Of a stretch of 64,000 nt of DNA, positions 1-64,000 are shown in pieces. The translations under genes were made by a program, and so were the position numbers. The notes beneath the pieces were generated by a model. That model made no database searches, had not been told where the DNA came from, and was given only the letters and a program-made list of their open reading frames with translations. Numbering within the stretch: position 1 is the first letter of the stretch; each line of letters opens with the position of its first letter. The DNA is from Rhodothermales bacterium. GTDB lineage: Bacteria > Bacteroidota > Rhodothermia > Rhodothermales > VXPQ01. The stretch covers positions 325,005 to 389,004 of the forward strand of contig OZ220686.1 of assembly GCA_965116435.1 (NCBI GenBank), read 5' to 3'.

Positions 1-712
1 CGACCGCAAAACGCATTACATCAAGCGCGTCGTGGGCATGCCGGGCGAACGCCTCGAAATAGTCGATAAAGAGGTGCGCGCCGACGGCGCCGTCGTGCCC
101 CTCGGCGAAACGATGCAGCAATATTGGGACGTACGCAAAAGCGATCCCCGCATGCAGCTTTCCGGCGCCGCGCTCCGGGACCTGGGCGTGTCGGACTTCC
201 AGACCACAGAGGACATGAGCGTGGTGCGCGTGCAAGCAACGCCCGGGGCCGCAGAAGCCATTGAGGCCTGGTCCTGGATCGATCGCGTCGAGCCGTCTAT
301 CGTGCGGGATGGCGCCGCCGGATACTATAATATGGCCATGCACCCCTCGGGGCGCGGCTATACCCCCGACAATTTCGGCCCGATAACCATTCCCGCCGAG
401 AGCCGCTCCATTGCGTTAACGGAAGCGAACTGGCCCCTCTACGGCCCGGTCATCGCCCGATACGAAGGCCATGCCGTCCGGCAAACGAGCGACGGGGGCT
501 TCGAGGTGGATGGCGAACCGGTTACGTCCTGGACGTTTCGACAGGATTACTACTTCGTGATGGGGGACAACCGGGACAATTCGGAAGACAGCCGCTTCTG
601 GGGCTTCGTGCCCATGGACCACATCGTAGGCAAGGCCGTGCTGATCTATTTTTCCTGGGACAAGGAGGCCGTGTTACCCCGTTTCGGAAGATTCTTCCAC
701 GTGATCCGGTAG
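1..712 (+). CDS. lepB: Signal peptidase I, C-terminal part (5' end lies outside the window)
   Basis: The frame is open from the window edge ([18 protein letters not shown] resembles the SPase I YIKRV.G.PGD box). The C-terminal box E motif [17 protein letters not shown] is present. Confidence 0.85.
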
Positions 713-1681
713 CGGCGGGGCCGAGCCCGTGTTTTCGGACCGCAGCCGGTCGAAGCGCCTTTGCTGCGGCGTGCCCGCCGGCACGTCGTAGGGGTCGTCG
801 GGCAGTTCGATCCGCCGTAGCGCCGGCGTTTCGCCCCGGATAAACGGCGCGGGCGCGCCGTCCGGATCTTCCCCGACGACCAGCACCGTAGTGCCCTGCG
901 CAAGAATGCGGCTGCCGGTGGAGCCGGGGCCAACCAGGCCGTTCTCCACGCGCCAGGGGTTCGCCCAGTCGTAGATCCATTTTGCGTCCGATTCCACCAG
1001 CCGCACGCATCCGTGGCTGGTGGGCCCGCCGGTAGGCATGGGGTACTGGTGCACATGTATCCCCCGGGCATTGTGAAAATTGAATACCCAGTACATCTCC
1101 CAGCGTTCGCCGGGCGGACTCAGGGAGGATATGCGGTACTCGGTTTTCCAGTTGAAATTGAAGCGACCTTGCGGCGTCGGGTTGGCAGGGACGCCCGTAT
1201 TGACGATGCCCCAGCGGGCCAGCTCGCCCTGCTCGTAGGCGGCCCAGGCCTGTATCGTTTTGTGGATGACGAACAACTTGTCGAACTCCCGGGCCCCCGG
1301 ATACGTCACGGGAAACGGCGCATAGGCCCGGAAATCGGTCTCGAATTGTCGGGGAATCACCAGCGTGTCGCCAATTTGCACGGTGCCCATCAAGCGACGG
1401 TTCAGCAGTTCCACCAGCTTGGAGCGGGCATGCCCCCGTTTGGCGTCGCCGCCGCCCATGATCTTGTAAAAACTGTTGCGGGCCAGCACCGTGCTGCCCC
1501 GGCCGTCGCCCAGCACGAAATAGGCGTATTCCACCTTGGGCAGGTCCGCCACATGCTCGACGCGGTATTTTTCCAGCACCGCCTCGATGTCCTGCTGATT
1601 GATGTAGGACTGCGCTGCCGCGGCCTGACTTCCCGCCATCAGCAAGAGCGCCCCAAGCATTCGTTTGAAAAGAGTGTCCAT
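674..1681 (-). CDS. L,D-transpeptidase family protein (YkuD domain), secreted
   Basis: 335-aa ORF with N-terminal signal peptide [17 protein letters not shown] and the YkuD catalytic motif [10 protein letters not shown]. Its 3' end overlaps the lepB 3' end convergently by 39 nt. Confidence 0.8.
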
Positions 1682-1726
1682 GGCGTTCAGGCGGCCGCGC
1701 GCCGCGTGCCGCGAAGATTCGGCAGG

Positions 1727-2755
1727 CTATGCGGGGGTTCCGTGCAAGGCCCGTAGTTGTTCGATAATATCCGGGTGTCCAAGTACGATCAGCGTATCCC
1801 GGGCGCGGATGGCGTCCCGGGCGCTGGGATTGAAGCGCATCTCCTCGGTGGCTCCATCAATGACCGCCACGACGATCACGTCGAATTCCCGACGGACATT
1901 GCTTTCCGCAAGGGATTTGCCTGCAATGGCGGCCCCGTCGCGTATGGTGATCTGGTCCATGGCCCGGTCGAGCGATTCGGCGCGAAAGAGTTCGGCCATG
2001 AATCGGTCCACATGGGGCCTCAGGATCACCTCCACCATGCGGCGGGCGCCGATCTCATCGGGGGAAATGGCCTTGTTCGCCCCGGCATGCAGCAGTTTTT
2101 TTTCAATGTTCGGCGAGTTCGCCCGTGCGAGAATGAACAAATCCTTTCGGGCCTGGCGGGCGGTCAGGCTCACGAAAACATTCGTGCTGTCCTCAGGAGT
2201 AGCAAGAATCAGGCCTTTCGCCGAATCAAGGCCCGCGCGATACAGGATGTCTTCATCCTCGGCGTCCCCGGCGACAAACGGGATGCGCGCCGCACGCAGC
2301 AAGGCGATTTCTTCCTCGGCCCGGTCGATCACCACGAACGGGTCCCCGGACCGGATCAGTTCCTCGGAAATCCGCTTCCCGACCCGGCCGTATCCGCAAA
2401 TAATGTAATGGTTCTTCATATGGCTGATTTGCCGTTTCATGTGACGTTCCCGAATTCTCCGCCCGATCAATAGCAACTGCGCGCTGCGCCCGGCGATAAA
2501 CGCCGCCGCGCCAATGCCGAGCACGGCCACGCCCATCGTAAAAAAGCGCCCCGTCGTCGACAGCTCGCCGATTTCCTCAAAGCCTATCGTGGTCAGCGTA
2601 ATGAACGTAAAATACAGGCCATCTATCCAGTTCCATCCCTCGATCAGCATGTATCCGACCGTGCCTGCCGCGAACAGCGCGCACAGAAAAATAAACACCA
2701 CGACGATTTCCCGGACGGCGACATCCATCCAGTCGGGTCGGCTGCGTGCATCCAT
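1727..2755 (-). CDS. Potassium channel protein with RCK (TrkA-N/TrkA-C) domains
   Basis: Two TM segments flank a pore with the filter-like sequence LTTIGFEE (non-canonical GFE instead of GYG). It is followed by the Rossmann motif IICGYGRVGKRI and a TrkA-C-like tail. Confidence 0.8.
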   Translation of the reverse strand: MDARSRPDWMDVAVREIVVVFIFLCALFAAGTVGYMLIEGWNWIDGLYFTFITLTTIGFEEIGELSTTGRFFTMGVAVLGIGAAAFIAGRSAQLLLIGRRIRERHMKRQISHMKNHYIICGYGRVGKRISEELIRSGDPFVVIDRAEEEIALLRAARIPFVAGDAEDEDILYRAGLDSAKGLILATPEDSTNVFVSLTARQARKDLFILARANSPNIEKKLLHAGANKAISPDEIGARRMVEVILRPHVDRFMAELFRAESLDRAMDQITIRDGAAIAGKSLAESNVRREFDVIVVAVIDGATEEMRFNPSARDAIRARDTLIVLGHPDIIEQLRALHGTPA

Positions 2756-2767
2756 GCGAACGAGGGG

Positions 2768-3274
2768 TCAAACGGCGCAGGACGGGAAAAAAGCACGCTG
2801 GTGCCAGGTCTCTTCTGCAGGCCGTTCGAACCGACCTGCCCGCAACTCGCCCAGCTGCTGTATTCCGGGATCGAACACGATGGTTTTTTCGTGCACATCG
2901 CCGGCGGCTGCGGACGCCCGAAACGCGGCCCGGGAGACCGAACGAATCGCATCGTTCGCATCCCGGTAGTGCACCGCGAGGGCGGATAGCCATTCCAGCC
3001 CCAATTCGCCCTTGGCCTGGTCCAGCGCATGCACGGACGCATCGATTCCGCAGCCGGAAATGTCCCCGCCGGGAATATGGCCCGCAATGACGGCGAACCG
3101 GCTTTCCAGCATGCCGGCAGCGCTTCGTACGGGACGCCCGTGCGACGTCCAGGACGCGCAAAACGATTGCAGGATCTCGACGGTCCTGTTTTCTTCGAGT
3201 TCGTTCAGGTCCCGGTCCGCCGCATACACCCAGATGCGCGCCGCGTCGGGCAGATGGTCAAAAGGTTCGCTCAT
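2768..3274 (-). CDS. Conserved hypothetical protein (about 168 aa)
   Basis: The ORF 2768-3343 was trimmed to the ATG at 3274 (MSEPFDHLPDAARIWVYAADR..). It resembles a small FCB-group family I recognise only vaguely, and no catalytic motif was identified. Confidence 0.45.
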   Translation of the reverse strand: MSEPFDHLPDAARIWVYAADRDLNELEENRTVEILQSFCASWTSHGRPVRSAAGMLESRFAVIAGHIPGGDISGCGIDASVHALDQAKGELGLEWLSALAVHYRDANDAIRSVSRAAFRASAAAGDVHEKTIVFDPGIQQLGELRAGRFERPAEETWHQRAFFPSCAV

Positions 3275-3389
3275 GCGTGCAGCGTCGTATGTTGATGTCT
3301 TTATTCCGTACGCATACGTTTTTATGCGGAACACCGCGGCCAATATACGAGATGAGCTGCCAGTAGGCCGTTCGTCTTGCCTTCGCTTC

Positions 3390-3842
3390 TTATTCGCCCC
3401 TTATTTTCCTGATTAATTCACGGGCGAACAGGTTCAGAATTCCAATTCCGCCAAATGGCACAGCTATCCAGGCTTCTTCCATTAGTATGCATAAAGCTGC
3501 AAGCAACATCATGCCTGCCGAAATGCCTACAGAAGCACTGATGCTGCGTTTTGCAAGACCAATGTTGCCCTCCATTGAAGCAGCCTGTATTTCAAGCGCC
3601 TTTTCGCCCATGCCGATAATGCGATCTGCGGCGCCAGGACACACCTGTTCATACAGCTCCATTTCGGCTGCTTGCGGGAGCGGCCCACTGTAACGGTAGT
3701 GCTGCACCGTGCGTTGAAAACCGCCGACATACTCACGTACATCCTCCGGCGTGTCCGGTTTGAGCCATTGTTGAACGTCAGGCGCAACGACCGGGGCGCT
3801 GGTTACGTCAGGGCTTTCCCTGGTATTCTCTGGATGGGCCAT
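3390..3842 (-). CDS. DUF2335-like membrane protein
   Basis: The stretch YSGPLPQAAEMELYEQVCPGAADRIIGMGEKALEIQ matches the DUF2335 signature as I remember it (SGPLP...Y....PG.A.RI..M.E). Two C-terminal TM helices are present, and local GC is lower than the flanks. Confidence 0.6.
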   Translation of the reverse strand: MAHPENTRESPDVTSAPVVAPDVQQWLKPDTPEDVREYVGGFQRTVQHYRYSGPLPQAAEMELYEQVCPGAADRIIGMGEKALEIQAASMEGNIGLAKRSISASVGISAGMMLLAALCILMEEAWIAVPFGGIGILNLFARELIRKIRGE

Positions 3843-4267
3843 TTTTTACGATGAACATTGCTTCTGACAGATGACTTCCGACAAGCTGCCATGCCTCGGC
3901 GAGTATCTCTGTGTCCGTCTTTGGACTGGGTACATGCTGAACAGGGGGGCAGTTGACGTCAATGATCCTCTCCCATAGACTGCGTTCCTGAACCGGATTT
4001 TTCGGGGCTTCTATGTTCCTGAGAGGTTCCTGCATGCGTGTATTCTCGTATTGTATATGTGTACCCCCTGCGTCCAATGGCATAGGCCGCATTCTTCCTT
4101 CTGACCAGAGAGGAAGGCAAGGTTTACACCCGCCACGATACCAATTGTTGCCAAAAATCTCAACTTTTTTGGCCCATATACCTTGTCGTTCCCCCCGGAT
4201 CCGCACCATTACGAACGTTTCCGGGGCATTGCAGCCGCCTTGCTGGCCAAATAGCCCCATCGTCCGA

Positions 4268-4545
4268 GGGCGTGCAGGAGCGTCTGGCTCGAGTCTGGCG
4301 GGCAGAATGGGCGCTTGGTTTGGGGTCTGGCGGGCAGAATAGACGTCTGGTTTGGAGGCCTGGCGGGCAGGGTGGGCGCCCGGTTTGGAATCTGACGGAC
4401 AGAATGGGCGCCCGGTTTGGGGTCTGGCATGCAGAATGGGCGCCCGGTTCGGGGTCCGGCGGGCAGAGTGGGTGCCTGGTTTGGGGTCTGGCATGCAGAA
4501 TGGGCGCCCGGTTCGGGATCCGGCGGGCAGGGTGGGCGCTGGGCC
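4268..4545. repeat. Tandem array of about 8 copies of a 32-bp GC-rich unit (consensus GGGTCTGGCGGGCAGAATGGGCGCCCGGTTTG)
   Basis: Units read directly at 4291, 4323, 4355, 4388, 4420, 4452, 4484 and 4516. The period is not divisible by 3, several frames are open on both strands, and there are no unique spacers. Confidence 0.9.
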
Positions 4546-4697
4546 ATGAAATTAGGCGCTTTATGAAATATTTGAAATTTCTGAAAAATTTAACGAGGCG
4601 TAGTGGACTTTTTGGGCTTGTGGTGCGTTTATTGAAGTACTTCAAGGCCACCCTGGAGCCCCCTTGAGGAACCACCTGTTTTCGAGCCGTTTTCGTA

Positions 4698-7600
4698 GTG
4701 CGTAGCGTACCTCATCCAATATATCCAGATGCTTACCCGATGTTTATGCAGCCCCGTTTCCGACTGCGAGGAAGACATGACGATAGCCCGCCGGGCGTGG
4801 CTACGATCTCGCCGATTTCCCCTGCTGCGCAGGGATGCATGCGCAGAAATAGCCCCCCCCCCTCACTTTCCGGCGTTGGAGGTAGGGGCCGCGGCGGCGC
4901 CCCGGACGTACCATCCGGTTCCCGGCGGATTCTGCGCACCCGCGGCTTCGCGGCGTTTCTTTTCGCGCTGCTGGGCGTAGCGGGGCTGGCGGGTTTCGCA
5001 CGCCCCGCCGCCGGGCAGGACCCGGTTATCGTGTCCAAATCCTGGGCTTTCACGCCCAACGGGTTTGAGATTGGCGAACAGTTTCGGCTGCTCTTTGTAA
5101 CGTCCACCAAGCACGCCGCGAGCTCGACGGATATTGCGGACTACGACACATTCGTGCAGAATAGGGTGGCCGCCGGACATACGAAGATTCGGGAACACAG
5201 TAGCAAGTTCAAGGTGCTCGGCTCCACGTCGTCGGTAGATGCGATAGACCATACCGGGACGACCTGGACGGAGATGGACAAGGGCGTACCGATCTACTGG
5301 CTGAAAACTTCTATCGGGAGCGGCGCCAAGGTGGCCAACAACTACGAGGACTTCTACGACAATACGTGGATCAACCTCGACAACGCTAGGAATGAATCCG
5401 GGCAGAAAGTGATTACGCCCACCAATCTTGCGCATAGTATCGACATATGGACAGGGACAAATAACGACGGTACGAAGCATAAGTATCCTCTCGGCAACAG
5501 CAATCCAAATGGTAGAGTAATGTATGGTCAACCTTGGGACGGTAAACATCTAATTGGCACCAGCACTTGGGGGAGTAGGGATCAAACAAAACACCTCTAC
5601 GGCCTTTCCCCCGTGTTCGAGGTCGGCGTAGTGCCGACGAAGGTAACCCTTTCGGTGAGCGGCGGGGTTACGGAAGGGGGGGCGGGCCTCTCCATTACGG
5701 CGACCGCCTCGCAACGGAACGCCGAAGGGAATGCAGTGAGCATACCGATCTCGGTGCGGAGCCATGCCACGACCGCAGACGCCGCGGATTATACGGTGGC
5801 TTCTTCGATCAGCATTGCCAACAATGCGACGACCGGGACGACCACCTTGTCCGCGCCCTCGGGCGACGGCGACGAGCTCGTGGAGCAGGTGGTGGTCGGG
5901 CTGGACACGACGGCTACGTGGCCGGCCAACTGGCAGTGGGCGGATCCGGATTCGGTGATTGTCCCCATTACGGACAACGATCCGACGTCGGTGACGCTCC
6001 AGGTGACGGACGGCACGACGGACGAGGGGGATATGATGGACACGGCGGAGATTCAGCTTACGCTGGGCCGGGCGCTCGAATCTGGGGAGAGCATCGGGGT
6101 TCCGCTGCAGTTCGCCGGCGGCGCGCTGGGCACGAATTTTACCCTGGCCCTCTCCGGCACGCCCGCCGGCGTGGCGCTCAGTTCGAACACCGTGACGTTC
6201 ACCGGCGGCGCGGGGAACGCCTCCACGGCGACCCTGACGGTGACCGCCATGCAGGACGACCTCGGCGTTCCCGAGACGGTGACCGTGTCCATTCCGGCGT
6301 CCGACAGCGACACGCCGGGTCTTACGGCGACAGGCCTCGACGGCGGGGCCAGCGGCAGCGGCACGGGCGAGATTATGATTACGGACGACGAGCCGCCAAC
6401 CTACGTGGCGTCCATCCTGAGCGTGGCGCCGGACTCGTTCGAGGGGAACGGCACGGGCCACTCGGACCGGCTCATCACCTTTGACGTGACGCCCAGCCCG
6501 CCGGCAAAAATAAACGTCGATTTTTGCATGAGCGGCACGGCGACCTATGACCGGGACGGCGCGGAGGCGGATTATGAAATTGTCGATGCCCGCGGCGGCG
6601 GATGGGGTTTTCGCCGCGACGACAATTGCTCGACGGGCGGGTTCCTGATGCCCAACAACGCGGGGCCCTTCTCGATTCGGGTCTATAGAGATGACGATGT
6701 CGAAGAGGACGAAACGGTTACGCTGACGTTGACGACGAATAGTCAAACAGCGAACGACGTGATTATTTCCTCTACGAACAACACCGTGACCTACACGATT
6801 CTGAACGATGACTACCCGACGCTCGATTTGTCGGTGAGCGACGACGGGGAGGTGACGGAGGAGGGGGGCATGCTCACGGTGACGGCGACGACGAGCGAGA
6901 CGCTGTCCGGCAGCAGCCTTTCCATTCCACTGGAGCGCGTGGCGGCGCATTCGACCGCCGCCACGTCGGACTATACGCTTTCCGGGTCTCCGGCCGGCAC
7001 GATCACGATCGCCGACGGCGCGAGCAGCGGCTCCATTACGCTGACCACCGTGGGCAATATACGCGATGATTTCTCGAAAACGCTGCGCCTCGCCATGATG
7101 TCGCCGCCGGACGACTACGAGGTGGGCGCGGAGTATGTGGACGTGGTGCTCGTGGACGACGATTCGACGCAGGTGACGCTCTCCGTGCGAGCAGGAAACA
7201 ATACCGCCACGGAGGGCGACGCGACGGTGACGGCCAAGATAGACGTGCAGCCAGGACGGAATCTGGTGGCGCCCGAGGTGCTTGAGGTGCCGCTCCAGTT
7301 CAGCGGCGGCGCGCCCGGCGAGGATTTCTCGCTGACGCTGGAGGGTTCTCCTGCCGGCGTGGCGCTGGAGCCGACAACCGGCGTGTTGACCTTCACCGGT
7401 CCGGCCGGCAACGCCGTGGTCGTCGTGACCGCACTGGACGATGTGGACGGGATAGATGAACGGGTGACCGTAACGATACCGCTGAGTTCTGCAGGGTCCG
7501 CGCCGAAGCTCACGACGACGAACATGGATGGCGGCGCCGTGGGCGCGACAGTTGACCGCCTGGGCAGCAATGTCATTATGATCACGGACGACGACGAGGC

Positions 7601-10232
7601 TGCAGCGTCGTTCGCCTCGGCGTCGGCAAGCGAGGGGGAGGGGGCCGGGACGGTGGACCTGACGGTGAATCTGGCGCCTGCGCCAACCGAGGACATCACC
7701 CTGACCTATATGCTTACCGGCACGGCGGCGCGGGGTTCGGACTACGATATTTCGGGCGTGACGGGCAGCACGGGGACCTTGTCCGTGTTGACAGGCGCCA
7801 CGTCGGCGACCATTTCGGTCGATGTGACGGACGACATAGCCTGGGAGGACGCCGAAACGGTTGTGCTGACGCTTCAGGACGGCACGGGCTATGTGCTGGG
7901 CAGCACGACGGTGCACACGCTTACGATTACGGACAACGACACGGCAGAGGCCTCCTTCGCCTCGGCGACGTCGAGCGTGGGCGAGGCGGCCGGGACGAAC
8001 GTGACGCTCGACGTGACGGTGAATCTCAACCCCGCGCCGCCCGCGGCGATCACGCTGAACTATATGCTTTCCGGCACGGCGGGACGGATCGGGGATTACT
8101 GGATTGACGGGGTGACAAGCGCTACGGGGACCCTAACCGTGTCTCCGAACGCAACCTCCGCAAACATTACGGTGAACGTGCGGGACGACATGATCACGGA
8201 AGCGTCCGAGACGGTCCTGCTCACGCTGCAGCCCGGCGACGGCTATACGCTGGGGAGCACGAGGGTGCATACGCTTACGATTACAGACAACGATACGCCG
8301 GCGATTATCGTAACGCCTTCGCTGTTCGAGGCGCCCGAGGAGGGGCCGGCCAAGACCTACGCGATCCGCCTCGGCACGGAACCGCCGGGGACCGTGACCG
8401 TGACGCCCGTGTCCTCGGACCCGGGCGCGGCGACCGTATCCGGGCCGCTCACGTTCGACAGACTGGACTGGCAGACGGACCAGACCGTGACCGTAACGCC
8501 CGTGCAAGACAACGATGCGGACAACGAGACGGTGATGATTTCGCATACGGTGACGGGCTACGGCAGCGGGACGTCGTGGCCGGCCGTAACGGTTGCGGTG
8601 AACGACGACGAAATATCCCCGAATGTGGGCGTGACGACGAGCGCGCTGACGCTGGACCTTGCGGAGAACGGCGCCGCCGGGAGTTACATGATCCGCCTGA
8701 ACACGAACCCGGAAGCTACGGTGACCGTGACGCCTGTGTTGCCCCCGAACACAGACGCATTGACCGTTTCCGGGGCGCTTACGTTCGACGGGACTACCTG
8801 GGAGGATCCGCAAACCGTGACGGTGACGCCGCGACAGGATGCGGACTGGCTGGACAATACCGTGATGATCCGGCACCGGGTATCGGGCTATGCCGGGGTG
8901 CCGAGCAACGTTGCGGTCGGGCCGGTGACGGTGACGGTTGCGGACGACGACGAGGCGCCGCCGGTGGCCTCCTTTGCGTCCGCGTCGTCCAGCACGGGCG
9001 AAGGGACGGGGATCGTCAACGTACGGATAAACCTCAATCGCGCGGCGCCCTCGAACCTTACGCTCCGCTACAGAGTGGGCGGCACGGCGACGGGCGGAGA
9101 GGACGTTACCGTGGACAATTCCGGATCGGCCACGGTGCCTTCTGGCTCGGCGTCGGCCACGGTCACGGTGGCCATCTTGGACGACAGCGTAACGGAGGGC
9201 GTCGAAACCCTCGAACTGAGGCTCCAGAGCGGCACAGGCTACCAGGTAGGCGCCGTCAGCGTCCACATGATCGCCATCGACGACGACGATACGCCGAGCA
9301 TTGCGGCAAGCATGTCGTCCCTGGACCTGGACGAGGGCGGCGATCCCGGCGCCTACACGTTGGCCTTGGGCAGCCAACCAGACCGAACAGTAACGATCAC
9401 GCCGGTCTCGAGCGACAAGCAGGCGGCGACGGTATCGGGCGCATTGCGCTTCAATGGCTCCAACTGGCAGGACCCGCAGGTCGTCACGATAACTCCGGTG
9501 GACGATGCGGATGCGGACCACGAAACCGTAACGGTTACGCATGTCGTGACCGGCTACGGCGACATGACAATGGGGCCGGAGGTCGAGGTTTCTGTGGAGG
9601 ACGCCGCGGCGGCGGGCGTAAGGGCGAGCGTGCGCACGCTGTCCATTCAGGAGAACGGCGATCCCGCTACCTACACGCTGGCGCTGCGTACCGATCCGGG
9701 AGGCGCGGTCATTGTCACGCCGTCGTCCAGCGACGAGCAGGCGGCGACGGTATCGGGCGCGCTCACGTTCGACAGTTCCAACTGGCAGGCCCCGCAAACC
9801 GTCACGGTAACGCCTGTGAACGATACGAATGTGGAGGACGATATGGTGGTTATCTCCCATGCGGTGACGGGATATGCGGGCGTCGCGGCAGGGCCTGCCG
9901 TGCATGTCACCGTCGTGGACGCCACGACGATCATTTCCGTGGAAGAGGAAGAAAAGGAGGAGATTCCAACGGCCTTTGCGCTGGAGCAGAATTATCCGAA
10001 TCCGTTCAATCCGGTCACCACCATCGAGTTTGCGCTGGACAAGGCCGGGTACGTCACGCTCTCGGTGTACGACGTGCTTGGGAAGCAGGTGCGGCTCTTG
10101 ATGGACGGCGTACGGCCGGCGGCGCGGTACCGCGTTTCGTTCGACGCTTCGGGCCTGGCGAGCGGAACGTACCTGTACGTCCTGCGCACGGAGCAGCAAA
10201 CCGCCGTCCGAACCATGGCGCTGCTGAAGTAA
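4698..10232 (+). CDS. Giant secreted Calx-beta repeat protein with T9SS C-terminal sorting domain
   Basis: 1844-aa ORF. It contains many Calx-beta-type modules (e.g. ASFASA.S.GEGAGT..L.VNL.PAP...ITL.Y.L.GTA..G.DY.......L.....TSA.I.V.V.DD...E..ETV.LTL). The signal peptide is RGFAAFLFALLGVAGLAGFARPAAGQ and the C-terminus is FALEQNYPNPFNPVTTIEFAL...YLYVLRTEQQTAVRTMALLK. The start is uncertain (GTG 4698, ATG 4740/4746 or ATG 4839). Confidence 0.85.
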   Translation: MRSVPHPIYPDAYPMFMQPRFRLRGRHDDSPPGVATISPISPAAQGCMRRNSPPPSLSGVGGRGRGGAPDVPSGSRRILRTRGFAAFLFALLGVAGLAGFARPAAGQDPVIVSKSWAFTPNGFEIGEQFRLLFVTSTKHAASSTDIADYDTFVQNRVAAGHTKIREHSSKFKVLGSTSSVDAIDHTGTTWTEMDKGVPIYWLKTSIGSGAKVANNYEDFYDNTWINLDNARNESGQKVITPTNLAHSIDIWTGTNNDGTKHKYPLGNSNPNGRVMYGQPWDGKHLIGTSTWGSRDQTKHLYGLSPVFEVGVVPTKVTLSVSGGVTEGGAGLSITATASQRNAEGNAVSIPISVRSHATTADAADYTVASSISIANNATTGTTTLSAPSGDGDELVEQVVVGLDTTATWPANWQWADPDSVIVPITDNDPTSVTLQVTDGTTDEGDMMDTAEIQLTLGRALESGESIGVPLQFAGGALGTNFTLALSGTPAGVALSSNTVTFTGGAGNASTATLTVTAMQDDLGVPETVTVSIPASDSDTPGLTATGLDGGASGSGTGEIMITDDEPPTYVASILSVAPDSFEGNGTGHSDRLITFDVTPSPPAKINVDFCMSGTATYDRDGAEADYEIVDARGGGWGFRRDDNCSTGGFLMPNNAGPFSIRVYRDDDVEEDETVTLTLTTNSQTANDVIISSTNNTVTYTILNDDYPTLDLSVSDDGEVTEEGGMLTVTATTSETLSGSSLSIPLERVAAHSTAATSDYTLSGSPAGTITIADGASSGSITLTTVGNIRDDFSKTLRLAMMSPPDDYEVGAEYVDVVLVDDDSTQVTLSVRAGNNTATEGDATVTAKIDVQPGRNLVAPEVLEVPLQFSGGAPGEDFSLTLEGSPAGVALEPTTGVLTFTGPAGNAVVVVTALDDVDGIDERVTVTIPLSSAGSAPKLTTTNMDGGAVGATVDRLGSNVIMITDDDEAAASFASASASEGEGAGTVDLTVNLAPAPTEDITLTYMLTGTAARGSDYDISGVTGSTGTLSVLTGATSATISVDVTDDIAWEDAETVVLTLQDGTGYVLGSTTVHTLTITDNDTAEASFASATSSVGEAAGTNVTLDVTVNLNPAPPAAITLNYMLSGTAGRIGDYWIDGVTSATGTLTVSPNATSANITVNVRDDMITEASETVLLTLQPGDGYTLGSTRVHTLTITDNDTPAIIVTPSLFEAPEEGPAKTYAIRLGTEPPGTVTVTPVSSDPGAATVSGPLTFDRLDWQTDQTVTVTPVQDNDADNETVMISHTVTGYGSGTSWPAVTVAVNDDEISPNVGVTTSALTLDLAENGAAGSYMIRLNTNPEATVTVTPVLPPNTDALTVSGALTFDGTTWEDPQTVTVTPRQDADWLDNTVMIRHRVSGYAGVPSNVAVGPVTVTVADDDEAPPVASFASASSSTGEGTGIVNVRINLNRAAPSNLTLRYRVGGTATGGEDVTVDNSGSATVPSGSASATVTVAILDDSVTEGVETLELRLQSGTGYQVGAVSVHMIAIDDDDTPSIAASMSSLDLDEGGDPGAYTLALGSQPDRTVTITPVSSDKQAATVSGALRFNGSNWQDPQVVTITPVDDADADHETVTVTHVVTGYGDMTMGPEVEVSVEDAAAAGVRASVRTLSIQENGDPATYTLALRTDPGGAVIVTPSSSDEQAATVSGALTFDSSNWQAPQTVTVTPVNDTNVEDDMVVISHAVTGYAGVAAGPAVHVTVVDATTIISVEEEEKEEIPTAFALEQNYPNPFNPVTTIEFALDKAGYVTLSVYDVLGKQVRLLMDGVRPAARYRVSFDASGLASGTYLYVLRTEQQTAVRTMALLK
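4853..4862 (+). repeat. Homopolymeric C10 tract in the leader of the first Calx-beta gene
   Basis: Counted directly. It encodes SPPP between ATG 4839 (MRRNS) and the hydrophobic signal-peptide core. Confidence 0.95.
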
Positions 10233-10270
10233 GCCTGCGGGAGCGAGGGCGCGCGTCTTCGCCGTTTTTC

Positions 10271-10388
10271 GGGGGGATGTGGGGATTGATGTCGGTTTTT
10301 ATCCTGTTTTTAGGGGAAATGTGGGGACTACTGGCGTTATTTGTCCTGTTTTTCAGGGAGATGCGGGTTGTTGGCGGTGTTCGGGCGG
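10271..10388. repeat. Tandem repeat with a 42-43 bp unit, about 2.8 copies
   Basis: GGGGGGATGTGGGGATTGATGTCGGTTTTTATCCTGTTTTTA, then GGGGAAATGTGGGGACTACTGGCGTTATTTGTCCTGTTTTTCA, then a partial third copy. It lies in the spacer between Calx-beta genes 1 and 2. Confidence 0.8.
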
Positions 10389-10476
10389 CGCATTGCCTGG
10401 TACTTTTTGCAAAAAACGGCGGATTTTCGTATTATTAAAAACTGTGTTTTTCTTCGATTTTTTCAAGGGTGCGCTG

Positions 10477-13400
10477 ATGGAAGCGGATGTATTCAGCGCA
10501 TCCGTAGATACTACGGATACGGTGAGTTACCCATCTTTCAGAAAGAGAGGGGGGGGGGCGCAACCAGACAAACGAGGCGGCGCGCGGCCTGCATGTTCTT
10601 CTCTGAACCGGTCGGGAGAGGCGGTCCGGGCCTTGCGGGCGCGGCAGGCTTCTTTCCCGGCGCTTTGCTGTGTGTGCCTGCTGACCGGGTTCCTCGGATT
10701 CGCCCCCGAAACCGCCGCGCAATCGACCGGAAATGAGGTGACCGTCCGGGTGGACGTCCCGGAATACGTTGTAGAGGGCGAAACGGGGACGGTTACGGTG
10801 ACCTTGAGTAAGGCGCTGAGCCACCAGGTAGATATTCATTTACAGCCTGTAACCCTAGATTGCGACGATACCATCGGCGGAGCGGTACTGAATGGTAAGT
10901 ACACGCATACGATCGATTGCCCGGGAGGCGCAAAACCGATCGGTATAAATGATGTAGACTTCCCTATTGGATGGGTTGTTTTTCCCGCCGGAACAACCGT
11001 CAAAACCTTTTCGCTCGAGGCAGTGGACGACGCCGAATCGGATTCGCCCGAACTCGCTGCGATCGATCTGGCTTTTCGTGACGGCGTTCAACATCGTTGC
11101 CCCCACTGTACGATTGATTCGGCAACGCCTGCTGACGGCTGGACGACTGTTTGGCCGGATTCGGGGCCGGACCGCTTTTACTGGTTCGTTCCCATCCTGG
11201 ACGAAGCGCCGGGCATGGATCGTTCGACGGACAACTTGACGGTACAGGAAGGGAGCAGCAACACCTACACGGTGAAGCTGGCGACCCACCCCATCGCGGA
11301 TGTTGCGACCGTTACGCTGGACGTTCCAGACGGTACGGACCTGACCGTAGTAGATACGGACGGCCATCAGAATACGCTTTCCTTTACCGCATCCAACTGG
11401 AACGAAGCCCAGACCGTCACCGTCACCGCCGCCGAGGATGACGATGCGCACAACGAGACCGTGTCTGTGAAGCATACCCTGGCGGGGGGCATCTACGACA
11501 ATTGGGACGCCCCTCCCCTTAGCGTGACGATCGAGGACAACGACGCGGCCGGGGTAACTATTACGGAGTCGGACATGGCTACCAAGGTCAGCGAACCCAA
11601 CAGTACGGACACGTACGATGTGGAGCTGAAGTCCCAGCCTGCTGACGATGTAATGATTTCGGTACAGGCCGAGGCTGGCGTCACCGTAAAGAAGTCCGGG
11701 GGCACGGCGGCGGCTTCGCAGATGCTGACCTTTACCTCGTCGGACTGGAATACGGCCCAAACGATCACGGTGGCCGCCGTGGATGACGACATCGACGAGC
11801 CCGGCCGCACACGTAACGCCAAGATAACCCATACGTCCTCGTCCGACGACGACGATTATGACGGCGTGTCCGTGCAAGATGTGTTCGCGATCATCCAGGA
11901 CGACGACCCCACCGAGGTGACGTTATCCACGCCGGATTCGACGGCGACAGAGGGAAGTGACTCGGACACGGCGGAAATACTCCTGACGCTGAATCGGGGC
12001 CTTGTTCGCGGCGAAATGCTAACCATGCTGCTTGCATTTTCGGGAGGCGCAGTGGAAACGGACTTCACGTTGAGCCTGAAAGACAGTCCGACGGGCGTAA
12101 TATTTTTGCCCTCGTCGACGGCGGTTGCATTCGCAGGCCCGGAGAACGGAGAGTCGGCAACGTCCGCTACGCTCACCTTGACCGCCTTGAAAGACGCGGA
12201 CGCGCAGGACCAAACGGTAACCGTCTCCATTCCGAGCGAATCTTCGGGTACGCGGCCGGTGCTTATTGTTGCCAACCTGCCCGGAGGCGCGGAGGGCAGC
12301 CGAACGGGCAGCGGGCGGATCGTTTTTACGGACGACGACGAACCTGTGGTGTCCTTTGCATCGGCCACTTCCAGTACGAGCGAGGCGTCGGGCGAGCACG
12401 AGGTCACAATCAACCTGGATCCGGCGCCGGCCTCGAACATCTCGTTGCAATATAGATTCGGCTTCGGCGGCACGGCCACGGACAACGAAGACTATGTATG
12501 GCCGAAGGGATCGGGCAAATCCGCCCCATTGGCGGCGTCTCCGGAGGACGCCACTCTCCCGATTCCCGTAGAAATCATTGATGACAAGGTGACCGAGGGC
12601 GACGAGACGATGATGGTCACGATTCAGCCTGGGTCGGGCTATATCGTAGGCGACCAGGACACGTATACGCTGACCATTATCGATAACGACAAGGGAGGCG
12701 TTACGGTGACGCCGACCTCGCTTGAGCTTACAGAAGGCGGAGGCGCTGAAAAATACACGGTGGTTCTGGATACGGACCCTGGGGGCGAGGTCATGGTGAC
12801 GCCGAGGGCGGCAGATAACGGGGTCGTCAGGGTGTCGGGCCGGTTGACGTTCGACAGCAGCAATTGGGATACGAAGCGGGAGGTGACGGTTACTCCTCTG
12901 GACGATGCGGATGCGAACAACGAAAGCGTAACGATTAGTCATCTCGTCAGCGGCTACGTGGGCGTATCGCAATCGCGGGAGAACGACGTCACGGTACGGG
13001 TTACGGACGACGACAAGGCGGGCGTTACGCTGTCCACGCTTTCGCTCACCGTGCACGAAGGAAGCACGGAGGAATACACGGTCGTTCTGGATACGGATCC
13101 TCTTGTGGAGATCACGGTGACGCCAACCTCGAGCGATCCGGGGGTCGTCGCCGTTTCGTGCGGCGGCGCCGACCCGTGCGCATTGACGTTCGACAGCGGC
13201 AACTGGGATACGGCGCAGACGGTGACGGTTACGCCCGCGGACGATGCGGACGCGGACAACGAAAGCGTAACGATTATGCATACGGTCAGCGGCTATGCAG
13301 GCGTACCGAAGGGCCCCGATGTGGCCGTGGTGGTGGACGACGACGAAGTGCCTGTGGCGGCGGGCGTGGACGCGAACCCGTTGGCCGTGGCGCTCGAGGA

Positions 13401-15075
13401 GGGGAGCGGGATGTCTGAGACCTACGAGCTTGTGCTGCGCACGGACCCCGGGGGCGCGGTCACGGTGACGCCGTCGTCGAGCGATATGGAGGCCGCCACC
13501 GTTTCGTGCAGCGCCGACCCGTGCGCGTTGACGTTCAATAGCAGCAATTGGAGTACGGCGCAGACGGTGACGGTCACGCCTGTGGAGGATGCGGATGCGG
13601 ACAACGAAAGCGTAAAGATTTCGCACGCAGTGAACGGCTACGCGGGCGTATCGAAGGGGCCTGAGGTAATCGCCACGGTGGACGACGACGAAGAGCCGGT
13701 GCCTGCGGGGGTAGAGGCTCGCCCGTTGGCCGTGGCGCTCGAGGAGGGGAGCGGGATGTCTGAAACCTACGCGCTTGTGCTGCGCACGGACCCCGGGGTG
13801 GCGGTCACGGTGGCGCCGTCGTCGGACGATCCGGGGGCCGCCGCCGTCTCGTGCGGCGCCGACCCGTGCGCGTTGACCTTTGACAGCAGCAACTGGGACC
13901 AGGCGCAGAGGGTGACGGTCACGCCCGCGGACGACGACGATACGGACGACGAAAGCGTAAAGATTATGCATACGGTCAGCGGCTACGCGGGCGTATCGGA
14001 GGGGCCTGAGATAATCGCCACGGTGGACGACGACGACGAACCGGCGGCGGGCGTATCCTTTGCTTCTGCCGAATCCCGGGTGGGCGAGGGGGCAGAGTCC
14101 GTGCGCGTGACGGTGAATCTCGACCCGGCTCCGTCCGCGCCCATCGCGGTGCAGTATGCGGTAGCGGGGACGGCGACGGCAGGCGACGCGGGCGACGTGG
14201 TCATTGCGGGTTCCGGAACGGTATCGGCGGCTTCCGGCGCCTCCTCGGCCGCAATCCTGGTCACGATCGACGATGACGACGACCGCGAAAGCGACGAGAC
14301 GGTGATTCTGACGCTACGCGCGGGTACGGGCTACGATCTTGGCGATCCTCCGCACGAACACATCCTGACCATCCTGGACAACGACGAGGACAATGTGTCC
14401 GGCGGCGGAGGCGACAGTGGGGGCGGAAGTGGGGGTGGCGATCCGTCTCTGGTTACGCTGTCGGTTTCGCCGAACCCGGTCCCGGAGGGGGAGGCGGTTA
14501 TGGTTACGGCCACGCTTTCGCAACCGCTCGTCCGCAGTGCAGCGATTCCGCTGGCTATTGCGGCGGGCACGGCGGAAGCGGAGGATTACCAGGCCTTGCG
14601 CGCGATCGAGATTGCGGCGAACGAGGCAATCGGCGCGGGCGCGATATCCACGGCGGCAGACGCGGACCTGGACGACGAGACCTTCACGGTGTCGTTGGGT
14701 ATGTTGCCGCCCGGGATGGCGGCGGGCACGCAGGCGTCCGTCGAGGTGGTCATCGCGGACGCTACGAACATCGTGTCGAAAGAATCTTTCGAATCCGAAA
14801 ACGAAATTCCAACGTCCTTTGCGCTGGATCAGAACTACCCGAATCCGTTCAATCCGGTGACGACGATCGGGTTTTCGCTGGCGAGGGCGCAGCATGTGCG
14901 GCTGGTGGTGTACGACCTGCTGGGGCAGGAGGTGCGGGTGCTGCTGGACGGGGTGCGGACGGCGGCCCGGCACCGCGTGTCGTTCGACGCGTCGGACCTG
15001 GCGAGCGGGACGTACCTGTACGTACTGCGCACAGAAGAAGAAACCGCCGTCAGAACCATGGCCCTGCTCAAGTAG
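10477..15075 (+). CDS. Giant secreted Calx-beta repeat protein with T9SS C-terminal sorting domain
   Basis: The ORF 10279-15075 was trimmed to the first ATG (MEADVF, 10477). The signal peptide is FPALCCVCLLTGFLGFAPETAAQ. It has repeated Calx-beta-like modules, a Gly/Ser linker GGGGDSGGGSGGGD, and the C-terminus FALDQNYPNPFNPVTTIGFSL...YLYVLRTEEETAVRTMALLK. Confidence 0.85.
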   Translation: MEADVFSASVDTTDTVSYPSFRKRGGGAQPDKRGGARPACSSLNRSGEAVRALRARQASFPALCCVCLLTGFLGFAPETAAQSTGNEVTVRVDVPEYVVEGETGTVTVTLSKALSHQVDIHLQPVTLDCDDTIGGAVLNGKYTHTIDCPGGAKPIGINDVDFPIGWVVFPAGTTVKTFSLEAVDDAESDSPELAAIDLAFRDGVQHRCPHCTIDSATPADGWTTVWPDSGPDRFYWFVPILDEAPGMDRSTDNLTVQEGSSNTYTVKLATHPIADVATVTLDVPDGTDLTVVDTDGHQNTLSFTASNWNEAQTVTVTAAEDDDAHNETVSVKHTLAGGIYDNWDAPPLSVTIEDNDAAGVTITESDMATKVSEPNSTDTYDVELKSQPADDVMISVQAEAGVTVKKSGGTAAASQMLTFTSSDWNTAQTITVAAVDDDIDEPGRTRNAKITHTSSSDDDDYDGVSVQDVFAIIQDDDPTEVTLSTPDSTATEGSDSDTAEILLTLNRGLVRGEMLTMLLAFSGGAVETDFTLSLKDSPTGVIFLPSSTAVAFAGPENGESATSATLTLTALKDADAQDQTVTVSIPSESSGTRPVLIVANLPGGAEGSRTGSGRIVFTDDDEPVVSFASATSSTSEASGEHEVTINLDPAPASNISLQYRFGFGGTATDNEDYVWPKGSGKSAPLAASPEDATLPIPVEIIDDKVTEGDETMMVTIQPGSGYIVGDQDTYTLTIIDNDKGGVTVTPTSLELTEGGGAEKYTVVLDTDPGGEVMVTPRAADNGVVRVSGRLTFDSSNWDTKREVTVTPLDDADANNESVTISHLVSGYVGVSQSRENDVTVRVTDDDKAGVTLSTLSLTVHEGSTEEYTVVLDTDPLVEITVTPTSSDPGVVAVSCGGADPCALTFDSGNWDTAQTVTVTPADDADADNESVTIMHTVSGYAGVPKGPDVAVVVDDDEVPVAAGVDANPLAVALEEGSGMSETYELVLRTDPGGAVTVTPSSSDMEAATVSCSADPCALTFNSSNWSTAQTVTVTPVEDADADNESVKISHAVNGYAGVSKGPEVIATVDDDEEPVPAGVEARPLAVALEEGSGMSETYALVLRTDPGVAVTVAPSSDDPGAAAVSCGADPCALTFDSSNWDQAQRVTVTPADDDDTDDESVKIMHTVSGYAGVSEGPEIIATVDDDDEPAAGVSFASAESRVGEGAESVRVTVNLDPAPSAPIAVQYAVAGTATAGDAGDVVIAGSGTVSAASGASSAAILVTIDDDDDRESDETVILTLRAGTGYDLGDPPHEHILTILDNDEDNVSGGGGDSGGGSGGGDPSLVTLSVSPNPVPEGEAVMVTATLSQPLVRSAAIPLAIAAGTAEAEDYQALRAIEIAANEAIGAGAISTAADADLDDETFTVSLGMLPPGMAAGTQASVEVVIADATNIVSKESFESENEIPTSFALDQNYPNPFNPVTTIGFSLARAQHVRLVVYDLLGQEVRVLLDGVRTAARHRVSFDASDLASGTYLYVLRTEEETAVRTMALLK
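10550..10559 (+). repeat. Homopolymeric G10 tract in the leader of the second Calx-beta gene
   Basis: Counted directly. It encodes KRGGGA between ATG 10477 and the signal peptide. Confidence 0.95.
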
Positions 15076-15327
15076 CGCGCTTTACGTCCGCAAAGATCAG
15101 AGGTACCACCGTCTTTATTCTTGCGGCTTTCGTAAGTTACGTCCGCGAATAAATGCAGCGCATTGCGAGGCCGCCGGTCGTGCGTGGGATGTATCCCCGC
15201 ACTACAAAAACGAGCCTTGGGGGGGTGAAATCACAGGGATGCTCTGATTAAGTCCGCGAAGATCAGAGGCAGCGAGGAGTGGGCTGGCAAGGAATGACGA
15301 AGCAGCGTGGTAGGCCCCACGTAATGA

Positions 15328-15490
15328 GGAATGACGCCGCCAGCGTGCTCCTCGATGCCTCCCGAAGGGCGCTTCACGACCCCGACGACGCCAAACACCG
15401 TGTTTTCCGATGATTTTAACGATAGAATCATTACAAACGCTACTTGCGTACGTGAAGCGCTGATCGAAGTGGACTTGATCAGTGCATCCC
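15328..15490 (-). repeat. Copy 1 of an approximately 165-bp dispersed element shared with 52141-52304
   Basis: The reverse complement of 15328-15490 aligns by eye with 52141-52304 (GGATGCACTGATCAA.TCCACTTCGATCAGCGCTTCACGTACGCAAGTAGCGTTTGTAATGATTCTATCGTTAAAATCATCGGAAAACACGG...). It abuts the start of Calx-beta gene 3. Confidence 0.85.
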
Positions 15491-17992
15491 TATATTCCTG
15501 AAAATCAGAAAACAGCCATGGTCTTTCCGTTTCTTTTTGCCCATGATCCCATGGTTCGCGCCTGGAAAAAATGCGTCCATAGCGCTCCGGCAAGGCCGCG
15601 GACGCATTCTGCTCGTCGCTTTTTCCCGGCAAGGCCGCGGACGCATTCTACGCGTCGCCTTTTCCCGGCAAGGCCGTGTACGCATTCTGCGCGTCGCCTT
15701 TTCCCGCATCGTATTTTCGTTACGGCGCTATTCTCTGCGCTATTTTTTGCAGGAGGACTCGCTTGTGAGGTCAGCGCCGGGCCCATGGTCGAATTCGGCC
15801 GAGCGAACTACGACATGCACGAAGACCCGCGCGAGAACCTACGCGGGAATCCGTACGAGGAGCCCCTCCAGGACCTGCGAGAGGAGCCGCTCGATAACCT
15901 GCGCCAGAACCCGTGCACCTCGGACAACCCCGGCGCCCGCGTTGAACCCGTCGCCTCGCCCGTGCCCGAAGGGAGCATGGCCGAGTTCGCCGTCACGGTG
16001 TGTCCGGCTCCGTCAAGCGACCTCACGGTGACGCTCGAAACGCGCCAGGGCCTTTTTGCGGATTGGATTCCCGAGGCGCTCATGGGGTTTCAGACGGTGA
16101 CCGTGGGCACGAGCGGCATGGCGACGTTCTCGATTCCCACGAAGGACAACAATGTATGGGATGGCGGCGCACGGGGCGTGATCGTCGCGGTCTTCTCAGG
16201 GGTTGGCTACGAACTTGGAAGTCCCCTGAGCACTACCGTTGAAATCACGGACGACGAACCCGTCCCGTCTTCTCCAAGAGTCCTGCTTTCCGAGGCGAGG
16301 TCGGTCAAGACGCCGGCGCCTACCCTGTTTACGGTAGAGGCCCGTCCTGCGCCGACCACAGACCTGACGGTCAACCTTACCGTGGAGGAGACCGGCCTGG
16401 GGGACTTCGTGCCGCCGAGCGGGGAAGGCGCGCAGACGGTGACGATCCCTGCGGCCAGCGGATCGACAACCTATGCGGTTTTTCCGCAGGACAACGCAGT
16501 GGACGAGCCGGACGGGGAGGTGCAGGTTACGCTACAGTCCGGCACGGGGTACACGCTGGGGCCTGCGCGCAACCTTTCGCGCAGGGCGAACATCCTGGAC
16601 GGCGAGTCAACAACGGTGACGCTTTCGACGACGGCGAACGCGACCATGACGGAGGGGGAGAGCCGGACCTTCACCGTGGCGCTCGGACGCCGTCTTGTGG
16701 AGGGTGAGAACCTGACGGTAGTCCTGGCGCTGCGCGGGAGGGCCCTGGACAACGACTACATGTTGTCCGCCCCCTCCACGCCGGGGGTGACGTTCACGCC
16801 GCCCATTGAGCTGGAGTTCATCGGTCCTTTGGCGCCGCGGGAGGCGACGGTGACGGTCGAAGCGCTTTCGGACCGGGAGGTGGAAATGGACGAGACCATC
16901 GTTATACGTATCGGAAGCACACGCGGCGATTTCGGCGGCGGCGGAACCGCCTGGGAGGGGCAGGTCACGTTCACGCTTCAAGATGTGCCGCCGACGCGAC
17001 GGGTCACCCTCAATACCGCCACCGATTTTTCCTTGGGCGTAACCGAAGGAGATTTGGTGCCCTATCAGCTCTATATCGAGTCGTTTTTGCCCGGGGATAC
17101 CGATGTTCGGGTGAATGTGTCGGAGCAGGAAGGTTCCGATTTTCTGGACGCAAGCGAGGAGGGGGTCAGAATCATCAGGATTCCGGCGAACGCTTTTGAC
17201 AAGACGTTCTTTGTGGAGACGAAGGAAAGGGCCGGAATCCAGGCGGCGGGCGCGTTCACGGTGACGGTGGAGCCTGGCGATGGCTATACTCCGCACGACC
17301 CCGCTTCGTTCACCGTTCCGGTCAAAGACTTGAGCGATACGACGCCGTGGGTGGGTTTTAGCACGCTTTCGTCCGCCGAAGAGGAAACGTTCGGAACCGC
17401 TCTCGCCACCGTGCAAATTTCTCCGTCCTTCGATGATCCGGCAACCCTGACGTATAGCGTTTCGGGCACGGCGACGGAAGGGGCGGACTACCGCATCGCC
17501 AACTCCGGGAGCGTGCCGGTGCCCGCCGACCAGTCTTTCGTGAACATTCCGATTGAGATTACGAACGACATGGATGCCGAGGCGGACGAAACGGTTGTTC
17601 TGACGCTGATGGACGGCGAGGGCTATGCGCTGGGGCCGGGCGTGAACGTGTATACGTTGACCATTTTCGCTTCCGACGGGGGCAGCAACGAGCCGGTCGC
17701 CTCAGAATCGCTCGGCGACGAGATACCGGATGCCTTTGCGCTGGAGCAGAACTATCCGAATCCGTTCAATCCATTGACGACGATCGAATTTGCGCTGGCC
17801 AGGTCGCAGCATGTCCGGCTCGCGGTGTACGACCTGCTGGGGCAGGAAGTGCGCGTGCTGCTGGACGGCGTGCGCCCGGCGGCCCGCCACCGCGTGTCCT
17901 TCGACGCATCAAACCTGGCAAGCGGCGCCTACCTGTACGTCCTGCGCACGGAACAAAACACCACCGCCCGAACCATGACGCTACTCAAGTAG
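15482..17992 (+). CDS. Secreted Calx-beta repeat protein with T9SS C-terminal sorting domain
   Basis: 836-aa ORF (GTG 15482; alternative ATGs at 15518 and 15551). The hydrophobic signal core is IFVTALFSALFFAGGLACEVSAG. It has Calx-beta-like modules and the C-terminus FALEQNYPNPFNPLTTIEFAL...YLYVLRTEQNTTARTMTLLK. Confidence 0.8.
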   Translation: MHPYIPENQKTAMVFPFLFAHDPMVRAWKKCVHSAPARPRTHSARRFFPARPRTHSTRRLFPARPCTHSARRLFPHRIFVTALFSALFFAGGLACEVSAGPMVEFGRANYDMHEDPRENLRGNPYEEPLQDLREEPLDNLRQNPCTSDNPGARVEPVASPVPEGSMAEFAVTVCPAPSSDLTVTLETRQGLFADWIPEALMGFQTVTVGTSGMATFSIPTKDNNVWDGGARGVIVAVFSGVGYELGSPLSTTVEITDDEPVPSSPRVLLSEARSVKTPAPTLFTVEARPAPTTDLTVNLTVEETGLGDFVPPSGEGAQTVTIPAASGSTTYAVFPQDNAVDEPDGEVQVTLQSGTGYTLGPARNLSRRANILDGESTTVTLSTTANATMTEGESRTFTVALGRRLVEGENLTVVLALRGRALDNDYMLSAPSTPGVTFTPPIELEFIGPLAPREATVTVEALSDREVEMDETIVIRIGSTRGDFGGGGTAWEGQVTFTLQDVPPTRRVTLNTATDFSLGVTEGDLVPYQLYIESFLPGDTDVRVNVSEQEGSDFLDASEEGVRIIRIPANAFDKTFFVETKERAGIQAAGAFTVTVEPGDGYTPHDPASFTVPVKDLSDTTPWVGFSTLSSAEEETFGTALATVQISPSFDDPATLTYSVSGTATEGADYRIANSGSVPVPADQSFVNIPIEITNDMDAEADETVVLTLMDGEGYALGPGVNVYTLTIFASDGGSNEPVASESLGDEIPDAFALEQNYPNPFNPLTTIEFALARSQHVRLAVYDLLGQEVRVLLDGVRPAARHRVSFDASNLASGAYLYVLRTEQNTTARTMTLLK
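15586..15702 (+). repeat. Three tandem copies of a 39-bp in-frame unit (13 aa, ARPRTHSARRFFP) in the leader of Calx-beta gene 3
   Basis: Units start at 15586, 15625 and 15664. The period of 39 is divisible by 3, and the array lies between the candidate start codons and the hydrophobic signal core. Confidence 0.9.
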
Positions 17993-18041
17993 CGCCCCCG
18001 GCCGATTTAATAATGCGTGTTCACCGAGTGAATAGTCATGG

Positions 18042-18077
18042 GTCGAACCATGACGCTGCCCAAGTAGCACCCCCGGC
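18042..18077 (+). pseudogene. 36-bp relic duplicating the last codons, stop and 3' flank of a T9SS-CTD gene
   Basis: GTCGAACCATGACGCTGCCCAAGTAGCACCCCCGGC compared with the genuine end of gene 3 at 17967-18002 (CCCGAACCATGACGCTACTCAAGTAGCGCCCCCGGC). It is followed by a 2 x 16 bp tandem GGCAGGTATCTTTTAG (18075-18106). Confidence 0.7.
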
Positions 18078-18383
18078 AGGTATCTTTTAGGCAGGTATCT
18101 TTTAGCCCAACGTGCTGACAATGCCCGCACACGGCGCATTTCCCTCCTGTACAAAAAGCCCTCCTTACTTATTTAGGCGCCACTTTCCGCCACCTTACTT
18201 TTTAAGGTTGGGGTTTGGGGCTGTTGCCGAGGGCGCGATTTCCACCACATTGTTTTGGAAAAATCGGCACTTTCTTGTATCATCAAGGTATAAGAATCCG
18301 TTGTAGCGCCCGCCTGTACACTGCCTACGGACAATTTCCGGGCTATGCAGAACGCCCCTCATGTACGCTGATCACCCGTTGCC

Positions 18384-18704
18384 ATGCCATTTCTTTTCGC
18401 CAAGACACGCAAGCGCCTCTCGGCCAGGGAAAATTCCGTGCGCGCAGAAAGGGACGTAAAGGAAGTCAGCCTGCCGAAAGATGCAGCCAGCAGGCGATCG
18501 ATATACTTCGAAACGGAAATGGAAGCGGTCGAAGAGTGTATGCGCATCCATAAGGAATCTGCCGGCCGGACGATCTCCATACGGCAAAGAACCCCTTACG
18601 GAGGGTATCGCGTCTACAGCCTTCCCATTGAGTTGGCTGTAGACGAGTTGGCCAAACCCATCATACCCCAAATCCCAGGCAATATTTTCGCACGGCGCAA
18701 ATGA
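18384..18704 (+). CDS. Hypothetical protein (106 aa)
   Basis: ATG-initiated ORF whose stop overlaps the next ORF start (ATGA at 18701-18704). No motif was recognised. Confidence 0.35.
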   Translation: MPFLFAKTRKRLSARENSVRAERDVKEVSLPKDAASRRSIYFETEMEAVEECMRIHKESAGRTISIRQRTPYGGYRVYSLPIELAVDELAKPIIPQIPGNIFARRK

Positions 18705-19138
18705 GCGAAGAATTAACGCAAGATCATCAGGAAGCATTGGTTCCGTCCGACGACCTCGATGAAGAAACGCTCCAGGATTTTTTCTTCCTGGAGAAGAGTC
18801 GGGTAGCCGCCGACCGCGAGCGGGTGCAGCTGGGAGTCAAGGCAATCGAAGCCCAGAGTGCTGCTGACCAGCGCCTATACGAATTTCAGATGGCTCAGTT
18901 GGACAAAGGGTATGAGGATAGACGGGACAGGTTCAAAGCGGCGCTAAAAATTATATGGGTCGCATTTGTATTTGTCATGCTGGGCGCTGGAGCGTTGTTC
19001 TACCTTCTTTTTGCAGGCAACGAACTTCAGCAGGATATGGCGTTTGAACTCCTGAAGTTGTTAGGCGCCGCCGTTGCAGGGGGGGGGGCCGTTTCGCTTA
19101 CTGCCAACGCCCTTAAAAAAGCCTCCTCCATGGTATAA
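18701..19138 (+). CDS. Hypothetical membrane protein (145 aa)
   Basis: Acidic coiled N-terminal part, then a TM helix IIWVAFVFVMLGAGALFYLLF. It is coupled to the upstream ORF and contains a G10 tract (AGGGA). Confidence 0.45.
   Translation: MSEELTQDHQEALVPSDDLDEETLQDFFFLEKSRVAADRERVQLGVKAIEAQSAADQRLYEFQMAQLDKGYEDRRDRFKAALKIIWVAFVFVMLGAGALFYLLFAGNELQQDMAFELLKLLGAAVAGGGAVSLTANALKKASSMV
19079..19088 (+). repeat. Homopolymeric G10 tract inside the 18701-19138 ORF
   Basis: Counted directly. Confidence 0.95.
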
Positions 19139-19222
19139 TCCTTCCTGCGTACAGGGATTTCCGGGCTGTTCTCGGGAGCGAGGGCGTTACATAGCCTGTC
19201 CGGCGCCTTTCCGCTTGTCCAT

Positions 19223-20347
19223 ATGGCGCATATTCGGCTTGAAAACATTTCCAAGGTGTATGGTAGGCAGGTGGAGGCCGTCCGGGATGTGACGTTTGAA
19301 GTCCAGGACGGAGAATTCATCGTGCTGGTGGGGCCTTCGGGATGCGGCAAGAGCACGGTGCTTCGCATGATTGCGGGCCTCGAATCGATCACCGAGGGCG
19401 CGTTGTACATCGACGGGCGCAGTATGCATCGCGTCCCCCCGAAAGACCGGGACGTGGCCATGGTGTTTCAGAATCAGGTCTTGTATCCGCACATGACCGT
19501 GTTCGACAACATGGCTTTCGGACTCAAACTGCGCGGATACGGCAAGGACGAAATGGGGCGGCGAGTACGGGAAGCCGCAGAACTCCTCGGCGTCGAACCC
19601 ATCTTGGACCGGAAGCCGGAGCAACTGTCCGGCGGTCAGCGGCAGCGCGTCGCCGTGGGCCGGGCCATTGTCCGCAATCCTCGCCTATTCCTCTTCGACG
19701 AACCGCTCGCCAGCCTCGACGCGGGGCTACGCGGAAAAATGCGGGCCGAACTGGCCCGGCTGCACGCCCGGTCAGGAACGACCATGATCTACGTGACGCA
19801 CGATCAGGTCGAAGCCATGACCCTCGGCGACCGGATCGTCGTGCTGGACAAGGGGCGCATCCAGCAGATTGACGCACCCCTTGCGCTCTACCGGCGGCCC
19901 GCCAACCGGTTTGTCGCCGGATTCGTCGGAAGTCCGCCCATGAATTTCATTGAGGGGCGCCTGGTCCCGCAGCACGGCGGAGCCGCTGCGTTCGAAGCGG
20001 AGGGCGGCACGCTCTGCATTCCCTTGCCGGCATCCGTTTCTGCGGCGGCTTCCCGGATCGGACAACCCGTAACGCTGGGCGTACGTCCCGAAGATATCCG
20101 TCCGGTCGCGGATACCCCGCCCGCATACCCGGTATGCGAGGCCGATTTTCTGCTGGACGTGGTGGAGCCTATGGGGCACGAAACCGTATTGTGCGCCCGA
20201 ACCGGCGCCCAGGACCTTCGTGCGCGCATCGCCGCGCCCGCGCCGCGCCTGCAAACCGGTCCCGATCGCTCTGTACGCCTTGCCCTGGACCTGCGAGCCT
20301 TGTATTTCTTCGACCGGACGACCGGAAAGCGCCTGCATCCCGCATAA
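19223..20347 (+). CDS. ABC transporter ATP-binding protein, MalK/UgpC/MsmX family (orphan, no adjacent permease)
   Basis: Walker A GPSGCGKST, signature LSGGQRQRV, Walker B LFLFDEPL, and a C-terminal TOBE-like regulatory domain. 374 aa. Confidence 0.9.
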   Translation: MAHIRLENISKVYGRQVEAVRDVTFEVQDGEFIVLVGPSGCGKSTVLRMIAGLESITEGALYIDGRSMHRVPPKDRDVAMVFQNQVLYPHMTVFDNMAFGLKLRGYGKDEMGRRVREAAELLGVEPILDRKPEQLSGGQRQRVAVGRAIVRNPRLFLFDEPLASLDAGLRGKMRAELARLHARSGTTMIYVTHDQVEAMTLGDRIVVLDKGRIQQIDAPLALYRRPANRFVAGFVGSPPMNFIEGRLVPQHGGAAAFEAEGGTLCIPLPASVSAAASRIGQPVTLGVRPEDIRPVADTPPAYPVCEADFLLDVVEPMGHETVLCARTGAQDLRARIAAPAPRLQTGPDRSVRLALDLRALYFFDRTTGKRLHPA

Positions 20348-20377
20348 TCCACGCCTTCCGGGGCCGCCGGCCCGCAA

Positions 20378-20520
20378 CCGCCGCGCTGGCATGGTTCACA
20401 ATCTTATTCCGGGACCTCCTGCGCCCGTCATCCCCTTAATTTGTCCTGCCGCCCGCCGCGCTGGCATGGTTCGCAAGCGCATTTCGGGACCTCTCACGCC
20501 CGTCATTCCCTTAATTTTTA
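20378..20520. repeat. Tandem repeat with a 75-bp unit, about 1.9 copies
   Basis: CCGCCGCGCTGGCATGGTTC.CAA......TT.CGGGACCTC....GCCCGTCAT.CCCTTAATTT occurs at 20378 and again at 20453, in an intergenic position. Confidence 0.8.
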
Positions 20521-20693
20521 TGAAAAAGTCTCCGTTTTTCTATGGGAAAGTCCCCTGTTGCCCTGTTTTCGCGCTTGCTTGACAGATTCCGTATTCGTAA
20601 CATCCATATCCTTCGCAGGACGCCTCCGCGCCGCATCCTTGCAGATACAAGCGCAGAGGCCCCTGCATGTTTCTCTAAACGACCCTCAATACC

Positions 20694-21227
20694 ATGTTCA
20701 AAAAACTTTTCGCTATACCGCTGGCGCTGATCGTCGCCGGATTGGCTCCGATAACCGTTCAGGCCCAGTCAAGCCAGGACGAGATCGCCTCCGAGGTGGA
20801 CGCCGTGCTGGACAACGTCGTGGCCCTGGCCGAAGTCTTTCCCGCCGAGCAGTACGACTGGGCGCCCACCGACGTCGTGTTTTCGTTCCGGCGCCATGTC
20901 GTGCATGTGGCGCAAGCATCCTATGGCTTTGCGGGATTCGTGGGCATAGACGTGCCGGAGGACCTTGATGTGCAAGGCGCGCTGGAAAATATGACGACCA
21001 AGGAAGACGCGGTTGCATTCCTGAAAGACGCCCAGGCGTTTACGGTTTCCAGCATTCGCGGGCTTTCGGACGAAGCGATGGAATCCATGGTGGATTTGTA
21101 CTTTACCGACGAGGATAGAACCACCCGCGCGGCCCTGCTCATTTACCTGCGGCATAGCTCCGAACATCTCGGTCAACTGATTGCCTACGCCCGCATGCAG
21201 GACATCGTCCCGCCCTGGAGCGAATAG
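20694..21227 (+). CDS. DinB-family protein with signal peptide
   Basis: 177 aa with signal peptide FAIPLALIVAGLAPITVQAQ. It has the four-helix DinB-like pattern, with His residues in RRHVVHVAQ and LRHSSEHLGQL. Confidence 0.65.
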   Translation: MFKKLFAIPLALIVAGLAPITVQAQSSQDEIASEVDAVLDNVVALAEVFPAEQYDWAPTDVVFSFRRHVVHVAQASYGFAGFVGIDVPEDLDVQGALENMTTKEDAVAFLKDAQAFTVSSIRGLSDEAMESMVDLYFTDEDRTTRAALLIYLRHSSEHLGQLIAYARMQDIVPPWSE

Positions 21228-21252
21228 CGAATACGAGCATACGCTGCGCGAA

Positions 21253-22305
21253 ATGCCTATGTCTGAGATATCCAGAAGAACGTTTCTGAACTGGTCCGGC
21301 GCGGCCGCTGTCGCTTCGACGGCGGGCTTGCCTCACCCGTTGCGCGCCGGGTCGCGCCGGACGACGCCTCGCGCCATACGCCAGGCCCTGCCTGTCGTCA
21401 TTGCGTCCGGCAACGGCCTCCGGGGCGTCGAAAAGGCGTACCGGATGATGACGGAGGAGGCCGCGGATCCGCTGGACGCCGCCCTTGCCGGCGTCAACAT
21501 TCAGGAACTGGACCCTTCGGACCAGAGCGTAGGGCTGGGCGGTTTGCCGGACGAACGGGGCGTCGTGACCCTCGATGCTTCGCTCATGCACGGCCCCACC
21601 CGTCGGGCCGGGGCGGTCGCCGCGCTGGAGGATATCGCAACGCCTTCCCTGGTCGCCAAAGCCGTAATGGAGTACACCGACCATGTGATTCTGGTGGGGA
21701 AGGGGGCGCGAGATTTCGCCATTCGCATGGGATTCACGCCGCAAAACCTGCTCACGGAGCAAAGCAGGCAGGACTGGCTGGCCTGGAAAACTCGTCTGAA
21801 CCCCCGCGACAACTGGCTGGAATGGCCGGAGGCGGCGGCAAAACACACGGACGGCACCATTCACATGAGCGCCGCGACCGCCGCGGGAGACTTGTGCTCG
21901 GTCACGACCACCAGCGGACTGGCCTGGAAAATCCCCGGGCGCATAGGGGACAGCCCCATCGTGGGGGCCGGGCAATACTGCGACAACACAGTAGGTTCTG
22001 CCGGAGCGACCGGGCGCGGCGAAGCGGCTATCCAGTGCTGCGGATCGTTCCTGGCCGTGGAATTCATGCGCCAGGGGTATGACCCCGAGGACGCGTGCCT
22101 GGAGGTGCTGCGCCGCGTCGTCGCCACAACGGAGCGCCGCTTGCTCGACGACCAGGGCCGCCCGCAGTTCGGACTCAGTTTTTACGCCGTCCGCAAGGAT
22201 GGGGCCTACGGGGCCGCCACAATGTACGAAGGCCCGGAATTCGCCGTCGCCTCGGCAGAAGGCCCCCGCCTCGAACCCATGGCCTTTCTGTATGCGAGAG
22301 ATTGA
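21253..22305 (+). CDS. Ntn-hydrolase of the asparaginase-2 family (glycosylasparaginase / isoaspartyl peptidase), Tat-signal
   Basis: The ORF was trimmed to ATG 21253. It has a twin-arginine leader SRRTFLNWSGAAAVAS, the autoprocessing-site region HTDGTIHMSA, and GDSPIVGAGQYCDN..GSAGATGRGE. Confidence 0.75.
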   Translation: MPMSEISRRTFLNWSGAAAVASTAGLPHPLRAGSRRTTPRAIRQALPVVIASGNGLRGVEKAYRMMTEEAADPLDAALAGVNIQELDPSDQSVGLGGLPDERGVVTLDASLMHGPTRRAGAVAALEDIATPSLVAKAVMEYTDHVILVGKGARDFAIRMGFTPQNLLTEQSRQDWLAWKTRLNPRDNWLEWPEAAAKHTDGTIHMSAATAAGDLCSVTTTSGLAWKIPGRIGDSPIVGAGQYCDNTVGSAGATGRGEAAIQCCGSFLAVEFMRQGYDPEDACLEVLRRVVATTERRLLDDQGRPQFGLSFYAVRKDGAYGAATMYEGPEFAVASAEGPRLEPMAFLYARD

Positions 22306-22383
22306 GCAGGATTGAGGAGCCCGGTTCAGCAAGCCCGCGCTGGCGGGAGTTGGCTGTGTATGCCGCCGAAATCGTCTTTCACA

Positions 22384-22911
22384 TCATCCCCATTTTCTTG
22401 CATACTTGGCCTTGGCATATACTGGGCAGATGAATGTAACCGTAATGCCAATTTCCATTAACGCATTATTATAGCCCCACCATTCGCTGTCTGTCGCTTG
22501 CAGGATCGGTGGCTTTGCCGGGTGCGCATTTGCAACAGCCACAAACTTGTGATCCGATTTGTCGAAATTTTTCAATTTGTCATGGACTGGAAATTCGTCG
22601 TATGAATCACCGTTTTTGGTGATGGTTACCCGGTCATCTTCAGGTAGACCCCAGCGATTATCGTGAACCCACTTCATGAAGGCATTACCCATTCCCTTAC
22701 GACCACTGATGGAAAGATTTTTTAAATATTCGTCATAGATTTCATCCCCGGAATCAATAACTAATGCACCTTTTTTTATAACATGATCAATGGCTTTGAC
22801 ACAATTTTGGACGCAATCGAACAGGTTGTCCGGAATGTCCTCTGAACCGATTGCCAAATTTGCAATCACCGGTACATTCGTGTCCACGATACATTTTGGC
22901 GGCCTATTCAT
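22384..22911 (-). CDS. PIN-like nuclease domain protein (175 aa)
   Basis: The N-terminal sequence CIVDTNVPVIAN is a PIN beta-1 acidic motif. Further conserved-position acidic residues occur in VIDSGDEIYDEY, FDKSDHKFVAVANA and LQATDSEW. The start ATG overlaps the upstream ATPase stop (ATGA). The region is low in GC. Confidence 0.6.
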   Translation of the reverse strand: MNRPPKCIVDTNVPVIANLAIGSEDIPDNLFDCVQNCVKAIDHVIKKGALVIDSGDEIYDEYLKNLSISGRKGMGNAFMKWVHDNRWGLPEDDRVTITKNGDSYDEFPVHDKLKNFDKSDHKFVAVANAHPAKPPILQATDSEWWGYNNALMEIGITVTFICPVYAKAKYARKWG

Positions 22912-24314
22912 CTGGATTCCTCCGGCTTTCCTGCGTGATTTTTGGCACGTTTTTTCAAGGCCGCCAAGGCTTGTTGTGTGATGTCTCCCATCTCATCGCC
23001 AAAGAAATTTTCGGGCCATTCCTTGATGTTTCCAAAGATATCAATTTGAAGGGGATTGAGCGTAGGAGGGGCCTTTGAAATATTCGCAAAATATGCGGAC
23101 ACGTTCTCTTGTGAGACAGCATCCTCAGCAATGCGTCTCTGCAAGCGTCGCAGGAAATATTCCGAGTGGGTTTCAATGATCAACTGGATATTTCTATCCG
23201 CCCCATTTTCTCTGGAATTGATCACGTCAACCAGCACATCGGCCAATGCCGATTGAGCGCTCGGATGCAGATGAATCTCCGGTTGTTCCATGAGAATTAT
23301 CGACCCGGGAGGCGCATAGAAACACTGCACGAGAACCGGCAAAACCTGCGAAATGCCGAAGCCGACATCCGGAAGATCAACCCAGTCCCTTGAACCTTTC
23401 GTACGAAGCTTTACCTCGTATTCTTGCCGCTGTTTGGATATGGGATTGACCTTGAATGCCTCAATCAGGCCCATTGCCTTGAGCTTGCTGGCGATAATTT
23501 CCTCGAAAGATTTGTATCGGCATCTATACCCAATGCTTATTTTTCGGTTTCGTGCCGCGAGAATAGCGGCGACCGTATTTTCTCCCGCATAGCCCACATG
23601 TTCGGGCTCAATGCCTGTCCATGAATACAAACGTTCAGCTTTTGTACGAAGCGGTCCTAAATAACAGATTGATCTGAACAATTTTTCATGGCGCAAGTTT
23701 AGTTGTTGCACAAATTCGGCATTTTGATGATAGGCAACTACCTCGTCAGGGAAGCCATAAAATCGAACCGGCGCCCCGGGATACCAGACACGTCCCTGTT
23801 TACGCTTTAGGGAATAATTCGCGGCTTCAACCTTGTAGGCAGATTTTGCGTCAGACTTTCTTTCCATTCCAATGGAAAGCTGAGTTTTATCATCTCCGAT
23901 CAATTCATATTTAAGCGCATCTACAGCCAATGTATGCCGATCTTTATCTCCCAGCCCCACTCCTACCTCGAACGTCAGTTCGTTTCCCGAGTACAATTGT
24001 TCCGATACGGAATCTTTAATCGTTAGCGAATTCGGCAGCGACCATCGATACTCGAAAGCGATGTTGTTTGCCGGGTCACGGCGAAACACCATCTCCTCGT
24101 AGGAACCAAGCTGAACAGCGGAATTTTTTGCACCAGGATAGAAGACCGCCTTTCGATCTGGAGACTCGACGGTCTGCTTCAGCATCATCAGGAATTGGCT
24201 TATGCTGGACTTGCCGGAGCTGTTAGCGCCAAAGAACAGGGAGATAGGAGCCATGCGAATGGCGCCGGTATCCTTCCAGGCTTTGAAGTTTTGTATTCGT
24301 AACTGCTGTAGCAT
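22908..24314 (-). CDS. ABC/AAA (AAA_15/21-type) ATPase with DUF3696-like C-terminal domain
   Basis: Begins LRIQNFKAWKD, with Walker A GANSSGKSS, Walker B ILMEQPEIHLHP and H-loop IIETHSEYF. The C-terminal tail is LNPLQIDIFGNIKEWPENFFGDE. 468 aa, in a low-GC region. Confidence 0.75.
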   Translation of the reverse strand: MLQQLRIQNFKAWKDTGAIRMAPISLFFGANSSGKSSISQFLMMLKQTVESPDRKAVFYPGAKNSAVQLGSYEEMVFRRDPANNIAFEYRWSLPNSLTIKDSVSEQLYSGNELTFEVGVGLGDKDRHTLAVDALKYELIGDDKTQLSIGMERKSDAKSAYKVEAANYSLKRKQGRVWYPGAPVRFYGFPDEVVAYHQNAEFVQQLNLRHEKLFRSICYLGPLRTKAERLYSWTGIEPEHVGYAGENTVAAILAARNRKISIGYRCRYKSFEEIIASKLKAMGLIEAFKVNPISKQRQEYEVKLRTKGSRDWVDLPDVGFGISQVLPVLVQCFYAPPGSIILMEQPEIHLHPSAQSALADVLVDVINSRENGADRNIQLIIETHSEYFLRRLQRRIAEDAVSQENVSAYFANISKAPPTLNPLQIDIFGNIKEWPENFFGDEMGDITQQALAALKKRAKNHAGKPEESR

Positions 24315-24505
24315 ACTATTGGGAAGCGGCAGAAACGGATTGAAAAACTGGACAGTTACTCAGACGATCTTAAGTGCGGTGCATGCTCCTCTCGAAAAAG
24401 CCCCCTTGCAAGAGACGCTGATCTGTAATATACGTGGTTTGGCGTAAGGTTGTCAAGATTTGAACAGCGCTTTTCATTAAAGTTCAGGATTTCCCTTCTG
24501 ACCGG

Positions 24506-26929
24506 CTACCCCTCAAGTCTTTTCAACAGGATTTTTCGGACCAGGTCGGGTTTTGCGGTTCCGCCGGTGCGTTGCATGACCTGTCCCATGAAGAAGCCGA
24601 GGAGGCCCTTTTTGCCGGAGCGGTAGGCGGCCGCCTTGTCGGGAAAGGCCCGCAACGCTTCGTCCGCGGCGGCGCTCAGCGCATCCGGGTCCGTGACTTG
24701 CCTCCAGCCCTTTTCGTCCACGATGGCGTCGGGGTTTTTCCCGGCGGCCAGCATTTCGGCGAGCACGTCCTTGCCCGTGCGGGCGGAAATAATGTCCTCG
24801 TCCACTAATTCGACGAGGCGGGCCAATTCATTGGGAGGCAACGAGAAAGCGCCTTCTTTCCGTTCGATTTTTTCCCACGGCAATGCGTTGAGTATCCAGT
24901 TCGCGAGGGCGCTTGCGCGCGCGGGATCGTTCGCCGCCGGCGCATGGCAGGCCAGCGTGGCGCGGAAATACTCGTGTGCGTCCGGTTTCTGAGCCAGCCC
25001 AAGCGCCACGTCATCGGGCGCCCCGGATTCCACGTTGGCCGAAAAGCGCGCCCGCTCCTCTTCCGAAAGATTCTCGATCCGTTCGGCAGGCGTGGGCGAA
25101 GGAGCAACCTGTTTCTTGCGCGGGGACGTTGGCGTGGTCGGGGACGTCGTTGTTTCAGCGGCCGGACTTCGGCGTGCATCCCGGCGGCCATGCTCTATCT
25201 TGGCCCAGGTATCCCGCAACGGAACGATCCGGTTGAACACGGGGCGCCCCGGGGTCGAATCCTCCGGGGTCGAATCCTCCGGGGTCCAATCCACCGGGTC
25301 TCTCCAGAAATATCCTTCCCGTTCGAACTGATAGCGCTGCGCGGCGTCGTCCGCCGCCACCCCCGGCTCGATCAGGGCGCGGCGCAACGTCACCAGCGAA
25401 TCGGGGTTCAGGCATTCCACGAAATCCTCTTCGGCCTCCGGGTCCGGCGTGCGGAAAAGCCGGTCGTACAGTCGCACTTCGACAGGAAGGGCCCGCTTCG
25501 CCGAGACCCAGTGGATGACGCCGCGCACCTTCTGTCCGTCGGGCGCGTTGCCGTCGTGCGTTTCCGGTTCGTACGCGCACCGCAATTCGACAACTTCGCC
25601 CGCCTCGTTCCGCACCGCCTCCTCGCACCGGATCACGCCGGCGTATCGCAGGCGCACGGCCCGGCCCGGCGCCAGTCGGTAATAGTTCGCGGGCGGATTT
25701 TCCCGAAAATCGTTCCGGTCGATGTAGAGTTCCCGTCCAAACGGCACGGCCCGCGACCCCTCGCGCGGCACGTCGCGCGGCCAGAAGGGGGCGTCCAGCG
25801 CGTCCTCCCGGTCCGGGGGATAGTTGACGAGGGTCACTTTCAGGGGCCGCAGCACGCACATGACGCGCGGCGCCTCGAAATTCAGCGCGTTCCGAACGGT
25901 GTAATCCAGCAGGTCCATGCCGATGCGGTTATCCGCCCTCGCCACCCCGATTTCCGCGCAGAAGGCCCGGATCGCTTCCGGCGGAACGCCCCGGCGGCGC
26001 AATCCCGCCAGCGTCGGCATCCGGGGATCGTCCCAACCCGCCACATGCCCTTCCTCGACCAGCCGCCGCAATTTGCGCTTGCTCATCACGGTATAATCAA
26101 GGTTGAGCCGCGCAAATTCATACTGCCTTGGACGCGGCGCCTCCACGCACCGGTCCACGAGCCAGTCGTATAATTCCCGGTTGTTGTCGAACTCAAGCGT
26201 GCACAAGGAGTGCGTGACGCCCTCTATGGCGTCCGACAGCGGGTGGGCGAAATCGTACATCGGGTAGATGGGCCACGCATCCCCGGAGCGGTAATGATGC
26301 GCGTGGCGAATCCGGTAGAGGAGGGGGTCGCGCATTTTCATGTTGGGAGACGCCATATCCCCCCGGGCGCGCAAGACATGTGCTCCATCCGCGTATTCGC
26401 CGCGTTTCATGCGGCGAAAAAGGTCCAGATTTTCTTCCGGGGACCGGTTTCTGTAGATGCTCGCCTGGCCCGGCTCCGTCACCGTGCCCCGCGTTGCGCG
26501 AATGGCCGCCTCGTCCTGACTGTCCACATAGGCGTGGCCCGCACGGATCAGGCCCTCCGCAAAGGCATACAGCCGGTCGAAATAATCCGATGCGTAGTAT
26601 TCCCGATCATCCCAGTCGAAACCCAGCCAGCGCACGTCCTGTTTGATGGATTCGACGTATTCGACGTCTTCCGTCTCGGGGTTGGTGTCGTCGAACCGGA
26701 GGTTGCACGCCCCCCCGAAATCCTGCGCCAGCCCGAAATTCAGACAAATGGCCTTGGCGTGCCCGATATGCAGATACCCGTTCGGTTCGGGCGGGAACCG
26801 CGTGGCGACCCGCCCCCCGTACGTATCCTTTCGGAGGTCGTCTTCAATAATTTCCCGGATGAAATGCGAACCCGGTCCGGGCGCGTCGGCGGCGGGAGAC
26901 CGAGGATCGGGCGATTCGGTTTTCGTCAT
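24506..26929 (-). CDS. glnS: Glutamine--tRNA ligase fused to a C-terminal GatB/YqeY-like domain
   Basis: Class I HIGH motif (PEPNGYLHIGHAK) and VMSKR (KMSKS-like), within a GlnRS-type core of about 560 aa. A low-complexity linker (TPEDSTPEDSTPG...TTTSPTTPTSP) follows, and then a YqeY/GatB-C-like tail (..KGLLGFFMGQVMQRTGGTAKPDLVRKILLKRL). Confidence 0.9.
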   Translation of the reverse strand: MTKTESPDPRSPAADAPGPGSHFIREIIEDDLRKDTYGGRVATRFPPEPNGYLHIGHAKAICLNFGLAQDFGGACNLRFDDTNPETEDVEYVESIKQDVRWLGFDWDDREYYASDYFDRLYAFAEGLIRAGHAYVDSQDEAAIRATRGTVTEPGQASIYRNRSPEENLDLFRRMKRGEYADGAHVLRARGDMASPNMKMRDPLLYRIRHAHHYRSGDAWPIYPMYDFAHPLSDAIEGVTHSLCTLEFDNNRELYDWLVDRCVEAPRPRQYEFARLNLDYTVMSKRKLRRLVEEGHVAGWDDPRMPTLAGLRRRGVPPEAIRAFCAEIGVARADNRIGMDLLDYTVRNALNFEAPRVMCVLRPLKVTLVNYPPDREDALDAPFWPRDVPREGSRAVPFGRELYIDRNDFRENPPANYYRLAPGRAVRLRYAGVIRCEEAVRNEAGEVVELRCAYEPETHDGNAPDGQKVRGVIHWVSAKRALPVEVRLYDRLFRTPDPEAEEDFVECLNPDSLVTLRRALIEPGVAADDAAQRYQFEREGYFWRDPVDWTPEDSTPEDSTPGRPVFNRIVPLRDTWAKIEHGRRDARRSPAAETTTSPTTPTSPRKKQVAPSPTPAERIENLSEEERARFSANVESGAPDDVALGLAQKPDAHEYFRATLACHAPAANDPARASALANWILNALPWEKIERKEGAFSLPPNELARLVELVDEDIISARTGKDVLAEMLAAGKNPDAIVDEKGWRQVTDPDALSAAADEALRAFPDKAAAYRSGKKGLLGFFMGQVMQRTGGTAKPDLVRKILLKRLEG

Positions 26930-27031
26930 GATTCATCGTTAAAACACGACCATTCAGCGCATCCGTAGAACGCCTCCGAACCCGAAAAGTCCCTCCGGCG
27001 TTCACAGACCCCGCAGGCGCATCCCCATGGC

Positions 27032-28414
27032 ATGAACCGACTGAACGCGACATCTCCCCCGACCCGACAGCCCGCGCTACGGACACGGCGGGCGCTCGTT
27101 TTTTCCTGGTATTTTCCGCCTATGGGCCTGAGCGGCGTGCAGCGGACGGCCAAGTTTCTGAAATACTTGCCCAGGTACGGCTGGCGATCGACGGTCGTTA
27201 CCTGCCGTCCGCACGGCTATTTCGCCTACGACGACAGCCTGCTTCGGGAGGTGGAGGAGGCGGGCGTAGCGATTCGCCGCGCCCGGTCCTGGGACCCCAC
27301 CCGCCTGTTCGGCGCGCGCGCGGTGGTGCGGATGCCTCGGGAATCCGTGCGGCAGGGCTTGTCTGCGCTCAGTCAATGGATCTTCGTGCCGGACAACAAG
27401 GTAGGGTGGATGGGCCCCGCCGTCGGGCAGGCGCTCGCCGCGCTGCGCGAAACCCCGCACGACCTGATCTATTCGTCCGCCCCGCCGTACGCCTCGCATC
27501 TTGCCGCCGCCCGCCTCGCCCGCAAGACCGGCCTGCCGCTGGTCCTTGATTTTCGGGACGATTGGGTGGGGAATCCGCGCCACATCTACCCAACCCCGTG
27601 GCACCGGGCGCTATCCACCCGGCTCGAAGGGCGCGTCCTCCGCGCGGCGGACCGGGTCGTTGTCATCGGCGACGCCATGAGGGACAGCCTCGCCGGGCGC
27701 CATCCAGACGTTCCGGCCGCCCAAACCATACGCATCCTGCCGCAGGGCTACGATCCTGAAGATTTTACGGGGGCGGCAGACCGACCCAGCCTACCGGGCC
27801 TGCCGGGTCTGGCCCCGGACCCGAACGTATGCATGTTCCTGTACAGCGGCGTCTTCTACCATGCGCAATCGCCCGCGCCGTTCCTGCGGGGCCTTGCGGC
27901 GCTCGCCGAACGGAAACCTGCCCTTCGCAAGCGCCTGCGCGCCGTTTTTGCGGGATTGTTGCCGGAGGCGGCGCAGCGCCTCGTCGAGAGGCTGGGCATC
28001 GGGGATATGGTGCATTATGCAGGATACCTTCCGCACCGGGACGCAGCGCACGCCCTGCTGGCGGCGGATATTCTGTGGATGACCATCGGGCGGGCGCCCG
28101 GCTCCGACCGGATATGGACCGGCAAGATGTACGAATATTTCGGCGCCCGCAAACCGGTGCTGGGCCTTGTGCCGGAAGGCGTGGCGCGCGAGGCGCTCCG
28201 GGAGTACGGCGCGGCGCGCATCGTGGAGCCGGACGCTGCGCCGGACGCCATGGCCGCCGCCATCGAACAGTGCTACGAAGCGTGGCTTGGCGGACGCTTG
28301 CCGCAGCCGGACCCGGCGTGGACCGCCCAATTCGACCGGATTCGCCTTGCCGGTGCGCTGGCGGATATTTTTAACGATATTGTATGCAGAAAAGGAGTAT
28401 CGAACAGCCGCTAA
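27032..28414 (+). CDS. Glycosyltransferase, GT4-like (GT-B fold)
   Basis: 460 aa. The N-terminus FSWYFPPMGLSGVQRTAKFLKYLPRYGW and the C-terminal half are typical of GT4 enzymes (..TGKMYEYFGARKPVLGLVPEG). Confidence 0.65.
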   Translation: MNRLNATSPPTRQPALRTRRALVFSWYFPPMGLSGVQRTAKFLKYLPRYGWRSTVVTCRPHGYFAYDDSLLREVEEAGVAIRRARSWDPTRLFGARAVVRMPRESVRQGLSALSQWIFVPDNKVGWMGPAVGQALAALRETPHDLIYSSAPPYASHLAAARLARKTGLPLVLDFRDDWVGNPRHIYPTPWHRALSTRLEGRVLRAADRVVVIGDAMRDSLAGRHPDVPAAQTIRILPQGYDPEDFTGAADRPSLPGLPGLAPDPNVCMFLYSGVFYHAQSPAPFLRGLAALAERKPALRKRLRAVFAGLLPEAAQRLVERLGIGDMVHYAGYLPHRDAAHALLAADILWMTIGRAPGSDRIWTGKMYEYFGARKPVLGLVPEGVAREALREYGAARIVEPDAAPDAMAAAIEQCYEAWLGGRLPQPDPAWTAQFDRIRLAGALADIFNDIVCRKGVSNSR

Positions 28415-28418
28415 CCCC

Positions 28419-28841
28419 ATGCGCGACAAACCGCCCATGCCGGATATCATGGAACGGACGCTTGCCAGCGAAGCCGCAAGCATCGAACGGATCGTTCCGG
28501 AAACGGAAGCCTTCCTTGCAGGGCGCGTATCCGACGAGGACCTGGCCTATCGCATCGTGCTCCTGACCGTGGAGGCCGTTACGAACGCCATCGAACACGG
28601 AAACCGGTTCGATCCGGCCAAAAAAGTGCATTTCCGGATGCACGCGGAGGGCGCACGGATCGAGGTGGTCGTAGAGGACGAGGGGGAAGGATTCAACCCG
28701 GAAACCTCTGCCGATCCGCGGGCATGCGAAAACCTGTTGCAGGAGGGCGGGCGCGGCCTGCTTTTCATGCAATCCATGGCGAACCAGGTCGTATTCGAGA
28801 ACGACGGCAGGAAGGTGCGTCTCGTTTTCGATGTCGGGTAA
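28419..28841 (+). CDS. Anti-sigma regulatory factor-type Ser/Thr kinase (HATPase_c, RsbW/SpoIIAB-like)
   Basis: The ORF was trimmed to ATG 28419. It has the N-box EAVTNAIEHG, G1 DEGEGF and G2 GGRGLLFM. About 140 aa. Confidence 0.75.
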   Translation: MRDKPPMPDIMERTLASEAASIERIVPETEAFLAGRVSDEDLAYRIVLLTVEAVTNAIEHGNRFDPAKKVHFRMHAEGARIEVVVEDEGEGFNPETSADPRACENLLQEGGRGLLFMQSMANQVVFENDGRKVRLVFDVG

Positions 28842-31185
28842 AGGTGCAGGAGCCTCTGATCCAGACCGCTTCGCTCCGTCCGGCGCGTTCGCGGGCGCAG
28901 GAGGCCGTACGCCCTCGGGCCGCACCCTGATCCTGCTGGGGCTGCTGGTCCTCGCCATGGGCGGCATGGCGTGGGGGGCTGCGGCGCCGGAAACCCGCGG
29001 GGCCTTCGTCGCGTCGGCGCTGGCCGCTGGCGCGCTCTGCGTCCTCGTCTGGAAACACGGGGATGTCTCCATGCCCGTCGTGATTGGCCTGGCCCTCGCG
29101 TTCCGGCTGGCCGTATGCTGGCTGCCCCCGACCCTCTCCGACGACGCCTACCGGTACGTATGGGACGGCCTCGTGCAGGCCGAAGGGCATAATCCGTATC
29201 TGCATGCGCCGGACAGCCCGGACCTCGAAGCCCTGCGAGACGAACCCCTGTACGAGGAACTCAATTCGCAGCGCCTGCACACGGTATACCCGCCCGTCTC
29301 CCAGCTCGTGTTCCGGATCGGGGCCGTGTTTTACGACCGGGGGTGGGTCGTTTCCTGGTTTGTGATCAAGGGGATTCTCGCGCTCCTTGAGTTCGGAGCC
29401 GTACTTGTGCTGGCGCGCATGCTTTCTCCCCGGCAATTGCTGCTCTACGCATGGAACCCGGCGGTGGCGCTGGTCGGAGCCGGGCAGGGACACAGCGAAG
29501 CAGCCATGGCGCTGTTTCTGGCGCTGGCGTTGTATGCGTTGCGAAAGGACCAGGGCGTCCGGGCGTCCGTCTGGCTGGCCTGTGCCGGCGGGGTCAAACT
29601 ATATCCGTTTTTGCTGCTTCCTTTTCTGTGGCGTCGCTTTGGCTGGAAGAGCGTAGCGGCGAGCCTCGGCATGGCGCTTCTGCCCGCGTTGCCGTTCTTG
29701 CATGTTGGAATAACGGATATCATGCAAAACATGGGATCATCGCTTCATCTCTATGTGCGCCTTTTTGAATTTAATGCTGGATTATACTATTGCTTGAAGT
29801 ATTTTTTGATGCTTTTGACGGGATTGGACGTGGGAAAACTGCTCGGGCCGATGCTTGCGGCGGCGTATCTGGGGGGGCTGGGGGCGCTCTATGCGGGCTA
29901 TGCGCGGCGCAGAAAACCCACCGGAACCGGTTGGAAAGCCTGGGCGGATTCGCACGCAAAAAAGCATGACACCCGAGGAGCGATACCTACGCTCCCTGCC
30001 GGAGCCGGCTGGAAGGCCTGGGCGGATTCGCACGGCATTTTGCGGGAAGATGGCCCCCTGCGGCCTCTGTTTGTTTGGGCGGCGGGCGGATTTCTTGTAT
30101 GCGCCACCACCGTGCATCCGTGGTATTTGCTGGGCGTGCTTGTGCTCGCTGCGCCTGCGGAACGCCCGGCATGGCATTGGTGGGGGCTGTCCCTGTGCTC
30201 GCTCGGGACCTATTGGCTCTATACGGGCGGCCCCTACTGGCTGTGGGTCTGGATGGGGTGGGGCGGATGGACCGCGCTGGCCGCCTGGCGCTATCGCGGT
30301 CCGCTCACGGACCTGTTGTTGCGGGCCCGCGCCGCCCGCAAAGCCGCCCGCGTGGCGCGTTTTCTGGCGGGGTCCCGGTCGGTGCTGGATGTGGGAGCCG
30401 CCGAAGGATATGTCGGCGCGAACGTGGAGAAACGTCTTGCGGCGAACGCGGCGAAACGCCTTGCGGCGGGCAGGTGGGGAGCGGTGCGTTTTCTGGCGGG
30501 GTCCCGTTCCGTGCTGGATGTGGGGGCCGCCGAGGGGTATGTCGGGGCTAATGTGGCGAAACGCCTTGGCGCGAACGCGGCGAAACGCCTTGGGGCGAGC
30601 AAGGAGGTAGCCGTGCGCCTGGTGGATATTCAGGATCGGAACCGGACTTCGCTGCCGCTGGACGTATACGACGGGCAGCGTTTGCCCTACGCTTCCGATG
30701 CGTTCGATGCGGCTCTCCTGATTTTCGTCCTGCACCACGCCGACCGCCCGGAGGCGCTGCTCCGCGAAACCTTACGGGTGGGCCAGCGCGTAGCGATCCT
30801 CGAATCGACGTATGTATGGGGATGGGAACGGGCCTTGCTCGGACTGCTGGATCGGCTGGCGAATCGCCTGCGGGCGGAGGGTTCTGGGACCGGGTTGGAG
30901 GGTTCTATGTCTGGGTCAAAAGGGCCTGCGCCCAAGTCGGAAGGGTCTACGCCCAAGTTGGAGAGGTCTGCGCCCAGGTTGCGGGGGGGGGGGGTGTCCA
31001 GACTGGAGGGGCCGCTGGGCTTTCGGACCCATGAGGCCTGGCTGGATTGTTTTCGCGAGATGGGACTCCGGGTGGTGCACTCAGCACAGTCTCGCCGGTG
31101 CGTGGACCGGCAATCGCTGTTTGTGGTGGAGTGGGGAGATGGGGTAGCGGGGGGTGTTTCCCCGAGCAAGGATGCCCCTCGCTAA
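28831..31185 (+). CDS. Polytopic GT-C-like membrane glycosyltransferase (DUF2029/GT87-like) fused to a class I SAM methyltransferase domain
   Basis: 784 aa. It has multiple TM helices and an early loop motif LSDDAYRYVWDGLVQAEGHNPY. The C-terminal part has VLDVGAAEGYVG (motif I, present twice) and FDAALLIFVLHHADRPEALL. It also contains several internal tandem duplications and a G12 tract. Confidence 0.6.
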   Translation: MSGKGAGASDPDRFAPSGAFAGAGGRTPSGRTLILLGLLVLAMGGMAWGAAAPETRGAFVASALAAGALCVLVWKHGDVSMPVVIGLALAFRLAVCWLPPTLSDDAYRYVWDGLVQAEGHNPYLHAPDSPDLEALRDEPLYEELNSQRLHTVYPPVSQLVFRIGAVFYDRGWVVSWFVIKGILALLEFGAVLVLARMLSPRQLLLYAWNPAVALVGAGQGHSEAAMALFLALALYALRKDQGVRASVWLACAGGVKLYPFLLLPFLWRRFGWKSVAASLGMALLPALPFLHVGITDIMQNMGSSLHLYVRLFEFNAGLYYCLKYFLMLLTGLDVGKLLGPMLAAAYLGGLGALYAGYARRRKPTGTGWKAWADSHAKKHDTRGAIPTLPAGAGWKAWADSHGILREDGPLRPLFVWAAGGFLVCATTVHPWYLLGVLVLAAPAERPAWHWWGLSLCSLGTYWLYTGGPYWLWVWMGWGGWTALAAWRYRGPLTDLLLRARAARKAARVARFLAGSRSVLDVGAAEGYVGANVEKRLAANAAKRLAAGRWGAVRFLAGSRSVLDVGAAEGYVGANVAKRLGANAAKRLGASKEVAVRLVDIQDRNRTSLPLDVYDGQRLPYASDAFDAALLIFVLHHADRPEALLRETLRVGQRVAILESTYVWGWERALLGLLDRLANRLRAEGSGTGLEGSMSGSKGPAPKSEGSTPKLERSAPRLRGGGVSRLEGPLGFRTHEAWLDCFREMGLRVVHSAQSRRCVDRQSLFVVEWGDGVAGGVSPSKDAPR
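30357..30614 (+). repeat. In-frame 129-bp tandem duplication (43 aa) duplicating the SAM-binding motif I region, with nested 21-bp sub-repeats
   Basis: RFLAGSRSVLDVGAAEGYVGANV.KRL.ANAAKRL.A occurs twice, with units starting at 30357 and 30486. Confidence 0.9.
30983..30994 (+). repeat. Homopolymeric G12 tract inside the glycosyltransferase-methyltransferase CDS
   Basis: Counted directly. It encodes RGGGV. Three 21-bp repeats (30918-30980) lie just upstream. Confidence 0.95.
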
Positions 31186-31378
31186 GGTGCGGCCTGTCCC
31201 GGACAACCTGTCCGCTATGTCCCTGCGGCGCACGGGTGCGGGTGGCAGAAGACGCGGGGACGGCAGGGCACGATGCAGGTGTCGGTGACGCGGGTGCGCG
31301 TATTTCCGGCCCGACATTGCGGTACCCTGCGCGTCTCAGGGACTCTCCGGGCTGTTGTCGCAGGAGTGCACGGTTTTT

Positions 31379-31768
31379 ACTGTGATCAGAGGTGGGCCAA
31401 AAAAGCGAAAGCCCCGGTCCATCCCTTAACTCGAAGAGCGGGGGAGGACCGGGGCGATCGCTTGGGTGGGGGGCAAGTGGTGTCGAAGGAGGCAGATGAA
31501 GGAATACGCGAGCGGTTTTTCCTGTGATCAGGGGCGGCAAAGGGGCGAACGTCCCCGGTCCATCCCCTTAACTCGAAGAACGGGGGAGGACCGGGGCGAT
31601 CGCTTGGGTGGGGGGCAAGTGGTTTCGAAGGAGACAGATGAATGAATACGCGGGCGGTTTTTCCTGTGATCAGGGGCGGCAAAGGGGCGAGCGTCCCCGG
31701 TCCATCCCTTTAACTCGAAGAGCGGGGGAGGACCGGGGCGATCGCTTGGGTGGGGGGCAAGTGGTGCG
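31379..31768. repeat. Tandem array of 2.7 copies of a 142-bp unit, each carrying a long imperfect hairpin
   Basis: Units start at 31379, 31521 and 31663. Each contains CCCCGGTCC-A-TCCC..loop..GGGG-GA-GGACCGGGG (e.g. 31413-31455). The array sits between the convergent ends of the GT-MT gene and the TetR gene. Confidence 0.9.
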
Positions 31769-31773
31769 GAAGA

Positions 31774-32589
31774 TTAATCTCGCATTCGTAGTTTCGATTC
31801 GGAAAACAGTGGGTCCCCGAAGAGGGAAAGCGTTGCGGCGGCGGACGATTCTTCGTCGGTTTCTCCGGTTTTCCCAGAGCGTCCCGCCTGGTCTGCGCCG
31901 CCCGCTCGTTCAGGTCGTTCGGCGCGGTACGCGCGCGTCCACGAGCGAGGGGGATAGGCGGCGACCAGCGTTTCCGCATAGAGGGCGCCGCTTGTCAGTA
32001 GCGCCACGGCCTGGTTGAGCGCCGCAACCCGATGCTCGACCGGAACCTGTTCGAGCGACGTTCCACGCAGGCGAGCGCACGCCCAGGCCCCTTCCATCAG
32101 CACATACAGGCGGTGGACGGTTCCGGCAATGTCCCGAAAACCGGCGTCGGCGCTCCATTTTTGCAATTCGGCGCGGATGGCCTCCTTGTGGCGGCGAGCA
32201 AGCCGGTTTGCCGCATGCTCCGCGTCGGGGTATTCGCTCAAGGCCATCTGGAACGGGCACCCCCGGCAGCGGGGCGAGGCCGTGCGTTCGGCCAGGACGA
32301 AGAAAAACGCCTTGATCTTTTCCAGAGGAGTCCGGGCGCTTTCGGTGCTTTTGCGAAGCCAGTGCAGGACCTGGGCGGCTTCTATGCCGAGGTACTCCAG
32401 TACAAGTTCGTCCTTGGACTTGAAATACCGGTATAGCGTGCGCTTCGCTACGCCGGCCTCGCGGGAAATAGCGTCCACAGACACCGCCTGATACCCCTTG
32501 GCTCCGAACAACGCATCGGCGGCGCTCAGAATATCCGTACGCAATTGTTCTCCTTGCACCTCGGGCTGGGCCCGACCGGTTGCATTCAT
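31774..32589 (-). CDS. TetR/AcrR family transcriptional regulator
   Basis: The HTH region is LRTDILSAADALFGAKGYQAVSVDAISREAGVAKRTLYRYFKSKDELV. The start was set at ATG 32589 (MNATGRAQ). The ORF stays open upstream through a repeat region, so a longer form starting at ATG 33021 cannot be excluded. Confidence 0.75.
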   Translation of the reverse strand: MNATGRAQPEVQGEQLRTDILSAADALFGAKGYQAVSVDAISREAGVAKRTLYRYFKSKDELVLEYLGIEAAQVLHWLRKSTESARTPLEKIKAFFFVLAERTASPRCRGCPFQMALSEYPDAEHAANRLARRHKEAIRAELQKWSADAGFRDIAGTVHRLYVLMEGAWACARLRGTSLEQVPVEHRVAALNQAVALLTSGALYAETLVAAYPPRSWTRAYRAERPERAGGADQAGRSGKTGETDEESSAAATLSLFGDPLFSESKLRMRD

Positions 32590-32599
32590 GTCGTGCGGT

Positions 32600-32960
32600 G
32601 TTTGCGGGGGTGTTTCGCGAGATTTTGCCGGGGATGTTTCTTGGAACGTTTCCTGGGGCGTTTCCCGAGGTGTTTTGCGGGATGTTGCCGAGGATGTTTC
32701 CCGGGGCGTTTCCCGAGAGGAGGCTTCCTGAGGCGTTTCGCCGCGTGTTTCCCGGGACGTTTCTCCGTGCGTTTCCCGGGGTATTTCCTGAGGCATTTCT
32801 TGGGGTGTTGCCCGAGGTGTTTCGCGGGATGTTGCCGAAGATGCTTTGCCGAGCGCTTCGCGGGGAGTTGCTCGAGAGGAGGCTTCCTGAGGCGTTTCTC
32901 GAGGCATTTCGCCGCGTGTTTCCTGAGGCGTTTCTCCGTGCGTTTCCCGGGGCGCGGCGG
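32600..32960. repeat. About 360 bp of degenerate 12-bp periodic repeat (GTTTCCCGAGGC-like; reads ETPR/ETPQ/ETSR on the minus strand)
   Basis: The periodicity was read directly. All six frames are largely open. The region is contiguous with, and in frame with, the TetR ORF. Confidence 0.8.
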
Positions 32961-33199
32961 TGCGCTTCGGCGGCGCCGGGTGATACGCGCGATGCGCCGT
33001 GATATTTTGGGTGATCGGCATGTTTTCGTGCCTGCGCTGCTTTTTCCGTCCGTGTCGTTCCGTAGGCGTAGCCCTTTCCGTAAAACGTGTCTGTCGTTCC
33101 CTAAGGCATATCCATCTTTCTGTAAGGCGCATCCCGTACTCTTCGGTTGCCGGCTGCCGGATTCCTGATTTCCCAGGTTTTCCAGGCGGATACCAACGG

Positions 33200-33350
33200 G
33201 TAGACCGCACGGTATACACGGGCATCATAAGAAGTAGACCCGACGGTATACCCGCTTGTTCCCACAGTATACTGCTCGGTCTACTTTTGTTCCGGTAAGT
33301 ATACCGATCGGTATACAGCAAACGATTGGTCGGTATACTGACCGGTATAC
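33200..33350. promoter_or_regulatory. Cluster of GTATAC-centred palindromes (putative TetR operator array)
   Basis: There are seven GTATAC hexamers in 150 bp of a GC-rich genome. They include a perfect 18-bp palindrome GTATACCGATCGGTATAC (33299-33316), a near-palindrome GGTATACTGACCGGTATACC (33332-33351), and three copies of GTAGACC-N5-GTATAC, one of them inverted. Confidence 0.4.
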
Positions 33351-33635
33351 CGATTGTGTTTACAGGAGGGCGAGGGGGGTGGGACGTACTAAGGAGACGG
33401 CACAGGGGCTGGGCCGTCCAGTCGATGCGAGGAAAGCCCGGAACGTGCGTCCGGGATGCAAGGAGGGAGGCAGCGGAGAGGGCGGGGCCGCCGGTGGAGA
33501 GGGCGCCGCGCAAGCCGGATTTCAGGGCGATTCTCGCGGCGTACAGCGTGCTACTATGCGGTTTTCCGGCGTTTGTCGTGCGAGAGCGCGGCGAGATACG
33601 CGCAAAAAGAAGCCGAAACGAGGCCGCTTTCGAGA

Positions 33636-34676
33636 TTAATCGTGCGTGGCGCAGGCGGTATTGCTCGACCAGGCGCGATATTCGTTATCGATCTTGAAAA
33701 TGTACGCCCCGGAGTAGCACTGGAACGCAACAAAAGAAATTATGCATGCGACAAAGTCCTGCTGGTCCTCGCTTCCCTGCAAGGCGTCGGCGCGAACCAT
33801 GCAACCCGGGGGGAAATCCAGCAGATAAGAATCAAGTTCAATATCCGTAGGCCACAGGTCCTGCATATCCGCGAAGTATCCGAATTGTGCGTGCTCGTTT
33901 ATATCTCCGCGGGCATTGAATGCGTCTACGTTCGCGAATGCAGGAACGCTGGTCACAGAGAGCAGAGGAAGCTTCTCCCAGCCAACTGCAATGACGCCCT
34001 CTGGCGTTAAATGCTCATCCAGAATATCGAACAGATCGGAAACTTCCATGGGCTGCGCCTCATCCCACTCTTCTGCCGCAAATCTCAGGGATCTCGTTGC
34101 CTGATCCCATGCGTCCGCCGCCTTGAGCCATGTCTTGTAGGCAACGCCTTGCGCATCTGCCACACGTTCCCACTCGTAGCCGATCGACCACCGTTCGTAT
34201 CCCCAGTCTCCCAACTCTTTTTTGAGGGAGTCCGACAGCGCTCTCGCCACGCTTTCCTCTGCCTGTGCGTCCAAAGCCATTTGTTGGGCGAATGCGGCGT
34301 TTGTCCGCGCCCTGGAAACACTTTCCAGTAATTCCAAAGCCCTTTTTCGGGAGAAAGACGTATCCGAAAAGTCCCTGTGCGCCAAGGTTCTTTCCTGCTG
34401 CACCGCAATCACATCTTCGGTCCGCGAAATCATTTTTAGCCAATCCGCAATATTATCCTCAACATGTTGTCCTGTCTCTGTTTCTGATCTCTTGACATTG
34501 GCGCGGACGGTTGCTGCCCATCCTTCCGCCTCTCTGGCCCATGCCTCCGCCTCCGAGCTCGCCGCATCATTCTCTATTTCATGCAGATATGCCCCAAACA
34601 CAACCTGCGCTGTCGCAGACGTGGGCGCGACCATGAGCATCATGCAGGCGATAGCTATCGGGAAACAGGTTTTCAT
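33636..34676 (-). CDS. Hypothetical secreted protein (346 aa)
   Basis: The ORF was trimmed to ATG 34676. It has signal peptide MKTCFPIAIACMMLMVAPTSATAQ, an acidic Trp-rich helical N-terminal half, and a Cys-containing C-terminal domain. No family was recognised. Confidence 0.55.
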   Translation of the reverse strand: MKTCFPIAIACMMLMVAPTSATAQVVFGAYLHEIENDAASSEAEAWAREAEGWAATVRANVKRSETETGQHVEDNIADWLKMISRTEDVIAVQQERTLAHRDFSDTSFSRKRALELLESVSRARTNAAFAQQMALDAQAEESVARALSDSLKKELGDWGYERWSIGYEWERVADAQGVAYKTWLKAADAWDQATRSLRFAAEEWDEAQPMEVSDLFDILDEHLTPEGVIAVGWEKLPLLSVTSVPAFANVDAFNARGDINEHAQFGYFADMQDLWPTDIELDSYLLDFPPGCMVRADALQGSEDQQDFVACIISFVAFQCYSGAYIFKIDNEYRAWSSNTACATHD

Positions 34677-34923
34677 GACGTAAAGATATGGCGCCCTTTG
34701 GCGCGGGGCAAGTTGTTTCTTGCAGATTTTTCTGGAGCGCGGCAGGCCTCGGATAACGCGAAAGGACGCAGCCTGTCCGCCCTTTGATCCTCTCGAGGAG
34801 CGCGTTACGGCTCCCATGACCCGAAGCGGCCGTGGTTTCCGCTGATTTCACCCATGGAAGCATAATGTCCGCCCGTACGAAGGCGTTGCGACGCGCTCGG
34901 CGACATGGCTTTAATCCGCCTCC

Positions 34924-35835
34924 CTAAAGCCCCAGGCTCTCCCGCACCTCGGCGAGCAGGGTGGAGGCGTCCTGGGCGGCGTCCACGTACAGGGCTTCGG
35001 AATGTCCCCGAAACCATGTTTCCTGGCGCTTGGCGTACCTGCGCGTGTTCTGCTTGATCAGGCGCGTCATTTCGGATTCGTCGATCTCGCCCTTGAGGAA
35101 CGAGATGGGTTCCCGGTAGCCGATGGTGCGCAACGGGTTGAGGGCCGGATCGTACCCCGCCTCGAGAAGGCCGCGCACTTCGTCCACTAGGCCGTCGGCC
35201 AGCATGGCGTCTGCACGGCGTTCGATGCGGTCGTAGAGTTCGGCCCGGTCGCGGCGCAAAATGACCGTCTGGAAGACATACGGACTCCGCCGCCGCGCCT
35301 GGTGAAAACGGCTGAGGGGTATGCCGGTCGCTTCGTACACCTCAAGGGCGCGGGCAAGGCGCTGCGTTTTGGTGGCGTCCATCGTGGCGGCAGCCCGGGG
35401 ATCGACCTTTTGCAGTGTGGCGTACAGCGCCTCCGGGCCGTCCTGCTCCAGGCGCCGCTGGACATCCGCCCGAACCGTAGCGGGAATGTCGGGAATGTCG
35501 GCCAGGCCATGTTCGAGGGCGTGCAGATACAGGGTGGAGCCGCCGGCGACGAGTGGAATGCGCCCGCGACGCAGAATATCTCCAATGCGATCCCGCGCCT
35601 CGTCCATGAATCGGCCTGCTGAAAAAGGCTCGCCAAGCGACCGTTCGTTCACGAAATGATGGGGGAGGCGTTCGAGAATGTTCGGGGCGGGCTTCGCTAC
35701 GCCAATGTGCAGTTCCCGATAGATCTGGCGACTATCCGTCGAGATGATTTCTATTTCAAGTATTTCTGAAATAGAAATGACTAGCTCCGTCTTGCCCACG
35801 GCAGTAGGACCTGTAATAACAGGTATTATTTTCAT
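34924..35835 (-). CDS. miaA: tRNA dimethylallyltransferase
   Basis: P-loop ITGPTAVGKT, with SRQIYRELHIGVAKP and the conserved tail TRRYAKRQETWFR. The start was set at MKIIPVI (35835). Confidence 0.9.
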   Translation of the reverse strand: MKIIPVITGPTAVGKTELVISISEILEIEIISTDSRQIYRELHIGVAKPAPNILERLPHHFVNERSLGEPFSAGRFMDEARDRIGDILRRGRIPLVAGGSTLYLHALEHGLADIPDIPATVRADVQRRLEQDGPEALYATLQKVDPRAAATMDATKTQRLARALEVYEATGIPLSRFHQARRRSPYVFQTVILRRDRAELYDRIERRADAMLADGLVDEVRGLLEAGYDPALNPLRTIGYREPISFLKGEIDESEMTRLIKQNTRRYAKRQETWFRGHSEALYVDAAQDASTLLAEVRESLGL

Positions 35836-36125
35836 TCCGTTATTGCTTGATTCGGGGTATTTGCGGGGAGTGCCAAGCACCTACCGGGCCTTGCGGCGGC
35901 AACGTTCAGGAGCGCGATACGGGGAGCAGCAGGGCGTCTGGTATGTATGTGGCCTATGGCGGCGGTTTCCAAAAACGAGGCAGGGGTTGCGTGGAGCCGG
36001 ACACGAGGCCGCGGGGTCTGCGGGATCGGGTTAGATTTTCGGGCAAACGGTTTTCAGTGCCTGTTGTTAAGGAAACACGGGGGTGGACGCAACGCGCAGG
36101 GGCGACGATTGCCGGACCGGAGCGG

Positions 36126-37118
36126 TCAAGGCGTTGTCTCGTCTATATGGATGTAGTCCGCCGCGCTGTCGCGCAGGCGGTCCCGTTGATGCACGTACAC
36201 CATGGTCGTTTCGATTTTCTTGTGTCGGGCGTGCGACTGCACCTGCTGAATGGAGGCCCCGGATTCGATGGCGAGAGTGCAGCCTGTGTGGCGGAGCGAA
36301 TGCGCCCCGATTTCCTTTGGAAGTCCGGCTCGCCGCGCCGTGCGATCCACAACGCCGTAGATGGAACGCTCCGAAAGGCGTTTCCCGAAACTGTTGTTGC
36401 TTAAAGAGCGCCAAAGGGGGCCGTCCGTAATGCCGTAATACGTTTTCATTCGGTCGATTTCTTCCACGACATGCGGGGGAATTTTCACGTACTGATCGGC
36501 GCCGCCCTTTGTGTCGGGCAAATCGAGCACCTGATAGTCGCCGAGCATGCGAATATCCTCGACGTTCATGGCGGCGGCCTCGGAACGGCGCAATACGCAG
36601 TGGAGCAGGGTGAGCAACAGGGCCCGGTCCCTTGGCGCCGAATGGGCTTGCTTGCCGTCCGGGCCAGGATTCGTCGCCGCCTGCACAAGCCGTCCGGCTT
36701 GCTCGGCGGTCAACACGATGCGGGCGCCGTCGCGGCCGCCCGATTTGCGGACCCGCCGCAAAACATGCCGGCTGGCCGGGTTGCGGGTCAATACGCCGAG
36801 AGCCACCAGCCATTCGAAAAATCCCCGAATGGCTGCGAGGCGGCGTTTGATGGTGGCGGGCTTGTAGCCGTTTTTTTCCATCTCCGCAATGTGCCGGTTA
36901 ATGTCGGTAAACGACAGTTCACGCACCGTCACCGTGTCCGCAAAATCGGATCCGAAGAAAGCCGCCAGATCGTCTCCGTAGGCTTTACGGGTTTGGGGGC
37001 GGTCGTACCGATCCAGAAACGCTTCGACAAGGTTGGCGTCCGGGCGGATAATGCCCGTAGCGACATCCATCAAGGCGATCAAGTCGGCGGAAGAGACGTT
37101 CTGGGACATGGGAGGCAT
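36126..37118 (-). CDS. Tyrosine recombinase, XerC/XerD-like (phage integrase family)
   Basis: 330 aa. It has an N-terminal SAM-like domain (TRKAYGDDLAAFF), and the catalytic region has RRSEAAAMNVEDI ... HSLRHTGCTLAIESGASIQQVQSHARHKKIETTMVYVH (R..H-R-H..Y). Confidence 0.85.
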   Translation of the reverse strand: MPPMSQNVSSADLIALMDVATGIIRPDANLVEAFLDRYDRPQTRKAYGDDLAAFFGSDFADTVTVRELSFTDINRHIAEMEKNGYKPATIKRRLAAIRGFFEWLVALGVLTRNPASRHVLRRVRKSGGRDGARIVLTAEQAGRLVQAATNPGPDGKQAHSAPRDRALLLTLLHCVLRRSEAAAMNVEDIRMLGDYQVLDLPDTKGGADQYVKIPPHVVEEIDRMKTYYGITDGPLWRSLSNNSFGKRLSERSIYGVVDRTARRAGLPKEIGAHSLRHTGCTLAIESGASIQQVQSHARHKKIETTMVYVHQRDRLRDSAADYIHIDETTP

Positions 37119-37147
37119 TGGATTGGGAGTGTTATTTTACTTCCGAT

Positions 37148-37177
37148 AAGAACTGTTATCGGAAGTAGAGACAGTAT
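37148..37177. promoter_or_regulatory. Perfect 12-6-12 inverted repeat TACTTCCGATAA-GAACTG-TTATCGGAAGTA (candidate recombinase core site or operator)
   Basis: Read directly. It lies 30-59 bp upstream of the recombinase start codon. The geometry, and the inner ATAA-N6-TTAT, are the same as dif-type Xer core sites. Confidence 0.45.
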
Positions 37178-37371
37178 ACGGCGTATAAAACGGGTTGTCA
37201 AGGGGTTTGGTGGTTTTTTTCGAGGGATTTCGTAGCGGGTTGACTTTGCCCGGGCGTTTTCTATATTATATCCGCATTCTCATTTTCGTAACATTTGGCG
37301 CCTTGCGCGGGCGTCCCATAGCGCGGGCGCGGGCCAAGCCTGCAACGCCCCTACTCAGACTCGATAACGAT

Positions 37372-37788
37372 ATGAAAGAACGGTTTATGCTCAAGGCGCT
37401 GGGCTTGCTCCTGGTCGTATTCAGCGCGGAGGCTGTTGTGCAATGGCTCGTCGGATTGTTCGAAGGACGCCTTGTTTTCGAGGCGGACCTGCTCGTGTTG
37501 CTGATCGGCGTTGGGTTGTTTTATGCGCATCCCTTATGGGGCTTGGCGGCAAGAGCGTATGTGGTTTTGTGCGGTCTTGCGCTCATTGCTGTCACCGCGT
37601 TAGCGTTTGCAGGATTCCCGAATGTTGGCAACTGGCTGGAGTTCATGGAACGCGATACCCTCGACTCCATCCCCCCTCCGTTTATCGCGCTGTACGCCGC
37701 TACGTTGCTGGCGCTCCTCGCATGGAGTTACATATTCCTGCATAAAGCGGCCCGCGCGGACAAGGATGTGCGGGAAGTTTCGGAGTGA
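37372..37788 (+). CDS. Hypothetical membrane protein (138 aa, about 4 TM)
   Basis: The ORF was trimmed to ATG 37372 (MKERFMLKALGLLLVVF). It has four hydrophobic helices and no recognised motif. Confidence 0.45.
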   Translation: MKERFMLKALGLLLVVFSAEAVVQWLVGLFEGRLVFEADLLVLLIGVGLFYAHPLWGLAARAYVVLCGLALIAVTALAFAGFPNVGNWLEFMERDTLDSIPPPFIALYAATLLALLAWSYIFLHKAARADKDVREVSE

Positions 37789-37832
37789 GGCGGATCTCTT
37801 TGGATAACATATAATTCCCACATAATAAATAT

Positions 37833-40649
37833 ATGGCGCAGGCGACCATAGACAGACTGATAATCAATTCCCCCTACAAGGAACCGGCAAGGCATTGGAA
37901 CTATGACCGCGCCTCGCGCCTGTTCGATCTCGCAGAGGGTCGGCGTCCGGCCGGATATGTTGTAGCTTCGCAGGACTCCAAGACCTTTGATGACCCTGGA
38001 ACCTTTGTAGAAATCCCTCTGGTTAATCAGATTCGCACCCGCGTCAAGAAGTGGCGCGACGCAGGGTATCCGGGCGTAACCGGCGTTACTCGCCGCCTGC
38101 TTCAGCACTGGACAGATCCAGAGGAATTCGCCGAACGACGATTCTTCTTTTGCCAGATTGAGGCTGCCGAAACACTGATCTGGCTTGCGGAAGCATCTTC
38201 CTCCGAGAAAGTAGGCATCGATATTCCAGCCGACGGGGGAAATTTCCAGCGGCTATGCGCCAAAATGGCGACGGGTTCAGGGAAAACCGTGGTTATGGCC
38301 ATGATCATCGCATGGCACATCCTGAACAAGGTCGCATTTCCACAGGACCGCCGATTCGCCAAAAATATTCTTGTGATTGCGCCGGGACTGACCGTCAAGA
38401 GCCGCCTGTCGGTTCTGAACCCCTCTCACCCGGAAAATTACTACCAGGCATTTCGCGTCCTCCCCTCCCCTATGCTGGACAAGCTCCGCCAGGGGAAGGT
38501 GCTTGTGCATAACTGGCATGCGCTCAACTGGGAGACGGACGAGAAAATCGCCAATAAACGCAGCGTGGACAAACGCGGAGCGAAGAGCAACGAAGCGTAT
38601 GTACGGGAAGTGCTTGGAGATATGGCGAATGCCCGAAACATACTGGTTATCAATGACGAAGCACATCATGCGTGGCGTGTTCCTGCCGGATCCGGTGCGC
38701 GAGGGATTAAAAAAGAGGATATCAAACCAGGGGACATCGAACAAGCCACGAAATGGATTGGCGGACTGGATCGAATAGACCAGGCTCGCGGGATCCTTGG
38801 GTGCTACGATTTTTCGGCGACGCCTTTTGTCCCGTCCGGCAAAAAAAGTTCGGAGGAAGCGCTGTTCGACTGGATCGTGAGCGATTTCGGGCTGAATGAC
38901 GCTATTGAAGCCGGTCTCGTCAAAACACCCCGCGTAGTGATCCGCGACGACGCCGTTCGAGACGCAAAAACCTACAAATCGCGGCTTTATCATATCTATA
39001 ACGATTCTGAAGTAAAGGACGACCTGAATCGAAAGGCCGAGCCAACGGCTCCTCTTCCCGACCTTGTTCTGAATGGCTATTACCTTCTCGGGTACGACTG
39101 GCGCGAAACAGCAAGGCAATGGCAGTCTCAAGGCTATAAGACCCGGCCAGCAATGATTACCGTGACAAATCGCACGGAGACGGCGGCGAGGATCAAGCAC
39201 TCTTTCGACAACGGCAAAATCCGCATTGACGAGCTTTGCGATGCGAAGCGAACGCTTCACATCGACTCGAAAGTCCTTGAAAAGGCCGAAGCCGCCGACG
39301 GGCCGATCGCCGAAAGCAACAAGAAATCTAAGCCAAAACAGCGCGCCGAATTTTTGCGCTTGCAGGTAGACACCGTGGGGCAGGAAGGAAAGCCCGGAGC
39401 GGATATCCAGAATGTGATCGCCGTGGGGATGCTATCCGAAGGCTGGGACGCCAGAACCGTAACGCACATCATGGGCCTGCGGGCCTTCACCAGCCAGTTG
39501 TTATGCGAACAGGTGGTAGGGCGTGGCCTGCGCCGCACCGCCTATGAAACGAATCCGGAAACCGGTCGCTTCGATCCGGAATACGTCAATATCTTTGGTG
39601 TGCCCTTTACGTTTTTGCCGCACGAATCGAAGCCAGGCGTAGTGCCGCCTCCGCCTAAGCCGAAAACCGAAATCAAACCTGATCCCGAAAAGGCGGCGTT
39701 CGAGATTCGGTGGCCCAATCTCGTTCGTATTGATCGCGTATTCCGTCCGCATTTAACCCTTGATCCAGATCAGGTAGCGCAGATCGAGTTGAGTGCAGGG
39801 CAAACCATTCGCATCGCCGAACTGGCGCCCGTGGTCGAGGGCAAGCCAGACTTGAGGAAGATATCCCTTATCGAACTCGACAAACTGGCTCGCGAGTTCC
39901 GTACCCAACGTATCGTGTTCGAAACGGCGGCGGAGGTATACGACCGGATGCAGACGGATTGGCAAGGCAGCCGGGAATTTCTGCTGGCCCAGTTGGTGAG
40001 GCTCATAGACAAATTCATCCGCTCCGACAGGATTGTCGTTACATCCTCCCTGTTCGACCAGGATCGTCTAAAACGCCGCCTGATCATTACGCTTAACATG
40101 ACCAGGATTGTCGAACATATCTGGCAGGCGATTCACTTCGAAAACGTCGAAAAACTGGAGCCGGTATTCGATTCGGACCGCCCTGTTTGCTCAACCGGAG
40201 ACATGATCACCTGGCATTCCAGCAAGCCTTGCGAACCGACCGAACACAGCCACATCAATTTCTGCGTGTACGACAGCGCCTGGGAGGCAACGGAAGCCTT
40301 CGCTCTGGATCGCAGCCCCCTCGTGGAGGCATGGGTGAAGAACGATCATCTCGGTTTCGAGGTGTTTTACGTGTATCGCGGGGTGGTCAGAAAATATCGC
40401 CCCGACTTTCTCGTCAGGCTGACCTCTGGCGCTATGCTGGTTCTGGAAGTCAAAGGCAAAGAGAGCGAGCAGGATCGTATCAAGCACGGGTTTCTCGACA
40501 GATGGGTTGCCGCCGTCAATGCGCATGGAGGGTTTGGGCGATGGACCTGGGCTGTTTCGAGGAATCCTGGCGATATTCACGATATCCTCACGAAAAATGT
40601 GTTGCCGGATGTGTCTAAAGGGATGTCGGATACTCTTGCGGGAACATAA
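37833..40649 (+). CDS. res: Type III restriction enzyme Res subunit (SF2 helicase plus C-terminal PD-(D/E)xK nuclease)
   Basis: Motif I MATGSGKTVVMA, motif II VINDEAHHAW, motif VI EQVVGRGLRR, and a C-terminal nuclease-like PDFLVRL....LVLEVKGKE. 938 aa and intact. Confidence 0.85.
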   Translation: MAQATIDRLIINSPYKEPARHWNYDRASRLFDLAEGRRPAGYVVASQDSKTFDDPGTFVEIPLVNQIRTRVKKWRDAGYPGVTGVTRRLLQHWTDPEEFAERRFFFCQIEAAETLIWLAEASSSEKVGIDIPADGGNFQRLCAKMATGSGKTVVMAMIIAWHILNKVAFPQDRRFAKNILVIAPGLTVKSRLSVLNPSHPENYYQAFRVLPSPMLDKLRQGKVLVHNWHALNWETDEKIANKRSVDKRGAKSNEAYVREVLGDMANARNILVINDEAHHAWRVPAGSGARGIKKEDIKPGDIEQATKWIGGLDRIDQARGILGCYDFSATPFVPSGKKSSEEALFDWIVSDFGLNDAIEAGLVKTPRVVIRDDAVRDAKTYKSRLYHIYNDSEVKDDLNRKAEPTAPLPDLVLNGYYLLGYDWRETARQWQSQGYKTRPAMITVTNRTETAARIKHSFDNGKIRIDELCDAKRTLHIDSKVLEKAEAADGPIAESNKKSKPKQRAEFLRLQVDTVGQEGKPGADIQNVIAVGMLSEGWDARTVTHIMGLRAFTSQLLCEQVVGRGLRRTAYETNPETGRFDPEYVNIFGVPFTFLPHESKPGVVPPPPKPKTEIKPDPEKAAFEIRWPNLVRIDRVFRPHLTLDPDQVAQIELSAGQTIRIAELAPVVEGKPDLRKISLIELDKLAREFRTQRIVFETAAEVYDRMQTDWQGSREFLLAQLVRLIDKFIRSDRIVVTSSLFDQDRLKRRLIITLNMTRIVEHIWQAIHFENVEKLEPVFDSDRPVCSTGDMITWHSSKPCEPTEHSHINFCVYDSAWEATEAFALDRSPLVEAWVKNDHLGFEVFYVYRGVVRKYRPDFLVRLTSGAMLVLEVKGKESEQDRIKHGFLDRWVAAVNAHGGFGRWTWAVSRNPGDIHDILTKNVLPDVSKGMSDTLAGT

Positions 40650-40666
40650 ACGTCTGGTTACACACC

Positions 40667-43197
40667 ATGCCGAAAAAGAAAGACATTGAAAGCTACGCGC
40701 ACACCGATAAGGAGCGGACGAACAACCCTCCCGTCGGGCTGGTAACCCCTGAAACCGATCGGGATCAAGGCAGGAAGGGCTATGCTCACGATCCTCATAT
40801 CGACCCACAACTCGTCTGGGCCGGAAAGGCGGAGCATACGTCGTTCGAGGTCCCGACCGTCTCGCTGCATGTGCACGAACGCATAGATGCGCGTACGATC
40901 ATCGAGGCGACGCGGAAACGCAATGGCGCGCTGCCCCAGCCTTCGTTATTTGAAGGTCTGGGGGAAAATCCGCCGCTTCGCCAAGCCATCGAGTTCTACC
41001 GGCACAAGCATAACTGGACCAACCGCCTCGTTGCGGGCGACAGCCTGCTCGTCATGAACAGCCTGCTGGAAAAGGAAGGGCTTGGCGGGCAGGTGCAGAT
41101 GATTTACATAGATCCGCCGTATGGAATCAGTTACGGATCGAATTTCCAGCCTTTTGTGAATACGCGAAATGTGAAGGACGGAGAGGATGGGGATTTGACT
41201 GCAGAACCGGAACAGATCCGCGCTTTTCGAGACACCTGGGAAATGGGCATCCATTCCTATCTGGCGTATCTGCGAGATCGCCTTCTGATTTCGCGGGAAC
41301 TACTCACCGAGAGCGGTTCCTGTTTCGTGCAGATCGGCGATGAAAACATCCACCGCGTGGGTATGGTGATGGACGAAATTTTCGGCGCAGAGAATCGCAT
41401 AGCTACCATATCCTTCGCCACAACGAGCGGAAGTTCCACGTCCACCCTGCCACAAGTAGCCGATTACCTTCTCTGGTACGCAAGGGATCACAAAAAGGTG
41501 AAATACCGGCAAATATATGAATCCCTGACGCGGAGTGAGATAGTAGACCTTTTCAATTGGGATGTCATGGTAGAATTGCCGGATGGCGCATGCCGGAAGC
41601 TTACCCCCCAGGAACGCTTTGATCCCGATGCATATTTGCCCGAAGGCGCTCGCATTTATCAACGCACCGGACTGGATTCGCAAGGTGTTTCTACAACAGG
41701 TCGCTCCGAGCCTTATGAATGGAACGGCAGGGTATTTCCTTGCGGGAAAAATCGCCATTGGTCCATTTCCAAAGAAGGCATGGACCGTTTGGCCGAGCTG
41801 GGCAGACTGGAAGCGCTTGCTGGCCAAGAGTCGCTCAGGTGGAGAAAATACGAAAATGAAGTGCCAGGGCGACGCATCAACAATGTCTGGCCAGTCAAAA
41901 TGTACCCCAGCACAAAATCCTATGTGGTGGAGACCTCTACGAAAGCCATCCAGCGTTGCCTGCTGATGACCACGGATCCCGGCGATCTTGTGCTTGATCC
42001 CACTTGCGGTAGCGGAACCACGGCCTTCGTCGCCGAGCAGTGGGGACGAAGATGGCTTACTTGCGATACCTCGCGCGTTGCTATCACACTGGCCAAACAG
42101 CGGCTGATGACGGCGCATTTCGACTATTACGAATTGGCGCATCCTGACGAGGGAGTAGGTAGCGGTTTTCGCTACAAAACAGTCCCGAAGGTTTCTCCCA
42201 AGGTTCTCACAGGCGACGAATCGCAATCTGATATAGTCCTCTACGACCAGCCCCTGAAAGACAATAAAAAGTTTCGCGTCACGGGTCCATTCACACTGGA
42301 AGCCGTGCCTGCGCCTACGGTAAAACCGCTGGACGATATACAAGATACCCCCCCCCCCCCCACACGCCACCAGATGACTCGGTTGCTCGCTCGGGAGAAA
42401 CGCTCCGCCAGAGCGACTGGCGCGACGAATTGTACAAAACCGGCATCCGAGGCAAGGCCGGGCAGCGTATCTCATTTGTCCGCCTGGAACCACTTCCTGG
42501 CTGTCACTGGCTACACGCCGACGGGGAGACGCGCTCTGATAATGCCGAAACGGACTCCGAACGGGTTGTTATTTCCTTCGGTCCCGATCATGCTCCATTG
42601 GAACAACGCCAGGTGGCCTTAGCCATTGAAGAGGCGCAAAACCTCGTTCCCAAGCCGAAAATCATCGTTTTTGCCGCTTTTCAGTTTGACCCCGAGGCTG
42701 CCAAAGATATCGACGAAACAAATTGGCCCGGCGTAACTTTACTCAAGGCGCAAATGAACGCGGACCTGCTGACGGGAGACCTGAAGAAAAAACGCTCCAG
42801 CAACGAAAGCTTCTGGCTTATCGGCCAACCGGACGTAGAATTGGAAACAATGCAAGACGGCAAACTGCGGGTATCCGTACTCGGATTCGACTACTACAAT
42901 ACAAAAACCGGCAAGCCGGAATCCGGCGGATCGGACCGAATCGCCGTGTGGATGCTGGACCCGGATTACGATGGCCGTAGCCTGTTTCCGCATCAGGTTT
43001 TCTTTCCTTTGGCCGGTCCCAAAGACGGCTGGACCCGCCTTGCGCGCAACCTGAAGGCCGAGCTCGACGAACGTCTCATAGAAGCCTATCGCGGCACAAC
43101 CTCCCTTCCCTTCGAGCCGGGCGAGCACCGGCGCGTGGCGGTCAAGATCGTGGACGACCGGGGCATTGAAAGTTTGAAAATTGTGGAGGTGGGTTGA
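40667..43197 (+). pseudogene. mod: Type III-like DNA methyltransferase (Mod, N6/N4 beta-class), split by a frameshift inside a C14 tract
   Basis: Motif IV IYIDPPYG precedes motif I LVLDPTCGSGTTAFVA. Frame 2 (40667-42622) leaves the expected sequence at the C tract. The conserved C-terminal domain (..DWRDELYKTGIRGKAGQRISF...AFQFDPEAAKDIDE...DYDGRSLFPHQVFFP) continues in frame 1 directly from the tract to 43197. A tract of C15 or C12 would give one ORF of about 840 aa. Confidence 0.8.
42348..42361 (+). repeat. Homopolymeric C14 tract at the mod frameshift
   Basis: Counted directly (3+10+1 C across the line breaks). Confidence 0.95.
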
Positions 43198-44021
43198 TGG
43201 AAAGGCCGAGTAAGAAGAAAGCGATGGAGCGTTTGCAGAAAGCCCGAGAGGCAATTAATGAATTGCGGAGTCCGGATATCCTACGTGATCAGAGTAGCTC
43301 TCCAAAATTCAAAAAGTGGCACCGAAATACCGAAATTGCTATCACTAACATATTTGGCAATTCTCGTCATATTGAAGATTTTAGAAATGTTCGGTATCGC
43401 CTGCTAGCGTATTCTGATATGACCCCCGACGGAGAGTTCATTGAAGCCTATATACACGGCTTGGATTCAGCAGATGCAATACTTGAGTCAATGCTTGAGG
43501 AGATTAAAGAATATTGGGACAATGACATTAATACATCAACACCACCTTCATCCAAAGAAATATTTCAGTTAGATACAAACAAAATATTTGTCATCCACGG
43601 TAGAGACGAAGGCACCCGAGATATGCTATCTGGATTTATCAAAAAATTAGAACTTCAGCCTGTGATACTATCGGAAAAATCAAATCAGGGACTCACGATC
43701 ATTGAAAAATTCGAGAAGTATTCAGAAGTCGGATTCGCGATAGCTTTGCTGACGCCCGACGACACCGGATCGCTTAAAGAAGCCGAAAACAAACCGAATC
43801 CACGCGCTCGGCAAAACGTGATCTTCGAATTGGGCTTCTTCATTGGAAAAATTGGGCGAGAACGCGTATGCGCCCTTACCAAAGGAAAGCTGGAAATACC
43901 TTCGGACTACTCCGGCGTTGTGTACATATCATTGGATGACTCTGGTGGATGGAAGCTCCAACTTTGCAAAGAACTCAAGGACGCTGGATACGCAGTAGAC
44001 GTAAATCGAATTATGGAGTGA
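43197..44021 (+). CDS. TIR-like domain protein (CAP12/Pycsar-effector-type, COG4271-like) with an N-terminal helical domain
   Basis: The C-terminal 140 aa, KIFVIHGRDEGTRDMLSGFIKKLELQPVIL....IIEKFE....FAIALLTPDD......RARQNVIFELGFFIGKIGRERVCAL.KG.LEIPSDYSGVVY, match the TIR-like nucleotide-binding family as I remember it. The ATG overlaps the mod stop (TGATG). The gene is very low in GC. Confidence 0.7.
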   Translation: MERPSKKKAMERLQKAREAINELRSPDILRDQSSSPKFKKWHRNTEIAITNIFGNSRHIEDFRNVRYRLLAYSDMTPDGEFIEAYIHGLDSADAILESMLEEIKEYWDNDINTSTPPSSKEIFQLDTNKIFVIHGRDEGTRDMLSGFIKKLELQPVILSEKSNQGLTIIEKFEKYSEVGFAIALLTPDDTGSLKEAENKPNPRARQNVIFELGFFIGKIGRERVCALTKGKLEIPSDYSGVVYISLDDSGGWKLQLCKELKDAGYAVDVNRIME

Positions 44022-44062
44022 ATAAAAAAATAAGGTTTATATTTTTTCATAATGGTGTATAA

Positions 44063-44323
44063 ATGCTGTTCATCCGAAAAGCCGAAGCGGAACAATTGCT
44101 TCTTTCAGGCTTTGCCCGGGGTATGGTTAGCACCCATCGCCAGGGAAACCTGAGCCTGCCCAAGTTTGTATGGGCCGTGGACGACCAGGGCGAGGTTTAC
44201 GAAGCAAAACTGGACGGCGACGGACCCGGCTATCACGGGTACCGAATCAACGAATATCGAGACGCAGGCTCGCGCGTAATGCGCAAACAGGTGCTAAGGG
44301 CATGGAAACGACGGAGCAATTGA
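44063..44323 (+). CDS. Hypothetical small basic protein (86 aa)
   Basis: ATG ORF containing KFVWAVDDQGEVYEAKLDGDGPGYHGYRINE. It overlaps the next ORF by 22 nt. No family was recognised. Confidence 0.45.
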   Translation: MLFIRKAEAEQLLLSGFARGMVSTHRQGNLSLPKFVWAVDDQGEVYEAKLDGDGPGYHGYRINEYRDAGSRVMRKQVLRAWKRRSN

Positions 44324-45054
44324 AATTTACGTTCGTCCCGGAGCCGCTGGAGGAAGGCTCCCCGGAAGAGAAGGCTTCTTTCGGCAAGGTTTCCATTGCC
44401 GCAAACGGGCGCGTACTGACCGAAGGCATTGCGTTGCTGGAGGACAACGAGCTCGTCAGCGGGTCCCATGTTTCTGCCTATCATATGGCCGAATGGCTGC
44501 TGTGGAACTGGTGGCGGTTGCTTTGGGAGCCCCGTCCGGAAGGCGTGGAAAACGGCAAGGACGAGGATAAAGACGATACATGGTTCGAATGGGTTTTTGC
44601 GCACAATTTGTCCTCCATCGGCGAGGGTTATCTGTGGCCGGATATCGAAATGGCGTCGGACGGCGGGCTGATGCATCTGGCCTCTTCGCCGACCGGAGAT
44701 CCGAATGAAAAGGTGTTTCGCTTCGTGGGAGCATCGCGGCTGGAGACCATCCCGGTCGGGGCATTCATGAAGGCCGTGGACGAATTCGCCTGTGCCGTGC
44801 TGGAGCGCCTGGACGAGGCAAATATTCGGGATACCAACCTGCATGTTCTCTGGCGTCAGTTGGCGCGGGAACGGGAGGACAAGGCCGCGGCGGCGTTTCG
44901 CCGCATGGAGGCGATACTGGGATATGATCCCGGCGAAGGAGAGGACGACGAGATACGGGAATACCTTGCGGACGCCGCAACATTAGGAATGGATATTCGC
45001 CTTGCTCGCATTGCAGGACACTTGCTCGGAAGTTCCGCCGTTTCCGACGAGTAA
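44302..45054 (+). CDS. Hypothetical acidic protein (250 aa)
   Basis: The ORF was trimmed to ATG 44302 (METTEQLKF). It has the Trp-rich motif HMAEWLLWNWWRLLWEP. It ends 13 bp from the convergent Calx-beta gene and may be 3'-truncated. Confidence 0.5.
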   Translation: METTEQLKFTFVPEPLEEGSPEEKASFGKVSIAANGRVLTEGIALLEDNELVSGSHVSAYHMAEWLLWNWWRLLWEPRPEGVENGKDEDKDDTWFEWVFAHNLSSIGEGYLWPDIEMASDGGLMHLASSPTGDPNEKVFRFVGASRLETIPVGAFMKAVDEFACAVLERLDEANIRDTNLHVLWRQLAREREDKAAAAFRRMEAILGYDPGEGEDDEIREYLADAATLGMDIRLARIAGHLLGSSAVSDE

Positions 45055-45067
45055 GGCCTCCCCTACC

Positions 45068-47773
45068 CTACCGTAGCAGCGTCATTTTCCTCGTGAGCGT
45101 TTCTCCGTTCGCCTGGAGTCGATAGACGTACAGGCCCGACGGCAGGCTGTCCGCGTCGAAGCGTACGGTATGCGTTCCTGCCGGGCACACCCCGTCTACG
45201 AGGACGCCTACGCTGCGCCCGGTGGCGTCGAATACTTCCAGGCGGACGTGTTGGGGGGCGGGAAGCTCGTATTCTATCGCCGTCGAGGGGTTGAACGGGT
45301 TCGGGTAGTTCTGGCCCAGCGCAAACGCATCCGGGAGTTCCCCTTCGGGAGATTCTATCGACGTTACGTTTTCATCTTCCGAGATGATCACGTCCACAGA
45401 TGCGGGCGTCCCTCTCGAAAAACCGGCGGGCAAGGCTCCGAACGTTACCGTGAACGTTTCGTCCTCCATGTCGTCGTCCTTTGTGGTGAGGATCCAGTCC
45501 GTTCCGAAGGGTTCGTTTGCGTCTATGACGATGGTTGCGAGGGCCACGTAGTCGCCTGTTTCGCCGTCGTTTGTGGTGAAGACGAGGGGCAAGGTCACCA
45601 CGCTGGGTACGGTATGCGCCAGTTCGGCGTGGATGGTGGCTCTTCTGCCTTCGTAGATGGGGTTCGGGTACACAGCCAGCGTAATCTGGGTCGGGTCGTT
45701 GCCGCCACCGGGGTCGCCGCCACCGGGGTTTCCTCCGCCCGGGTTTCCACCACCGCCGCCCGAATCATCGTCGTTCACCGTCACTGTCGCGGAGTTGGCG
45801 CTGCCCACCGTGTAGCCATTGCCGTTTTTCAGCGTTACCGTCACCGAGCCGTTCGCCTCATCCGCGTTGTCGTCCTCGGTGGAGATGGCGACGGTTGTGC
45901 TGGCTGCGGAGATGCTCCGCGTCTTGTCGCCAAGTTGGCCGGACGCCAAGAACGTTCCGCTTTGCGAGACCGTGTAGGCGACCGTGATGCTGCTACCCGG
46001 CGCAGGGTTCGACGAAATGGTGAACGAAGCATCGCCGCCCTCGGTCACCGCCGACCCACCGGTGATGGTTAGCTCCGGCGTCGCTGTAGCCCGATCGTTG
46101 TCCGTAATCGTCAGCGTGTGCATAGCTCTCGTCGTGCCGACATTGTAGCCCGTGCCGCTACCCAGCGTCAAAATAACCGTCTCGCTGCCTTCCACCACGC
46201 TGTCGTCCGTGATGGCGACCGGAATGCTCGCCGTGCCCGAAGTCCCAACGGTGATTGAGCCGCTATTACTACTCACCCCGTTGATAGAATAATCCGTCCC
46301 GCGCGTGGCGCCGCCGGAGAGCATGTAGTTCACCGTAACGTTCCCACTTGGCGCAGGGCTGAGATTCACCGCGACGTTTTGTGTCCCGCCGCCCTCCGCC
46401 GCGCTCGAAGCGGACGCCCCGAAGTTCGCTTCGGGCGTACTTGGCGCATCGTCGTCCGTCACCGTCACCGTCACGCTGGGGATAGAGAACGTCGTCAACG
46501 CCGCCGGACGGTACTTCTGGCCGTCCCCGTCGCCCGCCTCGATCGTGTGCGTGATCGTACGGGTGCGCTCGCCGCCCGTATTCACGATGTGGTCGTTCTG
46601 GCCCGTGATCGTCACCGTCTGCGCCGTGCTCCAGTTGCTTGTCGTGAACGTCAGCGTATCTTTTGCCTTCGGCTTCGCATTCCCGCCGGGACCGTCCACG
46701 AACGCTGCGCCTCCGGCGGTCACGGTGATGATCACTTGCCCCGCAGGCCGCGTGTCCAGGCCCACGGTGTAGGTCGCCGTGCCTCCGTTCTCCGCGACCG
46801 TGCGGGCGCTCTGCGATACGGTCACTCCCGCCGTGTCGTTGTCGTTCACGGTCACCGTCGCGGAGTTCGCGGTGCCCACCGTATAGCCCGTGCCCGCGTT
46901 TACGGTCACCGTCACGCTGCCGTTGTTCTCGTCCGTATCGTCGTCCACGGTGGAGACGGAGTGGGTAGCGGAGCCGGACGTGGGTACGGAAACCGTCTTG
47001 CTGCTGCCGATCAATCCAGAGGTTGCGAAGTTGCCGCTCTCGCTCACGGTCAGTTTGACGGTGAGGGCCGAGGCCGGCGCAGGGCTTGCCGTCACCGTGA
47101 AGCTGGCATCCGCGCCCTCGGTCACGGAAGACGATCCCCCCGCAATAGTGACCTCCGGGAGGGTTACGGTGTCGTCGTCAAGGATCGTGTGGGTATGGGT
47201 CGATGTGCCGAGGGTGACATCCGAACGGGCGTTGCCGAGAAAGGATAGCGTTGCGATCACCGTCTCGTCGGACTCAACGTCGGTGTCGCCCCGCACCTGG
47301 ATGGCTATGTGAGGATAATCAAGGCTGGAAAAAGCATCCGCTCCCAATGATGCCTTTTCGCAGGTGCTTGCACGGGGGCTGTTGGACAATATCGTTCGGT
47401 AGTCTGCGCCTGGGGTGCCCCAACCACCTTGACCATCATCTTGCGTATTGATGGTCGCCGTGCCACTGAAACAGATCTCAAAAGGCACAGTACCTGGTAC
47501 CTGCTTTGACAGGGTCACCGTGTAGGCAAGGCTCCTTATACCCGAATCCCCTTCGTTCGCGTCCGCAGGTCCACTGATAGACAGGGTGGCGGCCTGCGCG
47601 GCGGCCTCGTAGACCGGTCCCCATACCATACACAGCGCGGCCAGCCACGCTATCCATAGAATGCGGCGACAGGAAAGGGCGCGCCGCGCCGCCGAAGCAG
47701 CGCCTGATTTACAAGATAGCCCCCCCCCCCTCACGTTCGAGGAATCATTCTCCCGAAGAAACGAAGAAATCAT
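45068..47773 (-). CDS. Secreted Calx-beta repeat protein with T9SS C-terminal sorting domain (paralogue A, in frame)
   Basis: 901 aa. The leader is MISSFLRENDSSNVRGGGLSCKSGAASAARRALSCRRILWIAWLAALCMVWGPVYEAAAQA. It has Calx-beta modules, a linker GGGGGNPGGGNPGGGDPGGGN, and the C-terminus FALGQNYPNPFNPSTAIEYEL...LYVYRLQANGETLTRKMTLLR. Confidence 0.85.
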   Translation of the reverse strand: MISSFLRENDSSNVRGGGLSCKSGAASAARRALSCRRILWIAWLAALCMVWGPVYEAAAQAATLSISGPADANEGDSGIRSLAYTVTLSKQVPGTVPFEICFSGTATINTQDDGQGGWGTPGADYRTILSNSPRASTCEKASLGADAFSSLDYPHIAIQVRGDTDVESDETVIATLSFLGNARSDVTLGTSTHTHTILDDDTVTLPEVTIAGGSSSVTEGADASFTVTASPAPASALTVKLTVSESGNFATSGLIGSSKTVSVPTSGSATHSVSTVDDDTDENNGSVTVTVNAGTGYTVGTANSATVTVNDNDTAGVTVSQSARTVAENGGTATYTVGLDTRPAGQVIITVTAGGAAFVDGPGGNAKPKAKDTLTFTTSNWSTAQTVTITGQNDHIVNTGGERTRTITHTIEAGDGDGQKYRPAALTTFSIPSVTVTVTDDDAPSTPEANFGASASSAAEGGGTQNVAVNLSPAPSGNVTVNYMLSGGATRGTDYSINGVSSNSGSITVGTSGTASIPVAITDDSVVEGSETVILTLGSGTGYNVGTTRAMHTLTITDNDRATATPELTITGGSAVTEGGDASFTISSNPAPGSSITVAYTVSQSGTFLASGQLGDKTRSISAASTTVAISTEDDNADEANGSVTVTLKNGNGYTVGSANSATVTVNDDDSGGGGGNPGGGNPGGGDPGGGNDPTQITLAVYPNPIYEGRRATIHAELAHTVPSVVTLPLVFTTNDGETGDYVALATIVIDANEPFGTDWILTTKDDDMEDETFTVTFGALPAGFSRGTPASVDVIISEDENVTSIESPEGELPDAFALGQNYPNPFNPSTAIEYELPAPQHVRLEVFDATGRSVGVLVDGVCPAGTHTVRFDADSLPSGLYVYRLQANGETLTRKMTLLR
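47720..47730 (-). repeat. Homopolymeric G11 tract (C11 on the + strand) in the leader of paralogue A
   Basis: Counted directly. It encodes RGGG between ATG 47773 and the signal peptide. Confidence 0.95.
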
Positions 47774-47851
47774 GCTGTCCTCTGGTTTTGTTCAACGTAT
47801 CCTTGTATTCAACATAACCTGCATGCGTAATAATATACGATGCGCCCCACC

Positions 47852-47881
47852 ATTTTTTCAAGAGGAAGTATGTCGCTTAAA
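47852..47881 (-). promoter_or_regulatory. Candidate sigma70-like promoter of paralogue A (TTGAAA-18 nt-TATATT)
   Basis: The sense strand reads TTGAAAAAATGGTGGGGCGCATCGTATATT, about 78 nt upstream of the ATG. The same motif with the same spacing is conserved upstream of paralogue B. Confidence 0.3.
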
Positions 47882-48581
47882 CCCGCCCTTCCAGATACGC
47901 CTTGCGGGTCTTTTCATCAAAGCGTTCGATGGCGTAGCGGAGCATGGTTCGAGGCATGTTGCGGTAATGGCGGCGCAGAAAGGCTTCTTCGGCAGCGCGG
48001 TCCTGTTTTCCCACTTCGCGCAACATCCACCCTACGGCCTTGTGAATGAGGTCCTCCTTGTCGTTCAGCAGTTGTTCGGCCATCAGAAGAAATTCGTCGA
48101 AGCCGCCCCGTTTGATATACCAGTAGGCGGCGATTACCGCAATGCGGCGCTTCCACAGGCTTGCGTCGCGGACCCACTCGAAAAGCAGGTCCTTCTTTCC
48201 TGCCTCCAGATGCGCTCCGACGATCTTGTGCGCAGAGGCATCGACCAGATCCCAGTTGTTGACGTACTCGACCCGTTTCAGATAGAGATCGAACATCGCT
48301 TGCTTTTGCGCGGCGTCTCCGCGTTCGTATCGCCGGATTATCATAAAGAGCGCGCAAAGCCGGTCTTCATGCCACGGGGATATGAGCAATTCTTCCACTG
48401 CGGACATATCCGCCGCGTCGCAGGCCCGGGCCAGTTTGCGAAGCGCCGGAACGCGAATGCCCCGGAACTGGTCCCCTTCTCCATATTCGCCGGGCCCGGT
48501 TCGGAAAAAACGCGCGGAATGGGCCGCAATGTCGGGATTGCCCAGCGCCTTGAGGCGAGCCTGTATGTCTGTCCGGGTCAT
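47877..48581 (-). CDS. DNA alkylation repair protein (AlkD/AlkC-like HEAT-repeat glycosylase family)
   Basis: The ORF was trimmed to ATG 48581 (MTRTDIQARLKALGNPDIAAHSARFF). It has GIRVPALRKLA, NNWDLVD, WKRRIAVIA and HKAVGWMLRE motifs, which are typical of the family. Confidence 0.8.
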   Translation of the reverse strand: MTRTDIQARLKALGNPDIAAHSARFFRTGPGEYGEGDQFRGIRVPALRKLARACDAADMSAVEELLISPWHEDRLCALFMIIRRYERGDAAQKQAMFDLYLKRVEYVNNWDLVDASAHKIVGAHLEAGKKDLLFEWVRDASLWKRRIAVIAAYWYIKRGGFDEFLLMAEQLLNDKEDLIHKAVGWMLREVGKQDRAAEEAFLRRHYRNMPRTMLRYAIERFDEKTRKAYLEGRV

Positions 48582-48720
48582 GAGGGCGTTCGGGGGAGGC
48601 GTTACAATACGAACGGATGGGGACTCCGTGCGAGTACAAGAATCCGCCCTAAAATACGGTTTTTCGGCCACAGCGGCGCGCCTGGGGGAAATAGTTCGAG
48701 GGCGGACCGCTTCCTTCGCC

Positions 48721-48801
48721 CTACCGCAGCAACGTCATTTTCCGTGTCAGCGTTTCTCCGTTCGCCTGGAGCCGATAGACGTACAGGCCGGAAGGCAGGT
48801 T
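48721..48801 (-). pseudogene. 81-bp relic of the 3' end of a further Calx-beta/T9SS-CTD paralogue
   Basis: The reverse strand reads NLPSGLYVYRLQANGETLTRKMTLLR-stop, which is near-identical to the ends of paralogues A and B. It sits 27 bp from the genuine stop of paralogue B. Confidence 0.8.
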
Positions 48802-48827
48802 ATTCTATGCTGCCACTTCTCCCCAAC

Positions 48828-51800
48828 CTACCGCAACAGCGTCATTTTCCTGGTGCGCGTTTCGCCGTTCGCCTGGAGGCGATAGACGTACAGGCCCGAG
48901 GGCAGGTTGTCCGCGTCGAAGCGTACGGAATGCGTTCCTGCCGGGCGGATCCCGTCTACGAGGACGCCTACGCTGCGCCCGGTGGCGTCGAACACTTCCA
49001 GGCGGACGTGTTGCGGAGTGGGCAACTCGTATTCTATCGCCGTCGAGGGGTTGAACGGGTTCGGATAGTTCTGGCTCAGGGCAAACGCTTTCGGGAGTTC
49101 TCCTTCGGGAGATTCTATCGACGTTACGTTTTCATCCTCGCTGATGATTACGTCCACAGATGCGGGCGTCCCTCTCGAAAAACCGGCGGGCAAGGCTCCG
49201 AACGTTACCGTGAATGTTTCGTCCTCCATGTCGTCGTCTTTCGTCGTGAGAATCCAGTCCGTTCCGAAGGGTTCGTTTGCGTCAATGACGATGGTTGCGA
49301 GGGCCACGTAGTCGCCTGCTTCGGCGTCGTCTGTGGTGAAGACAAGCGGCAAGGTCACCACGCTGGGTACGGTATGCGCCAGTTCGGCGTGGATGGTGGC
49401 TCTTCGGCCTTCGTAGATGGGGTTCGGATATACGGCCAGCGTAATCTGGGTCGGGTCGTTGCCGCCACCGGGGTTTCCTCCGCCCGGGTTTCCACCACCG
49501 CCGACACCTGGGGCCGTCGAATCGTCGTTGTCGGTGATGGTGAGCGTGTGGGTCGTCGCACTGCCCAGCGTGTAGCCCGCGCCGCGGGTAAGGGTCAGGA
49601 TGACCGTCTCGGCGTTCTCGACGGCGCTGTCGTCGTTGATGGCAACAGGGATGTCTGCGGCGCTCGCCCCGGGGGCGATCGTCAGCGAACCTGAGTTCTG
49701 GATGGTGAAGTCGTTGCCGCTGCCCGCCGTCGCGGTGCCGGAAACGCTGTAGCCGAGCGAGAAGCCGCGCGAAGGCGCCGGGGAGATGTTGACCGTCACA
49801 TTGTGCGTGCCGGCGCTCTCGGCCGCGCTCGAAGAGACCGCCGCGAAGGACGCCGTGGCGATGGCCTCGACATCGTTGTCCTCGATGGTGAGCGTCGCCT
49901 CGGTGATTGACCCCGCCGTGACGCCAGCCGGCAGGTTCGCCGTGTCGATGGCCACCCTGAAGGTCTCATCCCCTTCAAAGGCCGTGTCCTCAAGGATGGG
50001 AATGTCAATGGAGTAGCGGGTATTGCCGTCCGCCTTGAAGACCAGTTGGCTAACCAGTGTGTAGTCCGCGCCGCCCGTCGCAGTGATGTCCGTAAAGATC
50101 AGCGGAACCGTAATATCGCGTCCACTCGCCGGCGTCACAGTAAAGGTCGGTTGGGCAACACCTGCACCTTCATTGGCGGCGAAGGCGTCCCGAATGAAGG
50201 ACAGCGTTACCGAAGACGGTGCATCGGTGATCGTCATCGTTTGGGTCGCGCCGCCGAGTGACAGCGTCACCGTCTCGTTCGACTCAGACAGGTTGTCCCC
50301 AAGGGTCTCCAGATGCAGCGGCCCCGCGGTACGGCGGCGACCCTGCAAGATCGCACCGTCGAAGGTTATCGAAGGATTGTTGCCGTTGAGGCCGCTACAG
50401 GTGGCGACCGCTGCTGATTCCACAGACCTGCAGGCCAGCCGGTAGTCCGTCCCGAGCGTGGCGGCGCCACCGATGGTCAGCGGCAGCGTTACTGTCTCGC
50501 TGTTGCCCAACGCCTCGCTTAAATATATATTGAAATAGACGACTGCGCCTTCAGGCAAGGTGGTAACACCGCTGCCGGAACTAAGTTGTGCGGTGACCGG
50601 CGCATCGTCGTCCGTCACCGTCACCGTCACGCTGGGGATAGATAATGACGAGAATGACACCGGACGGTACTTCTGGCCGTCCCCGTCGCCCGCCTCAATC
50701 GTGTGCGTGATCGTACGGGTGCGCTCGCCGCCCGTATTCACGATGTTGTCGTTCTGGCCCGTGATCGTTACCGTCTGCGCCGTGCTCCAGTTGCTTGTCG
50801 TGAACGTCAGCGTATCTTTTGCCTTCGGCTTCGTATTTCCGCCGGGACCGTCCACGAACGCCGCGCCTCCGGCGGTCACGGTGATGGTCACTTGCCCCGC
50901 AGGCCGCGTGTCCAGGCCCACGGTGTACGTAGCCGTGCCTCCGTTCTCCGCGACCGTGCGGGCGCTCTGCGATACGGTCACGCCCGCCGTGTCGTTGTCG
51001 TTCACGGTCACCGTCGCGGAGGAGTTGGAACTGCCCACCGTATAGCCCGTGCCCGCGTTTACGGTCACCGTCACGCTGCCGTTGTTCTCGTCCCTATTGT
51101 CGTCCACGGTGGAGACGGTGTAGGTAGCGGAGCCGGACGTGGGTACGGAAACCGTCTTGCTGCTGCCGGTCGATCCAGAGGTTGCGAAGTTGCCGCTCTC
51201 GCTCACGGTCAGTTTGACGGTGAGGGCCGAGGCCGGCGCAGGGCTTGCCGTCACCGTGAAGCTCGCATCCGCGCCCTCGGTCACGGAAGACGATCCTGCC
51301 GCAATAGTGACCTCAGGGAGGGCTACGGTGTCGTCATTGAGAATCGTGTGGGTATGGGTCGATGTGCCGAGGGTGACGCCGGCAGGGGGGGTGTTTCTTA
51401 ACCTCAACGTTGCGATCACCGTCTCGTCGGGCTCAACGTCGGTGTCGCCCCGTACCTGGATGTCTATGCGAGTATTTGCGAGAGAGCCGCCTGCCTGATG
51501 TGCTGAATGGAAGCAGGTGGTTCCAGTGGCGCCGCCGTCGGTTCTCGTCCGGTAGTCCGCGCTTGAGCTCCAACCATTAAATGTGGTATTCGCAGTTGCC
51601 GTGCCACTGAAACAAAGCTCCCACTCCACAATGCTTGATACCGCCTGTGACAGGGTCACCGTGTAGGTACGGGTCCTCGCGCCCGAATTCCTCTCGTTTG
51701 CGTCCGCGGGTCCACTGAGCGACAAGGTGGTGTTGTTCTGCGCGGCGGCCTCGGAGATCGGGCCCCATACGGTACACACCATACACAGCGCGGCCAGCCA

Positions 51801-51940
51801 CGCTATCCATAGAACGCGGCGAGCGAAAAGGACGCGCCGCGGCGCCGAAGCAGCACCTGATTTACAAGATAGCCCCCCCCCCCCCTCACGTTCGAGGAAT
51901 CATTCCCAGAATCGTTCCCCCGAAGAAACGAAGAAATCAT
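48828..51940 (-). pseudogene. Calx-beta/T9SS-CTD paralogue B, with its start codon out of frame because of a G13 tract (candidate phase-OFF allele)
   Basis: The body ORF 48828-51782 (984 aa) starts only at a Met inside the hydrophobic core (MVCTVWGPISEAAAQ). The homologous leader MISSFLRGNDSGNDSSNVRGGGG starts at ATG 51940 in another frame and stops at 51803. G11 or G14 would fuse the two. Confidence 0.8.
51873..51885 (-). repeat. Homopolymeric G13 tract (C13 on the + strand) in the leader of paralogue B
   Basis: Counted directly (8+5 C across the line break). Confidence 0.95.
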
Positions 51941-51999
51941 TGCTTTCCTCTGGTTTTGTTCAGCGTATCCTTGCAGTTGGCATAACCTGCATGCGCAAT

Positions 52000-52029
52000 A
52001 ATATACTATGCGCCCGACCATTTTTTCAA
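52000..52029 (-). promoter_or_regulatory. Candidate sigma70-like promoter of paralogue B (TTGAAA-18 nt-TATATT)
   Basis: The sense strand reads TTGAAAAAATGGTCGGGCGCATAGTATATT, conserved with the paralogue A upstream region. Confidence 0.3.
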
Positions 52030-52140
52030 GAAGAGTTATGTCTCCCCAGGCGGGTCCGAACCATCTCTCCGGGAGCCTGGCCGAAACGATCCCTATCTGG
52101 AAGTCTCTGGCGAAGCGTCCGCCCCGGCTGTACAAGTTTA

Positions 52141-52299
52141 GGATGCACTGATCAAATCCACTTCGATCAGCGCTTCACGTACGCAAGTAGCGTTTGTAAT
52201 GATTCTATCGTTAAAATCATCGGAAAACACGGCGTTTTGCGACGCCGGGGTCGTGAAGCGCCCTTCGGGAGGCATCGAGGGGTGCGCGAGGCGGACGCA

Positions 52300-52304
<5 letters not shown>
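52141..52304 (+). repeat. Copy 2 of the approximately 165-bp dispersed element (see 15328-15490)
   Basis: It aligns by eye with the reverse complement of 15328-15490. It lies upstream of paralogue B in the same orientation relative to the gene as copy 1 has to gene 3. Confidence 0.85.
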
Positions 52305-54627
<2,323 letters not shown>

Positions 54628-54657
54628 ATCGCAAGGGAAAGGAAAATGCAGGCGCCG

Positions 54658-57153
54658 CTATTCCTCTCGCGGATCCAGAATGTGTTCGATGCGCGCCAGT
54701 ACGTCCTGGAGATGCAACGCCGTAGGCCGGTCCTGCACGCGCCGCGCGGTGCGTTGCGCATCCGTCCGCAGCGCTTCCAGTTCGCCGCGCACATAGGCCC
54801 GAATGTCGCTCTGACTTACGTCGATGGGCGTATAGGCCAGGTACCGGCGGGCGGCGGCGGGCGGCGCGGTGATCTCCTCGTGCATCAGCCGCTCCATGTC
54901 CTCGAGGTAGGCGCGTTGCAGATTGCGCCGCCACGGATCGATGGCCTCGTTGGCGGCCAGTTCGCGCCAAAGCCCCTTGCGCAAATCTTCCAGCATGTCG
55001 AGCGGGGCGTACGCCTCGCTGCCGAGGCGGGCTTCTGCTTCGATGAGGCGGGCCAGGCGCTGCGGGTCCAGCAGCAGGTCCAGCCGGCTTGCCTGTACGC
55101 TGCGAATGCGCTCCACGGCGCCCGCATGTTCGATCCGGCGAAGCACCTCCTCGTCGAGCAGCCACCGGGGCGTCTCGAATCCGAATTCATGCAGAAAAGC
55201 CATGGCGCCCGATTGCGCGTCCCGCGAAACCATTTCATAGACGGGTCCTTCCTGGTCGTATGTTTTCGGGGTCTCGTACACGCCCCCGATTTCGCGAGCG
55301 GCGTGGCCCAAATAGCGCCTCCACTGCACCACGATCTCGCCGTACAATTCCTCAAGGTGCGCATAGTCTTCCCCCGCCTCGCCGGTCCATTCGACCAGAT
55401 TCGGCACGATTCGCTTGAGATTCGCCACGCCGAGCCGGCTTGCTTCCGCCGCATTGTCGCCCAGGTCCTCGCGCTGAGACCGGGGGTCCAGGGGATTCCC
55501 TGTCTGGCGCCCGTAGAAATAGCGCGGATCGCCTGCGCGCTCCGTGACCCAGCCGTTCAGCACGGACCGGATTTCGTCCTCGGTCGCGGCGTCGGGAATG
55601 GGTCGATAGCCCCAGCGCACGCTCCATTTGTCGTATTCGCCGATCGCGGGCAGGAAATTCGTCACGCCGTCCTCCGGCTGGGCGATATAGTTGAAGCGGG
55701 CGTAATCCATAATGGACGGCGCCGTGCCGTGCGCGCTCGTAAACGTGGGCGAACGCAGCGAATCAACGGGAAATGCGTAGCTCGAACCCCAGTTATGCGG
55801 CAATCCGATGGTATGCCCCACCTCGTGGGCGGATACGAACCGAATCAATTCCCCCATCACCTCGTCGTCGAATTGCACGCGGCGCGCATCGGGGTTCGAC
55901 GCGGCGGTCTGCACGAAATACCAGTTCCGCAAAAGGTTCATCACATTGTGGTACCACCCGATGTCGCTTTCGAGAATCTCTCCCGTGCGCGGGTCGTGCA
56001 CATGCGGCCCGTACGCGTTTTCGATATCGGAGGGGAAATACCGGATCACGGAATACCGTACGTCCTCCGGGCTGAATTCCGGGTCCTCTTCCGCAGAAGG
56101 CGGGTCCTTGCCGACAATGGCATTGCGAAATCCGGCTTCCTCGAACGCGGCGTTCCAGTCGTCCACGCCCTGTTTGATGTACGGGCGCCACTTCACCGGG
56201 GTGGCCGGATCGATGTAGTATACGATGGGCTGCACGGGTTCCACCAGTTCGCCGCGCGCGAACGCCTCCGGGTCCGAGGGGTCGAGCCGCCATTTCGTAA
56301 TGAAGCATTTTTCTTCCGCCCGCTGCGCATCCGCCCCGTAGTCGATCGTTTCCACATTGAAATATCCCACGCGGGCGTCGCAGGGGCGGGGCGTCATGAG
56401 ATGGTCCGGCAAAAGCACCATGGACTGGTTCATTTCTACGGAAATCGTGCCGGTCGAGGGGTTTTCGGGCGGGGCGTCCGCCGAATAGGTGAGCGTGTGG
56501 CGCACCTCGATATTGCGGGGAAAGCTTTGGGCCGCATTGACATAGGAACGATCCTTGTCCAGGCTCTTGACCTTGAAGCGCTCGCGGCTGGACGAACCGA
56601 GGCCCAGAAAGCGCACGTCCGTCGTAAAGAGTTCCGTCACGTCCACGACGGACCGGGTGGAATCGTCGCTGCGGGCGAGAATATCGAAGGCCGCCGCCAC
56701 GGGTTCGAGGTTGGCGTTGCGGACCGCCTGGTAGATCGGGCGCTCCTCGCTCGCCACGCTTTCGTAGGAGACGATCCGAAGAAGCACCTTGTCCGCCTGC
56801 CGCTGCCACCGAAGCGCCTGCGTGTTCGTCTTTTGTCCGCCGTAGCCCATGCCCGCATGCGTCCGGGCCTGCCGGGTTACGAGAATCATCTCCCGGCCCA
56901 GCAACGAATCCGGAATCTCGAACAGGAGTTGCTCTGCATCCCGGTGCACGGTAAACAATCCCGCGTCGGTGGCCATGCTTTCCTTGACGACCTCCGAATA
57001 CTTCTTCATCTTCGAATCGGACTCCTCCGAATCGCTGGCGTCCGAAGACGCGTCGTCCGCCATGCGGGCGGTTTGCAGTCCGAGGCTGCATCCCCCCCAT
57101 ACAACCGCAAGAGCAAGCAACGACGACAGGGAAAGAATTCCGGAACGAGACAT
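54658..57153 (-). CDS. Zinc-dependent metalloprotease lipoprotein (large zincin family, DUF4953/DUF5117-like)
   Basis: The ORF was trimmed to ATG 57153. It has lipoprotein signal MSRSGILSLSSLLALAVVWGGCS and zinc site VSAHEVGHTIGLPHNW. About 831 aa. Confidence 0.75.
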   Translation of the reverse strand: MSRSGILSLSSLLALAVVWGGCSLGLQTARMADDASSDASDSEESDSKMKKYSEVVKESMATDAGLFTVHRDAEQLLFEIPDSLLGREMILVTRQARTHAGMGYGGQKTNTQALRWQRQADKVLLRIVSYESVASEERPIYQAVRNANLEPVAAAFDILARSDDSTRSVVDVTELFTTDVRFLGLGSSSRERFKVKSLDKDRSYVNAAQSFPRNIEVRHTLTYSADAPPENPSTGTISVEMNQSMVLLPDHLMTPRPCDARVGYFNVETIDYGADAQRAEEKCFITKWRLDPSDPEAFARGELVEPVQPIVYYIDPATPVKWRPYIKQGVDDWNAAFEEAGFRNAIVGKDPPSAEEDPEFSPEDVRYSVIRYFPSDIENAYGPHVHDPRTGEILESDIGWYHNVMNLLRNWYFVQTAASNPDARRVQFDDEVMGELIRFVSAHEVGHTIGLPHNWGSSYAFPVDSLRSPTFTSAHGTAPSIMDYARFNYIAQPEDGVTNFLPAIGEYDKWSVRWGYRPIPDAATEDEIRSVLNGWVTERAGDPRYFYGRQTGNPLDPRSQREDLGDNAAEASRLGVANLKRIVPNLVEWTGEAGEDYAHLEELYGEIVVQWRRYLGHAAREIGGVYETPKTYDQEGPVYEMVSRDAQSGAMAFLHEFGFETPRWLLDEEVLRRIEHAGAVERIRSVQASRLDLLLDPQRLARLIEAEARLGSEAYAPLDMLEDLRKGLWRELAANEAIDPWRRNLQRAYLEDMERLMHEEITAPPAAARRYLAYTPIDVSQSDIRAYVRGELEALRTDAQRTARRVQDRPTALHLQDVLARIEHILDPREE

Positions 57154-57355
57154 GGGATCGGGCTGGGTCAAAGGCGAACGAGACAGGCTACGCTGATCAA
57201 ATCCTGCTATCCGTCCCGGTGTTCCCATGAGAAGGATGCGCAAGGATAGAGAAAGCGATTAAAAAGATCGTCCGCAAGACAGGTGCGAAACAGGGCGCCT
57301 TAAAAATTTAGGTTCGAAAATTTCGAGCCTAAAAAAATAAACCTGCCGGAAAAAA

Positions 57356-59982
<2,627 letters not shown>

Positions 59983-60894
59983 TCATTGCATGTGTACCTG
60001 GCGTTTGAGCCGCCCGATTTCGAAGGGCTGCAAGCGCCTCCATTTTCCGATCCGAACGCCTTTGGCGGTCAGTCCCGCGTAATTTACCCGTTCGAGCGTC
60101 GCGATTTCATGGCCCAGCGCTTCGAACATCCTGCGAACCTGCCGGTTGCGGCCTTCGTGCATGCGCAGCCCCACTTCCCGCCGGTTGGGCAAGGCGACGT
60201 AGGCGGCTTCGTCTGCTTTCGCCGGGCCGTCCTCGAGGGCTACGCCCGTTTTAAGGAGATCGATCTCGTGAGGCTTCACTGCGGCGCGCGTGCATACCCG
60301 GTATAATTTATCGACCTCGTATCGCGGATGCATCAGCCGGTGCGCCAGTTCCCCGTCGTTGGTAATGAGCAGTACGCCCGACGTATCCCGGTCCAGGCGG
60401 CCCACGGGAAACAGGCTGCGCTTGTCGGCATCCGGAAGCGCCAGCAGGTCCATCACGGTGCGCCTTTTACGGGGGTCTTTTTTGGTCGCAATGGCGTCTT
60501 TCGGCTTGTTGAGGAGGATGTACGCATGGGGCGACGCAGAAATGCGCTTTCCGTTCACCTCCACCGTATCGTCCGGCGTAACCGCCGTAAAGAATTCCCG
60601 GACGCAGGCTCCGTTTATCTTGACGAGGCCCCGCTTGATCAGGTTGTCCGCCTCGCGGCGCGAGCACACGCCCGCGCGGGCAATATACCGGTTCAGGCGC
60701 ATGCCTTCGTTTCCGTTCCGGGCCGCGCCCGGCGCGTTCGACGCTTCTTTGGGCGTTCCGGATGCTTCCGGGCGGCCCGGCGAGCGAGCGGCCGCGGCGC
60801 CCTTGCGTCCGCTGTTTGCAGGAAGTGCAGGAATTTCGGCGGGCATGTCGGCAAACAGGGTCCGGGAGAGAAAGCGCGTAACGCGTACGGGCAA
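59983..60894 (-). CDS. rluB: Pseudouridine synthase, RsuA/RluB family
   Basis: S4 domain MRLNRYIARAGVCSRREAD and catalytic motif GRLDRDTSGVLLITNDG. The N-terminal 64-aa basic extension is uncertain, and the true start may be the internal MRLNRY. Confidence 0.8.
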   Translation of the reverse strand: MPVRVTRFLSRTLFADMPAEIPALPANSGRKGAAAARSPGRPEASGTPKEASNAPGAARNGNEGMRLNRYIARAGVCSRREADNLIKRGLVKINGACVREFFTAVTPDDTVEVNGKRISASPHAYILLNKPKDAIATKKDPRKRRTVMDLLALPDADKRSLFPVGRLDRDTSGVLLITNDGELAHRLMHPRYEVDKLYRVCTRAAVKPHEIDLLKTGVALEDGPAKADEAAYVALPNRREVGLRMHEGRNRQVRRMFEALGHEIATLERVNYAGLTAKGVRIGKWRRLQPFEIGRLKRQVHMQ

Positions 60895-60948
60895 TGAACG
60901 AAGCAGGGCGCGATCTGTTCTTGCCCGGGAAAATTCCGGGGCGCGGCG

Positions 60949-61662
60949 TTATTCCCCGGCTTCCGGCGTCGCCTCCCCTGTCGAGGCCGCTTCCCCGGTC
61001 CCGGCCTCCTCGTCCTGCTCCTGTCCCACCTCGCCTTCCTGTTGCAGCTGCAAGAGTTCGGCCCGCTCCCGACTGAAAGCAGGGTCTCCAAGGATTTCCT
61101 CGATTTCGCGCAAGGTAGGCAGTTCGTCCAGGTCTCCCAGTCCGAATTGCTCCAGAAAAGCGCTTGTCGTCGCGTAGATCAGGGGGCGCCCCAGCGAATC
61201 GCTTCGGCCCGCCACGTCGACGAACCCCTGTTCCATCAGTTTGCCCAGCGCATACCCGGAATCGACGCCGCGCACAAAATCGACTTCCGGCTTGGTGACC
61301 GGTTGCCGGTAGGCTACGATAGCGAGGGTCTCCATCAGCGAGCGGGACATTTTCTGGACGCGCTCGCGATCGAAAAAAGATTTCAGGTACGGAGCCACCG
61401 AAGCAATGGTCGCCATGCGAAACCCCGCCGCCCACCGCTCGATCCGAAAAACGCGGCCTTCCGCGGCATACGCCTCGTTCAGGTCGGCGACGGCCTCCAG
61501 CACCTGCGCGTCTGCGGGGGCAGCGTTTCCCGTTACGTTGCTATACGCCCCGGCAATGTCGCGGGCGGTAACCGGACGATCCGCCGCAAACACCAGGGCT
61601 TCGGTGACCTGGGCCAGCGTGCGATCCGCCAATTCGCGTATGGAAGCCATGTTGTGCATCAC
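60949..61662 (-). CDS. scpB: Segregation and condensation protein B
   Basis: Winged-helix repeats (ETLAIVAYRQPVTKPEVDFVRGVDSGYALGKLMEQGFV..GRSDSLGRPLIYATT..FLE.FGL) with an acidic tail. It overlaps the scpA stop. Confidence 0.85.
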   Translation of the reverse strand: MMHNMASIRELADRTLAQVTEALVFAADRPVTARDIAGAYSNVTGNAAPADAQVLEAVADLNEAYAAEGRVFRIERWAAGFRMATIASVAPYLKSFFDRERVQKMSRSLMETLAIVAYRQPVTKPEVDFVRGVDSGYALGKLMEQGFVDVAGRSDSLGRPLIYATTSAFLEQFGLGDLDELPTLREIEEILGDPAFSRERAELLQLQQEGEVGQEQDEEAGTGEAASTGEATPEAGE

Positions 61663-62432
61663 GCTGCGCCTGTTTCCGGGTGCTCTTGCGTGCGTTCGTC
61701 GGGGCTGTCCGGCTCGTCGGATTCCGGACGGTGCAAGGCAAGGTAAAAATCAATCGGATTTTCTTCTGGAATATGTACGCGCACCTGCTGCGCCTGCACA
61801 AGTTCCAGCACGCCCAGAAAGGTGGCCACGATAAACGGCCTTGACCGACTGGCCACCAGCGTGGCGAACGAAAGCGACTCGTCCGCCTCCAGGCGCTCCA
61901 GCAAGAACGCCCGCTGCTGCTCGATCGAATATTCTTCGCGCGCCACATCGTGCACCGCTTCCTCCGGCGCCGCGGCGAGGATGCGTTTCAGCGCCGACAC
62001 CAGATCGAACACAGAGACCTCCAGCACCGGTCCCTGTCCCCACGCGGCGCGTTCGTCGATGGCCTGGCTTCGCGTAAAGCGTTGCGCCCGTTCGTTTTCA
62101 AGCGAAACAAGATGGCCCGACGCTTCCTTGTACCGGATATATTCGAGAAGCCGCTCCACCAGTTCGCGTCGCGGGTCGATCGGGTCTCCGTCTTCATCGA
62201 CCTCCTGTCCGGGCAGCAACATGCGGGCCTTTATCCCGATCAGGATCGCCGCCATATACAAAAATTCGCCCGCGCTGTCCAGGTCGATCTGTTTCAGCAG
62301 GCGCACATGCTCCAGGTACTCGTCCGCAATGCGCGCCACCGGAATATCGAAAATATCCAGCTCGTCCCGCCGAATAAAGAAGAGGAGCAAGTCCAGCGGC
62401 CCCTCAAAGTCTTCAAGATTGACCTGATACAT
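61659..62432 (-). CDS. scpA: Segregation and condensation protein A
   Basis: The ORF was trimmed to MYQVNLEDFEGPLDLLLFFIRRDELDIFDIPVARI, which is the typical ScpA N-terminus. Confidence 0.85.
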   Translation of the reverse strand: MYQVNLEDFEGPLDLLLFFIRRDELDIFDIPVARIADEYLEHVRLLKQIDLDSAGEFLYMAAILIGIKARMLLPGQEVDEDGDPIDPRRELVERLLEYIRYKEASGHLVSLENERAQRFTRSQAIDERAAWGQGPVLEVSVFDLVSALKRILAAAPEEAVHDVAREEYSIEQQRAFLLERLEADESLSFATLVASRSRPFIVATFLGVLELVQAQQVRVHIPEENPIDFYLALHRPESDEPDSPDERTQEHPETGAA

Positions 62433-62464
62433 CACAAGTCCTTGCCCTGCAATGAAAAAGAATG

Positions 62465-63391
62465 TCAGTGGTTCATGCGATCCCTGAACCATGTGGCCGT
62501 TTCCTCCAGCCCCTCTGCAAGGGCCATGCGAGGAACCCAGCCGAGTTCCTTGCGGGCATGGGCGAAGTCCAGCACGCTGCGTCGCTGTTCGCCGGGCCGT
62601 CCCGCTTCATGGCGTCGCGCCAGGTCCGGCGCCATCCGGTCCCGCAAGGCGTCGAACAGGTCGTTGACGCTGGTTTCTGTCGCCGTGCCGATGTTGAATA
62701 TACCCGATCGGTCGTAGCGGAGCGCCTTCAGGTTGGCCTGCGCCACATCGTCCACGTACACATAATCCCGCGTCTGCAAACCGTCCCCGTAGATGACAGG
62801 CTGCTGGCCGCGCAACATGCGTTCTGCAAAGATCGCTATAACGCCGGCCTCTCCGTGGGGATTCTGCCGGGGGCCGTACACGTTCCCGTAGCGCAGGGCG
62901 ACAAAAGGTATGCCGTACTGATTCCGGTAATAATCGAGGTAGCGTTCCGAGCACAGCTTGGCGACGCCGTACGGGGACAGGGGCCGCGTGGCGTGCCGTT
63001 CGTCCTGCGGGGCATAGTCGGGTTCTCCGTAAATGGCTCCGCCCGTCGAGGCGAAAACGACTTTCTTCAGCCCCGCCCGCCGGCCCGCCTCCATGATATT
63101 CAGCAAGCCGAGGATATTGACGGTGGCGTCGAAGGACGGATCCGCTACGGATTTGCGCACGTCCATTTGCGCGGCATGGTGTACGAACGCCTCGAAACCA
63201 TGCTCCGTCATGCAGTCCGCCGCTTCCGGGGACCGAAGGTCCATTTCGTGAAAAACAGCGCCGTCCGGAACGTTTTCCCGCCGCCCTCCAGACAAATCGT
63301 CGAGAATATGCACATCGTGGCCCTCCGCAAGCAGGGCCTCGCTCACATGAGACGCTATGAAGCCGGCACCGCCGGAAACCAGTATTTTCAT
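62465..63391 (-). CDS. NAD-dependent epimerase/dehydratase (UDP-glucose 4-epimerase-like)
   Basis: Rossmann motif MKILVSGGAGFIASH and catalytic YGVAK (YxxxK). 308 aa. Confidence 0.8.
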   Translation of the reverse strand: MKILVSGGAGFIASHVSEALLAEGHDVHILDDLSGGRRENVPDGAVFHEMDLRSPEAADCMTEHGFEAFVHHAAQMDVRKSVADPSFDATVNILGLLNIMEAGRRAGLKKVVFASTGGAIYGEPDYAPQDERHATRPLSPYGVAKLCSERYLDYYRNQYGIPFVALRYGNVYGPRQNPHGEAGVIAIFAERMLRGQQPVIYGDGLQTRDYVYVDDVAQANLKALRYDRSGIFNIGTATETSVNDLFDALRDRMAPDLARRHEAGRPGEQRRSVLDFAHARKELGWVPRMALAEGLEETATWFRDRMNH

Positions 63392-63409
63392 AATAATTTC
63401 ACAATGTGT

Positions 63410-64000
63410 TCATGCCCTTCCTTCCGGCAACAGCGCCGCGGTCGAAAGCTGATCTTCCCGAAAAAGCATGGTCGCTACCCGCTGTATGTCTTCGACGGTA
63501 ACCTGCTCGATTTCGGCATTGATTTCGTCGAGGCTCAGGTGTCGTCCAAAATACAATTCCCGCCGTCCGACGCCCATCATGCGGTTGCTCATGCCTTCAA
63601 GCCCAAGCATCAGGGCGCCCCGGACCTGGTTTTTGGCCTCGTTCAGCGTGCGCTTCCCGATCGGAACCTCGGTGAAATGTCGAAATTCCTTCCGAATCAA
63701 GGCCTGCACGCGCTTCATCTTGCTGATATCCGTCGCCGCGTACACCCCGAAATCCCCCGAATCCGAGTGCATGTTCGCAAACGATCCAATGCTGTAGCAA
63801 AAGCCGTATTTCTCCCGCACGTTCTGATTGAGCCGGCTGGACATCCCTCCTCCCAGCAACGTATTCAGCACGCTGAACGCTACCCGGTCCGCATCGTTTA
63901 CGCTGAGCCCGCGGGCGCCCAGCACGAAATGCGCCTGCTGCACGGGACGGGCTTCCATGAAATTGCTGGGCGCGTAGCCGTTCGCGGGCGGACGCTGGAT
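63410..64000 (-). CDS. M16-family (insulinase-like) peptidase, C-terminal part (5' end lies outside the window)
   Basis: The frame is open to the window edge. It contains LLGGGMSSRLNQNVREKYGFCYSIGSF, which is typical of the M16 C-terminal domain. Confidence 0.7.
   Translation of the reverse strand: MQRPPANGYAPSNFMEARPVQQAHFVLGARGLSVNDADRVAFSVLNTLLGGGMSSRLNQNVREKYGFCYSIGSFANMHSDSGDFGVYAATDISKMKRVQALIRKEFRHFTEVPIGKRTLNEAKNQVRGALMLGLEGMSNRMMGVGRRELYFGRHLSLDEINAEIEQVTVEDIQRVATMLFREDQLSTAALLPEGRA

What the first reader, a model, noticed from the sequence alone, without database searches (positions are those of the whole stretch)
40667..43197. Type III mod methyltransferase interrupted exactly at a C14 tract (candidate phase-variable R-M / phasevarion)
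The Mod ORF (DPPY then FxGxG, beta-class) reads ..LDDIQDTPPPP and then runs into unrelated sequence until a stop at 42622. Translating frame 1 backwards from 42430 shows that the conserved C-terminal domain (PPPHTPPDDSVARSGETLRQSDWRDELYKTGIRGKAGQ...) is open right up to the tract. The only lesion is therefore the tract length, and C15 or C12 would restore a Mod of about 840 aa. Res (938 aa) is intact. In Type III systems Res needs Mod for target recognition, so tract slippage would toggle both restriction and the methylome. Phase-variable Type III mod genes are established in Haemophilus, Neisseria and Helicobacter. Finding one in an environmental high-GC T9SS bacterium, alongside SSR-controlled surface proteins, would be unusual.
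Basis: partly seen in the sequence, partly recalled or inferred. Interest (0 to 1): 0.65.

Follow-up and report, generated by a model that had tools for sequence, protein, structure and literature searches.

The report
Poly-C switch in restriction methylase gene
A DNA-methylase gene of a restriction (anti-phage) system is broken only by the length of a run of 14 C's, and an otherwise identical copy in another sample has 12 C's and is intact, so this is most likely a slippage-driven on/off switch of a well-known kind.

Summary
C14 lies at 42348-42361. The mod frame from 40667 runs into it and stops at 42622, and the conserved C-terminal frame is open from the tract to 43197. C12 or C15 gives an 842/843-aa Mod. 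An independent metagenome contig (L001) carries the same res-mod-TIR module. Over about 6.5 kb its only difference from the window is C12 instead of C14, which gives an intact Mod, while the flanks differ by 2-10%. A third, low-quality contig has C10.

G/C runs in the window are bimodal: none of 8-9 nt, seven of 10-14 nt. Four lie at or just upstream of T9SS surface-protein genes. Homologous mod genes in other sponge-associated MAGs carry independent poly-C tracts at three positions, in and out of frame; no homologous res does.

This is a candidate phase-variable Type III-like R-M system, OFF in this assembly. It is a new member of a known kind, since 17.4% of REBASE Type III mod genes carry SSRs. 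Regulon control ("phasevarion") is untested.

The tract lies after the catalytic core and before the C-terminal domain. In EcoP15I the domain at that position docks Res, so the switch might affect restriction more than methylation. Homopolymer miscalling cannot be excluded without reads.

The parts
37833..40649 (+). res: a 938-aa helicase-nuclease restriction subunit, intact. Walker A is at 38265-38288, DEAH at 38652-38669, motif VI at 39510-39536, and the PD...ExK nuclease motif at 40398-40460.
   Evidence: ORF list and translation. Pfam ResIII, 2e-8. NCBIfam NF046055 'BPTD_3080 family restriction endonuclease', 1104 bits against a cutoff of 800, covering profile positions 2-969 of 970. Motif coordinates. 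The protein is identical in L001.
40667..43197 (+). mod: a beta-class N6/N4 DNA methyltransferase gene. It is full length (842/843 aa) only if the tract is C12 or C15. Here it is split by the C14 tract.
   Evidence: Pfam N6_N4_Mtase, residues 143-477, 1.6e-28. PADLOC MTase_III PDLC03632, 7.7e-153. The nearest solved structures are H. pylori Mod 6k0w and EcoP15I Mod 4zcf. 100% identical to the intact P0001.
40667..42622 (+). The OFF-state reading frame as assembled: 565 native residues (N-terminal region, MTase core with DPPY at 41111-41122 and FxGxG at 41993-42016, and the target recognition region), followed by 86 out-of-frame residues and a TAG stop.
42348..42361 (+). The C14 homopolymer, the candidate slippage switch. 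It lies in the hypervariable linker between the conserved blocks GPFT(V/L)EAVPAP and SVARSG.
   Evidence: The linker is variable and lacks the tract in most of the 80 relatives. The closest relatives carry C5-T-C5 at the site. The tract is C12 in L001 and C10 in L084.
42362..43197 (+). The C-terminal domain of Mod (about 275 aa), out of frame with the 5' part in this assembly and highly conserved in the family.
   Evidence: The frame is open from the tract to 43197. It matches positions 732-982 of the 983-position PADLOC MTase_III profile PDLC03632, 1.8e-21. It has no Pfam family. Many columns are invariant.
43197..44021 (+). A TIR-domain gene (274 aa). Its ATG overlaps the mod stop codon (TGATG). 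A homologue lies directly after mod in 22 of 80 related loci.
   Evidence: Pfam CAP12-PCTIR_TIR, 5.4e-37. PADLOC PDC-S35, 1.9e-84. Overlap seen. Gene call in L001. Count.
36126..37118 (-). A tyrosine recombinase/integrase gene next to the module. It is context only and is conserved at the same place in L001 and L085.
   Evidence: NCBIfam XerC/XerD-like, 4e-33, below the equivalog cutoffs. Phage_integrase gene calls.

Best explanation
This is a Type III-like restriction-modification module (res, then mod, then a TIR gene) in a Rhodothermales bacterium that is probably sponge-associated. Its mod gene carries a hypermutable poly-C tract.

Proposed mechanism:
- Slipped-strand mispairing during replication changes the tract length (inferred from established knowledge of G/C tracts of 9 nt or more).
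- Lengths of 12 or 15 give a full-length Mod of 842/843 aa (shown).
- Lengths such as 14 or 10 end the native sequence at residue 565, just before the C-terminal domain (shown).
- In the window the switch is OFF.
- Type III Res enzymes need Mod to find their sites. In EcoP15I the C-terminal domain of Mod, which occupies the corresponding position, is the part that docks Res. The OFF state should therefore disable restriction (inferred).
- Whether the truncated Mod still methylates is open.

The likely role is bet-hedging of a costly or risky defence system within the population. Methylome-dependent gene regulation is possible but unsupported.
For: 1. Anatomy: the tract is the only lesion, and C12 or C15 restores the frame.
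2. A natural ON allele exists. L001 (ENA ERZ24894576, 141-kb contig) has C12 and an intact 842-aa Mod. Between window positions 37500 and 44000 the two-base tract difference is the only difference, while flanking DNA is 2-10% divergent. The tract is therefore the fastest-changing site in the module.
3. A third contig from another sample, L084, has C10 and no substitutions in the module, but it is low quality.
4. G/C run lengths in the window are bimodal, with seven runs of 10-14 nt against about 0.16 expected. Four of the others lie at or just upstream of T9SS/Calx-beta surface-protein genes. The tract at 51873 also differs between contigs: 13, 10 and 12.
5. The tract is derived. Relatives at about 90% identity have GTG TCC CCC TCC CCC GCC at the site, and a strain with the same chromosomal context (L085) has no tract.
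6. Convergence: among 80 homologous loci, poly-C runs of 9 nt or more occur 5 times in mod, 3 times within 350 bp upstream of mod, and never in res.
   - L053 has C11 in the same linker, in frame.
   - L062 (C13) and L068 (C12) have a tract near residue 40, out of frame although the rest of the gene is intact.
   - L039 has C10 near residue 95, in frame.
7. Res is intact with all motifs.
8. Mononucleotide tracts of 9 nt or more are the accepted criterion for a phase-variable mod gene. 17.4% of REBASE Type III mod genes carry SSRs (PMC5909438).
9. In EcoP15I the CTD of ModA makes extensive contacts with Res, and Mod2 dimerises through the NTD and MTase domains (PMC4490356).
Against: - No read-level data are available. 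The contig names look like long-read metagenome assemblies (my inference), and long homopolymers are the main error mode of such reads. C14 versus C12 could therefore be a consensus miscall.
- L084 is labelled 1x. It also has one-base deletions in G3 and G5 runs of res, so its C10 is weak evidence.
- Only one trustworthy ON/OFF pair exists.
- Length differences between strains show mutability, not reversible switching within a lineage.
- L072 is out of frame because of a one-base indel 10 nt upstream of its tract, not because of tract length.
- The function of the C-terminal domain is inferred by position only. Both AlphaFold models were unusable.
- Res matches the PADLOC Type III res profiles only weakly.
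Confidence: 0.62

Rival explanations
1. Assembly or sequencing artefact. The real tract in the window's population is in frame (C12 or C15). C14 is a homopolymer miscall, so the gene is simply intact and expressed.
For: The only difference from L001 is homopolymer length, which is what a consensus error would look like. The 1x contig L084 shows that homopolymer indels occur in these data. Contig names suggest long-read assemblies (my inference).
Against: The difference is two bases, not one. No other indel is seen in 6.5 kb between the window and L001. Other long ORFs in the window, including ones of 938, 984, 1598 and 1844 aa, are uninterrupted. Even if the length is miscalled, a tract of 12 or more C's is still present and would be mutable. 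Out-of-frame tracts recur in homologues from other assemblies.
Confidence: 0.17
2. Simple decay. The mod gene in this strain is a frameshift pseudogene that happened to break at a slippery run, with no selected or reversible switching. The R-M module is on its way to being lost.
For: The gene is out of frame as assembled. Defence islands turn over quickly, and the same chromosomal site holds a different mod allele without the TIR gene in L085.
Against: There is no second lesion anywhere in res, mod or the TIR gene. The module has zero substitutions relative to the ON allele, so any inactivation is very recent. The tract is part of a genome-wide excess of long G/C runs with a gap at 8-9 nt. Independent tracts arose in homologous mod genes but never in res.
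Confidence: 0.13
3. Recoding. Full-length Mod is made from the C14 template by transcriptional slippage or ribosomal frameshifting on the C run, so the DNA frameshift is not an OFF state, or is only a leaky one.
For: Long homopolymers can promote RNA-polymerase slippage (established for A/T runs; my own knowledge). The downstream frame is perfectly conserved.
Against: The in-frame C12 allele exists, so recoding is not needed to explain the conserved downstream frame. Slippage on G/C runs is less efficient than on A/T runs (my own knowledge). No frameshift-stimulating structure was looked for or found.
Confidence: 0.05

Closest known systems
[quoted passage not shown] 2018, PMC5909438)
   Same: A homopolymeric G/C tract lies inside the mod ORF, and its length sets the reading frame. 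Tract length differs among strains. The mod gene belongs to a Type III-like mod/res pair. It meets the survey's criterion of a mononucleotide run of 9 nt or more.
   Different: The host is a high-GC Rhodothermales MAG, probably a sponge symbiont. The tract lies at residue 562 of about 842, after the catalytic core. Res is intact, and a TIR gene is coupled to mod. No methylome or expression data exist.
modA/modB/modD phasevarions of Haemophilus influenzae and Neisseria
   Same: ON/OFF switching of a Type III Mod by repeat slippage. Strains carry mod alleles with different central target-recognition regions; here L085 differs from the window in this way.
   Different: Those systems use tetranucleotide or pentanucleotide repeats near the 5' end (my own knowledge). 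Their regulons have been shown experimentally. Here regulon control is untested, and the defence context (intact Res plus TIR) points first to switching of restriction.
EcoP15I (Mod2Res1; PDB 4ZCF; PMC4490356)
   Same: A beta-class Mod with the order NTD, MTase, TRD, MTase, CTD, paired with a Res that has a helicase core and a C-terminal nuclease. The N-terminal half of the Mod core aligns by sequence with 4zcf_A (E = 4e-13).
   Different: The gene order here is res then mod. The CTD is about 275 aa against about 105 aa and shows no detectable sequence similarity. Res had no sequence match in the PDB. EcoP15I is not phase variable.
NCBIfam NF046055 'BPTD_3080 family restriction endonuclease' with its partner methyltransferase (PADLOC MTase_III PDLC03632)
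   Same: Res is a full-length member above the curated cutoff. Mod, including its C-terminal domain, matches PDLC03632.
   Different: I found no paper on this family. The poly-C tract is not a family feature, since most of the 80 homologous loci lack it.

Membership tests
Type III restriction-modification system | Mod is a beta-class amino-methyltransferase: motif IV (DPPY) comes before motif I (FxGxG), with the target recognition region between them. | tested here: met
   DPPY is at residues 149-152 and LDPTCGSG at 443-450. Pfam N6_N4_Mtase covers 143-477. PADLOC MTase_III, 7.7e-153. The best PDB matches are the Type III Mods 6k0w and 4zcf.
Type III restriction-modification system | Res has SF2 helicase/ATPase motifs and a PD-(D/E)xK nuclease. 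| tested here: met
   Walker A MATGSGKT, DEAH, QVVGRGLRR, and RPDFLV...LEVKGK at the C-terminus. Pfam ResIII. NCBIfam restriction-endonuclease equivalog, 1104 bits.
Type III restriction-modification system | Sequence membership of Res in curated Type III res profiles. | tested here: inconclusive
   Only weak, partial PADLOC REase_III matches (3e-8 and 1e-5). No match in the PDB.
Type III restriction-modification system | mod and res are adjacent and on the same strand. | tested here: met
   res ends at 40649 and mod starts at 40667, on the same strand. The order is res then mod here and in 3 relatives, and mod then res in 67 of 70 relatives.
Type III restriction-modification system | Res depends on Mod for recognition. 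Cleavage needs two inversely oriented unmethylated sites and ATP. Only one strand is methylated. | not testable with these tools
   Biochemical properties.
Phase-variable (SSR contingency) mod gene, criteria of Atack et al. 2018 | A mononucleotide repeat of 9 nt or more inside the mod ORF. | tested here: met
   C14 at 42348-42361. Criterion quoted from PMC5909438.
Phase-variable (SSR contingency) mod gene, criteria of Atack et al. 2018 | Changes in repeat number move the gene between a full-length and a truncated frame. | tested here: met
   C12 and C15 give 842/843 aa. C14 gives 651 aa. C10 gives a called product of 568 aa.
Phase-variable (SSR contingency) mod gene, criteria of Atack et al. 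2018 | Tract-length polymorphism among otherwise near-identical alleles. | tested here: met
   C14 (window), C12 (L001) and C10 (L084, low quality), with zero substitutions across about 6.5 kb. Sequencing error is not excluded.
Phase-variable (SSR contingency) mod gene, criteria of Atack et al. 2018 | High-frequency, reversible switching within a clonal population. | not testable with these tools
   Needs read-level data or culture.
Phasevarion (phase-variable regulon) | ON/OFF state of Mod changes genome-wide methylation and the expression of several genes. | not testable with these tools
   No methylome or transcriptome data.

The most novel reading that the evidence does not exclude
The switch is domain-specific rather than all-or-none. 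The tract sits in the linker just before the C-terminal domain, and the domain at that position docks Res in EcoP15I. The OFF allele could therefore still make a dimeric, active methyltransferase (565 native residues comprising the NTD, MTase core and TRD) that cannot recruit Res. Restriction, and perhaps the translationally coupled TIR gene, would be toggled while the protective methylation stays on. That would allow an intact Res to be switched back on without self-restriction. A second Rhodothermales lineage (L053) has independently placed a C11 tract in the same linker. More broadly, this widely transferred mod-(TIR)-res module has acquired poly-C switches repeatedly in different sponge-symbiont lineages.
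Probability: 0.15. Interest if true: 0.6.

Novelty: new member of a known kind. Interest (0 to 1): 0.4.

Why it matters
Phase-variable Type III methylases are mostly studied in human and animal pathogens. This case would extend them to an uncultured, high-GC Rhodothermales lineage, probably a sponge symbiont, that also has long G/C tracts at or just upstream of surface-protein genes. That suggests contingency loci also operate in a marine animal microbiome.

It is easy to test. ON and OFF alleles with no other differences already exist in public long-read metagenomes. If the raw data keep polymerase kinetics, tract length and methylation can be read from the same DNA molecules.

The position of the tract also raises a specific question about whether restriction can be switched without losing methylation.

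Tried and rejected
- AlphaFold2 on full-length Mod with 43 homologues gave mean pLDDT 40. On the C-terminal domain alone it gave 46.5. Both models are too poor, because the alignments are shallow (75% identity or more), so no fold search was run and the role of the C-terminal domain remains an inference.
- A protein search with the out-of-frame tail, meant to find other OFF alleles, returned only weak and uninformative hits. It did not even return P0001.
- An exact look-up of the 651-aa OFF product found nothing on record.
- A scan of JGI metagenome contigs for the tract with its 5' flank found nothing.
- A sequence search of the PDB with Res found nothing.
- There are no tRNA genes in the window to mark an integration site.
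- No paper mentions BPTD_3080.
- I considered counting L072 as an OFF state caused by tract length and rejected it. Its shift comes from an extra T 10 nt upstream of the tract.
- I considered treating L084's C10 as firm evidence and rejected it, because the contig is 1x and has other homopolymer deletions.
- Promoter scans were not run, because sigma-70 consensus scans are doubtful for this phylum.

Full report
**Observation**

The window has a run of exactly 14 C at 42348-42361.
- The ORF that starts at ATG 40667 reads through the methyltransferase motifs: DPPY at 41111-41122 and LDPTCGSG at 41993-42016.
- It reaches ...LDDIQDTPPPP, continues for 86 unrelated residues, and stops at TAG 42620-42622 (651 aa).
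- A second frame is open from the tract to TGA 43195-43197.
- Inserting one C or deleting two joins the two frames into 843 or 842 residues with no stop.

The tract is not a chance event. G/C runs in the window decline geometrically from 1 to 7 nt. There are none of 8 or 9 nt and seven of 10-14 nt. Extrapolating the decay predicts about 0.16 runs of 10 nt or more.

**What the genes are**

The repaired Mod:
- It has Pfam N6_N4_Mtase over residues 143-477.
- It matches the PADLOC Type III methyltransferase profile PDLC03632 at 7.7e-153.
- Its closest solved relatives are the Type III Mods of H. pylori (6k0w) and EcoP15I (4zcf).
- The last 271 residues match positions 732-982 of the same PADLOC profile and have no Pfam family.

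Res (37833-40649, 938 aa):
- It carries Walker A, DEAH, motif VI and a C-terminal PD...ExK motif.
- It has Pfam ResIII.
- It is a full-length member of NCBIfam NF046055, 'BPTD_3080 family restriction endonuclease' (1104 bits against a cutoff of 800).
- PADLOC's Type III res profiles match only weakly.

I therefore call the system Type III-like.

The gene after mod (43197-44021) overlaps the mod stop codon. It encodes a TIR protein of the CAP12/Pycsar type, PADLOC candidate PDC-S35.

**The decisive comparison**

The repaired Mod is 100% identical to P0001, an intact 842-aa protein on a 141-kb ENA metagenome contig.
- That contig (L001) has C12 at the site.
- In an alignment of window 37253-46117 with L001, the two-base tract difference is the only difference between about 37500 and 44000. 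That stretch holds res, mod and the TIR gene.
- Flanking regions are 2-10% divergent.
- The Res and TIR proteins are identical and are also recorded on a 3.07-Mb contig, presumably the window's source.

A third contig from another sample (L084) again has no substitutions in the module and has C10. It is labelled 1x and has single-base deletions in G3 and G5 runs of res, so I treat its tract length as weak evidence.

A fourth contig (L085, 1450x) has the same chromosomal context. Its mod has a different central recognition region, no tract (DMPLSSVDD) and no TIR gene. The locus is therefore allelic within the lineage, and the tract belongs to one allele.

**Origin and recurrence of the tract**

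The tract lies in a hypervariable linker between two conserved blocks, and most relatives have no long run there. Rhodothermales relatives at about 90% identity have GTG TCC CCC TCC CCC GCC, a plausible proto-tract.

Counts across 80 homologous loci:
- The gene order is mod then res in 67 of 70 loci.
- A TIR homologue directly follows mod in 22.
- G/C runs of 9 nt or more occur 5 times in mod, 0 times in res and 6 times elsewhere. Three of those six lie within 350 bp upstream of mod. All are poly-C on the mod sense strand.

Individual cases:
- L053, a 42%-GC Rhodothermales locus, has C11 in the same linker, in frame.
- L062 (C13) and L068 (C12), both Spongiisociaceae, have a tract near residue 40. 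The conserved N-terminal segment is in a different frame from an otherwise intact gene.
- L039, a Rhodobacteraceae locus, has C10 near residue 95, in frame.
- L072 has the same C10 but is shifted by an indel 10 nt upstream, so it is not a tract-length case.

This family has therefore gained poly-C tracts independently at three positions, and both in-frame and out-of-frame states are seen.

**Host**

The nearest genomes are Rhodothermales MAGs. The family is shared at 63-78% identity with Poribacteria, Entotheonella, Spongiihabitans, Spongiisociaceae, Nitrospira, Latescibacterota and others. I infer a sponge-associated community from these names.

Enrichment and lateral transfer of R-M systems among sponge symbionts is reported in PMC8163846.

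**Mechanism**

- Shown: the tract length alone decides whether the gene is full length or truncated, and both states exist in nature.
- Inferred from established knowledge: G/C runs of this length slip frequently. The survey PMC5909438 cites rates of 1.8-13.5 x 10^-3 for nine-base tracts and uses 9 nt as its criterion.
- Inferred from Type III biology: Res needs Mod.
- In EcoP15I the CTD of ModA makes extensive contacts with Res. Mod2 dimerises through its NTD and MTase domains and can act as a stand-alone methyltransferase (PMC4490356).

The OFF product here keeps 565 native residues, which include the whole catalytic core. Loss of restriction is therefore the safer prediction, and loss of methylation is uncertain. 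I could not test the fold of the C-terminal domain, because both AlphaFold models were poor.

**Rivals**

- A homopolymer miscall is the main rival, because no reads are available.
- Simple decay is unlikely, given that there is no second lesion and no substitutions.
- Recoding is not needed, given the C12 allele.

**Novelty**

SSR-bearing Type III mod genes make up 17.4% of those in REBASE and include environmental species. This is therefore a new member of a known kind.

The modest extra interest comes from four things: the host, the clean ON/OFF allele pair, the recurrence of tracts in a horizontally shared mod-(TIR)-res module, and the unusual position of the tract before the C-terminal domain.

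Noticed in passing
window 4853-4862, 10549-10558, 19079-19088, 30983-30994, 47720-47730, 51873-51885: There are six further G/C runs of 10-13 nt and no runs of 8-9 nt. Four lie near the 5' ends of large T9SS (Por_Secre_tail) and Calx-beta surface-protein genes. In L001 the two homologous tracts lie 163 nt upstream of the called start codons, so they may be promoter or leader tracts. The tract at 51873 is C13 here, C10 in L001 and C12 in L084. The G12 at 30983 is absent from L001.
   Followed up: partly
window 47690-47750 and 51843-51905; compare 42335-42370: The tracts at 47720 and 51873 sit in a shared cassette, GATTTACAAGATAG-Cn-TCACGTTCGAGGAATCATTC. The flanks of the mod tract, GATATACAAGATA-C14-ACACG, resemble it (12 of 13 bases upstream and 4 of 5 downstream), whereas tract-less relatives match less well. 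The mod tract may have been copied from such a cassette by gene conversion, or the resemblance may be chance.
   Followed up: no
window 43197-44021; L002-L081: A TIR-domain gene (CAP12/Pycsar TIR, PADLOC PDC-S35) overlaps the mod stop codon. A homologue lies directly after mod, usually between mod and res, in 22 of 80 related loci. This suggests a conserved three-gene mod-TIR-res module.
   Followed up: partly
window 37500-44000 against L001 and L084: The res-mod-TIR module has zero substitutions across contigs from different samples, while adjacent DNA is 2-10% divergent. This points to a very recent transfer or sweep of the module.
   Followed up: partly
L085 9542-10407 (window 41389-42239): A strain with the same chromosomal context carries a mod allele whose central target-recognition region cannot be aligned with the window's. 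It also has no tract and no TIR gene. This is allelic variation in specificity at one locus.
   Followed up: partly
L002-L081 (genome contigs): This Mod family is shared at 63-78% amino-acid identity across many phyla of MAGs, including two Methanobacteriota archaea (L061, L067). Many have sponge-symbiont names, which implies extensive horizontal transfer. Some members (P0046, P0071, P0118) carry extra PF04480/PF18741 domains.
   Followed up: no
window 30940-31000: A tandem repeat of about 21 nt (GAAGGGTCTACGCCCAAGTTG-like) lies next to the G12 tract, inside the 3' part of ORF 28831-31185 (GT87 and methyltransferase domains). Its copy number differs from L001.
   Followed up: no

Follow-up and report, generated by a model that had tools for sequence, protein, structure and literature searches.

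Can the length of a guanine run decide whether a bacterial surface protein is made with its export signal? This question is raised by two paralogous T9SS Calx-beta genes, A and B, in the window, that is, the whole 64,000-nucleotide stretch of Rhodothermales DNA analyzed here. The two genes carry runs of 11 and 13 G, respectively, in otherwise homologous leaders. Because every usable start codon lies on one side of the run and the signal peptide on the other, the outcome depends on the length of the run modulo 3. In the preliminary description this arrangement was taken for a slipped-strand translational ON/OFF switch, and such a switch of the tract-bearing T9SS Calx-beta genes is probably the best explanation (we put its probability at about 0.74). 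The frame logic of the proposal is borne out, and between-strain length variation and intact OFF copies agree with it; beyond these observations we infer the origin of the length changes in slippage, their reversibility, the rate of switching, the start codon used, and the biological role. The features on which the argument draws are listed in Table 1.

Table 1. Features of the T9SS Calx-beta genes and other tract-bearing loci in the window
Feature	Position	Strand	Basis or remark
Third T9SS Calx-beta gene, ATG 4839; C10 tract 4853-4862 five codons in (MRRNSPPPSLSG...), signal peptide RRILRTRGFAAFLFALLGVAGLAGFA; ON	4839..10232	+	
Fourth T9SS Calx-beta gene, ATG 10477; G10 10549-10558 (..FRKRGGGAQPD..), signal peptide ..FPALCCVCLLTGFLGFAPETAAQ; ON	10477..15075	+	
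G10 tract near the 3' end of a 147-codon membrane-protein ORF; length change alters only the C-terminal tail	19079..19088	+	
G12 tract near the 3' end of the GT87 and methyltransferase ORF 28831..31185; length change swaps the last 16-67 residues	30983..30994	+	
Type III R-M mod gene, frameshifted by C14 tract 42348-42361	40667..43197	+	
Paralogue A, 901 aa, Calx-beta and T9SS C-terminal sorting domain	45068..47773	-	ORF translation and Pfam
A, tract to predicted signal-peptide cleavage site, LSCKSGAASAARRALSCRR-ILWIAWLAALCMVWGPV-YEAAA, cleaved before Q	47597..47719	-	read by eye
A, G11 tract; GTG 47734-47732 just before; in frame, ON	47720..47730	-	
A, Shine-Dalgarno-like AGAGGA (47783-47778) and leader ATG (47773-47771)	47771..47783	-	both conserved in all copies
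A, promoter-like site: TTGAAA, 18-nt spacer, TATATT	47832..47861	-	10/12 consensus matches; kept in 21/21 family copies
DNA_alkylation repair gene between the twins; marks the syntenic slot	47877..48671	-	same gene order in L003-L009
B, body in the ON frame, 1014 stop-free codons: signal-peptide region 51872-51741, two Calx-beta stretches, T9SS CTD	48828..51872	-	
B, out-of-frame leader ORF, 45 codons and TAG; Shine-Dalgarno-like AGAGGA 51951-51946 just upstream	51803..51940	-	
B, G13 tract; GTG 51889-51887 just before; out of frame, OFF; G11/G14 would be ON	51873..51885	-	
B, promoter-like site: TTGAAA, 18-nt spacer, TATATT	52000..52029	-	consensus match

Counts and translations of the twins agree with what had been described. 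In A, the tract is exactly 11 G long, and the leader ATG reads in frame through MISSFLRENDSSNVRGGGLSCKSGAASAARRALSCRRILWIAWLAALCMVWGPVYEAAAQ... into the 901-aa ORF. In B, it is exactly 13 G long, and translation from the ATG at 51940-51938 gives MISSFLRGNDSGNDSSNVRGGGGYLVNQVLLRRRGASFSLAAFYG and stops at 51805-51803. The body frame of B is open from the tract to 48828, and 3' of the tract the first ATG, GTG, or TTG in this frame comes at codon 30, as the Met of ...LAALC-M-VCTVWGP; with no in-frame start between tract and core, the body can be started only within the hydrophobic core, as had been claimed. The proposed repair by removal of two G or addition of one holds in silico: from the tract-adjoining GTG, G11 and G14 give 1019 and 1020 aa, respectively, and G12, G13, and G15 give 8, 28, and 9 aa. 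An N-terminal Sec signal peptide of the form RR-ILWIAWLAALCMVWGPV-YEAAA-Q is predicted, based on hydrophobic window and motif inspection, in the ON frame only; that of A was judged by eye from the most hydrophobic 15-residue stretch, the RR before it, and the AAA-Q motif. Both proteins match Calx-beta (PF03160) and Por_Secre_tail (PF18962) above the Pfam cut-offs (for the latter, 33.2 bits in A and 35.5 bits in B, with a cut-off of 27), PF18962 being the C-terminal sorting domain of T9SS cargo.

The tract belongs to a 5' module common to every family member, which consists of a sigma-70-like promoter, an approximately 50-nt 5' UTR with the Shine-Dalgarno-like AGAGGA, the ATG with a short leader, GTGA-Gn, an Arg-rich stretch, and the hydrophobic core of the Sec signal peptide. 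The G run is thus transcribed and placed 3' of the conserved promoter, Shine-Dalgarno motif, and ATG, and 5' of the sole signal peptide. Between A and B this module is 94% identical, and some internal blocks of the two genes are only 50-60% identical. In the alignment of copies, leader indels measure 3, 6, 9, 12, 51, or 72 nt, and indels of 1 nt are confined to the 5' UTR, upstream of the ATG; judging by these lengths, the leader is evidently read as codons. The GTG abutting the tract of each twin is in frame with the upstream ATG and is an alternative start that leaves the ON/OFF logic unaffected. Invertible-promoter phase variation of the Bacteroides type was also considered and rejected, as inspection revealed no convincing inverted repeats bracketing the promoters.

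The tract would be irrelevant if it lay in the 5' UTR, with translation beginning at the Met in the hydrophobic stretch, as in the public calls of 853 and 984 aa, or at some other downstream codon. The internal Met is indeed picked by gene callers in nearly all homologues, even in the in-frame A, and a few paralogues have a start just before the hydrophobic core. However, a protein started at MVWGPVYEAAAQ would keep six hydrophobic residues but lack a charged n-region and hence a Sec signal, and T9SS cargo must first cross the inner membrane via Sec (PMC12618676). In addition, the best-conserved peptide of the leader, RR-ILWIAWLAALC, lies upstream of the internal Met, the leader indels are multiples of 3, and the Shine-Dalgarno-like motif precedes the upstream ATG rather than the internal Met. 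We therefore regard an untranslated tract as very improbable. Frame-dependent switching is still not obligatory throughout the family. In sister strains, four of the OFF copies could bypass the switch through a GTG that lies in frame, nine codons ahead of the hydrophobic core (MRRGLSARR-LLWIAWL...), and that is absent from B of the window; among family members, P0028 starts at this position and P0030 in the other leader frame. The ATG and GTG of one ON copy (L007_16632) are in different frames, which makes the choice of start codon ambiguous.

Tract lengths, taken as assembly consensus values, were compared in 21 family copies from the window and eight related contigs (L001, L003-L009). GTGA-Gn occurs at the same site in 21 of 21 copies, with lengths of G10 (nine copies), G11 (eight), G12 (three), and G13 (one); of these only 11 is in frame, as 8 and 14 would be. 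Of the 13 OFF tracts, 12 differ from 11 by a single step, and the G13 of the window differs from 14 by as much. Orthologous slots vary in length while their flanks are nearly identical: the B slot shows G13 in the window versus G11 in five contigs, the second slot G11, G10, or G12, and the third slot G12 or G10. Sister strains have B ON and A-type copies OFF, and each of the eight clusters examined has one family member, and no more, in frame. Outside the family, a 5'-UTR poly-C ahead of a DNA_alkylation gene measures 9, 10, or 12 in four contigs of one sample. Comparison with related strains had been suggested as a check of the switch, and its outcome, one site with lengths that vary between orthologues, is in favour.

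The same lengths could be homopolymer miscalls, the true length being in frame everywhere, or at least in B, and the OFF states being long-read consensus errors at runs of at least 10 G. The contig names (ctg125656_435x_l, ctg49599l; metaMDBG-style) suggest long-read metagenome assemblies; should the sister contigs be PacBio HiFi, as these names may indicate, no feature of them would be less reliable than homopolymer length. No platform reads long G runs easily, and for Illumina 'G's end' artefacts are described (PMC9187656). Yet contigs of the same data set differ on identical flanks (G12 versus G10 in the third slot, G10 versus G12 in the second, 9/10/12 in the UTR poly-C), whereas a systematic error would repeat one wrong length in one context. 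Coverage is 435-1972x for most contigs, B (G13) and the mod gene discussed below (C14 versus C12) are off by two and not by one, and 13 of 21 copies would have to be wrong, yet no shorter homopolymer breaks a housekeeping ORF. Heterogeneity of reads sufficient to confuse a consensus would itself indicate a hypermutable tract. Miscalling is thus an unlikely source of the OFF states.

The switch further predicts that genes now out of frame are kept functional. All copies wholly inside their locus have an intact body of 791-1026 codons; the four that run off the locus end show no intact body in the visible part. In OFF/OFF orthologue pairs, dN/dS is 0.12-0.19 at dS of 0.14-0.20. The OFF copies are evidently not decaying and are under purifying selection; with bodies intact and dN/dS this low, the genes must be expressed over evolutionary time. 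This bears on the suspicion that B, frameshifted next door to an intact paralogue, is a recent pseudogene, inactivated by a one-way frameshift in a redundant copy. Its body, however, remains a 1014-codon stop-free frame, dN/dS against its ON orthologues is 0.31-0.35, below neutrality, its sole lesion falls in the one hypervariable tract, and the ON and OFF states are reversed in the sister strains. Pseudogenization of B is extremely improbable.

The scatter of tract lengths is below what a very fast switch might predict, which counts against the switch reading. The second slot has G10 in four of five same-sample syntenic contigs (L003, L004, L008, L009), as does the related L001 copy, and this length is shared despite dS of 0.15-0.2; the B slot, in turn, has one length in its five contigs. 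Such low scatter requires selection or a bias in mutation; otherwise a decoding mechanism is indicated, in which slippage of RNA polymerase or ribosomal -1/+1 frameshifting would give some in-frame product at any length, so that OFF would mean low expression and the tract would act as a rheostat. Purifying selection on G10 copies in several diverged strains would be expected if G10 were still expressed, the sequence G GGG GGG has the form of a slippery heptamer, and a stable UUCG-tetraloop hairpin is found 3' of the tract. Transcriptional slippage on long homopolymers occurs in other bacteria, mostly on A/T runs, compared with which G/C runs are poor substrates for RNA-polymerase slippage. Tract length varies, unlike that of programmed frameshift sites, and the G12 alleles, which would have to be shifted the other way, reach a stop two or three codons past the tract. 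The hairpin begins 16 nt past the run, outside the usual 5-9 nt spacing of frameshift stimulators, and the whole leader folds no better than shuffles (z = -0.16). Finally, leaky decoding can coexist with DNA-level switching, not replace it, and as the sole explanation we consider it improbable. Assignment to the class of programmed ribosomal frameshift or transcriptional slippage sites, which have a fixed length, was rejected: lengths range from 10 to 13, and some alleles would need a shift of the opposite sign to others.

The twins do not stand alone: they are part of a larger family and of a window-wide set of tracts. In the third T9SS Calx-beta gene, sequence inspection found no in-frame start between tract and hydrophobic core. 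The fourth is preceded by TTGCAA-N17-TATTAT from 10407. These two, and a T9SS Calx-beta gene in L001, have their tract at a leader or signal-peptide position matching that of the twins. G/C runs of 5, 6, and 7 number 60/34, 12/9, and 4/2, respectively, in the window; none has length 8 or 9, and then there are seven of 10-14. Extrapolation of the decay with length (about 0.25 per extra base) gives about 0.1 runs of at least 10 expected in 64 kb, against the seven seen. Neither about 155 kb of housekeeping-rich DNA of sister species nor the first 12.5 kb (housekeeping) of L003-L009 contains a G/C run of at least 8, and the housekeeping ORFs of the window are intact. A G/C run of hypermutable length, over-represented, placed so as to change the frame, polymorphic at the orthologous site, and lying in a gene that is intact and under selection is among the marks of contingency loci, and such runs are found here. 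The genome context is, by all appearances, that of a contingency-locus organism.

The set of tracts also includes a Type III mod gene (PADLOC MTase_III, E = 2e-153) with the res gene adjacent, in the order res then mod. C14 gives a product of 651 aa, C13 one of 569 aa, and C12/C15 products of 842/843 aa; the C12-corrected protein is 100% identical to P0253 of the sister-strain contig behind L007, where the tract is C12. As in phasevarions, a Type III mod with its res thus carries an intragenic repeat that varies in length from strain to strain, with a change of product. Located at codon 560 of 842, the tract falls in a linker that is VSPSPA in homologues without a tract; this is downstream of the methyltransferase domain, so that truncation may alter rather than abolish activity.

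A near-identical tract flank is found also at unrelated genes: at the Type III mod, in L005 at the gene of a small membrane protein, and, inverted, at gene 1. Sharing of the flank could mean that tracts are created or maintained in a sequence-directed way, not randomly. A bolder proposal, which we hold to be doubtful, is that the tracts, instead of marking mutually independent contingency genes, belong to a portable switch cassette at the 5' end (promoter, leader, GTGA-Gn-CTATCTTG, signal peptide), homogenised by gene conversion across the mosaic T9SS Calx-beta family, resulting in an antigenic-variation-like programme in a sponge symbiont.

The mechanism that we propose for the slipped-strand switch is as follows. 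The twins would be members of a family of surface or adhesin-like proteins that contain Calx-beta domains and are secreted by the T9SS, in a Rhodothermales-like bacterium associated with sponges. In the ON states (G11, G14), ribosomes would read into the signal peptide and the protein would be exported; in the OFF states (G10, G12, G13), they would stop after 8-65 codons, leaving the body without an export signal. Single G's would be gained or lost by slipped-strand mispairing in replication, so that each gene could flip heritably and reversibly, and a population would consist of cells with differing combinations of surface proteins. The window would then represent the state with A ON and B OFF. 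The most likely role, we infer, is to vary which surface proteins the sponge host or phages encounter.

The bacterium, described from the start as a high-GC member of the FCB group, is a Rhodothermales-related, uncultured sponge symbiont with about 60% GC, known only from metagenomes. No T9SS machinery genes lie within the 64-kb window of its 3.07-Mb genome. Repeat-driven phase variation is textbook knowledge for a handful of host-restricted pathogens and has lately been shown for a few gut and vaginal commensals. The mechanism is thus classical; what is new is the lineage and the cargo class. In agreement with the preliminary description, which knew of no precedent in T9SS cargo of a high-GC FCB-group bacterium, our literature search turned up no report that connects repeat-based phase variation with T9SS cargo, with Rhodothermales, or with sponge symbionts. 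If confirmed, the switch would extend repeat phase variation to the Rhodothermales/FCB lineage, to T9SS cargo, and to an uncultured sponge symbiont, and it would touch on the open question of how sponge symbionts avoid being eaten or rejected by their host. The switched proteins share the Calx-beta module with sponge aggregation and allorecognition factors, the sponge's own aggregation factors being built from Calx-beta domains (PMC5400394, PMC11670116). The co-resident, putatively phase-variable Type III methyltransferase suggests that phage defence may be varied as well. Since gene callers cut almost every family member at the internal Met, signal peptides and switch are invisible in existing MAG annotations.

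The closest parallels are the G/C contingency loci of Campylobacter, Neisseria, Haemophilus, and Helicobacter, with which the present genes share a run of at least 8 early in the coding sequence of surface or secreted proteins, control of the frame by length modulo 3, strain-variable lengths, and many loci per genome, including R-M methyltransferases. Campylobacter and Helicobacter are not known to possess mismatch repair. Those loci belong to low- or mid-GC, host-restricted pathogens, whereas here they occur at about 60% GC in a free-living-type, Rhodothermales-related sponge symbiont and concern T9SS cargo; switching of the twins is proposed from sequence comparison. Examples from the pathogens are the Neisseria phasome (PMC5953494) and the Campylobacter autotransporters capA/capB (PMC7168839; reviewed in PMC8355987). 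As in phasevarions (PMC5149525, PMC7383803), a Type III mod with adjacent res has an intragenic repeat, and C14 versus C12 is the only protein-level difference and truncates the product. The mod of the window, a candidate phasevarion gene, differs in having its tract downstream of the methyltransferase domain and the order res then mod.

Among high-GC commensals, the nanH3 sialidase of Gardnerella has a poly-C of 8-14 beside its signal peptide, which annotations lose (bioRxiv 10.1101/2020.09.16.300947), and sortase-pilus genes of Bifidobacterium breve have a G-tract switch with G11/G12 (PMC9187656). Both resemble the twins in a tract of 8-14 within about 100 nt of the start and adjoining the signal-peptide region, in annotated proteins without a signal peptide at out-of-frame lengths, and in lengths of the G11/G12 type. 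The tract of nanH3 lies just after the signal peptide, whereas here it lies before it, within an unusually long N-terminal extension. Here, unlike in both commensals, a whole multigene family shares the module; the evidence there comes from clone-library or maximum-depth sequencing, and here from between-strain comparison only.

The vlp, vsa, and vsp families of Mycoplasma also place a conserved 5' module (promoter, homopolymer, signal peptide) on divergent mosaic bodies, with combinatorial ON/OFF expression. In M. hyorhinis, the vlp tract is a poly-A in the promoter spacer and acts by transcriptional control, and other families use site-specific inversion, whereas here control is by the translational frame, and the proteins are not homologous. 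What the Mycoplasma families share with the present one is the architecture itself, a conserved 5' module joined to divergent, mosaic bodies, as seen here in A versus B.

Paralogues A and B lie in tandem with a DNA_alkylation repair gene between them, and in both the two Pfam assignments exceed the Pfam thresholds. Upstream of each gene is a promoter-like site, TTGAAA-N18-TATATT; a leader of some 50 nt with AGAGGA at its end comes next, then the ATG. GTGA with a run of G is reached roughly 40-55 nt past the beginning of the reading frame. The preliminary description of the pair was borne out by counting and translation. In A, the frame from ATG 47773 passes through the tract and the signal peptide (RGGG-LSCKSGAASAARRALSCRR-ILWIAWLAALCMVWGPV-YEAAA|Q) into the full-length protein. 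In B, the frame from ATG 51940 reads RGGGGYLVNQ... and stops at 51803, and the body is in another frame; there ATG, GTG and TTG are all absent between the tract and a Met inside the hydrophobic core, the only point from which, as had been claimed, the body could start. Removal of two G or addition of one, giving in-silico lengths of 11 and 14, regains a protein of about 1020 aa. The nucleotide sequences of A and B (45068-52070) are 94-96% identical in three regions, namely the 5' module, some 750 nt in the centre and the T9SS C-terminal sorting domain (CTD), and 50-60% identical in the intervening blocks; such mosaicism suggests that family members have exchanged sequence by recombination or gene conversion.

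Table. Tract-bearing genes, tracts and the restriction-modification (R-M) genes of Type III
Feature	Source	Coordinates	Strand	Details
Paralogue A	window	45068..47773	-	901 aa; Calx-beta (PF03160) and T9SS C-terminal sorting domain (PF18962)
Paralogue B	window	body 48828..51782, leader up to 51940	-	Calx-beta (PF03160) and T9SS C-terminal sorting domain (PF18962)
G tract of A	window	47730-47720	-	exactly 11 G
G tract of B	window	51885-51873	-	exactly 13 G
T9SS Calx-beta gene (gene 1)	window	4839..10232	+	C10 five codons after ATG, between start codon and signal peptide; in frame
T9SS Calx-beta gene	window	10477..15075	+	G10 at codon 25, between start codon and signal peptide; in frame
res (Type III R-M)	window	37833-40649		938 aa
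mod (Type III R-M)	window	from 40667		frameshifted by C14 tract 42348-42361
G10 tract	window	19079-19088		near 3' end of ORF for 147-aa membrane protein
G12 tract	window	30983-30994		near 3' end of GT87 + methyltransferase ORF; directly after 21-nt x2.7 repeat (30920-30976)
Poly-C, 10 nt upstream of DNA_alkylation ATG	L003	18994-19003		10
Poly-C, 10 nt upstream of DNA_alkylation ATG	L004	19114-19122		9
Poly-C, same site	L008	19116-19124		9
Poly-C, same site	L009	19086-19097		12

Eight contigs of related strains were gathered, with the adjacent ATPase and a near homologue of A as entry points. The comparison of tract lengths among relatives proposed in the preliminary description came out in its favour: the 5' module is present with its tract at the identical site in 21/21 family copies, and the length (G11 in eight copies, G10 in nine, G12 in three and G13 in one) varies from 10 to 13 between orthologous slots. 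The only in-frame length is 11 (or 8, 14) in each of the 21 copies; 12 of the 13 out-of-frame (OFF) tracts are one step from 11, and the G13 of the window is one step from 14. Flanks being near-identical in every slot, the first (that of B) has G13 in the window versus G11 in five contigs; in the second (that of A), the G11 of the window compares with G10 in four contigs and G12 in one; and the third has G12 in two contigs and G10 in two. Exactly one in-frame member was found in each of the eight clusters, which are non-independent and in some cases run off the locus, so that this pattern is only a lead.

The possibility that B is a pseudogene is contradicted by the intact bodies, free of stops over 791-1026 codons in all complete copies, by dN/dS values of 0.12-0.19 at dS 0.14-0.20 for orthologue pairs in which both members are OFF, and by the reversal of the ON/OFF pattern in sister strains. 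The OFF genes have thus stayed functional well beyond the survival time of a dead gene, as predicted for a reversible switch, unlike a pseudogene.

Indels between the leaders are multiples of three (3, 6, 9, 12, 51 and 72 nt), with a 1-nt indel only upstream of the ATG, which supports translation of the leader from this codon. The exception is the copy L007_16632, whose ATG is offset by 1 nt from the frame of a GTG abutting the tract; this GTG may act as start codon or as an alternative one, the tract being within the reading frame either way. Public gene calls (database proteins P0001-P0022, P0025, P0027) start nearly all members, even the in-frame A, at a Met inside the signal-peptide core (MVWGPVSEAAAQ...), and therefore the signal peptide and tract are missing from the deposited proteins. 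Initiation at this internal Met would, however, leave no signal peptide on a protein for which passage through the inner membrane is obligatory. In four OFF copies of sister strains, a GTG lies in frame nine codons ahead of the hydrophobic core; this codon, lacking in the B gene of the window, would yield a textbook signal peptide, MRRGLSARR-LLWIAWLAAL.... Among the database homologues, P0028 begins at this GTG-before-core point and P0030 in an alternative leader frame, and some family members may have escaped the switch.

The best-supported account of the observed anatomy, frame logic, polymorphism and selection is ordinary slipped-strand mispairing at the homopolymer, which would alter the translational frame between the start codon and the signal peptide; the slippage itself, its reversibility, rate and phenotype we infer. 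An ON gene would have its product exported via Sec and then the T9SS, a G12 allele would run into a stop two to three codons past the tract, and from G10 and G13 alleles would come a leader peptide 45-65 residues long, terminated by a conserved TAG that immediately precedes the hydrophobic core. Leaky decoding via RNA-polymerase or ribosome slippage, which may coexist with DNA switching, would account for the persistence of G10 in the second slot across strains at dS 0.15-0.2, but the tract lengths are not fixed, the G12 alleles would require the opposite shift, and a UUCG hairpin lies 16 nt downstream of the tract, the leader as a whole folding no better than shuffled sequences (z = -0.16). 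This hairpin (GCGCUGC-UUCG-GCGGCGC, window 47699-47682) has equivalents in all leaders, with one C-G to U-A change between copies, and in most copies the leader segment bearing it is duplicated over 72 nt. An Rfam search of the window gave no match, in the leader or elsewhere, and the window contains no tRNA genes.

Runs of G/C in the window number 60/34 at length 5, 12/9 at length 6 and 4/2 at length 7, with none of 8 or 9 and seven of 10-14, versus ~0.1 expected for such lengths from the extrapolated decay of the window's own observed run-length table. No run of 8 or more was found in ~155 kb of housekeeping-rich DNA of sister species (L011-L021, loci found via IMPDH); in the eight related loci every long run sits in the variable region, and the 12.5 kb upstream, with its housekeeping genes, has none. 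The tracts exceed chance, and the sister-species and housekeeping controls agree. Apparent OFF lengths could also be produced by homopolymer consensus error, the sister contigs bearing long-read-style names; a scan of metagenome contigs for short-read copies with the leader motif GTGAGGGGGGGG-N{5,12}-TTGTAAATCAG returned one chance match, G8 with unrelated flanks. Against such error, identical flanks carry differing lengths inside one assembly at 435-1972x coverage, the offsets in B and in the methyltransferase gene mod are of two bases, and 13 of the 21 copies are out of frame yet zero housekeeping genes are broken.

The twins belong to a larger tract-bearing set, which also includes a further T9SS gene in L001 with G10 within the signal peptide. 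The mod product is cut to 651 aa with C14 and has 842 aa with C12; the C12-corrected product is 100% identical to that on a sister-strain contig, whose tract is C12. Homologues at 90-92% identity have VSPSPA in place of the poly-Pro tract of this lineage, so the mod tract was gained in a linker specifically in this lineage. Sponge-associated MAGs from other phyla have members of the mod family at 75-92% identity (78% in Nitrospira sp. SB0677_bin_15), which suggests horizontal spread among sponge symbionts. After mod there is a TIR-domain gene (43194-44021; Pfam CAP12-PCTIR_TIR, PADLOC PDC-S35). The poly-C tracts before the DNA_alkylation gene, all from one sample, are downstream of a TTGTAA...TATTGT promoter-like site, and length changes in the G10 and G12 tracts near ORF ends would swap the C-terminal tail only. 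This combination, surface proteins plus a Type III methyltransferase, is classic for a phasome.

The tract flank is GTGA-Gn-CTATCTTGTAAATC in the T9SS leaders, GTGT-Gn-TATCTTGTATATC on the antisense strand of mod, ATGA-G10-CTATCTTGG in a small membrane-protein gene of L005 and, in inverted orientation, GTGA-G10-CTATTTCTG in gene 1. A near-common flank, (A/G)TG(A/T)-Gn-(C)TATCTTG, recurs at unrelated genes (window 47720/51873, 42348 and 4853; L005 20859-20868; L007 21754-21765), and TATCTTGTANAT was found in the fetched loci only adjoining tracts. An inserted cassette was ruled out for mod, where the flank encodes a conserved D-I-Q-D also present in tract-less homologues and is ancestral coding sequence. 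An invertible promoter, suggested by GTGA-Gn-CTAT lying inverted at gene 1 and by the shared GCGCATGCA, was rejected, flanking inverted repeats being absent. Three T9SS Calx-beta genes have tandem arrays close upstream (4293-4539, 32 nt x7.7; 10264-10358, 42 nt x2.2; 15587-15706, 39 nt x3.1). Other repeats are an intergenic 142-nt x2.8 repeat (31371-31766) and degenerate 12/24/36-nt repeats (CGTTTCCCGGGG-like; 32597-32954) inside ORF 31774..33513(-), which has a TetR_N domain.

The ATPase and the DNA_alkylation gene bound a variable island: after the copper ATPase, sister species (L011, L012-L015, L018-L020) have a WD40-repeat protein, a metallopeptidase, an HNH endonuclease or MazE/PemK, and the T9SS twins are absent from this slot in L011-L021. 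The IMP dehydrogenase of the window is 88% identical to that of the sponge MAG 'Bacteroidetes bacterium SB0662_bin_6' and 77-80% identical to those of Rhodothermales MAGs and Rhodothermus marinus. Related contigs were from a Petrosia ficiformis metagenome. The organism is a Rhodothermales-related sponge symbiont, and these relatives and a GC content of 60.6% fit the high-GC FCB-group bacterium named earlier. A genome-contig search with protein A gave a sole, unrelated match (32%, in the CTD).

The tract feature is real; its design matches that of homopolymer contingency loci in general, and it has each of their defining features open to in-silico testing. In Mycoplasma variable surface-protein families, a conserved 5' module is likewise carried on mosaic bodies, as in the family of A and B. 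The mod gene resembles those of phasevarions. In the literature on T9SS cargo, Rhodothermales and sponge symbionts we found no repeat-based phase variation, which, coverage being incomplete, is absence of evidence only. Among the closest cases are the nanH3 gene of Gardnerella, whose poly-C of 8-14 adjoins a signal peptide that is lost in annotations (bioRxiv 10.1101/2020.09.16.300947), and the B. breve pilus genes with G11/G12 tracts (PMC9187656). This kind of switch is already known, and the interest of the present case comes from its lineage, its secretion system and its setting in sponge symbiosis.

Follow-up and report, generated by a model that had tools for sequence, protein, structure and literature searches.

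Mosaic paralogues of a T9SS cargo family point to recombination among gene copies in a Rhodothermales bacterium

Two neighbouring genes of a Rhodothermales bacterium, here called A and B, resemble each other closely at both ends and differ in their middles, and stray copies of gene ends lie close to genes of their kind. This raises the question of whether the locus was shaped by the exchange of cassettes among genes for T9SS cargo, and whether the CTD-coding end served as the homology anchor of such exchange, as the initial annotation had proposed. We analyzed the locus within a stretch of 64,000 nucleotides (contig OZ220686.1; hereafter the window) together with related loci. The nearest named relative of the source organism comes from a sponge metagenome, and the lineage is uncultivated and probably sponge-associated. 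Since five CTD genes are present in the window, the T9SS machinery (PorK/L/M/N, Sov, PorU/V) is likely to be encoded in the genome. A scan across species-representative genomes returned only one distant CTD match (L001).

Gene A (45068-47773, reverse strand) was delimited by its ORF, its Por_Secre_tail and Calx-beta matches and a parse into domains. Its product, 901 amino acids counted from the ATG at 47773, is of type I, namely: leader, signal peptide, D1, D2, D3, A4, A5, Gly-linker, Dz and CTD. The paralogue B (48828-51940, reverse strand) is of type III and carries D1b, D2, D3, B4, B5, B6, linker, Dz and CTD. Its listed ORF covers 48828-51782; because of the 13 G in the poly-G tract of B, the conserved leader ATG (51940) does not share the frame of that ORF. 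Between A and B lies an alkD-like DNA-alkylation repair gene (47877-48581, reverse strand; PF08713, 217 bits), also recognized by synteny; it belongs to a unit of ~3.7 kb that is duplicated in strain L004.

Both proteins match the Por_Secre_tail domain (PF18962, a TIGR04183-type CTD) at the extreme C-terminus, with 33.2 bits for A and 35.5 bits for B (cut-off 27 here and for Calx-beta). The Calx-beta match of gene A scores 31.4 bits; module by module, PF03160 is matched by A4 (29.2 bits), B5 (59.9 bits) and B6 (34.8 bits). No Pfam match was obtained for D2, B4 or Dz, and D3 has a weak LapA match only. D1 (47171-47593 in A, reverse strand; 51330-51737 in B) is a hypervariable, N-terminal (distal) Calx-beta-like domain. 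Its AF2 model has a pLDDT of 83, and the best Foldseek match is the Calx-beta CBD of NCX/CALX (NCX CBD2 and CALX CBD1: E = 1.9e-5, TM 0.60/0.71). Variation in D1, the domain most distant from the C-terminal anchor point, is concentrated in loops between conserved strands. A and B are thus members of a multi-copy, adhesin-like family, probably T9SS-secreted, with strings of Calx-beta-like beta-sandwich modules, and the proteins are presumably exposed on the cell surface.

Because whole-protein BLASTP merged the repeats and was uninformative, A and B were compared domain by domain. The 3' conserved arm of A (45058-45763, reverse strand), which comprises the Gly-linker, Dz, CTD, stop codon and ~10 nt downstream, corresponds to 48818-49506 in B. 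Within it, 45058-45739 of A and 48819-49499 of B are 92.2% identical over 682 nt, and the Gly-linker contains an exact match of 43 nt (100%; A 45716-45758, B 49461-49503), in agreement with the near-identity over some 690 bp noticed earlier by eye. Towards the 5' end, A 46443-47874 aligns to B 50599-52042; the alignment runs on for ~100 nt ahead of the start codon, into the promoter-like site described below. Nucleotide identity is uneven along the genes: 86.4% upstream, 93.9% in leader and signal peptide, 71.6% in D1, 95.5% in D2, 95.3% in D3 (95.4% for D2-D3 jointly), 98.4% in the linker, 93.7% in Dz and 91.9% in the CTD. By Fisher test, D1 differs from D2+D3 with p = 7e-29 and D2+D3 from Dz+CTD with p = 0.045. 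D2-D3 occupies 46448-47170 in A (reverse strand) and 50604-51329 in B, with the core of the shared A/B tract at ~46555-47150. The initial annotation had reported such a near-identical block in the 5' half, preceded by strong divergence in the first domain past the signal peptide; both features are confirmed, its coordinates for all its elements prove accurate to within a few bases, and the matches lie far above chance.

The same annotation had called the central blocks completely different, which is true of the DNA and not of the modules. No DNA homology was found between the middle cassette of A (45764-46447, reverse strand; 684 nt), which encodes the Calx-beta module A4 and the D2-like module A5, and that of B (49507-50603, reverse strand; 1097 nt), which encodes B4, B5 and B6. 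However, Calx-beta-like modules of one kind make up both: A4 and B6 share 54% amino acid identity. A5 is itself a paralogue of D2 (61% identical).

An uneven profile could in principle arise with no recombination at all, from domain-specific constraint (a fast D1; slow D3, Dz and CTD) combined with ordinary insertions and deletions of domains. A like profile is indeed found against every family member (amino acid identity of 61-92% in D1, 91-98% in D3 and 96-99% in Dz), and dN/dS in D1 is raised (0.44-0.85; dN between A and B, 0.34). Nevertheless, synonymous divergence is itself uneven between A and B, with dS of 0.40 in D1, 0.06 in D2, 0.09 in D3, 0.22 in Dz and 0.20 in the CTD. In addition, positional orthologues of the family differ between strains by dS of 0.11-0.46, mostly 0.14-0.36, in all segments, which is ~2-6 times the value of the flanks (baseline of 0.044-0.089 from CopA, alkD, DUF5117 and IMPDH). 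Trees of different segments, built by neighbour joining (NJ) with bootstrap on short segments of 10 DNA sequences, also conflict. In the D1 tree, gene B and the first genes of L004 and L005 form a same-position clade (W_B + L4_g1 + L5_g1) with 100% bootstrap; in the D2+D3 tree this clade has 0%, and the three L004 paralogues cluster with 100%. The PHI test is significant for D1 (p = 0.0055), for D2-D3 (p = 0.016) and for D2-D3-Dz-CTD (p = 0.0005), and not significant for the CTD by itself (p = 0.79). Finally, one 1.1-kb B4-B6 block is linked to two D1 types. A history of constraint without recombination is already contradicted by these observations, and we give it next to no credence. At the level of sequence comparison, recombination, beyond mere uneven constraint, is shown to account for the A/B mosaic, in line with the earlier proposal that exposed domains are reshuffled while the secretion tag is kept.

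The locus is also polymorphic among strains. The order CopA - gene - alkD - gene is syntenic in the window, L004 and L005, with flanks 97.0-97.7% identical. Position 1, after the copper-ATPase gene CopA, holds a type III gene in the window and L004 and a type I gene in L005; position 2 holds a type I gene in the window and a type II gene in L005. The L004 locus has a third family gene and a truncated alkD. Thus, both the middle cassette and the copy number differ at an orthologous locus. Across the family, with 2-4 genes per locus or contig and at least six to eight per genome, three or four middle architectures (A4-A5, A5 alone, A4-A4-A5 and B4-B5-B6) combine freely with D1 types. D1 cluster 1 includes genes of types I and III (D1 94% identical in amino acids), as does cluster 2; clusters 3 and 7 each include types I and II, with D1 of cluster 3 being 100% identical between P0013 and P0020. 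B4 and B5 are confined to type III genes, and no donor for them was found outside these.

For the variability of D1, a diversity-generating retroelement, an invertase or a shufflon might be invoked, or the whole pattern might be put down to faulty assembly. We found no point in support of any of these. Within the 64-kb window only A and B carry D1-like DNA, so that a third copy that could act as template repeat is absent; inverted repeats of at least 20 nt are absent from 43000-53500; and two other samples, assembled independently, show the same architectures. Explanations of this kind are therefore most improbable.

Recombination being the preferred reading, the next question is with whom the copies exchange. 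Scanned for its nearest relatives, gene B is closest to its positional orthologues in D1, to A in D2-D3, to L005 genes at the end of D3 and to a gene of another locus in Dz. The mosaic could stem mainly from allelic exchange between strains, by DNA uptake and recombination through conserved flanks, with conversion inside one genome playing a minor part. This would suit the excess divergence of positional orthologues, as well as the module B6 of gene B, which is 97% identical to a gene from another sample and locus (L006) and only 91% to its positional orthologue. It would likewise suit D1 at a second locus, where strains carry different types at orthologous positions (L003 vs. L007), which also means that D1 is not always shielded from exchange. 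Exchange between strains has been described for T9SS cargo by Dashper et al. (PMC5266723). Against it as the main source, the D2-D3 segments of paralogues cluster by genome (99-100% for the three of L004; 94% in D3 for the two of L005), which requires exchange inside one genome. One process does not preclude the other, and 10 DNA sequences do not suffice to tell intragenomic conversion fully apart from the import of alleles of other strains. We consider a predominance of inter-strain exchange unlikely, although it deserves more weight than the alternatives dismissed above.

The scan also bears on where exchange occurs. The clearest recent tract of conversion between A and B is D2-D3, not the 3' end. 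The middle swap runs from the D3 end (left border) to the Gly-rich linker with its 43-nt exact match (right border), the latter ~700 nt before the stop codon. In Dz-CTD, clustering by genome is not seen and relationships are star-like. Exchange in this 3' arm is suggested by the excess of dS and by the 61-65% of site pairs that are incompatible, rather than by clean tracts. The CTD-coding end is thus not demonstrated to be a specific recombination anchor, and this part of the earlier proposal is not borne out.

The orphan gene ends were examined as possible scars of exchange. The first, R (48719-48804, reverse strand), contains the last 27 codons and the stop codon of a family gene and lies 23-27 nt past the stop codon of B. 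Over 48724-48804 it reads NNLPSGLYVYRLQANGETLTRKMTLLR followed by a stop (tblastn). As annotated earlier it is an 81-bp copy; over 48719-48799 its identity is 90% with the gene end of A and 88% with that of B, and all eight differences from A are synonymous. Together with its spacer (48805-48827), R makes up the second unit of a tandem module of 107 nt, i.e. a gene end (81 nt) and ~26 nt of spacer. This module is also present in L003, L005, L006 and L007, and in truncated form in L004. The spacer is shared by at least three non-syntenic loci of several strains (the window, L004, L005, L006 and L007), with 1-2 extra copies. Tandem Repeats Finder (TRF) reported nothing at 48500-49100 of the window, since only ~1.8 diverged units are present there. 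The second orphan (18044-18077, forward strand), which had been placed at 18042-18077, copies seven sense codons of gene 3, the stop codon and 10 nt past it. It matches the end of gene 3 at 31 of 34 positions and those of genes 1 and 2 at 24 of 34, and lies 41 nt beyond the original (17969-18002), giving a 75-nt unit.

These ends may be unrelated to cassette exchange, namely passive tandem duplications (of 107 nt and 75 nt) that arise through replication slippage or microhomology and vary in copy number. The regular 107-nt period, with 2.8 copies in L003 (TRF) and three in L007, speaks for such an origin, as do the start of the spacer, which is what normally follows family genes, and the extension of the gene 3 copy past its stop codon. 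Moreover, the conservation of R does not exceed that of neutral sequence: the window and L005 differ at 4 of its 81 nt. However, these differences are synonymous variants that also circulate in functional gene ends, and the presence of the module at three non-syntenic loci implies that it travelled along with the 3' segments of genes. At the place of R, strain L004 has a complete gene end, after which come the same intergenic region and alkD, as expected from a crossover between R and a gene end. The three-gene arrangement of L004 fits R as a substrate that may take part in unequal crossing-over. Purely passive duplication is a possibility that we take seriously, without favouring it. In either case, a module conserved at three loci and in several strains does not agree with the suggestion that the 81-nt orphan is a local scar of exchange.

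Direct repeats of a gene 3' end are also the classic footprint of site-specific integration, and an integrase gene is present in the window (36126-37118). The orphans could then be duplicated att sites, left behind by an integrative element with the 3' ends of CTD genes as its target, or, alternatively, a functional RNA element of the 3' untranslated region. However, the repeats are just 23-27 nt apart with neither element nor integrase between them, and the integrase lies 8 kb off, beside miaA, where it bounds a different island. No Rfam match was found in 44000-53000, and no terminator-like sites are reported in or beside the relic and spacer. Both possibilities are very improbable. A silent-cassette system was rejected, as the window has no fragments of variable regions and its partial copies are R (81 nt) and the 34-nt end of gene 3. 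Displaced 3' modules of the Rhs/CdiA kind were rejected as well, as the orphans consist of the constant secretion-tag end only and have no alternative variable C-terminal domains (toxin plus immunity).

The 5' leaders suggest a second source of variation. A promoter-like site, TTGAAA-N18-TATATT, precedes A (47832-47861, reverse strand) and, in identical form, B (52000-52029), each with 10 of 12 matches, and it is kept upstream of each of the aligned family copies. A poly-G tract lies between the start codon and the codons of the signal peptide; it has 11 G and is in frame in A (47720-47730, reverse strand), and has 13 G and is out of frame in B (51873-51885, reverse strand). Tract length ranges over 9-13 G among 14 leaders, and G11 alone is in frame (with the caveat that these are homopolymer lengths in long-read assemblies). 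At each of the four orthologous positions compared, it varies from strain to strain, and the remaining indels in the leaders are all multiples of 3. These features suggest on/off switching of family genes. Provided that translation begins at the ATG at 47773, upstream of the poly-G tract, the leader of A reads by inspection RRALSCRR-ILWIAWLAALCMVWGPV-YEAAA/Q, a putative signal peptide that would fit the AxA rule. Gln at +1 of the mature protein would likewise agree with the Bacteroidetes 'Q-rule'. The signal-peptide segment of B is out of frame with every ATG, GTG or TTG. Gene callers start nearly all family genes at an internal Met, without the signal peptide, so that this cargo would be mis-annotated as non-secreted. 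Since callers also shorten in-frame copies (A, P0017 and P0027), protein length was rejected as a readout of the on/off state (P0023 cluster, 1020 vs. 970 amino acids). It should be noted that a C14 tract is found within a type III restriction-modification methylase gene of the same genome; a homopolymer tract in such a gene is a classic setting for phase variation.

Taken together, we consider it highly probable that the family evolves through homologous recombination between its members on three scales, the origin of the 107-nt module included. On the first, short gene-conversion tracts would homogenise D2-D3 among the paralogues of one genome and scramble polymorphisms in Dz-CTD, with D1 mostly escaping homogenisation at the A/B locus. 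On the second, double crossovers or long conversion tracts would swap the whole middle cassette, with D2-D3 as the left arm and Gly-linker-Dz-CTD as the right. On the third, unequal crossing-over between tandem copies would alter gene number, and the orphan end may participate; the 107-nt repeat would have arisen once and then moved between loci with its 3' flank. The direction and mechanics of individual exchange events we infer from these patterns.

Surface-protein families that combine gene conversion with repeat tracts are textbook knowledge for vertebrate pathogens. Among T9SS cargo, such diversified families have scarcely been documented except in Porphyromonas, and our literature search found no paper joining T9SS, phase variation and homopolymeric tracts. 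Tentatively, and going by sequence, the family might form a two-layer contingency system in sponge-associated Rhodothermales, in which slippage of poly-G toggles each gene and conversion or cassette swaps re-assort the exposed modules; a population would then show ever-changing combinations of adhesins. The adaptive role may be to vary adhesion or antigenicity towards host, phage or grazers. Sponge aggregation factors are described as built from Calx-beta domains (PMC5400394, PMC11670116), so that variable adhesins might engage or mimic the self-recognition glue of the host; they might also evade phage. If true, the cell surface would be under strong, fluctuating selection (host recognition, phage or grazers), and the on/off states and cassette order of these sequence-defined loci would be readable from long-read metagenomes.

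Several known systems offer comparison. Neisseria pilE/pilS and Borrelia vlsE each have one expression site and promoter-less partial cassettes that hold the variable information. Here, too, gene conversion diversifies an exposed protein, but every copy is complete with its promoter, and partial copies such as R hold only the constant gene end. Closer is Neisseria opa, with many complete genes under their own promoters, a repeat in the signal-peptide region that sets the frame of each copy, and variable segments re-assorted by recombination, all of which have counterparts in the A/B family. Opa proteins are 8-stranded outer-membrane beta-barrels with the repeat CTCTT, and their switching is experimentally proven, whereas A and B are multi-domain T9SS cargo with a poly-G repeat whose switching we infer. 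H. pylori babA/babB/sabA, at two or three loci, have conserved 5' and 3' ends, divergent middles and gene-conversion chimeras. They resemble the present family in these ends and middles and in 5' coding repeat tracts, which there confer on/off switching; repeat tracts are described for SabA (PMC2715451). They differ from it in protein class, secretion route and number, as here there are at least six to eight members per genome.

The nearest parallel in secretion route is P. gingivalis kgp/rgpA/hagA, whose domains show a 'combinatorial modularity' that is incongruent with strain phylogeny (Dashper et al. 2017, PMC5266723) and is ascribed to domain rearrangement, gene conversion and allelic exchange. 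As here, these are T9SS cargo with a conserved CTD and near-identical adhesin modules repeated in paralogues. The modules are cleaved-adhesin/DUF2436 modules accompanied by gingipain protease domains, in contrast to the Calx-beta-like modules of A and B, and the organism is a human pathogen rather than a marine Rhodothermales. The same paper makes no mention of a 5' homopolymeric tract or of an orphan DNA copy of the CTD end, both of which are present here. A recombining surface-protein family, as in opa, bab and gingipain/HagA, is thus a familiar strategy, found here in a new lineage.

Genes A (45068-47773, minus strand, 901 aa) and B (48828-51782 as an ORF, minus strand, with its conserved leader ATG at 51940, out of frame with that ORF) are neighbouring paralogues separated by an alkD-like DNA-alkylation repair gene (47877-48581). 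Upstream of B lies a copper P-type ATPase gene (CopA; 52300-54627), whose domain families were taken from the orthologues on L004 and L005, two contigs from other samples. Both A and B contain a T9SS C-terminal sorting domain (CTD) and Calx-beta domains above Pfam thresholds. The modules of A are, in order: leader, signal peptide, D1, D2, D3, A4, A5, Gly-rich linker, Dz and CTD; B has the same order, with B4-B5-B6 in place of A4-A5. Since Pfam identifies A4, B5 and B6 as Calx-beta, and the best match of the AlphaFold2 model of D1 (pLDDT 83) is with the Calx-beta CBD domains of Na+/Ca2+ exchangers, the A and B proteins are strings of Calx-beta-like beta-sandwiches. T9SS cargo loses its CTD and is then anchored to the cell surface close to the C-terminus; thus, D1, being N-terminal, would be the most distal module of the attached protein. 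D1 (residues 61-201 of A; 47171-47593) has two invariant cysteines, at domain positions 41 and 78, which enclose its most variable stretch; the variable patches of the domain are at residues 31-40, 51-97 and 117-124. The enclosed stretch could be a disulfide-closed variable loop.

A and B were compared block by block using BLASTN and MAFFT. Identity is 86.4% in the upstream promoter region, 93.9% in the leader and signal peptide, 71.6% in D1, 95.5% in D2, 95.3% in D3, 98.4% in the linker (including a 43-nt exact match), 93.7% in Dz and 91.9% in the CTD, while the middles (684 vs. 1097 nt) have no DNA homology. Homology begins at about 47876 in A and 52044 in B, directly upstream of identical promoter-like sites (TTGAAA-N18-TATATT), and stops about 10 nt beyond the stop codons. 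The conserved 5′ and 3′ blocks and the divergent first domain described in the initial annotation are thereby borne out. The middle, described there as completely different, is so at the DNA level, but its modules are of the same kind: A4 and B6 share 54% aa identity, and A5 is paralogous to D2, with 61% identity.

A protein search retrieved a tight family of about 27 proteins plus many further cluster members. L004 and L005 carry the same order as the window, namely: CopA, family gene, alkD, family gene. As their flanks are 97.0-97.7% identical to those of the window, and four flanking genes give a baseline dS of 0.044-0.089, the three sources are strains of one species. The source is probably a sponge-associated Rhodothermales lineage: its IMPDH shares 88% identity with that of ‘Bacteroidetes bacterium SB0662_bin_6’ (vs. 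78-79% for Rhodothermales MAGs and 77% for Rhodothermus marinus), and the SB06xx bins include Entoporibacteria, a sponge-associated clade.

Divergence along the genes is not uniform. Between A and B, dS is 0.40 in D1, 0.06 in D2, 0.09 in D3, 0.22 in Dz and 0.20 in the CTD. When positional orthologues of the family are compared between strains, every segment gives a dS several times that of the flanks, at 0.11-0.46 (mostly 0.14-0.36). The segment trees conflict, each at 100% bootstrap: in the D1 tree the three position-1 genes form a clade, whereas in the D2+D3 tree the three L004 paralogues do so and the position clade receives 0%. The PHI test is significant for D1 (p = 0.0055), D2-D3 (p = 0.016) and D2-D3-Dz-CTD (p = 0.0005), and 65% of informative site pairs in Dz-CTD are incompatible. 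In a nearest-relative scan, the sequence closest to B switches along the gene, from its positional orthologues within D1 to A over about 600 nt of D2-D3 (96-97%), the L005 genes where D3 ends and, in Dz, a gene of a different locus. Taken together, the heterogeneous dS, the excess dS between orthologues, the conflicting trees, the PHI results and the nearest-relative switches refute uniform divergence and demonstrate gene conversion among paralogues, beyond uneven constraint alone.

The locus also differs in structure among the strains, in its middles as well as in gene number. The slot after CopA (position 1) holds a B4-B5-B6 middle (type III) in the window and L004 and an A4-A5 middle (type I) in L005, where the D1 type is nevertheless unchanged. 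After alkD, the family gene of the window is type I and that of L005 has no A4; a third family gene is present in L004. Flank divergence places the window and L005 closest together among the three strains, so parsimony suggests that type III is ancestral at position 1 and that L005 represents the replaced state. Across the family, each of four D1 clusters is paired with two architectures; the D1 domains of P0017 (type I) and P0027 (type III) share 94% identity, and those of P0013 (type I) and P0020 (type II, A5 alone) are 100% identical. The B6 module of B shares 97% identity with the B6 of P0027, which lies at another locus, vs. 91% with that of its positional orthologue. L003 and L007 form another syntenic pair (96-98% identity in the flanks), in which orthologous positions differ in D1 cluster and by an A4 duplication. 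On the strength of the dS values, trees, PHI and middle differences between strains, the initial annotation was right to propose recombination and cassette exchange. Its specific homology anchor, the CTD-coding end, is not established: the middle swaps run from the end of D3 to the Gly-rich linker, and thus the entire 700-nt linker-Dz-CTD block, and not specifically the CTD end, forms the right homology arm.

The two orphan gene ends are both real, although the reading of the copy near B as a local scar of exchange is not established. This copy, R (81 nt; 48719-48799, or 48724-48804 by tblastn), is one unit of a tandem repeat found at three or more non-syntenic loci. The 107-nt unit consists of an 81-84 nt gene end plus a spacer (GTTGGGGAGAAGTGGCAGCATAGAATAA). 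There are three units in L003 and L007 (TRF: 2.8 copies, 94% matches) and two each in the window, L005 and L006, while in L004 the spacer is retained and the second unit is cut to its initial 7 nt, this stub being joined to the middle of alkD via an ACCTGC microhomology. Because the spacer opens with sequence normally found 3′ of family genes, the module had a single origin and was carried with 3′ gene segments to at least three non-syntenic loci. Every difference between R and the end of A is synonymous, and the variants that distinguish R in the window from R in L005 also circulate in functional gene ends, for which ongoing conversion between R and functional ends is the best explanation. 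In place of the R of the window, L004 has an entire gene end, after which come the same intergenic region and alkD; the extra family gene and a second, 5′-truncated alkD are located in L004 at 13064-13110 and 13732-17129. This arrangement fits an unequal crossover between R and a downstream gene end, which would duplicate a unit of about 3.7 kb, followed by a deletion through the ACCTGC microhomology. The reverse history, with three genes ancestral and a deletion in the other strains, may apply instead, the sequences being too scrambled to give a direction. The gene 3 orphan (18044-18077; 34 nt, 31/34 matches) is likewise a local duplication and extends 10 nt beyond the stop codon.

Each of the 14 family leaders examined has a run of 9-13 G after a conserved ATG (MISSFL...) and before the signal-peptide codons, and only 11 G joins the two in frame. 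The tract of A (47720-47730, minus strand) is in frame. That of B (51873-51885, minus strand) has 13 G and is out of frame; as no alternative start codon was found, B as assembled would be without a signal peptide. Tract length varies between strains at 4/4 orthologous positions compared, and the remaining leader indels (3, 9, 12 and 72 nt) are all multiples of three, which argues for a translated leader. The window has seven G/C runs of ≥10, compared with about 0.5 expected from base composition by our own estimate. From these patterns, the tracts are possibly subject to slipped-strand phase variation and are candidate on/off switches. Two caveats apply: in-frame copies number 5/14, near the 1/3 chance expectation, and the lengths come from long-read assemblies, where homopolymer length may be wrong. 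Transcriptional slippage at the tracts is an alternative to slipped-strand phase variation.

Public gene calls for P0001, P0017 and P0027 begin at an internal Met (MVWGP...) without a signal peptide, even where the upstream ATG is in frame, and family cargo would thus be mis-scored as non-secreted. A 72-nt in-frame leader segment flanked by direct repeats (CAGGCGCTGCTTCGGCG) occurs in most relatives (L002-L007) and is absent from A and B (sites at ~47690-47700 and ~51850-51860), and B, not A, has a 12-nt in-frame duplication (GATTC..GAAT). Further G/C runs are 10-12 long. One (10549-10558) lies between an ATG and a signal-peptide-like segment of gene 2, a big CTD gene (10279-15075), which matches the arrangement in A and B; others lie in the 5′ part of the ORF listed for gene 1 (4853-4862; ORF 4698-10232), upstream of an ABC-ATPase gene (19079-19088) and within ORF 28831-31185 (30983-30994). 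Other repeats are 32-nt tandem units upstream of gene 1 (4255-4539), 345-nt domain repeats within gene 2 (12836-14152), three 142-nt tandem units (31423-31772) and a 12-nt periodic repeat (32586-32965) within ORF 31774-33513.

Downstream of A is a strain-specific island (37833-44021), bounded by an integrase gene (36126-37118) and miaA (34924-35880), with type III restriction-modification genes and a CAP12/Pycsar-type TIR effector (43194-44021). L005 has the same integrase-miaA pair after the family locus, with a much shorter gap and none of the island genes; the L004 interval contains short ORFs only, without Pfam hits, and the compared stretch stops before any integrase. Within the island, a ResIII restriction-subunit gene (37833-40649) adjoins an N6_N4 DNA methylase ORF (40667-42622, plus strand) with a C14 tract near its 3′ end (42348-42361), and the reading frame carries on in the overlapping ORF 42430-43197 (plus strand). 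The methylase looks like a type III ‘mod’ gene with a putatively phase-variable tract, i.e. phasevarion-like.

On the sequence of the window, the A/B family fails a defining feature of each of four kinds of system considered for it: silent cassettes, DGR targets, shufflons and Rhs-type orphan arrays. In logic, the family is most like Neisseria opa and H. pylori bab/sab, which are complete paralogues with their own promoters, in which frame is set by a repeat tract in the 5′ coding region and recombination re-assorts variable segments. Among T9SS cargo, the nearest precedent for its domain modularity is P. gingivalis kgp/rgpA/hagA, whose combinatorial adhesin-domain modularity has been attributed to gene conversion and allelic exchange (PMC5266723). 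The A/B family belongs to a familiar type of system. Its lineage and secretion class are unusual, and it adds a conserved 107-nt gene-end repeat and, possibly, a phase-variable leader tract.
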